DNA from: Euglena gracilis
Lineage: Eukaryota
Length of the DNA: 64,000 nucleotides
Reading direction: 5' to 3'
Assembly: GCA_039621445.1 (NCBI GenBank)
Contig: CP154954.1
Span: 25,618,954-25,682,953 of the forward strand
The notes under the pieces are model-generated. The model was not told the origin of the DNA, ran no database searches, and was given only the letters and a program-made list of their open reading frames with translations. A program made the translations under genes and the position numbers. Shown here one piece after another: positions 1 through 64,000 of the stretch. Every line of letters starts with the position of its first letter. Within the stretch, counting starts at the first letter, position 1.

Positions 1-72
1 CCGCGGCCGGCGTGCCCGTACCAGGTGGGCCCGGGGGGCCGCAAGTTGCCGCAGCTGCAGTGCGGCATCTGA
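1..72 (+). CDS. Probable last coding exon of a gene entering from the left edge (PRPACPYQVGPGGRKLPQLQCGI*)
   Basis: Frame 1 is open with nearly all G/C third positions and ends in TGA at 70-72; no family recognised. Confidence 0.3.
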   Translation, partial: PRPACPYQVGPGGRKLPQLQCGI

Positions 73-559
73 GGGGGCCGACGGGCCTGGCCACCCGTCC
101 GCCCCCCCCCCCCATTGTCCCCCCTCGGGTGTCCGCCGGTGAAGCTGGAGCGAAGAGGAAGCACTCAGATCGCGGCGTCAAGTTTCAGAATGACTTATTT
201 GGGGGAGGGTCACACATTAATGAACGTTGGGTGGGCCAAGCCAGGAGAAGAGGAGTTGTGTAGGCTCCACTGCCTGGGGGGGGGGGGGTATTCACCTCTT
301 TTGTCCAAGATACCACCTGTCCTCGACATCCCACCTGTGTCAACATTACATCCATGTCATTATTAAACCAGGATTTGAATAGTGCTGAGCACTTAATGGG
401 ACATGCATGTGATGGAAGGCCGAAAAGACTAGCGTAGCAAAGTTCGCGTAATTTATAATTTACAAATTACACTGTTTCAATTTACGGTGATTTTCAGTGA
501 TTTTACGGTAATTTCTGAAATGCTAATGTTAACACCCCATACACCCCATACCCGTTTTA

Positions 560-1590
560 TAGGATTTTATCGACTTTTTTTTGACCCGTTTTTGACCCAA
601 AGTCAATGGGTTTCGGGCCTAAAACGGGGCGCTGGCGGGTCGAAAAACGCTCATTTTTGGCTCAAAAAAGACAGGTTTTCCGGGTCCGGGAGGCCAACAA
701 AACATCGTTTTGGGAAAAAAAATTTTCGATTTTTTTCGGCTATTTTGACTCGGTTTTGACCCCAAGTCAATGATGGGTTTCGGGCACAAAACGGGGGGCT
801 CTTTTTTTGGCTCAAAAACAGGTTTTCTGGGCCCGGGAGGTCAAAAAGCACCGTTTCAGGCAAAAAAAAATTCGACTTTTTTGACCTGTTTTCGACCCAA
901 AGTCAATGGGTTGGCAGCCCAAAACAGGGCGCTGGCGGGTCGAAAAATGGCTAAGTCAAAACAGGCCAAAGCTGCACAAAATGGCCAATTTATGGCTTAA
1001 CGGCTTAATTTTTTTTAATTTTTTTAATTTTTGAAACATTTTGAAAAAATCAATATTTGACCGAAAAACGGCCCAAAAAAAACACCCAAAAATGGCCGTT
1101 TTGGGCTGCAAAAGCACGCCAGAACACGGCGGCCAAAACGGCGAACGGGGGGCGATGGAGGGCCTCCGGGGGTACATTTCGTCAGACCGACATTTCCGGA
1201 TATAATGTACGTTTTCTCGAGATATTTTCGAAAAATCGATTTTTTGACCGATTTTTTTGACCCCGGCGAAATGGCAGAGTTGGAAGAGTGGGGGGGGGGG
1301 GGCGGGCCAATCCTACCCAGTTTGGACCCCTTCGCACGTGAATAGCTCGGGCCTGGCGTGGAGTTGGGGGTCAAACCCAGGTGATTCGGAAACTAGAAAT
1401 CCAGTCGCTCGTGACTGGAAAAAAAATTCCGGAACGGAGCCGGAATCATGGTGATAATCCGCCGGTTCCCAAGGTGGTCCCGACCGGGGGGGAGGGGGGG
1501 GGGTCCGACCCCCCCTTTTCCCCAGGGGTAAGCTTCGCTCTTTCTCTAAAGAGGTAAGAGCTCAGCGACCCCCCCCCACTTATAAACCCC
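560..1590. mobile_element. Non-coding interspersed repeat of about 1 kb with roughly 155-bp internal tandem units; second copy at about 6180-7860
   Basis: Unit ttgacccaaagtcaatggg...ggctcaaaaa...gggagg recurs about 3 times at 575-960; 1170-1580 aligns by eye with 7470-7850. Termini not resolved. Confidence 0.7.
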
Positions 1591-1832
1591 CCTTGCAAAC
1601 AAACCAGATCTTATAAACTCCGGGGGTTTATAGGATAGGCGCTCGGTGTTTTTCATTCATCTCAGGCGGCCGATCTCGCACTTAAAACGTATTTGTGTTC
1701 CTTTGGGCAATTTGCAGAAGAACAAAAAGGTTGTTTGGTTATTTTTTCAAGGGGTCAAGGTCCAGGTTTTTGAATTTCTGTCTGTGGATTTTCGCAACTT
1801 TCCGTGGTGAAACCAAGGGGAAAGGCCAAGAC

Positions 1833-2288
1833 CAGGGGTTTTATTAAGCCGGAGGGGGTCCTATCCCCCCCGGGGGGGGGGGGGGGGGTCCAGTCAGCCA
1901 GCAGCTCAAATCCAGCCAGCAGCCCAAATTCGGGCTGGGAGCCCACCCCGGGGGTCGAGTGAAATAAAGTTTGGTCCAGCCCGGCCAGAGGCCGGGCCAG
2001 CTGGCCGCAGGCAGGCCAGCCAAATGGCCTGCCCAATTAGGCTGTTCCTCCAGTCCCGATCCAGCCTTGAATAGCTCCATCCATCAAAATGTCGAAAATG
2101 GCAAAAAAAAATTCAGAAATTTTTGTTTTTCAACGATCCAGCCCAGCCCAGCCCAGCCCCGGACCCCCCCCCCCCCCCCCCCCCCCCCCGGGGGGGGGGG
2201 TCCAGCCAGCAGCCCATTTCCAGCCAGCAGCCTTTTTGCCAGCCGGAGGCTGGATCCCCCCCCCCCGGGGTCCTTAAGAAAACCCCTG
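1833..2288. mobile_element. hAT-type MITE, family A (TIR CAGGGGTTTT(A/C)TTAAG)
   Basis: TIRs at both ends; perfect 8-bp TSD gccaagac at 1825-1832 and 2289-2296; related copies at 35077 and 40410. Confidence 0.92.
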
Positions 2289-3349
2289 GCCAAGACTTGG
2301 TGTTTTTGGCCCTCTGAAAACTGCCGACTTGGAATACGAATACCGAATACCCCCAGAATTGACCCTGGGAAATTCACGAACTCACGCAAAACCCCTCTTA
2401 TCCTTCGCATCTCCTGTGTAGGTGGTGTTGTGGAGGCCCGGTGTCAGGTCCCTCCCTTTGGTTGCTTTTTTGATTTTCTATAAATGTGTCTTCTTTTGAG
2501 CAAAGGAATAATTCAAATGGTTCATTTGTTTGTGCAGGTGTCCCAAAATTGATTTTATTTGTTGAAGCCTTAACAGTAGGTATTTCTGAGACATGAGGAG
2601 GGGAATTACAACGTCCACAGATCGAGGTTTTTGTTCAGCATATCTGAGTTTAACATGGAAAGTGCGTCAGGGTATTGCACTATATGCCCGCCTGAACGCA
2701 GAGATTCTCAGGCAGCAAGCACATCCATTTGCAGGCAATGTGTGCCTCATTTTATTACAATAGACCAGGTGAAGGATAAATCTTTGAAATGTTTTTCATT
2801 TTGGTGTTCCAGGGGTAATAAAACAGTTTTTCACAGGCTCAATTGCCGATGCCCAAATTCAGACCCAGGAGACGGGTCTTTTGCCATATTTGATTTTCAA
2901 CAATTCAACAATGAAGAGGTAATCACAGATCCTTTATCTGAACGGACCGTTTTTGCAATTGCACAAGTGTTGTTTTGGAAAATTGTGCACAGGAGCATTC
3001 CTTTGCCAGAACCCGCAAAGAAGCCAACAATTTTTTATTAAGGCAAAATGTATGGCGTCGTGTAGGGCTCGGTCTCACCTGCCTCTATGTGTTCCAGCAA
3101 CACCCCAAGTTGATGGGGTAGCCGTTGGAAGGCTCTCAAACACAATGCTGGGCATATGTGTCCTGTATGCTGTGTATGCTGTGGGAAACCTGTGTGAGAC
3201 ACCCTAACTTTCAACATCTTTGCATTTCGTCCTTCAGTCCTGAGGCACCAGACCACATCCCGACCACATTTTACGCGTGGGTGGCATCTATTGGAACTAT
3301 CAAAAAAAGTTCTTTTGCACAATGGTGCACAGGAAGCAGCCAACTAAAC

Positions 3350-3700
3350 CCGCCCCCAAAATAAGACCCCCCCCCATAAAATGGAGCCCCCCAAAAATAA
3401 GACCCCCCCTGGCCGGTCCGAACCAAAATCCATAAAATGGACCCCCATAAATAAGACCCCCCTTGCCGGCGCGAAGCGCCGGTTTTTTGAAAAATGGGAC
3501 ATTTTTGGGGGGATAAATCTGTCATTTTGGGATAGTTTTCACACAATTCAGCATATTTTCCCTTATTTGTCTGGCCCGAAGCGCCAAATTTTTCGAAAAT
3601 TGGTATCATGAGGGGCATTTTTGGACTTTTTTGGGGGTCGAAAAGTTTTCCAGCAAAAATCCATATTCGGACCCCCCCCATGACCCCCCCCTTGTGCTTT
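3350..3700. mobile_element. MITE-like repeat with aaaataagaccccc subrepeats; related sequence at about 31500-31620
   Basis: Repeated ccccaaaataagacccccc motifs; the same motif occurs in both orientations at 31510-31600. Confidence 0.55.
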
Positions 3701-3827
3701 CACAGAAACCGACCCATGAAATGGACCCCCGGGGGGTTAGTGTGAGCTCGGCCGCTCATTTGGAGTACCGTATTCGACACACCTTTGCATTCTGTCTTTA
3801 ACACCCCCCGTGTCAACGAAAACATGC

Positions 3828-6800
3828 ATGCCGGAACGTTGGCATGTCCGGGACAAAATGCAACTGAACGCAGGGGCTCCGGTTTGGCCCAGTCCACCAC
3901 CGCCCGATTCTCTCCAGGTTTTGCCGGAGGCCCAAGCCCCGCCCTGGTGCTGGCCCTTCGTCTGGGGGTGGCGGCCAACCGTCGATCCCCCCAAAAACCC
4001 GCCATTCGGCGGACGGGTGCCCCCCCCCATCTGGCTTGCTCCGCTGCCGTCTCCGCCCGTCCTCCGCCGCTCCGACTCACCCGCGTCGCCTCCCCTCCCC
4101 TCCCCCCCGTCCCGCGCCGCACACCGCAGTGGGGACAGCGAACCGTCGGCGACGGGCAGAGAGGAGGACGCCCTGGCCGGTTCGAGGCTCCTGTGCAGGC
4201 AGCCAGTGAATCCAGTGGCCCGGGACAACAATCCCGCCGACGGCCCTCCTCACCGTCAGGGAGCAAATGGCCCTCCTTTTGGAGATTTACAAAACATCAC
4301 TCTGAGTTGGGTTTTTTTTTATCGTATTCGGAGAAACTGCCGTTTGTGTGGCGTTTGAAAGCAAATGAGTTCTGTGAAAGATTTTTTTTATCGAAAGCCA
4401 AAAAATTTCAGTTGTGCTGTCGATACTAATATGCTGTACAAAGTGAAATCAAACGAAGTAAAACAAAAAAAATTGTTGCTTTCGTATTTGAAGGAGGAGG
4501 GCACCGCTGCCCTCGTGTCGCTCGTCCCTCGTGGGCTCCGGAGCATCCCCCCCTTCCAATTCAAGTCGGGGGTATGAAGACTATCCTCCACCGGTAGTAT
4601 CTGTATCGGTTATCCAATGTGGTGGTCTTCGCAAAAGAACAATTTCCGATAATTTTGGAAAAACCCCAAAGTTTCAAAGTCAAAAAGACGCATTTAGCCG
4701 ATTTTGCGGGCACTTATTTAGGGCCAGGTCGTTGCCAACAGTTCTACTGTGCATGTGGGTGGGTCACATAGGAATCTCATCGGGATGGAGCCCAACGCTG
4801 GACTGTTCGTTGTGAAGTTCTCCTTTCCTCTTCCCTCAAGCCGGAGTCATATTTGGCTCCGTCGCATTGTGGCCACACGTGCATCAAACCATAAATCATG
4901 TCGGGAAGGCGTTCAAAATACCTCCAAGGAGAGCCTTATTTTGGATTTATCAACCTGGCCAAGAAACCATCATTTTTGAGGTGTTCCCAATAACATAAAA
5001 AAACCTTTCGGTGCTTTGCACTGTTCATAAATTGGTCTGATACGAGGTTCCATGTGATTGTTGTTCCGAAGAATTCCGAAGTATCAACGATCTCATCATT
5101 GTTGTCCTTGAGAATTGGGGTTTGGGGTATTTTTCAGCTTTTTTTTTTTCGCCGTGAAGCGCCGTCGGGCGGTCTTCAATTTGTTTGGGAAGGTAAATAC
5201 CTTGTCCCTAATGACGAAGAGCAACGATGGAGAGGTATGGCACCATTAAGGACCAGAAAGCAATACATTATTTTATTTCCAAAATAGGAATCACACAGTC
5301 AGAAAGTCGATGGAAATTGCCATTCAGATACAGCCGCACACTCTTTTTGCACACAGAGCGTAGTATCCCTCCTGGAAATGAAACAGTGCATTTTTTTTTG
5401 TTACTGTCGGGGAAGGTCTTGTCCGGTCCTTGAATCAATGAGATACAAGGACATTTGCAATGGCAGGAGATCTGGTGGAAATTGGTTTCAGTAAAGTGCA
5501 CGTTGTTAAAAGCATTTTATAACTCCCCCCCAAATATAATCCCCCCCCCCAAAATACTACCCTCCCTCGGGCTGACCCCCCCAATAATACCCCCCTCGGG
5601 CCGGGACTTCGGGCGAAAAAATGATACCCTAGCGGGGTATTATTTGGGGGGGTTTACTCTCTTTGGAAAATAATCTAACTCTCCAATAGGGATTTCAGGG
5701 GCATTCCGGTTCATCTCTCACTCGAGTTAAAGAAACTCCAATGAGAGTTTATTAATAAAAAAATTAATAAACTCTTTTATAGTTCCTATTTTTGTTCACT
5801 ATGACATCCACCATTCTGACACCATGAAACGGGTCCAGCAGGGTGTATGGGGTTCTTGTTTTGTGAATTAAAGCAAAGGCGTGACAGCAAGTTGTTCGTG
5901 CTCCGGCAAGTTGTTTCAAACATCTATTATCGGCCATCACCTCTCAAAATATTAGTTCTGCCCTTACCTTTCCGGGGTTGGCAACCTTCCATCCAAGTGG
6001 TCTCACAGCCAGGGTATTAAGTGAAGGGAGGAGGGGAGAATGGGGTCAGACCCCCCCAGGGTGGGTCCAGACCCCTCCTCCCCACCTTCAAACCGAGGGG
6101 GACCTGGACCCCTCTGGGGACCAGATCCCCATGAAAAATCTAAGGCGCTTTGCACCGTAGTGACGGCGTAAACTGACTTGTTGACCCGTTTTTGACACAA
6201 AATACACGGGTTTCAGGCCCAAAACGGGGAGCTGGGGGGGGTCGAAAATTACTCATCTTCGGCTCAAAAATAATTTTTACGGGTTCAGGAGGCCCAGATG
6301 CATTGTTTGGGGCAAAAAAAAAATCGATTTTTTCGACTTTTTTTGACCCAGAAATGGCCCAAAATCCTTGGGGCCCGGGGGTCGAAAACCGCTTTTCGGC
6401 TCGAAAACAGTGTTTCCCAGTCAGGCTGTATTTTAGTTGGGTGCCAACCCCACCCCAGGGAGGGGAGGGGGTGCTTGCCTGGGCAGGCACCCCAAGCAGG
6501 GTTCGGTATAAGGAGGGCGTACATGGTTTAGGTGGGGGGGGTCCCCCCCACCTCCCCCCACTCCTGGCCCGCAGGGGGGTCCGGACCCCCCCCCCACCTG
6601 CAAGGGGGTCCGGACCGACCCTGGGGGGGTACCCAGGACCCCAAAAAGGGTCGATTTTTTCCTCCGGCGCTTCGCGCCGAAAATTTTTTGCATTTTTGGC
6701 AAATTTTTGCCCAAAAAGTGCCCAAAATGGCACTTTTGGTCATTTTGGGGGGTCAAAAATTTTCGGTCACCCGGACTGCGCCACTGTTTAGGTCGGGGGG

Positions 6801-9740
6801 GTGTCCCCCCACTCCTGGCCCGCAGGGGGGGGTCCCGACCACCCCCCCCTCCTCTCCTTATATCGAACCCTGACCCCAAGGCACTCCAAATCCGACCCCC
6901 GGGATGGGGGGGCGCACCGCCAAAAGTGCCCTAGCACAACACCGGGGAGCCAAAAATGGCCTATTTTCAAAGGAATGTGCCTGGTCACAGGCCGAAATGC
7001 GACTCCCCCGATTTTTTTCGACTTTTTTGACCTGAAAATGGCCGAAAACTGCCCAGTCAAAACAGGCCAAAATCGTGCAAAATAGCCAAAATGGGCCGAA
7101 AAATGGCCGTGGCTTGGGCGAGGTGGGGAGGGAGTGCGGGGAAATAAAAAAAAATGTGAAAATAGGGAAATTTAAGGGATTCAATTCAGGATTTTTCATT
7201 TCATTCCCCACCATTTTGTGAAATCTCAGAAAAATCTTTTTTTTTTTGACCCCAAAAACAGTCCAAAGGGCTCCAGAAAGGTGCCAAAAATGGCCGAAAA
7301 ATGGCCATAACTCGGGCTACACGAAGAGTCGGGGGGAAATTTAAGCATGGATTGGGCGTTCCAAGGGCTTCAATTTTGCTTTCTGTTTTGGGCCACAAAA
7401 GCGCGCCGGAACACGGGCCAGACGGTAAGGCAGCCGAAACGGTGAATGGTGTCGATAGAGGCACTCCAGGTGAACATTTCGTTAGACCAACATTTCCGGA
7501 CGTTTTCTCGAGATATTTTCGAAAAAATCGATTTTTTGACCGAAAATCACCTCGGTGAAATGGTCGGAAGGGGAGCGGGCCAATCCTACCCAGTTTGGGC
7601 CCCTTTGCGGCTGAATGACTCGGGCCTCGCAGGGAGCTGGGGGTCAAATGGAGGTGATTTGGAAACTAGAAATCCAGTCACTCGCGACTGGAAAAAAAGA
7701 ATAACAGGAATGGAGTCATGGTGATTATCCGCCGTTCCTGAGGTCGCCCCGACCTGGGGGGGGACGGGGGGTTCGACCCCCCCCCCCTTTGCCCAGGGGT
7801 AAGCTTCGCTCTTACCCATAAAGGGATAAGGGTTCTTAGACCCCACACTTAAGTGTGGGAGCTCCACTTTGTACCATGTGTGGGCCAACGACTACCCCAA
7901 TCGCTGCCTCCCACCCGACTTTGGAACTGAGAAACTCGGGGTTTCTGATGCAGTGCCTCCCAGGGGCTCTGTGTCAGCGTTGCACGTGTGTTCTGGTTGG
8001 AGTGCCCTCCCTCCTCGGTACCCGGGCGATCGTGTCTGCACATGTGGCTCGCCGGACACAGGGTGCGACCCCCTCCGGGGCCCCAACCCAGCCCTAACCT
8101 CCCCACCCATCTGCGCTGGCATGCCCTGCCAACCGCATGCCTCCCCCTGCAGTCCTCTTCAGTCTTCAGTGTGGTCTTCATCCTCAGAGATGAAGGAAGA
8201 CCGGCTTGGAAAGCACACATTTCTTCAAGGTTTGCAGATCCCGATTTGGTCCACCCCAGCCGCAACAGTACCCTCCCGGGGGAGGGGTTGCTGCTGACCC
8301 ATAAATCCAGCTCTTTGGGGGTCCAGCTGGACTTGTTTTGCAAAAGTGCAGGTCAAAAATCGCCATAAAAATGGTGTTCTGGGAGTTTTTGATGATGTCA
8401 CGTGCTTGATTAATTTTTTTGAAAACAATGTTTGGTGGCTGCTTTTTTGTACCATTCTGGCTTCTTTTGTACCATTCTGGCCCAGCAACCCCCCCCCCCG
8501 GGGCCTTGCGGACATGAATGGTGGGTACCCCTGCATCGCAGGACCGTGAGCCAACCATGTGCTCCGCCCTCCTCTCCCACCTCTCCTCGTCTGCTGGGCC
8601 TCGGCATTCCCCTCAATATATCTAAACCGAGGCGGCAAGTGTATAACCCCCTTATACCCAGGGCTGAACGAAACCCCAGAAGCCCATAGGTGGAGGGGAC
8701 AGACTATTGTTCAACGTGTATTGTGAAAAAGTGTAATATGTGTTTCAGCACAAAAATATTTGTGTATCAATTGTGTATCACCAGAAAACGAGTGTCACAT
8801 GTCACCGAAAAGGCATTGTTTATTCCATGGGTCCACAAAAATAATGCAAAGAAGAATAGTCACTGAAGTTGAACATGTTGAGAAATTTTTCTTCGGTGTG
8901 CTTCCCCAATTTGTGTTCCTACTTTTCCTCTAACGCAAACCTTCCATAGCCTTGATCACTTGATCAATTTGTGGCATGAGGGATTGTGTTCCTCCCCGGT
9001 CTGCCGCAACAGCAAGGCCAGATTCCCCCTTCCAACCCCTCCCAAAGAAAGGCCGCACAACCCCCCTCCCCCGATCCAATTGAACAGAAAAACAAAGTAA
9101 GGCCCTCACATTTGAAACCGTTTTCGATGTAAGTAAGGTGTGTCCCTCCCCTCCCTGCCCCATCGTGGTGGACCGACCGGACCGGACCCCCCCCCCTCCT
9201 GAATCGGAGGTGGGGTCCGGACTGACCCTGGGGGGGGGGGGGGCAAGGCACCCCCCAATATCAATTTTTTCTCTTCACACTGGCCGCCAAAAATTTTGGG
9301 CATGTGGCACATTTTTGCCCCAAAAAAGCTGACACGTTTGGCTGATCTTGGGGGGGGGGGGGATTTTCGGCTTGGTGATTTGCGCCAGGCTGAAATTTGG
9401 CCACCTGGACTGTGCCACTGAGGAGGCATGTATACCCAACCCTGAGTTGTCGAACATCCCTGCATTGATGTCTGGGGGGGGGCTCACCCCCCTTTTTTTA
9501 TCTGGGAGCACGGAGCCTTGTGTTGCAGCTTCCTTTTGTCCATGCGGCATTGCTGTTCTTCCCCCTGTCGACCTCCCTCTGCCCCAGTACGCGCCATTCA
9601 GCTCTGCCGATACTTCCGGTGGCAAAGCAAAGCGGCACGGTCGGGTTGGATTTTCCCGGCCCCCGTCATCTGCCGGTGACTGGGATTCCCCAAATCGTGT
9701 GGCATGGAGGGAGAAAACCGTGGTGCTGTCCTGGGAATGA
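3828..9740 (+). CDS. Putative multi-exon gene of unknown function, structure only partly resolved
   Basis: Exon-like GC-rich blocks at about 3830-4016, 4130-4238, 4508-4593, 4722-4800 and 9588-9740. Pyrimidine tract + CAG acceptors near 4129 and 9587; paired intron ends gccctcctc (about 4242) / gaggagggc (about 4494). Reading frames ambiguous. Confidence 0.3.
5522..5654. mobile_element. Small palindromic MITE flanked by TA
   Basis: cccccaaatataatcccc ... ggggtattatttgggggg inverted ends with TA on both sides. Confidence 0.55.
6180..7860. mobile_element. Second copy of the 560-1590 repeat, interrupted by nested MITEs (about 6422-6990)
   Basis: Similarity to 580-740 and 1100-1580; nested family D-like sequence starts caggctgtattttag at 6422. 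Confidence 0.65.
6497..6872. mobile_element. hAT-type MITE, family B (TIR CAGGGTTCG(G/A)TATAAGGAG)
   Basis: Perfect TSD accccaag at 6489-6496 and 6873-6880; near-identical copies at 15966 and about 55465. Confidence 0.93.
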
Positions 9741-10982
9741 CGAGGAAGTGTGAGGCGCAGTTTTGCCCTGCCAGCCGAAAATGTCAACGAATGATACATA
9801 TGACGGATTTTGTGTGTGTGTTTTTTTTAAAAAAAAAATGCCGCGACCCCTCATTTTTTTTGGTGTTTTGTTCTGCTTCACATCCAATTCAGAGGCCGCT
9901 ACTGCCCTCCACCCAAAGGTTGGTTGTTTCCCTGCTTTACCTTCAACCATTGCCCGGGACAAACCCCTGTGTGCCCTGGGGGAGGTATTTATCATTGACT
10001 CATTTTTTATCCAGTATTGTGTGAGGTTGTGTGATACTGATGGAAGTGGGTGGTAAATATGAGGGGAAATGGGTCATACCGGCGAGGAAGACGGGCCAAA
10101 GGATAGTCCAGTAACCGGACCCTGCCAGGGTATTTGGCAGGGGTCATTTCAATGAAGTGGTCGGTGCATTTGCGCTTTTCCATTCTGGGAGTATATTTTG
10201 CTGTTTGTGTATTCCTTGAAACCGGTGTTTTCCAATCTGTGCAAAGGCCTTTGATGCCCCCCGGCCACATTGGCGACTCTTTCTTAGCTTTAATTTGTCC
10301 AAGAATCCCGGCCAACGCTTCCATATCAGAGCCCAGCCATAACCTTTTCGGTGCACTGCACCCCTTCGGTAACAGTGCTCCTGTATTTTACGGTTTACGG
10401 ATGGCGTTCTTCCTGCTGCGTGCCTCCTCGTGGCAGCGTATCCGCCTCATCTGGTTAGCCCACCCTTGTCCGCACATTTCCCATGTCAAGCACATTTCGG
10501 GAAAATCGTTATTCTTTCAGAAAGCTCTGCAGAAACTTTATAATTGCCTTTGGGAAGCAGATTACTGATCCTGTTTGTCATGCCCACCGCATTCAATGCC
10601 ATTTCTCTCAAATTTGATTTTTTGGCCAAATTTGATTTTTTTTTGGCTCCAAGCATGGCCCAAATTTCGCCAAGGTGTGAAGCATAGTTGTAGGATCTTG
10701 ACCCCCAAATTGTTTATGACGCATTTCTCAGAAGTTAGATCAAAAATCTTCCGTCGGGCATCTCACATTTTCAATCGTTGTGCAGCTGTTCAGATGTGAT
10801 GTCTGAGCTGTTCCCAATTACGATAAAACCTGGTGGATGTATTTACCTCCTTTAAACAAGGCACACTAAGTCATTGACACGTCAACAGCAAAAAGCTTGG
10901 ACATCACCCCCCCCCCATATCTGACGAACCTCCCTTTGTCTAACGGCCAACCCCCTACAGTCGAAGGACACAATTTCGGAGG

Positions 10983-11251
10983 CAGGCTGTTTTTTAAGGT
11001 GGTGCCGACCCCACTCCAGGGGTGCTTGGGCAGGTACTCCAAGGCACAAAAATCCGACCCACTTGGAGGGGGGTAGGGCACACGGCCAAAAGTGCCCTAG
11101 CACAACCCTGGCGCCGGGGAGCCCAAAATGGCCTATTTTCAAAGGAATGTGCCTGGGCACAGGCCGAAATCCAACCCCCGGGGGGGGGGGGGGGTAGTGC
11201 CTGCCTGGGCAGGCACTCCGGACCCCTCGGGGTTGGTAAAAAAACGGCCTG
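10983..11251. mobile_element. hAT-type MITE, family D (TIR CAGGC(T/C)GTTTTTT)
   Basis: Perfect TSD ttcggagg at 10975-10982 and 11252-11259. Confidence 0.92.
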
Positions 11252-11648
11252 TTCGGAGGTTTGGCCATATTTTTGCCTTGGCATTTCAAAGGGCTGAAAA
11301 TTTTCGCTCCCCAAAATCAGCTCAAAAATACCATTTTGAATATTTTCGGAGCAGAAATTTGTCAAAAATGCCAACAATTTCTGGCACAAAGTGCCGAAAG
11401 AACCCCCCCCAAGTTTGCGGATTTTTTAGACCCTAATGACCGACCCCCCAGTCGGGGGACACCTTTTTGGTCAGAGCCCTGTGTCCAACGACCCCCTCAG
11501 ATCAGAAGGCAGAGATAACCGGGTACCATGTCTTGGACAATGGGGGGGAGCAGTTGGCCGGCAGAAAAGCAGGCGCGAGCCAGCAGAGTTTGTGGAGCAC
11601 ATTGTTTTTAGAATGGCCGCAAGAAAGGGGGTTCTTCAGAAAGGGGGT

Positions 11649-24150
<12,502 letters not shown>

Positions 24151-24731
24151 CCAATGAGGGCTTCACTCTGGCTGAAAAGCCCCCCCCCCCCCAGCACCCC
24201 AATGCCAACCCCCCCCCTAAATGACGCCCCCGTATGCGGTTACCCCCCTCCCAGATTGTGAATTTTTTTTGGAGCTGGTAACCCAACCGAGGGATTTTGC
24301 TTTTCCCCTTCAATGACAATCTTTGGTGGGTTTTGGGGTGTCGGGGGGATTTGGGGTGCCTTTTAAGGGGGGAGGGCAAGCATCTATGAAATGACTGGGT
24401 GACTGGGCGTGACTGGGTCTGGGACTCTGGATGACCATTGGCACCTCCCCCCCTCCATGCCTAATGAACGCCCTTGCCCAATGAACAGGGGGTGTTCGGA
24501 CCGTCAAGATTCTCATCATATACCTTATACCCCCGTTCAGACCGTGTAGATTGTCACCTTTGAGTTCATTGGGCTTGGGGGGGGGGCGGTAGTTGGCGGC
24601 GGGGGGTACAGGCAGCAGCCCGCTGGCCCAATGGCCCCCCCACCCACCCCTCTCCCGGAACGAGCGACGCGTCTCCCGCCACCTCCTGCTACGCCGCGGC
24701 CCATACCGGGGCCGTCCCGGCCGACGGCGGC

Positions 24732-27700
24732 ATGGACGCCCAGGCGGTGTACGGCCGTGGCCCCGCTGACCTCTGGTCTGTGGGGCACGGGGGCTCCATC
24801 CCCAGGGCCGGCATTCAAACCATGCGGTGGAGCTCCATTCGGGTGGTCTAATCCAGTCTGGATGTAATGCAGGCTTTCTTTCAGGGAAGATCGCACCCCA
24901 AAGGGGGGGGGGTGCTGCGGGGGCGGGGGGCGTTATCGACCCCCCAGGATTGGAAGGCTTGTGTGACAGCATAATCCCCAGCGCCGAGGGTGCTGGCAAA
25001 GCTCACCATTCTTAATGGAAAATGGGCTTGGTCGACGGGCACCGGGACCCAAAACCGACCCTCTGGTGGGGGAGGGGGGTGCCTGTTATGGGCAGCACCC
25101 CATTGCACTCCCACCCCCATTTCCTCCCGCCTTTTTTTCCGCAGGTCAAAATTTGCCGTCCGCGCCAAAAGACGTTCCCGGCACAGCTCCATCGTGAGTG
25201 AGGTTAGGGTTAGACCCGACCCCCCACCACCACACCCAGCATCCCGCCGCCAACGCCCAACTGCTGCGTCGCAGCCAACTCCGGGGGGGGGGGGGGGTCC
25301 CCGGGGCCACGCGGGCAGCGCGGTGCAGCAAGCGGTCCACCACCACATCACCGCCCGGTCCGCATTGGCCCTCGCGGAGGAGGAGGAGGGGGAGGAGGAG
25401 GGGCGCCCACCGCCGGGGGGAGAGCAGGCGGGCGAGCCGCCCCCCGGGCAGACGGCGTCCCTCCCTCCCTCCCCTCCCAACGCCCATCGTTGCCGTCAGG
25501 TCCGATGGTGGCCCACGGCCGTAGCTGTCAACACCACAACGCTGCTGCGGGGGACGGGGCCGAGTACATGAAGCATACATCTCTCTAAGGTTTTGCGAAC
25601 CCCCCGGGGGGGGGGCGGCTGCAGCCAGCCCCGATTTGGGCCCAGCCCAGCCGCAGCAGCCCCCGGGGGGTGCTGCTAGCCCTAGCTAGCCAGCCCCAGG
25701 GGGGTGGAAAATATGCACCGTGCAGTTTTTGCAGTTTTTTGCAGTTTTCACGTTTTGGGCTTTTTGCAGTTTTTTGCAGTTTTTTGCAGATTTTTTTCTG
25801 AAAAAACTGCACACGTTCAGTTTTTTGCAGTTTTTTTATTTGATCCAGTTTTTGAGGAAACCTAAGATGTTTATTTTTTGGTGCTTGTTGTTTTGGTGAC
25901 AAGTCCACAATTACTCCCCAACCAAAATTGCTTCCTCTGCAACCTTTGCATTGTAGGAGGTTTGAACAATGTTGAAGGGTGTGAGGGCCTCTTGATGTTC
26001 TTTGCTTTAATTGTATATAGATTTTTTGTTTGGGCCGAATGCCCCCCAACCATGGTTTTTTCCTGCGCAAGATTTTCCCAGCAGGACAAATCCTGGCTCG
26101 AATGCCTAACTGCCACCGCTTGCCTGACCGCCTCCGACCATGGTTTTTTCCTGTGCTGCATCTGGTAACCAGATACAGCACATGGACGTTGCTGGTGGAC
26201 GGCTCCAACAAAGCTTCAGCCAATCGTTTTTTTTTTGTCGGAATCTTATTTGTCCAAAATTCTGAATTATCAAAAGAACGTGTGATTGCAAGTCGTCACG
26301 GACGGTGCCAGCGTCATGACCGGGCTACAGGCAATGTTGCGGAAGTTGTTCATCCGCGACCTGTTGTTGTTGACCGGGGTGGACGACTGCCACCAACTCC
26401 AGCGTGCCGTTGTTCACGCAACGCGACACGAGTGCGTTATGGATCAACGCAGTGTTGCGGGCCTGGCCAGCCAGCAACACTGCGTTGCGCCACTGCCATC
26501 CATATGGTTCGCGGCGTTGTGAAGATGTTCCGTAAATCGGACCTTCTAAGCATGCGGCTTGCATCGTTGTCCGATGACGCAACACGCTCCCTAAAAACCA
26601 TCATCACTTCCCAGGTTCTGCATCCACTCGCTGGTGCGAATATCTGCATTCTGCCTTCTTGGCTGTTTATACTAATTACGGTCCTTTGACAAAAAAACAC
26701 CTGGGCAGGCACTCATAGGCACTCCGGACCCCCCCCCCGGGGTTGGTAAAAAAATAGCCTGATCTGGTTCACCTGCACTTTTGTGGTGAAACGAAGAAAA
26801 GGGGAGAAAGAAAAAGAACGTTGCAAAAACTAACCCTAACCCGAAATTTTTGTTCTTCAAGGAATGGGGTTCGGGTTAGGGTTAGGGTTCGGGTTGGGGT
26901 TAGGGTCACAGTTGACAATTATTTTTCTTAAAAAAAACAAAAAGAGCAAAAAACATGTTTTTTTTGTTTCCAAAAAAATCAAGCCGTCAACCTTGGTTAG
27001 GGTTAGGGTTAGGGTTAGGTTCGACACTGCCGTTTGGGGGTCGTGGTTTTGGGGGTGGAGGTCGTACAGCGAACAAGTACCCAAAAAAAGGTGCGTTGGG
27101 CAGAACAAGAAGATAGTGATGAGTTGTAGAAATGCATTTTGAAAACAACCCTTTTTGGCATTTTTTTTTAAAAAATAAGCATATTTTTGTTGCTTTTTTT
27201 TAAAAAAACAAATGTTTTTTAAAAAATGCCAGCATGGTGCCCATAATGGTGTTCATCGATTTCAAAGCTGTGCAAAGAAAAGTTAGGTGAATTGGGGCGT
27301 GCTCATTGGTGGCAGTTTACATTATTTTGCATATGCACACCAGCTTGTTTACTGTCATTTTTTAGTTGAAGTGCAGTTTTTTGCAGTTTTTTGCAGTTTT
27401 TTGCAGTTTTTTGCAGTTTTTTGCAGTGCAGTTTTTGACCGCCCCGTGTGCAGTTTCTCCACCCCCCTGCTAGCCTCTTTTTGGGGGTCCAGCCCAAAAT
27501 TTTTCGGCGCTTTGCGCAGAAATTTTTCGAAAAACTGTGCTCAAAAGTGGCCAAAAATGGGGTTTGGGGGGCGTTTGGGCCATTTTTGGGGGGTTTCAGA
27601 TGCATCATTTTTTCAAAACTGTGTTCTGTAGGACATTTTTGGGCATTTTTCCGATTTCAGTCCAGCTCGCCCCGGTTCGGGTCCAGCCGGGGTCCAGCCC

Positions 27701-30526
27701 CCCCCCCCGGGGGGGGGGGGGGCGGGCTAGCCAGCCCAAATTTCTAGCCCTAGCCCAGCAACCCCCCCCGGGGTCCTTAAAGAGATGTATGACATGAAGG
27801 CAAAGAAGGTTTGCCAGTGGCTTTTTTGGTAAGACCTTATTTTTCATCAGTTTGCGGGGTCAGTCACAGGGGTTTCGCAACTCGGCAACGTTTTTTTTTC
27901 GGAGGGTCAAAGATGTGAAATTTGCACCGTTCCCCCGGTGCCACCACTGGAAAAATGTGAAAATCTGAAGTGTCGCCCAAGTTGCTTGGGGAAAAATACA
28001 AACGGAAAATCACATCATCAAAAACAAAATCAAAAACAAACAAATTCAAATTCAAAAATCAAAGACAAACAAAACAAGAACAAAAATAAAATTAGACACC
28101 CGGGAGGGGGGGCATTGGGAGACCCGACTGGCGGTACCGCCGCCGCTGCGGCCGACGGGGACGACGACGCCAGCTTCCCCCAGGCCCCGGTGGCGGGGTT
28201 GGGGCCGGCCGGTTTAGGCCAACCCTGGGCACCGCTGCGGCTGCCCTCTCCCCTTCGCATGAGGTGAAGGTGAAGGTGAAGGGTGGGTGTGATCTACAAA
28301 AAAAAACAGTCTCTGGCCAAGAATTCGACCTGCAGCGCGTGACGTTGAAGAGCTGGTAGCATGACCCCTGGTTCTGGGCGGTCCTTTGGTGGTTAGAGGT
28401 TTGTGTGCCCCCACCTCAAACGCTGCTCCCGATATAACTCCCCCCGGGTGTGTGGCCCCCCTCCTCCTTCCATTCAAACTTGGCGCCCCTAAAGTTGGCC
28501 TTCGGCCTTTTGCACATTGCCGCCAAAGTCATTAACATGCAAACTTGACCCCCCCCCCCTAAGGTTGGCCCCTGGCTTTACCTTCAATCGTGGCCCAAGC
28601 CAAGCGCCCGGGGGGAGGGGTGACAATCAGTTTTCCATTCTTTCCTCCAACTCTTCAGAAATGAAAGCAATTTCCAGCTCATGGTTTCTTGATTCTGCGC
28701 CTGTTTGTGAGTAAATTCAGTGTTGCCGTCCATGCCCCCAAACCAGAGATCAGGTCGAAAATCGAAGTCGTAAACGAGTTAATTGTTTTTTCTCCGAAAG
28801 TGCCTCCACATAGACACCTGTGGGATCCTGGTATTCATTCATTAAAGAAAGGGTGGGCAGAACTGCACAATCTTGCTTTTTTTCAGAGTGACTGTTACTT
28901 TTTGGCTCAAACCCCTCCCCCTCCCCCAGGAAGGGAGGTTGTCAAAAGCCACCAAAGCAAAAGGCGCTGAAAGCGCCAGAAAGAATTCATTCCGGACATT
29001 TTCTTCCCATTTGTGCTAATTTCCCTTGGATTCCAGAGGGACCGATCGGGGGGTCCCGACTGGTTTTTAGAAAAGAGCGACCGGTTTTCGGAAGGGTGGA
29101 AGTGCCCCCCCTTCCTCCTCCAAGCGCCTCCCCGCAGGACCACGACTGGGTATACAATCACTCAGTCATTGGCCGACCCCCGGGGGGGGGGGGGGGTGAC
29201 TGGTTTGAAGAGTGGAGTGACCCCCCGGGGGTAAAAAAAAATTTGTATGGACCCGGGGCCTGCCCCATCAGCCACCACATCCTGTCGGAGGACGACGAGA
29301 CGTGTTCGTCCCTGTCCCAGGCGAGCCACGCCCGGCCACGGATGCGGCGCAGCACGCTGCTGACGTTCCGCGTCCGAGCGACGCCGCTGACCCCCAAGCG
29401 GCAGAGCGGCCCAGCCGCCCAGCCATTCAGCTACCGGATCGCCACCGTGGGCTCTCCCAGCAATTTCCCCCCCCAACCCTTTCTCTCCCTATTTGAACCT
29501 CCCAAGCAGGGGTTTTTTTAGTCTTGGACCCCCTCCCCTGGAGGGAGGGGGGGGGGGGGCAGGGTGGGTGGGTCCCATGGACCCCCTCCCCCCCAGTGGG
29601 CTGGTGAGTATATCTTTTTCGGCGCCAAAGGCACCGAAAATTTTGAAAACGGTGCTATTTTTAGCAGTTTTGGCCGTTTTCGGGCAAAAGTAGGTGGGTC
29701 CCCCGGGACCCCCCCCCCCCCCTCCCCCCGAGGGGCCCCACCCCAGGGGGTGGGCGGGTGGGTGCCAACCCCCTCCCCCCCCCAGTCTTAAAAAAACCCC
29801 TGCTCCCAAGTACCAATGCCAACATATGAAACAGCCCATTTGATGCCGATTTATCGACCAAATAACCCGTGAATTTGCATCTTGAAAACTCTTGATTTTG
29901 GTGGATTGGGGTCCGGTTTTTGAATTACGTGTGGCACACCGACCCTCCGTTTGTTGAGTTTAACAATTGTATGGTGATGAACACCTGGATGGATGGTGCA
30001 TTGTTCTGGGGTTTTTGGCATGTCGCCGAGTTGTGAAACCCCCGGGATTACCCTCCCCGAAGTGAAAAAAATTGACAAAAATATAAAAAACCCCGGAACC
30101 CTCTTTCCTGCGTAACAACTACCAGCACCAGGTGGTTTTCTGGAGGTGGGGTGGCAGGTCCACCCCTTCGCTTGCTTTCTGAAGCCCTGCACCACTTAGG
30201 CGGCGTAGCTCGCGCTTATGTGTGTGATCTGTGGGAATCAGGTCCAGGTGGGCCCATCCGCCAGCGTGGCATACGTTCCCGAGCCCAAAGCGTCCTCAAT
30301 GCTGCACAGCACCCACCTCAAGAGGGGTAGCCTCGGTTTCCCTGCCATGGATCATGTCAATCCCCCCGACCAGCCTGATTTGTCCTGCACGCTGTTGCCC
30401 TCCCCCTTTCCGCCATTCAGGCTGCCCTCAGCCCTGTGGCACAAGAAGACCTGCCAGAGCCGGAGTATTATATCTGAACCACCGACCGGTCTTCGCCCCT
30501 GCCAGTTTTCAATCCCGTGCCATTAA
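24732..30526 (+). CDS. Five-exon gene, about 225-aa low-complexity hypothetical protein (MDAQAVYGRGPADLCAVQQAVHHHITARSALALAEEEEGEEEG...)
   Basis: Exons 24732-24775, 25319-25445, 28136-28177, 29267-29446, 30242-30526 total 678 nt in frame with GC3-rich codons. Introns 1 and 4 are GT-AG; introns 2 and 3 are nonconventional (cagacgg/ccgactg; caggccccgg/ccggggcctg). Confidence 0.7.
26170..26690 (+). pseudogene. Frameshifted hAT-family transposase fragment
   Basis: Ordered motifs across frameshifts: WTLLVDGSNK (26183), ERVIA/VVTDGASVMTG (26298), DDCHQLQRAV (CxxH-equivalent), STRWCEYLHSAFLAVYTNYGPL (26626). Recognised from knowledge of hAT motifs, not from a search. Confidence 0.8.
26831..27021. 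repeat. Short interstitial TTAGGG-like tracts
   Basis: taaccctaaccc at 26831; degenerate (TTAGGG)n at about 26867-26905 and 26994-27020. Confidence 0.8.
29507..29802. mobile_element. hAT-type MITE, family C
   Basis: Perfect TSD ctcccaag at 29499-29506 and 29803-29810. Confidence 0.93.
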
Positions 30527-32244
30527 GTGGCGTTTTGGCCACTTCTATCAATGTTTGCTGCAGGGCCCAATTGAATCTCCATTCCATCTCTCCGACCTTT
30601 CTTCCCCCTGGGATCGAAGTCCTGCCGAACCCCACACTGGACCACCGGGGCTGGACTCCGGGGTTGTTGGGGGGCTGGATTCCCATGCCCAGCCTGAGTT
30701 TCTGGTGGTCCTTGAAGGGAGTTATGGTGGTGGTGCGGCAGCAGCCACCATGGCAGCAGTGGGATGGATAGGGGCAGTGCCGTGGGGTTGCTTCTTCCAC
30801 ACGCTGCTTCTTCCAAACGCTGGGGCACAGTTGAGATGCTGCCAATAGACTCTCCCCAAGATTCAATTGTCTGCCGCACTGTACTGCCTCCCCCTCCCCA
30901 ATGCTTCAATGTACACCACACGCCACCTGTTGGGTGATTGCCTGGCTATGATTCTGTTGAGGGGGGGGGGATGATTGGCTGCGGGTTTGGGGTTTGGTGA
31001 CGCCAGGGCACCTCGCACTGGCCGGAGTATGCCACCCCAGAGTCAAAAGGGTTCTTGTCTTCAACACCTCTGTCGGCATTGCAACATGGTGTCAGGATTA
31101 TGATCACACCACCCAGGGCTTCCATGGTCCTTCTTGGTTTTTTTAAGATGTCTGTAGGACAAATTCTTTTCTGACGCTCTTGTGTGTTTTTGGGGTGGAC
31201 GTATGTGCATACGTGTTCTCTATCTGTACATTTATGCATTATGGCAAAAGTTGTCTGTGGTATTCCAGCCACCAGAGAAAATTTGGTGCATTGGACTGAT
31301 AGGTATGCCGTTGGGAAGTTGGGAAGCATTACTCAGCCGCATCCATTTGTTCGCCACCTTGGCAGTTTCTCTGAGGCGAAATCCATGAAATTTTTTTTCT
31401 CCAAAAAAAATTGGGCCCAGGACCTCCCCCAAGAGAAAAGTATGGTATGAAGATTTTTGATGTGTTTCAATGATATAAACATTTTATCACTGAGTGGTAT
31501 ATCATAAACCCCCCCAAAAAATAAGACCCGGATCTTATTTTTGGGTCCGTTGCTGGAAGCCTCCAGGGGGGGTCTTATTTTTGGGGGGGTCTTATTTTTG
31601 GATTTTTGCTTGGTCTCAGGGTGATTTGTTATCGCCACCATCTGCTGCCTCTGTGGTGGCAGTGGTCAGGCAGGCACGCTGGTTTCTCTCAATTGGTGGG
31701 AACAGCACCTCTGTTTCTAGCGGAAAAAAAATGCTTCACATGATTAGGAAATAGAAAGCCTCTAAGCAGACACCAACAGAGACGGATTGGGCATCGGAAC
31801 AGAGCAGTGTGCCCACTGTAATCTGCAACCAAGCATTTTTGTTTCAAGGCGCCTTTAAAAAAACAATTCAAAAGAATGCCTTAAAAATACCTTAAACACT
31901 TTTTTAAAAAAGAATTTTAAAACCCATTCTGGCATTTTTTTGCTCTCCAATTGTGCAAAATCAAAACCGCAACATCTGGACAAAAGAAAAACACGCCACT
32001 TGCAGGGGAAAAAATATTTCTGGCATCTCACATTTTAGATTTTGGACCCCTTTCGATGCCGGGATAGCCCTTGGACTGCCCTTTGAAAATATCACCTGAA
32101 AAACCTTAAGACGCCTTAAAACTATGCAAATTTCGCCTCAAAAAAAATGATGTTATCCATCACACCAGTGCAGGCGCCTCCGGGTCGACGCGTCTGACCT
32201 GGTCCGTCATCACCGCTGGCCCAGTGTCATTCCCCAGCTTTCGG

Positions 32245-33043
32245 TCAGCAATCCGGACGTGAGGCAGCCACAGCCTCCTCTCCCCGTCCCCTGGCCTCGG
32301 GGTCAGAGGCGCTCCTTTTCAAGGCCCAGGAGACCTTCAGTGGGTCTGCTGACCTCCGGGAACGGGTGCCGATGTTTTCCCACACCCCCGTGCCCCCGTC
32401 GCGGCGGTCGCGGAAATCCAGTGTGTGTTCCAGCCCCACGGAATGATGCGGAATTCCCCGGCAGACCACGCTTGCACAGCACAGGCTGGAGATGGAGGTC
32501 CCCAGCTTCCGAGGGTGGGGTCCGGCAGTGACCACCGGGGAGGGCGGGGAGGGGGGGGGAGGGAGAGAGGGGCCTGGCTGGGGCGGGGGCCCGCGGTCGC
32601 CCGAGCCGGCGGGGCATGGGTGTGGGCCCGGCGGGGTCCGCCGCGAGGTCCCTGGCACACCGTTGCCGACAGAGCCCCCTCCCCGGGCCGTCACTTGTGG
32701 TCAGTCACGTTTTCCAAACCAGTAATTGACTTCCTGCCCCCCACCCTGGGGGGGGGGGTTGGTTACTTTGGCTGGCAGAAATGGAGTTTGGCCAAAATCT
32801 CCTCAAAATTCCGGCCCCTTCGGCGCTTGGGTCAGCCGTTTCTGCCTTACCCCTGGGGGGAGGGGCTGGAGCCACAATCCAGTCACTGCGGAAAACCCAG
32901 TCACTCACCCCCCCCCCCCCGGGGCGGTCGGACACACCTCAAGCAATGGCGTGGCCCCCGCCGAGCAGCAGCAGCGCCAGGTAGCTGGCCAGCGTGCAGC
33001 AGGCGAAGCCGAGGGCCAGCGCCAGCAGCCGTGGCAGCGCCAT
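32245..33043 (-). CDS. Gene for a protein with an N-terminal signal/anchor (MALPRLLALALGFACCTLASYLALLLLGGDLAADPAGPTPMPRRLGRPRAPAP...); 3' end uncertain
   Basis: Exons 33043-32957, 32650-32580 and about 32320 onward, joined by stem-paired introns. One junction choice stops at 32245 (about 77 aa); another frame could run on to exon-like blocks near 31700, 31000 and 30800. Confidence 0.55.
32656..32953. mobile_element. Family F MITE forming essentially the whole first intron (32651-32956) of the 33043 gene
   Basis: TIR CACACCGTTGC / GCAATGGCGTG; decayed 8-bp TSD gtccctgg vs gcccccgc (5/8). Confidence 0.75.
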
Positions 33044-34772
33044 CGGCCCGGCGGCAGGAGCGGGGTGGGCGGGCGGTGGCGGTGGGGGGCGGGGCTGGCC
33101 ACAGGGCGGGCGGGGCGGCCTATGGGGCGGGGACCCCGTGGCGGCGTAGAGCACAGCCCGACAGTACCCCACCCACCCCACACCCCCACAACCCTAATTT
33201 GGTGTGTTTTGAAAACCCATTGCTGTCGTATGAATACCTCCTTGACACCCTGTTTTTAAAGTTTTTGAACTCGGCCTTCAGCTTTGTCCAGAGTGGGGGT
33301 TCCCCAGCCCCCCCCCCAACAAAAATGACGCCACCCTTCTCTCTGCAACGGGCGGAAGAGTGTTATTTTGTGTGCCGGTTTATGTTGCCTATTTTGTATT
33401 CCTGACTTTGCTGGTGCAGCGTCCGACGGTGATGGGTGACATTGGTTATGGCTGATACTCCTCAAGCCTGACTCCATCTCCATACATTCCCCCACAATTC
33501 CCACACTTCATTTTGGGAGCTCCACTTTATGCCATATGTTCCACATGGTACACAGATAGGAAAAGGTGGGTGATAGGACAAAATTGACCGACTCCCCCAT
33601 ACAGGGCTTTCTCCTCGGCCACTCTGGAATCCCATGAAGGGAAAATTGACTACAAACACAAAACAATTTTGCGCCTTCGGCACCAGGTCATTTCAGTATC
33701 CCGGTGCCAGTGGCTTTCTCAGTGTTGTTTCAGTGTTGTTGTTTTTTTGCTGACTGGGGGTCCGGTCAAAAAAAAAACAGACAGTCACTCCAGGGTGAGA
33801 GACAAGTCAGCGCCATTCTGGGGGGGGGGGGCAGAGCCGACACAGGCCCACCCTGATCGGTCGACCCATCAACCCCAGCCGCGGGGGCGGCTGGGGAGGA
33901 ACATGCCGATTGGGGTGCAGAGTGGCACTGGGGGATACAGCAGGTGCGGAGCGGCGTGCTGGTCAACGGTGTTCCAATGCGGCTCTGCCCCTGCACCCAT
34001 TTTATACATTTTGCTGGAAAATACGACGCTTGGATACCTCTTGAATTATCTCGAAGTGTGGAACCTTTGTCCATTTTGTTCTCTTCTGGACCTTTTGGAT
34101 TGTAAACACTTGTACTTACAATTACCTCTGTAGAATCTGTGGAATCTGTGGATACACGTGTACAGATTCCAAGCTGCACCTCTTGATCAGAGAACATTCA
34201 ACTTTTGTAACAATGAATCTTGGTTACCAAACCTGAATTCATGTGGTTGTTGAATGACACAGGTCTCTTGAGCGTTTGGGCTTATTTGGTGTTGTTTGTG
34301 CCCCTGCTTTTCGGGCTTTACGGGAAGACCTGGTGGAGGGGTCAACCACCAACCACCAACAGCACCACGCCTCCTTCGGCGCCAAATAAAAAAAGTAACC
34401 TAAAAAACGGCGCCCCTAGAAACACAGGAAAGCTTGCTGCCCCCCCCCCCCAGGATGGGGGTGGGGGTGGGGAAAGGGTGGGGGTCAACCTCCCAGCCAT
34501 CGCACACAGGGTTTCGGTGATTCCCATACAGCCCTGTGCCCCTGTGTGATAAGCTGTTGTTGAGATCGGGCCGTCCCCCGGAACCACCGCATCGCCGACA
34601 TCGAAGAGTCATCCGGATTGCACGTCGCCAACGAAAAGAACAACACAAACAAGATGAGCCGCGGGGCGACTGTGAGCGTGGTTGCTGTTCGGTGTTATGG
34701 GCGGGGGAGGGGGGAGGCCAGCAGGGTCGGCGGGCAGCGCGGAAGGCGGTGGCCGGACGCCCGGCCGGCACC

Positions 34773-37700
34773 TCAGCCCAGGAGCGGGTACTGGCTCGGA
34801 GACCGGAACACGGGCCGCCGTGGCGCCGCCTCCTGGGCGTCGTGCTCCGCCGCCTCCGCCATGATCCGGGCCCGGATGGCGAGGCGCTCCATCTTGCGCA
34901 GCTCCTGCTGCTCCCGCCGGTCCTGGTCCCTCTGGAGCCCCCTGTGCCGCAATGACAGACGGCCGATGAGTGCAGTGACGAAATATGTCGACAGGGGTCC
35001 TGGAGGATGACAGCAAGACAATGGAAAACGATGTTCAGTAAGCAGTGCAAAGCAGATAGATACAAAGCAATGCAATCAGGGGCTTTCTTATGGACCCCAG
35101 GGCGTGGGAGGGTCCCGCAGGCCAGCTGAAAAAAGTTGCTGGCTGGACCCCCCCCCCCCAGGGGGGTTGTGGGGTCCAGCCGGCTGGGAGCTGGACCTGG
35201 CGGGTACCCAAAGAAGGCCCCCAAAGCCCGAATTTTTCAAATTTTCAAAATCTGGAGGTGAAGGCCTCAAAACCACCAAAAATGCCATTTTTTTGGCCAT
35301 TTTGACCTCTTTTCCCAAATTTTCAGCGCGAAGCCAATTTTTCCAATTTTTTTATGGTCCAAACTTCGGACCCCCCCCCCGGGGGGATCCGCAGCCCAGC
35401 TGGGAGGTGCAGGCAGGAAAAAAGGTGCTGGCTGGCTGGACCCTCCTGGGGGCAGGGTCCCCTTTGGCTTAAGAAAACCCCTGAATGCAGTATGTCACCA
35501 TATAAGACAATGCACTGCGTTGTGGTGAAATACAATGCAGTACATGCAGACCAATACAATGCAACACACGATGCGATGCGATGCAGTACAATGCAATACA
35601 ATACAAAAATATTTTTAACGGTGCGTATGTACGCCACGCAAGCTCACTGTCCCCCCTTTGTCGTTGACACGCCAAAATACAGCAAAAGTGCGGTTGACAC
35701 GGTGTGGTGTTGTGGACAAATTGTGTCAAGGAAAGGGGGGAGGTTCCCATAGGGGAGGGGATCGACAGGAAACAGCCCAAACAAAAAACTTCTTCTTAAA
35801 ATTGTTCCCGGTCCTTAAGGAAATAAAAAGAAAAAAACTCCGCTATCCCAGCACACTCAATGAAAAATATACAGGAAAATGGGCAAAGATATTTGTCATT
35901 TTTCAAGTTTTCGACGAGAACAGGTCGACATCAGGAAAAATATTGATTCCTGGCATCCTTGGACCATCACCCATGCACCCAAATAATCAAAAATGTGTTT
36001 TTCGACTCTTTAATTTTTGACCCCGTTCAAGTCCCAGTCCAGCCTTTGGTCGGCCCTTTGGTCGGAAGGGGGAGCGGTCCTTAAAGAAATAAAACAAAAA
36101 CTGCCTGTCCCTTGAGGACCGCCCTGTTCCTCGTTCAAATCCCCAATTTTGGAGAGCTTGAAAACTTTGCAAACGAACCGAAACATTAACTCACTGGAAC
36201 ACAATTTGAAAGACCTGGCATTTTTGTCGGTCCGAAATTGTGCAAACCAATATGACCCATGCCCAACCTCCGCTCAACTTGGTATCATTTGCCCACGGAT
36301 GGCACACCTGACGTTTGGCCCCACGTCCTTCCACACGCCCAGCTGGAGCAGGTGGGGGCTCTCCTGCAAGTACTGGTCCTTGATGGGCTTCAGCACCCGG
36401 GAGCGGATGGTGGTGCCGGGGGGCTTCGGGCGCTTCTTGCTCTTCCGGTCAGGCTTTTGCTTAAGGACCCCCGGGGGGGGGGGGGTACTGGCTAGCCAAT
36501 CGGCTAGACACTGGAAAAAGTGGACTAGCTAGACCCCCCCCCCTGCCCCCGAGGGGGGGCGGGCCGTGGTCCGGGGGTCCCCCGGACTGGGAAAAAAATT
36601 TTCCTCCGGCGCTGCGCGCCGGAGGAAAAATGAGGTTTTTAATAGGTTTTTGGCTGATTTTGTTCCAAAAATTTCCAAAAATGGCCAAAAACGGGCATTT
36701 TTGGCCATTTTTGGGGGTCCCAAAAAAAATTTTCGGCGCTTCGCGCCGGTCACTGGAAAAAATTTTTCCACTAGCTAGCCCTGCTAGCAGACCCCCCCCC
36801 CGGGGGGGGGGGTCTGCTAGAAAACCCACTAGCCAAATTTGGACTAGCTGCAGTCCAGCCCCCCCCCCCCGGGGGGGGGACTGCAATCCCTTAAGCAAAT
36901 GCCTGCTTCCGGTACCTGTAGACGCCTGCGGGGGCCGTGGCGGCGTCGTGTATGCGGAAGGGCTGCAACCATGCGAGGACCGCGAAAAGAGCCAGCTGAC
37001 GACGCTACTCATCAGCTTCACAAAGAGAGTGACAATGCTTCGAACAACACGGTGGCGGAATATGTCTGCGCTTAAAAATTAGAACCCCAAGTCAAGACAC
37101 GCTGTTGTGGCATCCATGACAATCCAGTCAAGACGCTTTCCAACGTCATGGACCTCTCTGTGTCCTGTAGAAATTGCACTCCCAGCATTGAGGAATCACA
37201 AGCCCACAGAAGCGTTGGGTGAGTGCGTACTCTCGGGGATGTCGGGTAGCCCCTGCAGGCGACGGAGGCGGGCTTCGAGGTTGGGCTTCACCACGTAGTC
37301 CACGTTGTGCGCCTTCTTGTCCTCCATCTTAGCCACCGCCGTCATGTGGACGATGTCCCCGATGGCCTGAGAGGTCGAGGCTGGTTCGTGGTCAGCAGAT
37401 AACACAACGTCCCACGCCATCTGCACCAACTGGCCAAAATTCATTTCATTTCACGAAGAATTCAAAGACAGGGGTGCCTTGCACATTTCCTTTCGCCTGC
37501 AAAGAACAATAGTGGAGGGATCATTCACCTTGTCACCTGGTGCCGAGTCGGGACAAACAAGCTGGAGTATTGCCTCCAAAAAAGGGTGGAAGGTGCACCA
37601 GCGACTCTGTTTCGTTGTGGGCGCGGATGCGGTTGCTCTTCAGGAACGTGCGGCCGTACTTGGGCCAGTACACAGGACTGTCGCAGGCCACCCAGACTGT

Positions 37701-40700
37701 CTTTGGCGTGATGCGCGAGATCTTGCATACCGTCCCTGCGCACCGACAGAGAACGTGGTATGGACCAGGATTCGACATAAAGACAGGTGGGGGTTGAACC
37801 CCCTTCACACCCCACCACCTCCAGCTAAATGCCGTACAACCTCCTTGCATCGAAACCTGGTGTGGACCGCCTGCCAAGGCCCAACATGTTCCCTCTCAGC
37901 CAGGTGGAATTCCACCAATCTGGGGGCAGTAGAGAGCCCTGGGATGTGGCAGGCACCCCCTCCCAGGGGGGTCTTGCCTGGTCGTGCAGAGAAATCGCAA
38001 AAAAGAGCCCGTTTTTCGGCACCGGAGTGCTTGGTCTGAAGACAAGTTGGGCCATGTCCCTGGTAAAGATCTGCCCCCCCCACCCCCGGGTGGGTCGGGT
38101 GCCTTAAAATTCAGCCTGCTCTCGGTGGTTGTCGTCTGAAGGCCTGAAGGGGCGTGTCCCATAGAAGAAGAGGGGGTGAGGGGAGGACGACACCGATCTT
38201 CTCGAAGCCGCTGCTGCCCTTCGGCAGCACCAGGCTGAACTCCTTCTTCGCCTGAAACTCCTGGATGCCGCCCCTGAGCGGACGGGTGCCCCCTGCCCCA
38301 GGAAGCTGTGACCCGACAGGCCGCTCAATTCACTGGGTACCTGACATTTCCCAGGTGTGGCATTTGAGGTGGGGATCAGGGGTATTTTGAGACTGGGGGA
38401 CCCACTCACTCTCCCCAAAAATGGCCAAAAATCGCGAAAATGCCAAAAATGGCACCTTTTTCAAAAAAAAATTGGCGCCGAAAAGTATATCCCCCCCTGT
38501 GGGGAACGGGGGGGGGGGTCGGCCGGACCCACCCGGTGGGGATGTAGACCCAGGTCGAACAGGATGATGGGTTGGTGCGTCACGGTATGGGTGATTCTGA
38601 CAGACCCAATCCATCAAAAAGGTAAATGTTGCTGATTTGGTCGGCAGTATTTCGAATGTCGGGTGAAACGTTCTGGAAATAAGGATGTGTACCTTCCTTT
38701 CTATTATGTAAATGTTGTGATCTTATCTTTTTACAGTCCCAAATGTGGCTCCCTTCCAGGCAATTACCTTTGGTGTTACCAGGGGAAGGGGGGTCATTTT
38801 GCACTTTTAAAATCTAATCCATGAGAAGCCAGGTGGCCACTTCTATTTTTTTGTCCACGACGACTTTGGGGAATGGAAAACCTTCACCCAGAAAAAATCA
38901 AAGTAAATTCCACCAGCGCTTTGCACCAGGGACACATGTGGAAAAATCCCACCTAAACTGAACCTCAAATTTCATTTCGATCCTCACAGACTGGTTTTTT
39001 ACAACCCAGGGGGGGGGCTTGCGTATGGGGTGCTGACAATAGCATACCCCCTGGGGGGGGGGTTGGGCCCGGCCCCGGCCGATCCAGGCAACTTGAAAAT
39101 GGCCCTATTCGAGTCCCAAGGCTCCGTGGGGGGGGGGGTGCATTTTCACAACTCCTGCAAAATCTAAACAACTGAAAAATCCTTTTTTGCTTTCACCTCT
39201 TCCACCAGGAGATGTGGACCAATGAAAAAATCCATGGTGCACCAGTTTGGGAGGTTGAGAGATGCAGATTGATAGCAGGTGCTTTCAGAGTGTCAACGTG
39301 ACCGAGTGGTGTGTGCACCGGTTCAGGGCTCACAACCAGACAGCTGGGAAGGGCTCTGAGAGCCAGGGTTAGAAGACATGCAGAGGGACCTTTTTCAGAT
39401 AAAAATTAGGGGGTGCATCGACATTTCATGGATATTACAACAGTTGAAACATTTGTGCAGTTGCGCAAAGGAGTTGCCAAGTCCAGCACGCTGCTTCTGC
39501 TTAAGGGTTCACATTACCCCCCCCCCGGAGGGGGCTGGGCTGCAGCTGGTCTGGCCGGGGGGGGGGGTCTGCTAGCAGGGCTAGCTAGTGGAATTTTTTT
39601 CCAGTGACCGTCGTGACACGTCGAATTTTTTTGAACCCCAAAACTGGCCAAAAAAACCATTTTTGGCCTTCTGGTTTTTTTGAAGAAAATCAGCCTTAAA
39701 AACCCCATCAAAAATCTCACTTCCGTTTTTTTCCATGATTTTTTCCCAGTCAGCGGGACCCCGGACCCCCCCTCTCCGGGAAGATGGGGTCCAGCTAGTC
39801 CATTTTTTCCAGTGTCTATCAAAATGCTAGCCAATGGACCATCCCGGGGGTGTCCAATTTTAACCCCCAAAAATGTGTGTTGAGATTGAGCAATGCCCCC
39901 CCCCCCCATTCTCACTGTCCGTTTTGTCAGCAGGATCTGCTGCGGAGACTATGATGGGGATGATGGCGTTCAGGCAAACTCGGTGAGCAATAATTAAAAA
40001 AAACCATCCCCCTTGCTTGAACCGAAGTATGGAATAATACATTAAGTGAAGACTTTTTTTTAGTATCCCGCAAACCATGAAAAATGAAGAACGGAATTTA
40101 TTTTGAATCTGATTTACGCAATTACGCAAGTGATTGAAATTTTAACTTGTTTGCACAAATGCGCAAAGATATTTTTAGCTTTTGTTTCTGCGATTGTGCA
40201 ATTGATTCAGTTCATTTATCCTCATCAACACATTTTACTGAAGCAATATTTCTCCTGTCAGGTACATGCATGATCAGCTGCCAATTATCACATTCTCCCT
40301 GTCAGCCTTTTTAACTCCAGTCCTCTCCAGCAGAAAAGTGTACATTTCTGATATCATTTTTCCCGCAAAGTTTCCGCAATTACCCCGCAATTTTTCAAGG
40401 CCTCTGATACAGGGGATTTCTTAAGGACCCCTCCCGGGGGGTCCAGCCTCCGGCTGGCTGCTGCCTGGAAATGAGCTGCTGGCTACCCCCCCCCCCCCAG
40501 GGGGATAGGGGGGAGGGGGGAGGGTCCAGGAATGGAGGGGGCTGGGCTGGGCTGGGTCGATGAAAAACAAATTTTATAAAACATTTTTGCCTTCTCGACA
40601 TTTTGATGGAAGGAGATAGATCAAGGCTGGGGGGCTGTGATGTAGAAAGCTGTGATGAGAAAAAAATGCAGGGATAGGTGACCTGGGCAGTCCAGTTGGC

Positions 40701-43700
40701 TGGCCAGCCTGCAGCCGGCTGGCCTGGCCTCTGGCCGGGCTGCGGGTTGGACCCAACTTTATTTCACTCGACCCCGGGGGGGGCTCCCAGCCCAGATTTG
40801 GGCTGCTGGCTGGATTTGAACTGCTGACTGGCTGGACCCCCCCCCCGGGGGATGAGGTCCCCTCTGGCTTAAGAAATCCCTTGTTCTGATATCAAATTTC
40901 CCCCCTGTTTTAAATCCTGTTGCGCATGCTCCATCCAGTTGTGAAACTGGAGTGACATTTCGAAATCTCACAGCTGAACAAAAAATAGCCATCACATCCC
41001 TTTCGTCGGATTCCAGTTTGCGCCGTACGGGAACACCGGGTGCAAACACAAGTGAATGAAGGGCAAACATCCGAAACACACTCTGAAAAGGGGCTGAACA
41101 GAGGCATTTTTAACCAATTCAAAAAGGCTTAGATCCTCAGCCATTGGAGTGAATCAGTTGGGTCTGTTGTAAAACACTAGAATACAATATACTCTGTTGC
41201 AAATTTGCCAATAGGCGACGAAAGGGTGGCAGAACTCCGAACACCCCCGAACCCGCCATTTCGGTCCTGAAAAGACTGGCCATTGTGGCAGCAGTTGTTA
41301 CCAGGTGCATACTCTTCGGAGGTGTGAACTTGTCGATCAGCTCCCAGGTGGCAGATTGCGCAAGACCACACAGTTGACAGGGTGAACCTTTGGAACTATC
41401 CAATGATGTTTTTGTGATTTGAACTGGAACGTTTGAATTCGATAGTTATGGGCTATTTTTGGGGGGAGTTTTGAGACGTTTTTTCATTCAAAAAACAAGG
41501 CTCAAAAACAGCTTCAAAAGGCCATAAAATCGGAATCGCCTTAGATTGCGCAATTGCGCAAGGCGAGTCCAGTTTTATGAGCTAAGTGCGAAGTAGCCCA
41601 GTTGGTGAGTTGGTGGCAGGCAGGATGGGAGAGTTACGGGGTTTTCGCCGGTTTGAAACGGTCCGAGTGCCCCTCAGAGTCGGTCCGTGCCACCCACCCA
41701 CCCACCCACCACCAATTTTGAGATCCTGTTCAGAGTGAAAATGAAAGCACTTATATTTATTGTATTGCATATGCTTAATCATGATGTAACAAATCGAAAT
41801 GCACAAACAATCGTGGCCATCACAGATCACGTCAGGCAACAATCCAGAATGACAGCATACACCAAGGTCTTGCTGATTGTGCCCTTCTTGCCTTTCAGTA
41901 GGCGGCTGAGGGGCATGTGCCGCGCCTGGCGCGACATTGCAAAACGGCCCTGCGGCGGACGGGCCACGGTGGGATTAGGATCAAGCTGAACGGTCCCCAA
42001 CTCCTTTGTCATCGTTGTTGTGATTGGCTGTTTGGCCAAGGGTCCTGACCTCCTTCCTCCTACGGGGCTGTTGATTACCCCCCCCCCAAAAGCGGAATAC
42101 CCAGACTGTGCAAAAACGTGCCCTCTCAATGCAGCTCATTGCGAATATTTGCATCAGTGCCTTTGCAAAAAAGAATTCAGGGTGCCTTCAAAAAAAAACA
42201 GTGAAGAAAATTGTACAAAATGGTTTAGTCGCTCGGTCACTCAGTTTAAGATAAAGATTGCAAAAATAGAAAATAGAAAGTAGAAAATAGAAAACAGCAG
42301 CAGAAAGGAAGGAGAAAATATATCCCAGAGAAGAAGGCATCTTCTCCAAAAAATCTTCCAAAGGCATCTTCCAAAAAATAGAAGCATCATCAACACTGAT
42401 CTGTTTCTAGACCTTCTCCCCGACCAAGGGTATTAAATGAGCAGGGGAAGGGGGCGGCCCGAAGGGGGGGGGGGGTCGCGACCCCCCCTCCCCCCTGTAC
42501 AAAACCAGCACTCACGTAACACCCCGTCCCACTTCAAACCGGCAAAAAGTGGCACGCCTCACCCCCGCCCACCCTGGCCTCTCTCGTCACCGTGCGCCAC
42601 CCACTTCCTTCTGTTTTGGGCACTTAAAGCAACCCAAAATGAACCCTACCTGGGTGGGAGAGTCTAAAGACAAATACAAAAATGCCCACTAGGAAAGTTT
42701 GCATGCATGATGCATGAATGCATCACATATGTATTATATTTATATGTGTTGCATGCACATGCATGTACATACATACGCTTGCATGTGTATGCACACGTGC
42801 ATATGCATACATGCATACATACATACATACATACATACATACATACATACATACATACATACATACATACATACATACATACATACATACATACATACAT
42901 ACATACATACATACATACATACATACGTACGTACGTACGTACGTACGTACGTACGTACGTACGTACATACATACACACATACCTCCCCCCCTTCCCAGGC
43001 GCTTTGCCCGGGCCATTATTGAAGGTAAGGCCAGGGGGCCAACCTTAGGGGGCCAAGTTTGCACGTAAGGAGGGGGGGCCGAGCGCCCGGGTGGGGGCAA
43101 GTGCCAAAGGGCGGTATGTATGTATGTACGCATGCATGCATGCATACCTGCATCTATTTATGCAACAACATAATTGATGAATTTTTTCAGGTATTATATA
43201 TAAATATCTGTGATTAATGCATCGACATGACAAGCACAAAACAAAGCATTGTATTTGAAGTACAAAAATACACAAAGACGCAGGTTGGGGAGAAGGTAAA
43301 GAGGCCAGCAAACCAAAGACAGATCAAATTTCAAATGGAACATGGAGAAAACACAAGCTGAGGAAGGAAATACCGGACAAAAAATCCGTACAATATAGCA
43401 TAGCCTGACCCCCGTAGAACTTTTCTTTTTTAAAAAGAATGGTTCTGACTCTGAGCACAGCTCAAATGGCAGAATGTCAAAAATCTCGGTTTCATGTTGC
43501 AAAACCCCTACGAGTTCTTCGGATGGTGGGCCATCGCCCCGGTTGTGGGATTGGGTGCACGGTTGCGGTTACAGCTAAAAATAACAAATAAAAGGTAAAT
43601 TTTATGAATCAAATAATAATACACCGAGAAATAAATCAGTGCAAAAAAAATGGACCAAAACCATCTCTTCTCAGTGCCGGGGTGAGCCAGCACAGTTTGG

Positions 43701-45963
43701 TGGCCCATTCCGCTGTTCTTTTGTCTTCAGACAGTGAAAAAAGCCCAGAAGAAGAAGACAAGGGGGGAGATGAAACAAGATGGAGAAATACCCCTGTCCA
43801 ACGACCACTGATATTCTCCTTCACCAGGGGGCAGTCGTTAAAAAAGGCCACACTGCCAAAATTCAGCTAAAATTTGACAAAAGCCCCAAAAAGTTGCCGA
43901 AAGTGGACAAAACTGGCAAAGAAAAAAAGTGGCAAAACGAATGAGCCGAAAAGGGCCCAAACCAGCACAAATGACCCGTTTTTGCCCACCTGGGTGGTCC
44001 ATTCCCCTCCTCTACCCCCCCCCTTGGCCAGACGTTTGGCCATTTGTCGTGATCTTGCAATGTCCAGCCGCCACAATTTTACTCATTGAGGGTATCGTAC
44101 CCGCGTTTTGGGGACTGTCGTTTTTTTTTGTCATCATTTTTGGGCATTTTCAGCCAATTTACTGTGGATTCAAAAAATAATAACTTCCATAATTCTCACA
44201 ATTAGTATTCACACTTATCTCATGCGACCATGCGCATCTGACCGGGGGGGGGGGGCGTTGGATTGGGGGGGTGGGGGGTAGAGAAAGGGAAACTCTGGGA
44301 GTCGGAGATGACGACTTGCATACTTTCTTGGCATTTGGCATCTGTTTAAACTGCCTGGGAAAAGAAATAACACGCGGGTCCCTTTCTCCCGGCTGCGGAG
44401 TGGGTGGTTCCAACTGCCCCGTCTTCATCCGTGGGACGTGGTGGACCGCGAGCTGGGCAGTGCCAGCCGTGGTCGCCCTCGTTGCATGAAACGACGTCAG
44501 GAGGAGAGGCACACTAAACAGGAGCGGCCAGAAAGTTGAGTCCCAAAGACAATGCACGATACATCTCGTGGGGGGGGGGGGCGGCGGGTAAAAAACACCA
44601 AAAAAAAGCACGTTGTAACATTCAGCCCCTTCCTGCGCAAAGATGGTATACAGAGTCAAAGGGTGAGAAAAAGCGCAGTGGTGTGCGCGCACTTGTATGT
44701 TGTGGTCGGGTTGGTGCGTAGGTGGGTGAGGGGCACATTTGTCCATGTGCGTCGGTACAGCAAGCTCTGTCAAGGAACACCAGTGGGACCCCAGTCCCAC
44801 TGCACCCCGATAGTCCATCCGGCCACTCCACCCAAATACATCCAGATATGTATGTCGCGTATATGTATTCCACTTCCAAGAAGGAGTGGAAAACTTGAGG
44901 TAATGATGCTGGTGGGCTCTTGGGGTTGGTTCTTTGCCGTAAGGAGGGGGAAGAAAATCAGGCCCTCTGTCGATCTGCGGCAAACCCCCTCATCAAGGGC
45001 AAGGGCTGGTCAACGGCTGTCGGTCACAGGCAAGAAATTTTATGATCAGCTATTGGTCCATTAACCTTTCAAGGAAAAAAATACATGAAAAAAGAACTTG
45101 TTGTGCAAAAGACCGCAAAATTCTCGTTCAATTATTTGAAAAAAAAACCTCAAAAAAACCCGCCAAAATCTGGGTTTTTCCCTTATCACCTGGAAATATC
45201 CACAAAAAAGAACAAAGGAGGTATTTCATCGAATCAAATGCACTGATTTAGTCTGCACCAATGTTATCCATATCAAAAAATCTCCCCTCCCACCGTAGGG
45301 CATGAGCGCGACTGGCTTGAGTCCTCAGGCAGGTTGCAGCAAAGGATGGGAAGTTGGGGTGGGTCAACGCGGGGGTGGACCATACACCTCTCCTCCTTCG
45401 GTTGGCCCATGCCCAGGGTGGCGTGCCCTTCCCACCAGGCTTCTTTTAAGACCCCCCAGGGGGATTCCTTGCCACCCAGCCTGACGCAGGACCCCCCCCC
45501 CTCCGGGAAGATCGGGCCATCTGAGGATATTTCCCCACAAAATTTTCAGCAGTTTGCGCCATATCCGTGACTCCAGCCCGCAAACAGAGTAATTGCTGGC
45601 GGAGAGGGGCTAAATCAAAGGGAGGTGAAAAGAGGCAAACCGCAGGAAGAAGCAAGCGCGAGAGTACAGAGGTTCCCACAGCTGGTGGGCGGCAAAAATG
45701 GCGCATTGGGGGTCCGGGGAGGGCGTTCCTCCCACAGAGCAAAACACAAGCGTCGGCCACACTTCTCAATTCGTCAATTCTCAATGCGCCCTCGCTGAGC
45801 AGGATGCAGGCATCGCCACCCAGAGTGAGGGTGAGGCAGGCAGATGGACAAGAGGTCAAGCCCAGCGTGGGGGATTTGCCGCCGCAGCCGCCAGCCACCA
45901 GCGTGGGAAGAACGGGGATTGGGGTTGGGGGAAGAACGGGGGTTGGGCGCACGTGGACGACAT
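34773..45963 (-). CDS. Large multi-exon gene (about 14 exons), hypothetical protein ending ...QRDQDRREQQELRKMERLAIRARIMAEAAEHDAQEAAPRRPVFRSPSQYPLLG*
   Basis: 3' exons join in frame: about 38275-38194, 37735-37599, 37429-37232, 36995-36909, 36444-36314 (or 36308), 34950 (or 34941)-34773. ATG at 45963 follows a pyrimidine-tract AG. Intervening exon-like blocks at about 45760, 44790, 44460, 43530, 41920, 41020 and 39950 have ambiguous frames. Confidence 0.65.
35077..35483. mobile_element. hAT-type MITE, family A-related, intronic
   Basis: TIR caggggctttctta / taagaaaacccctg; TSD aatgcaat vs aatgcagt (7/8). Confidence 0.88.
36450..36905. mobile_element. hAT-type MITE, family E, inserted in coding sequence and constituting intron 36445-36908
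   Basis: TIR CAGGCTTTTGCTTAAGG / CCTTAAGCAAATGCCTG (16/17); perfect TSD cttccggt at 36442-36449 and 36906-36913; flanks read ...GVYRYR|KSKKRPK... on the minus strand. Confidence 0.93.
39490..39850. mobile_element. Degenerate family E MITE copy, intronic
   Basis: gcttaaggg...ctgctagcagggctagctagtgg...ctagtccattttttccagtgtcta matches 36450-36905 in reverse. Confidence 0.75.
40410..40883. mobile_element. hAT-type MITE, family A (reverse orientation relative to 1833)
   Basis: TIR caggggatttcttaag / cttaagaaatcccttg; TSD ctctgata vs ttctgata (7/8). Confidence 0.9.
42806..42975. repeat. Compound (CATA)n(CGTA)n microsatellite
   Basis: Seen directly. Confidence 0.97.
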
Positions 45964-45986
45964 GCAGCGGCAGAATGTTGGTGGGG

Positions 45987-46018
45987 CTGGAGGGGAGGCA
46001 GGAGAGGGAGGAGGGAAA
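45987..46018 (-). promoter_or_regulatory. Probable spliced-leader trans-splice acceptor (pyrimidine tract + CAG)
   Basis: tttccctcctccctctcctgcctcccctccag, 23 nt upstream of ATG 45963; SL trans-splicing is established for Euglenozoa. Confidence 0.6.
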
Positions 46019-48400
46019 TGATGTGGGATGAGGACAGCCTCGCTGGCACTATCCCATGCCACCGGGAACTGAAGGTACTCAAAAATAGACACAAGGAACA
46101 GCAGTATGAACGACACACCTTGTCGAAACAACAGGGTGCAAATGAAAAATGCCATGTGGCACCCCGGAAACGTATGTTTGACATGGGGAGGGGGTCGGTG
46201 TTAATTCAACGGTACCGGACAATTTCAAAATATAGGCTCCCACTCAAGCCTAGCTTGCAGGTTGTTTTCAATCTGTGAATCGTTTTCAAAAAAAGGTCTT
46301 GAATGAGCCAACCGTGCGAACGTTTATATCTGTATATCTATCCCCAGACAAAATTTCCATTTAACCACGCATCTCCGGCACAAAGGGACAACAATACAAT
46401 CAAAAAGCATTGATGCCTGGAACTAGAAACAGCAACTGCGGGAAGAGCAAAGGGGAATAATCTGGCAACAAAAGTTGCGATTACGATCTAAGTGCATCAT
46501 TTTGTGCGGAATGACGCTTTTCGAGCTGGATACAAAATTTCCAACCGCTTGAAACTGCGATTCTCCTCAGAGAGTGTTGGGAATTGTGCATTTGAACGTT
46601 TATTTGGTTAGACTAGAGTCTTGAACTTTGCTCCAAAGAGCCAACAACCCAGAAGAGGTTAAACTTCGCTCAACGTCATGGTGCCAATGCTTAATGCATT
46701 ACGGTATGAGGGCAACTCTTTCGACACAGATAATTTGCTGGAGATTGCTTAAAATTCTTCTGAAACATTTGGCAAAACATTCTCAAAAACTTGGACTCTA
46801 CCAGACAATGTTTCAAGTGCCGTAGAAATTGCAAGTCACATGTATTGTGTGGAATTTGTTGTGAGGTAGCACCTGGTTTGTTCCAGGTACGACAGACTGT
46901 CACGAATTTTGCCGTTTTGTTACTCACTGCTGCAGGAAAATTGCTCAACAACAAAATTTTGATGCAACGCATGTGCTATTTACCGGTTCCTCTGTCCTCA
47001 TGAGGCTACTGCAGAATTTTTGCATTTGCTATAAAAAAAATAATCCCAGAGTCTTTTTATATTTGGGTAAGTATGTGGTTCAAGGGCTTATTAAAGAGGC
47101 TGCCCCCTCCCATCACATTTGTGTCTTTCTTGGTGCTATTTGTGCTAATTACTGTCCCTGGCAAGATCCTGGCGATGAATGGATTTCGGAGAAAAGACAC
47201 TGTGTGCGTCCATTGGCAAACCAGTCAAATACCCCTGGTCCAATGAACCACAAAATTGCCTCTACCAGCACACACAGATGTATGCCACATATGTCTCATG
47301 CGTTAAATCCTGTCGAAGGTAGTCCACCAGAATTTCCCCAGCCAAATTGGACTAGCTGCAGTCCAGCCACCTTCCCCAGGAGGGTTATGCGAACCCTTAA
47401 GCAAGCCTGCCCAAGACAGAAAAAAAAACCACTTTGAAATGACCAAACGAGGTTGCCAAAAATGGACCAGTCCGACAAGCTGCTTGAGGTTGCCCAGATC
47501 CATGCATCCAGGCCAACTCACAGGCGGAAACTGGAAGCAGGCTGCACTCTTTCCTAACCAGGAGAGGGAACGTGAAAGGAGGTTGTTACCCTGGGTCCCA
47601 AATGTATGTGAATCTTACGTCGGCGCTTTTGGTTTTCATCATATTCATCTGAAAAAAATCGAATTTTTCCCCTGGAAAAGCAGGCATTCCTATGATCACC
47701 ATTTTCCCACCTTTTTCAGCTTCTTTCTGGTGAACTTGCTCCATATGAGAATGAAGACAAATAACAAAAATATTTTGTTGGTGTGTTGGTTGGGGGGGGG
47801 GCTTTGCTCGCATTTTTCGAGCATCCTGCACGCTGCAGATGGGTTAGTTGCAATGAGTAACGCCATGGATAATGATTCCTGCCGGGCCTGGAGGGGGTTG
47901 TGTTAAAAGTGGGTTTAGGAATTAGGTATGGATTCATTGTTTGAAAAAACATGGTCTATCGTATTGTTTCTGTTTCTTTTTCCTTGAAAAATTTTTTTTT
48001 CTGACTCCTTTTCCACCTCTGATTTTTATACCACCTCTAACAATTTTCCATCATTTCCACAATTCCTATTTTTTTTGATTTTCTCCCTGGACACACAAAT
48101 TTGCAAAACCCTTTTCAAAAATCGCACGTGCACGCACATACGCACACACGTGCATACGTGGAAAAACAACAAAAACCATTTTCAACTGTTTCTGACCAAG
48201 AACTGATAACTGCATTGGTGCGGATGTTTAGATCCTCAAGACAGAAAGGGGGGGGAATGGTGGAAAGGCTTCACCGGTCTAGTGGTGTCGTGTCCAGCAA
48301 ACAGGAGGCGGAAAGTGGGCAAAGCGGCGGATTGCGCATGGCCATGGCAGCGGCAGTCGGCCGGGGCTCTTGCTGTCAGCCCCCGTCTTGCAGAGGGGCA

Positions 48401-51400
48401 TCAACGGGCTGGCTTCACCGGGCTGCCGGCGGGCCCTGGCACACTTGTGGGCAGGACAAAAATGGTCACTGCAACCATGCCTAAGCAGTACGTAGGCACG
48501 CGCTGGTTGGTAAACGTCCAGAACCCAAAAGGCTGCTGCAGTTCCCCGCCCGGCATGGACCACACACGTGGAGCTGCACCGCCGTGCCGGGTCCGGCTGG
48601 GGTAGCGGACTTGCGACTCCGACCGGCCTCCCCAGCCGAGATCGGTGGCAGACCCCTGCAAGCGCCTGCCATTGGACGGAGTGCTGGAATCTGCGCTGTT
48701 GTTTGTGGATCACACGGCATTGGACAATACACCTGTAACAGCCAACACCTTGGGTGATGAAAGACAGAGACAGAGAGGCAGACACATCCATCCATCAATC
48801 AATCCATCCATCCATCCATCCATCCATCCATCCATCCATCCATCCATCCATCCATCCATCCATCCCTCCATCCATCCATCCATCCATCCACCCACGCCCA
48901 CCCACCATCCATCCACCCACGCCCACCCACCCACCCACCCACCCACCCACCCTCCCTCCCTCCCTCTCCCTCCCTCCCTCCCTCCCTCCCTCCCTCCCTC
49001 CCTCCCTCCCTCCCTCCCTCCCTCCCTCCATCCATCCATCCATCCACCCACGCCTACCCACCATCCATCCACCCACGCCCACCCACCCATCCACCCACCC
49101 ACCCACCCTCCCTCCCTCCCTCCCTCCCTCCATCCATCCATCCATCCATCATACACAAACCTTCTGCAATCCCCGGTTTATCAGCAAACACCCAAAATAA
49201 GAGGCTGCAGGTTGATATTTGGGGGGGGGGGGGTATTATTCTGCCATTTTTTGTCAAAATCAAATATTGTCCAAAACAAATGACACTCTTTATTCAGTTC
49301 TTTGGGTTTATTATATGCTGGATGTTCCTGGTGTGCGCAAACCCAGCCTCATTGATCATGTGCGTTTGAACTCATCTGATTTTCTCTTGTCTTCGTTCCT
49401 TCGTCTTTGTTGTGGACTGTGGGAGTGTTCATAATTTGGGCAGCTGGAATCAGCCCTTTGGGGTTTATTTTATCTGGGGTTAAGCATTGGAGGAGGTTGC
49501 GTGATCCCTTCACACACACCACACACCACACACCACACACCACACACCACACACCACACACAACCACCTCACGTCCGATTTGACAGCATTCTCAGCATTG
49601 CTGTGTGTACACCATTGGTGACCATGAGCCCAACCACCCAACAAATCAATGTGACACCCGGCATTGCCGCAGAGGACTGGTGGCCTTCGCCTGCGAGGGA
49701 GCCTTGGGACCCGCTGCGTACCAGCGGGCCGAAGTTGTGCACTGAGCTGGGAGCAGGCTTGGGGGCAACTCTCTGGGGCTGAGGGGCAAATCGTGGGACG
49801 TTGGAGGATGTTTGGGGAAATCCTCCGCTTTCCCCCCTCCTTCTCGCCCCGGTAAGGCCTTACGGAAATGATCCTTTCTGTTCGAATTGTGCATACTGGA
49901 CCACCTGTACACATTGGCGATGGATGATCAACATAAAAAAAAACAGTAAACAAAAAGAACATCACAAAAACTATGGTTGGAACCTGTTCCGATTCTTTTC
50001 TCAAAAAAAGCGCACACGTTAACTGCGTTCAACATGGCGGGAAGGCCCTGCCCACCGCAAACTTAGGGTGACTTGTGCTCAAGTCTGGCCCTGGGAGGGA
50101 CTGCGAGCCATACTTGACCGACCGGGGCCACCACTGACCGGACTGCGTTGCCAGGGCGGAGTGAGGGGATGTTGCCTGACCTAGCACTAGCACTTGGCTC
50201 GGCCACCGACAAACTGCGCTGTCTTGCAATAACAAAGCCAGAATAACACCCGCCTCACCCTCAACGTGGCATTGGGAATACACAACGATGATGTGGAAAA
50301 GCAGACACGGCCTTGTCACACATCAAAAATCGCTGCACAGTCACAGGATGTGGTGTAGGAGCTGCCAAAGCAGAAATTGTTGTTGCCGGTCGCAGATTGC
50401 TCATAAAATTTTGACATCGTGTTGGTTTGTGATCATCCTTGATTTCTGTGGCATAAATTGCTGGGGCATCAATCCTGTGCATTCACCAGACTGTGTCTAT
50501 GACTTCTGGGGGATAAAGAATGCAAATAGAGTTGAGTTGGACGAAGCAACTTCGGAAGACAAGGCAAATAATTGGAGGCTTTTGTTCGTTCCTCCCTGGG
50601 TGTGCGGATGCGGCCGGAGGCGGGCAATCACATGAGTCTGCGCCGTCCACCGGCACCCCTGTCGGCTGGGGCTGGTCCATCGTGAAATGGAGCGACCCCT
50701 CGCTGCAACGGCGGGCGGTAGCTTCAAAAACCTAAGTTCAAAAAAAAGGGAAAAAAGAAAAAGGAAAGAAAAACAACAATGAACTGAAACCTCTGGGATT
50801 CCTTTTACAATTGTGTAAAAGTGAATTAATCACAGGAAAGCAGGGAAGCCATTGGCTCCACAGTTCGCAATGGTGACAGTGTCTGATGGTCTTAAGCAGC
50901 CTGTCCGCCTTGGGCCGGTGTTCAGCAAAGAGACACACCGCCCCTCCCCTGTTTGCCCAAACAGGGTGAGTCGAGGATCGTGCAGGCTGACCCAACTACC
51001 TCCCCCCCCCCGGGGTATTGACCTGGGTCAAATTGGGCCCAACAGAGGAGGAGGTCAACTTCGGGGGGTCACGTTGGGCGCAGGGGGGGGGGGTTCACTT
51101 TCCCCATCACATGCCACGTAACTGGATGAATTCTCGTGACACCCTATCACCATCGGAATGTTTTCCTACAGAAATACCGTCTTCGTCCGACAAAGTAAGG
51201 AAGGTATCCAGCTAACAACAAAAAGTGCACTCAGCCACACCCCTTGCAGCAAATAAACCCGCCCCCCCCCTTATAGAAGCGCGGGGCTGCTGCAAGCGCA
51301 GGGTCCAAATAACAGCGCACCCCCCATTTTGATGGGATTTCAAAAGGAGATGAACAAAAATCGGGCAGGGAGGGTCCAAATAGAAGCGCACCCCCTGCCA

Positions 51401-54400
51401 CCAGAGGCGGCAGTCCGCTATAAGTGCACCCGTGCTTCTATTAGGGAGGGGGGGTTTAACGAAGTTGGGGCTCATTGGTATGCCTACATCTCCTTTTTTC
51501 GGCTGATTCATGGCACAAAAGTGCCCGGATTGGACATACTTTTCGGCCACCACCACACAATAGCCTGTAATCGCGCATCGCCAACACAAATTTCAATCAA
51601 GAAGAATGACCCCAAAATCAAAACACTTCATCTGCAGTTCCTGGTGGGTTGAGTGAAAGGCAGCTGCCAGATTTAGGCGGGCATCTTTTCTAGCTCCAAG
51701 AGGCAAGTAATGGCGCAGAGTTGCCAGTTGCAGTGAGACCGCAATGCCCTCGATGGGTGTGGGCAAGGGCGCTGGTGGGGCTTGCTGCAGCATCCGCAGC
51801 CGGGCCGTGATGCGGCGCCGCTTGACCCACCAGTAGAAGCGGAGGACAGGATTCGCCCTTCGTTGCATGGCCGGCGTGGACTGCGCCGGCCGACCGGAAA
51901 AGATAGGTAAGAACCGGGGGGGGGGGTGCTTATTTTGCCAAAATATGGTAAGAACCGGGGGGAGGAGGAGGGTGCTTAGACAAGGGGGAAAAATTTGACT
52001 GCAGAAAAAATCCAGCGCTTCGCGCCGAAAAGGAAAATTCCCCTTATTTTGGAGGTCCACTGTTGAACTTACACACATTTGGATGCAGAAATAAACAATA
52101 TCTCACCAAATCAGGTCTCAGAAGTTGCAGATATTTCGAAATTTTTGAGAAATTTCCCTTAAAAATGCACACAAAATAAACCTCCCCGTGACGATGACCT
52201 TCAAAGATGGGTAAGAACCGGGGGGTGCTTAGATAAGGGTGGTGCTTAGACAAGGGGGGGGGGGGTAATTCAGCGAGTAAACCACCATCTCATGACCGCC
52301 CATCACCACCCCCAACGGGGGAGCTCCGGAGGCTTGGTCGGGGCCATATGTGAAGGGAAGGCCAGAGGGCCAACTAGGGGGGGACAACGTTTGTGTTACA
52401 AATTTGCATAGAGCACGCGAGCGAAAATGGCCAAAGGGCCTAAAACGATGGGGGGAAGGTCAAAAGTTTAAGGAGTTTAAGAAGCTCCGAAGGTAAAAAA
52501 AAATTGGGGGGGGGTGGAAAATCTGCATTCAAAGAGGAAATGGGCCAAACGTACCTGGGGGGGATGGTATTCCTGTTTCTCAGTTGCCAAATTCTTCGCA
52601 GAGGTTGGTACAATTGTTCTTTGCAGGAGCTCTTTTCCCCTTTCCCCGCTGTTTCCCACGATGTTTTGAATTCAACTCCAACATGCACGGTCGCAAATAT
52701 TGACGTCTTTCGCTTCCTTTCACAATCTTAAGATCCTAAGGGTTTTTGCCTATTGGCCAGAAAAAACGTTTTTGCTCCGTTTCCTACCCGCCCACCCATT
52801 TGCCCACAAACCAGGATTCTGCAACATCTGACCGGGAGGGGAGGGTGAAACGCACCCCCTCGGTGCTCAGTATATGGGCAAAAGGGGGCGGGTTGCAGCT
52901 GCTCTGTCTGTGGTCGATCTGAATCTGAGAAAGAAAAGATCGAAAATGTTTGGACATGAGCAGGGGGGGCTGGGAGAGGTCGGCGAAGCCTGAGCACAAG
53001 GCAGCGATGGCAACGCAACAGGTCAACGCCAGATGCCAAACAATGAAGGAGGCAGCAGTAATGTGTGTCATTGACCCCCCGGCATTGGGGGAATGGGAGG
53101 TAGATGAAATCTATATTGTATCAAGCAAACCAGAAAATATACATCGCTCTGGCTATTCTCTTCCTTCAGCCAAGACGAACCCTGTGTATTTGTTTGATGC
53201 AAATAAAAAAAAAAGCAAACAGCATCAAAAGCAGAATTCCAAATGTGGACTCCCAACAGTTTCCTTGAAAAGACCACTTGGTCGAAACCCGTTATATCTT
53301 ACCATAATCAGCACTTCAGACGTCAAAATATTGTTTGTGCATGAAAAGAAATGCCATCCAAAAAAAGGATCGTGAATCAGAGAACAAAATACGATGCTTT
53401 ATTCACCTCAATCACCACTGTTTCTACCAATCAACTTCAAGCAGGCGGCGATCGGCAACTTCCCCCGCGTTGCAAATTGGCAAGCATAGGGCCCAGTGAC
53501 AAACTTTGCATGCAGGAGACTTCGCGTTATTTGCCGTGTCCATTTCGACCGCTGTGGGTGCGGTGTTTCCTTTGGCAGGTTACCTGTAACAGCTCCCACC
53601 TTGCCCTCTTTGGAAGCGTGCGAGTTCCCAATGAAGACCCGAAAGGATGGGTCGGTCCCTCTCGCGTGTGCCGCCTGGCCACGGCGATGGCGATGGACAC
53701 GACCCCCACGAGGGTGAAGTAGAACTGGGAGATGCAGTTGTTGAACGAGTTGCCGCAGACCTCCCCCGCGTAGCAGCACCACCGCACGGTCCCCCTGAGG
53801 AGGGAAAGGGGAGCGTGGTGGTGGATGGCGGATTCGGACACAGCTCAAAAGGGGGAAAGGCGTTATATGTCCCGTGGTTTGGCACAAGTGGTGGGGAAGG
53901 GAGGCTGTTGTTGGGGTTATGGCGAAATGGCAATATTTCGTACAATAGATAGCAATGATTAGTTTATGACCCGCGATGCCTTTGTGTGTCCAATGACGGG
54001 GCCATATTGAGGTGACAAATTCCACAGAGGCAATTGTGAATGGAGCGCACCTTTCAAGAAGTCTTCAATGCAGGGTGCCCCCCTAGGACAAGGGGGCCCC
54101 CTGGAACCCCCCAAAAAATTCTTCACCGGCGCTTTGCAACAGAAAAAGTATGTTTTTATCATCTGTTTTGTAAAGTTGGCAAAAAAAACCCTGAAAACGC
54201 AGTTCGGGCTTTTTTTTGAAGCACTCAAAAATTTCCAGCGAGTTGTGCTGGGTTCTTTTCCCGAGGGGAAGGGTCATCCTCCCCCCCCCCCCGTCCCGCT
54301 GGGGAGAAGGGGTCCGAGACCGCCCCACACATTCCCTCTCTTGCCTTCCCACAGCAATGCCATTAAATTGGAAATGGTCAGGAGGCGAATTCCCGTTTCC

Positions 54401-55235
54401 TCCTGCCCATTTGAAAAAAATTTTGGGGTTTTGCTGTGCGTGCTCTCCAAACCTCCGCAGAACCCTCCTTCCCATCATCAACGTCCACAAAAGAGGCAGT
54501 TTTTTTGCGACAGCCGCTTCCCGTTCTCGTGTTGGTCCTTGAGACCCCCCTTTCGGGTCGCGTTGCGTTTCAACGTGCAGCAGAAGTAGGCTCCATGAAA
54601 CGTCACCTAAAAATTGCAGGAACCTTTGGCCGATTTCGCCTTCGGCTAAAAATTTAGGCACCTTTCTGCTCGCTTTGACCTCAGAAGTCCTTTATCACAA
54701 ACCAAAGCACCAGAGGAAATGGTCCAAAAATGGACCTTCCCAGAAACTATTCGGCACTTTCGACAAAAGCCCCAGGTTGGGCTTCTTTTGGGGGCTGGCT
54801 ACTAATGGGGGCGGGTGCTTCTGTTAGAGGCAGGGGTTTTCATCAATCTCCAGATAATACTCATATCAGAAGATAGAAATTCACCAAATGTTTCACAATC
54901 CCTCTACAGCAACCCCTCTAGTCAAGGCTAAATCCAGTGTCACTGCTGCCTGCGACCTGTGACAAAAAAAAGCATTTTTTTGTGATTTTATGCCACTGCT
55001 CATCGTCACTCCTTTCCGGATCTGTGCTCCAGTTCTGGATTTCAACAATTCTTCGCAAATTCCCATTTTATCCTTCGACCTCAGACGCCACACGGCTGCC
55101 CGGCGTCACACACCGGCACAAGCAGGCGGCCGAGCCGGAGGGGTTTTCGTCGCAGTACTGGGTCACCCCGTAGCAGTCCTGGGCGGCGGTCTGGGGCAAC
55201 AGGCACGCTGCCAGCAGCCATCGCCGGCGGCGCAT
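48401..55235 (-). CDS. Nine-exon gene, about 335-aa type I membrane protein: signal peptide, Cys-rich ectodomain, TM helix, KRRR, Ser/Pro-rich tail
   Basis: Exons 55235-55110, 54606-54512, 53794-53681, 53024-52996, 51840-51752, 50704-50644, about 50205-50092, 49747-49675, 48707-48401. First two introns read as GT-AG (donors tentative); the rest are stem-paired. Spliced TM region reads [34 protein letters not shown]. Confidence 0.7.
48785..49150. repeat. Compound (CCAT)n/(CCAC)n/(CCCT)n microsatellite, intronic
   Basis: Seen directly. Confidence 0.96.
49511..49562. repeat. (CACACCA)n short tandem repeat
   Basis: Seen directly. Confidence 0.85.
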
Positions 55236-55236
55236 G

Positions 55237-55285
55237 CTGGACGGGGAGGGAGGGCAGCGCAGGGAGATAAGCAGAGAGATATGGG
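55237..55285 (-). promoter_or_regulatory. Probable spliced-leader trans-splice acceptor 1 nt before ATG 55235
   Basis: tctctctgcttatctccctgcgctgccctccctccccgtccag|c ATG. Confidence 0.65.
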
Positions 55286-55289
55286 GTGG

Positions 55290-55432
55290 CGTCACTTCAC
55301 ATGTGGGATGCCACTTGGCATACCGGGTGTCACTTGACATATGGGGTGTCACCTGACATATGGGGTGTCACCTGACATATCAGGTGTCACCTGACATATG
55401 GGGTGTCACTGGGCATGTGGGATGTCACTTGC
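55290..55432. repeat. 19-bp minisatellite (gtcacctgacatatggggt), about 7-8 copies
   Basis: gtcac recurs at 55329, 55348, 55367, 55386 and 55405. Confidence 0.9.
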
Positions 55433-55464
55433 AGCTGGTTGGGTGGGACAAGAAACGGTCCGAT

Positions 55465-55789
55465 GGGGTGGGGGGGGGGACACCCCCCCACCTAAACAGT
55501 GGCGCGGTCAGGGTGACCGAAAATTTTTGACCCCCCAAATCGACCAAAAGTGCCATTTTGGGCACTTTTTAAGCAAAAATTGGCCAAAAATGCAAAAAAT
55601 TTTCGGCGCAAAGCGCCGGAGGAAAAAAATTGACCCTTTTTGGGGGGGGTCCCGGGTACCCCCCCCCAGGGTCGGTCCGGACCCTCCTTGCAGGTGGGGG
55701 GGTGGTCCGGACCCCCCCCCCTGCGGGCCAGGGGGTGGGGGGGGACACCCCCCCACCTAAACCATGTACCCTCCTTATATCGAACCCTG
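55465..55789. mobile_element. Truncated family B MITE (reverse), abutting a family G copy at about 55790-56077
   Basis: Ends ccttatatcgaaccctg; interior is the reverse complement of 6497-6800. Confidence 0.85.
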
Positions 55790-57499
55790 GCTATAGGGTG
55801 CCTGCCCCTAACAGGCACACCCCCAGGGGGGGGTAGGGGTCCGGGGGGGACCCAGAAAATTTTCATTGAAAATGGCCTTTTCCGGGCCCCCGGCGCCTTC
55901 GGCGCTGGGGTCGGAGGGGGGTGCCTGCTAGGGGCAGGCACCCCCCAAAACCCTACCCCCCCGGGGGGGGGGGGGGCGGATCGGGTGCTGTGGGGTACCC
56001 ACCCTAGCATGGTGGGTACCCCTAGCACCCACCCCCACCCCCCCCGTGGGGTAGGCACCAGACTAAGCACAAGCCTGGTCGGGGCAGGTGGCTGCCAGAT
56101 GGAGAAGGCTGAACCCGAAACAGAGAAAAGGGGGGAGCCCAAACCCATCTGGGCTGGGATTCTTTTGCCACATTCTTGGGGTGAAAAAAACCCAAAGCCC
56201 TCAAAAAAGCCCCTTTCTGGACCTTTTTCAAAAACTTTCGGAATTTGCGCCGCATTTCTGTGGTCTAGCCAGGATTTGCCAGGCTGCCAAAACTTCATTT
56301 CTGCGCGGGGGGGGGGGGGCACAGTTCTCATGGGAGCTTACTGAAAAAAAGTGTGGCTGTCCAGAAGCCCCGGGGGAGTAGGGTCCCCTGCAGCTTCAGA
56401 AATCCGCTGCAATAGACCCACGCTGCTGGGGACCATAAATCTTTGTGACGTGCACAGCGCGGAGACAGTGAACAGGTTGAGTCTTCAGGCGAGGGAAAGG
56501 TTTGGATGGGATTTTGGTTACAATTCAGGATTATTTACCTGAAATAAGCCAAGTTTGGATCGAAACCTATTCCAAAATTCCTAAATTCCAGAAAAGAATT
56601 CCAAAAAAACTACTGCCACAATCCCAACCCAAAACCCAAACCCAACAATGATTCCAAATATAACAAAAACCTTGACAAAAACTGGATCAAAAGATGAGCA
56701 AAAAACTCTCGACAGTCCCTCCAAAAATCCAGACTGGGAGCCTCTGGTTCATGTTGGGGGGGCAACGTAAGGCTGCCATTTGACTTTGGTGCTAGGCATT
56801 TTTGACATTTTGGTGCTAAGCACCGTGGGTGCTGAGCACCAGAGCGTCAAATCAGCGCCGAAACAACAACAAGAACAACCCAAGAACAATTACATTGTTA
56901 AATAAAATAAGCGTAAAATGAGACCCGAGCAATTTTGTGCCAAAAAAAGCTAAATACATGTTAAAGATAGTGTGGTTGTGTGTGTACGTGTTCATGTGTG
57001 CATGTATGTGTGCGTGTGCGTGCGTCCATGATTGCACATACGTATACAGAGGGGGGGTCTCTCATTCACACATACGCATGTATGCATCCGGCACACATTA
57101 ATGCTCACTGAAAAGTTCAGACTGCAATGTGCCATATGGGTGAATTGAAAAGTGGGATGAGCAACATTCAAAAAATACAGCAAAAAAATGTGTGAAATAA
57201 GCGCAACATATCGCTCGGCAACGCTCGGCATATTCCACTCAGCAAGAGGTGGAAACAATGGATATCTGGGAATTGTCGATCGGCACCACACAGGTGGGCA
57301 TTTCAGAATCGGCGGAAAAGCGTGTGAGCAATGGACGAGACCACAGGTAGCTGCGGCCATATCCTTCCCCTCGAGGCGGGCGATGCCTGCAACTGTTGGT
57401 ACAAAAATCAATCCGAACGGCCGGGAAAGCAGCCCGCTCGCAACGTTCCACCCAAACGCCAACCGAGCCGCAGCCCGATCATTGCGGGGACCGGGCGGG

Positions 57500-63778
<6,279 letters not shown>

Positions 63779-64000
63779 CCGGGCAGGGGCCCCGCCCGGG
63801 AAGAGGGAAGCCGGCCGCGGTGGGGAACGCGTGGCAGGCAGAACGAAAGATGCGGAGACCGGGAGTGGCGTGGGGCCAAACCAAACCCGACGGGGTGGGG
63901 ACATTGCAGTGAATCAACAGCAGCAGGCCATCCACGGCATCGGACCCCAACCGGTCTGTGGCACCGAACGCTGGCCGATGTGAGACCCGCGTGGTGGGAC

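Follow-up and report, generated by a model that had tools for sequence, protein, structure and literature searches.

A MITE and one copy of its target-site duplication coincide with a nonconventional intron in a Ribosomal_S17-domain gene of Euglena gracilis

We found a gene of Euglena gracilis in which one intron coincided with a complete MITE plus one copy of its target-site duplication (TSD). The reading that the MITE and its duplication form an intron removed by the nonconventional pathway was well supported. The analysis covered a 64-kb window of nuclear DNA, by which we mean the whole stretch of DNA analysed. On the minus strand, the order was exon, TSD ACCGGAAG, element, second TSD ACCGGAAG, and exon (Table 1). 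A repeat search of the window gave a perfect 8-nt direct repeat (8/8) on the two sides and a 17-nt inverted repeat that was 94% complementary (16/17). This agreed with the first-pass annotation, which had placed a 456-bp element with a perfect 8-bp TSD inside a minus-strand coding sequence. With its length of 456 bp, terminal inverted repeats (TIRs) matching at 16/17, and a TSD matching at 8/8, the element is a MITE. The TIR motif occurred in the window with 2 exact matches and with 3 matches when up to 2 mismatches were allowed, and 0.03 were expected from 100 shuffles. The 17-nt motif also matched 117 metagenome loci, once each, and none of the 117 contained the element. BLAST of the element against these loci gave a single 30-nt match (locus L040), and the 117 were rejected as chance matches.

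Table 1. Coordinates of the host gene, its introns, and the elements and relatives found in the window
Feature	Position	Strand	Description
Host gene, coding part	34773..41937	(-)	7 exons; Ribosomal_S17-domain protein; CDS 753 nt, 250 aa
Exon 1	41937-41861	(-)	77 nt
Exon 2	38273-38194	(-)	80 nt
Exon 3	37735-37599	(-)	137 nt
Exon 4	37366-37231	(-)	136 nt
Exon 5	36909..36925	(-)	17-nt micro-exon created by the insertion; boundary test against protein
Exon 6	36308..36444	(-)	137 nt; boundary test against protein
Exon 7	34941-34773	(-)	169 nt; boundary test against protein
Intron 1	41860-38274	(-)	Conventional, GT-AG
Intron 2	38193-37736	(-)	Conventional, GT-AG
Intron 3	37598-37367	(-)	Conventional, GT-AG
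Intron 4	37230-36926	(-)	Conventional, GT-AG
Intron 5	36445..36908	(-)	Nonconventional, 464 nt; AAG-CAG...CTG-ACCGG, next exon begins A; placed by the published code (PMC12501133)
Intron 6	36307-34942	(-)	Conventional, GT-AG
MITE in the exon	36450..36905	(-)	456-bp non-autonomous TIR element; ends CAGGC...GCCTG; 58% GC
TIR, one end	36889..36905	(-)	Family I18, 16/17 complementary
TIR, other end	36450..36466	(-)	Family I18, 16/17 complementary
TSD, upstream copy	36906..36913	(-)	ACCGGAAG on the minus strand; direct repeat D17, 100%
TSD, downstream copy	36442..36449	(-)	ACCGGAAG on the minus strand; direct repeat D17, 100%
Elements with perfect 8-bp TSD, first five	1833-2288, 6497-6872, 10983-11251, 15966-16372, 21667-21918		CA...TG scan
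Elements with perfect 8-bp TSD, other four	25574-27791, 29507-29802, 36450-36905, 59790-60068		CA...TG scan
MITE inside conventional intron 1	40410..40883		Same superfamily; TSD 7/8; CAGGGG...CCCTTG
MITE inside conventional intron 6	35077..35483		Same superfamily; TSD 7/8; CAGGGG...CCCCTG
Relative of the exon-borne element	16424-16757		73% over 345 nt; one-ended
Relative of the exon-borne element, inside intron 1	39490-39833		72% over 324 nt; one-ended
Relative of the exon-borne element	47340-47409		80% over 75 nt; one-ended

The host gene was defined with a known protein. A 44-aa piece of the downstream exon was used as a query and retrieved one protein, eukprot:EG_transcript_22412 (P0001, 250 aa), which was 100% identical to the query. 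We read EG in this name as Euglena gracilis. P0001 carries the Pfam domain Ribosomal_S17 (E 9.6e-10), and the gene product is probably an organellar ribosomal protein. Pfam searches with four short exon pieces gave no family for any of them. P0001 matched the window with 100% identity over 250 aa in seven minus-strand exons, and the translation of the joined 753-nt model was exactly P0001. Each of introns 1, 2, 3, 4, and 6 had exactly one GT..AG placement when offsets of up to 10 nt were compared with the protein. Across the junction at the element, P0001 reads ...PESVYRYRKSKKRPKPPG..., which is the join that had been predicted for a transcript with a single TSD copy. The 464 nt of the element and one TSD copy were absent from EG_transcript_22412, one assembled transcript that is known as a protein. 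The earlier description of the flanking exons as GVYRYR joined to KSKKRPKPPG was right in its in-frame join, which is present in P0001. However, the G of GVYRYR was intronic, and exon 5 had only 17 nt and lay directly after a GT-AG intron. The orthologues P0002 (66% identity) and P0003 (40%) aligned over the junction without a gap. This meant that the element interrupts a conserved, continuous coding segment, and exons 5 and 6 were a single 154-nt exon before the insertion. When the element was retained, the protein ended at residue 154 of 250. Read-through from the upstream exon gave VYRYRKQAFA and then a stop, that is, four element codons followed by TAA, in line with the early TAA noted in the first reading. 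A composition scan of stop-free frames across the window gave no convincing candidate for a second gene with introns. Introns that were whole elements numbered one, in the one transcript-supported gene of the window.

The boundaries of intron 5 were examined with 441 combinations of donor and acceptor offsets. Nine reproduced the known protein; all nine were inside the TSD, and all gave an intron of 464 nt (456 + 8). The eight placements other than the one in Table 1 yield the same mRNA. GT/GC-AG or AT-AC boundaries were found in none of the nine compatible placements, as expected from the earlier observation that no GT-AG pair lies anywhere within the TSD. A U12-type AT-AC intron was excluded by the same count. 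Spliceosomal removal through GT and AG drawn from the element plus TSD, which characterizes introners, was also rejected at 0/9. In contrast to these conventional boundaries, intron 5 conformed to the code N3-CDG...CH'G-N5 followed by R, as AAG-CAG...CTG-ACCGG followed by A. Next to CAG/CTG, 11/12 positions were paired. The predicted RNA fold closed on the TIR stem, with a minimum free energy of -284.8 kcal/mol and a z score of -11.2 (100 shuffles). The spacers of 3 and 5 nt together have the length of the TSD, 8 bp, so that the cuts dictated by the code remove the element with one duplicate and restore the original codons. Cutting 3 nt before CAG and 5 nt after CTG had been proposed in the first-pass annotation, and the product matched the 753-nt model and P0001. 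The annotation had also proposed that a MITE acts as an introner through nonconventional splicing. This was upheld in that the MITE plus TSD is the intron, has no conventional sites, fits the code, and is missing from the transcript-derived protein. Its 8-bp TSD, CAG terminus, and intact footprints also stood, but the labels "hAT-type", "caught in the act", and "introner" were not established.

It was considered whether the protein came from an allele or paralogue without the insertion; the window would then contain a disrupted, unspliced null allele. The support for splicing at the locus was a single transcript-derived protein, and an allele or paralogue with an identical coding sequence could give the same protein. 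However, all 250 residues matched this locus, and the insert has every element of the code, which in E. gracilis is enough to have even synthetic introns spliced. We regard such an empty allele as very unlikely, and this locus would be the template of EG_transcript_22412.

The code was taken from published work on euglenid introns. Nomura et al. (2025) defined it as 5'-N3CDG-/-CH'GN5-6 followed by R, using knock-ins in E. gracilis (PMC12501133). There, the donor spacer had to be exactly 3 nt long, splicing depended on pairing beside the motif, and fully synthetic 50-bp introns obeying the code were spliced. The introns of that study lack GT-AG, pair CAG at +4..+6 with CTG at -8..-6, have a 3-nt donor spacer and a 5-nt acceptor spacer, and show a downstream purine and extended pairing. 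Intron 5 did not differ from them in kind, and its extent could also be defined as that of a whole TIR element with its TSD. Gao et al. (2024) gave the nonconventional consensus of E. gracilis as CCAGG at +3..+7 and CCTG at -9..-6 (PMC11170887). With a 3-nt spacer, this consensus gives the same CAGG...CCTG terminus as that of 8/9 elements in the window. Nonconventional introns, of which 16,151 are catalogued for E. gracilis, make up about 57% of the catalogued introns of that species (PMC11170887) and 71.8% of introns in E. agilis (PMC12501133). Euglenid introns of this kind leave the transcript later than the conventional ones, as circular RNA of full length (PMC11282704).

The best explanation as a whole, which we hold to be very probable, is that a CAGG...CCTG MITE was inserted in an exon and is removed at the RNA level by the nonconventional machinery. 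A short non-autonomous DNA transposon with these termini would have inserted into the 154-nt coding exon of the Ribosomal_S17-domain gene and duplicated 8 bp of the target. The 17-nt TIRs would then pair in the pre-mRNA and bring both ends close to each other. The euglenid machinery for nonconventional introns would measure from the stem closed by CAG/CTG and cut 3 nt upstream of CAG and 5 nt downstream of CTG. This would remove 464 nt, the element with one TSD copy, and restore the pre-insertion reading frame exactly. We infer both the mechanism of cutting and the superfamily of the transposase. The maize element Ds, a non-autonomous member of hAT, reportedly also acts as an intron (Giroux et al. 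1994, cited in PMC3935182), and its removal is said to use cryptic spliceosomal sites. Like the present element, Ds is non-autonomous, moves by cut and paste, makes an 8-bp TSD, and is removed at the RNA level. Its removal is said to be imprecise, whereas that of intron 5 would be exact by the design of the code. Introners of Micromonas, dinoflagellates, and others are similar in that a TIR element with a TSD lies in an exon and is removed with the equivalent of one TSD, which restores the frame (PMC11282704). However, introners supply or co-opt GT/AG and use the spliceosome, whereas intron 5 has no GT-AG and fits the structure-measured euglenid code.

Similar elements were sought in the window by three scans. 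The first used exact 9-nt seeds and gave 870 inverted-repeat pairs. Among these, flank repeats of 5, 6, and 7 nt were counted 2, 1, and 2 times, and those of 8 nt rose to 6. The second tolerated mismatches (at least 12/14 TIR matches, any termini) and gave 1128 candidates. Flank repeats of 8 bp were found in 6 cases, of which one was a palindrome artefact and the other 5 were elements. The analytic expectation was 0.02, the shifted-flank controls gave 0.46 on average (maximum 4), and three shuffles gave 0. The 8-bp excess was genuine, though not as extreme as the analytic estimate implied, since the shifted-flank control reached 4 at one offset. The third scan was for CA...TG-ended pairs and gave 10 cases with an 8/8 TSD. 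One was a microsatellite artefact, which left nine elements. Their TSDs all differed from one another, and 8/9 had CAGG...CCTG ends.

These elements bear on the way in which the 8-nt repeat arose. Repair of a double-strand break with filler DNA could have made both the intron and its direct repeat without a transposase. Such a break-repair origin was proposed for a nonconventional intron of recent gain that carries an 8-nt direct repeat (PMC4770533). That intron, gapC intron 4 of E. agilis ACOI 323, is like intron 5 in being nonconventional and in having 8-nt direct repeats at its junctions; it is present in one strain only. It was attributed to break repair, and no repeat family was named. 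In contrast, the repeat here flanks TIRs of a superfamily that has eight further elements with 8-bp TSDs nearby. In the 64-kb window, all nine elements have TIRs and differing repeats with a length of exactly 8 bp, the termini CAGG...CCTG are common to eight, and a fixed repeat length beside conserved inverted termini is the product of staggered transposase cuts. Break repair was judged most improbable, and insertion by a transposase was kept as the explanation.

The elements were also scored with the splicing code, with a cut-off that we set ourselves at 10/12 pairs or more. The full code was satisfied by 14/18 orientations of the nine elements. This meant that elements in non-coding DNA are already splice-competent. 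A purine was found at TSD position 6 in 16/18 orientations; the letter at this position begins the intron and likewise the exon that follows. Twelve elements made up about 10% of the window. Nine elements were also excised in silico and ranked by the open reading frames then spanning the site. The true case was not ranked first, and the test was uninformative since the exons here are short.

The superfamily of the element was considered from its termini and its duplication. hAT elements make 8-bp TSDs and have the TIR terminus consensus YARNG, and a CAGGG start resembles hAT termini. The 456-bp element had the TSD length of hAT, 8 bp. Against the YARNG consensus, it scored 4/5 with CAGGC, and the other eight elements were six CAGGG (5/5), one CAGGC, and one CATAC. 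The 2218-bp element (25574-27791) was searched for a transposase with Pfam. None of its seven ORFs matched a transposase family, and there were two sub-threshold, irrelevant matches in one ORF. Our best guess, made solely from the TSD of 8 bp and the terminal CAG, is a hAT-like superfamily. It may be instead that the element is real and spliced as described and was mobilised by a Merlin-type or another transposase that makes 8-bp TSDs. Two Merlin families of DNA transposons with 8-bp TSDs, F1 and F2, are documented in the same organism (PMC8101967), and no paper on hAT in Euglena was found. However, all Merlin TIRs start with GG, as do those of F1 and F2, while the elements here have CAGG. All nine of the present elements start with CA, and their CA...TG is part of the inverted repeat and not of the direct repeat. 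No DDE_Tnp_IS1595 ORF was associated with them in the window. A Merlin assignment was set aside, as 0/9 elements had the GG start, and mobilisation by a transposase other than hAT was considered improbable.

The first-pass annotation had noted other copies near 16424, 39490, and about 47330. Matches were indeed found at these sites with 72-80% identity, each one-ended, and a partner TIR was found for none of the three. The element's own family had only one intact copy in the window. Since there is one intact copy and the three relatives are one-ended at 72-80%, the mobility of this exact family is taken from its superfamily. No near-identical sibling was found in the window, and only the intact footprints speak to how old the insertion is. 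An old nonconventional intron could look similar, if selection for splicing maintained the TIR and a perfect TSD lasted by chance over eight free positions. In the window, the closest relatives of the element are decayed and only 72-80% identical. As TIR pairing is needed for splicing, the conservation of the TIR does not date the insertion. However, the 3 + 5 spacer letters are under no known sequence constraint, yet all eight equal their exonic twins, and two sister elements in introns of the same gene are already at 7/8 in their TSDs. We consider an old intron rather unlikely, though its probability is sizeable.

An origin of nonconventional introns from MITEs was proposed in 2013 (PMC3935182), repeated in 2016 (PMC4770533), and drawn with the labels "TIR" and "TSD" in a 2024 review (PMC11282704). 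Diplonemid workers echo the same idea (PMC12621601). Nomura et al. (PMC12501133) call the origin "unclear", and "slidable" introns were set aside from their motif finding. As the hypothesis of a MITE origin dates in print from 2013, the present locus is a clear new example and not a new idea. In the literature searched, which was the running text of largely open-access papers, we found no report of hAT in Euglena, no name for the element family, and no connection drawn between the 3 + 5 spacers and a duplication of 8 bp. The figures and supplements of PMC12501133 may bear on this last point.

The locus is a clean case at the sequence level, where one intron consists of a single TIR element and the scar of its insertion and the other five introns are ordinary. 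A wider proposal can be made tentatively, and we give it a little less than an even chance. The spacers of 3 and 5 nt may exist because their sum is the 8-bp TSD of one CAGG...CCTG MITE superfamily. The machinery might then be an "undo" at the RNA level, the downstream purine might be a target-site preference, and most nonconventional introns might descend from this superfamily. The sum 3 + 5 = 8 would give a simple reason for the odd spacers and makes the question of origin directly testable. It points to the type of transposase to be sought, one that makes 8-bp TSDs at CAGG termini. The locus also suggests a reason why a genome crowded with such elements is tolerated by Euglena.

Besides the exon-borne element, a 456-bp TIR element at 36450-36905, eight TIR elements were found in the window, each flanked by its own perfect 8-bp target-site duplication. 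CAGG...CCTG termini were present in seven of these eight. Three older TIR elements, with duplications matching at 7/8 or 6/8 positions, were also identified. When these were included, the 12 TIR elements made up approximately 10% of the window (6466 nt). The element at 1833-2288 had the same length as the exon-borne one, 456 bp, and the two aligned at one end only (68% over 132 nt).

Coordinates of TIR elements and microsatellites in the window
Feature	Position	Description
TIR element	1833-2288	own perfect 8-bp duplication
TIR element	6497-6872	own perfect 8-bp duplication
TIR element	10983-11251	own perfect 8-bp duplication
TIR element	15966-16372	own perfect 8-bp duplication
TIR element	21667-21918	own perfect 8-bp duplication
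TIR element	25574-27791	own perfect 8-bp duplication
TIR element	29507-29802	own perfect 8-bp duplication
TIR element	59790-60068	own perfect 8-bp duplication
microsatellite	18331-18422	(TATT)23
microsatellite	23531-23787	(TG)114
microsatellite	42806-42982	(CATA)44
microsatellite	48785-49150	(CATC)91, degenerate
microsatellite	62738-62969	(ACAG)58

Position 6 of the duplication was a purine in 16 of the 18 orientations, that is, on both strands of the nine elements with perfect 8-bp duplications. This result suggested that the elements have a palindromic target preference, with a pyrimidine at position 3 and a purine at position 6. If true, the preference would by itself provide the purine that the published euglenid splicing code requires as the first base of the following exon. 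At 36909-36925, a 17-nt micro-exon was bounded by a conventional GT-AG intron on one side and the nonconventional intron on the other. It arose through insertion of the element 17 nt downstream of a pre-existing acceptor site.

The 2218-bp element at 25574-27791 had CATAC...GTATG termini and did not conform to the CAG/CTG code. Comparison of its seven ORFs with Pfam gave no family of note. It may represent a different family or a composite.

C runs followed by G runs (C10G10-type palindromes) were observed at 36468-36484, 36792-36812, 36859-36884 and many other places. Such palindromes, CTAGCTAG and A/T-run modules were repeated within elements and throughout the window, and they produced many long stop-free frames that were P- and G-rich and non-genic. 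The five microsatellites were all long.
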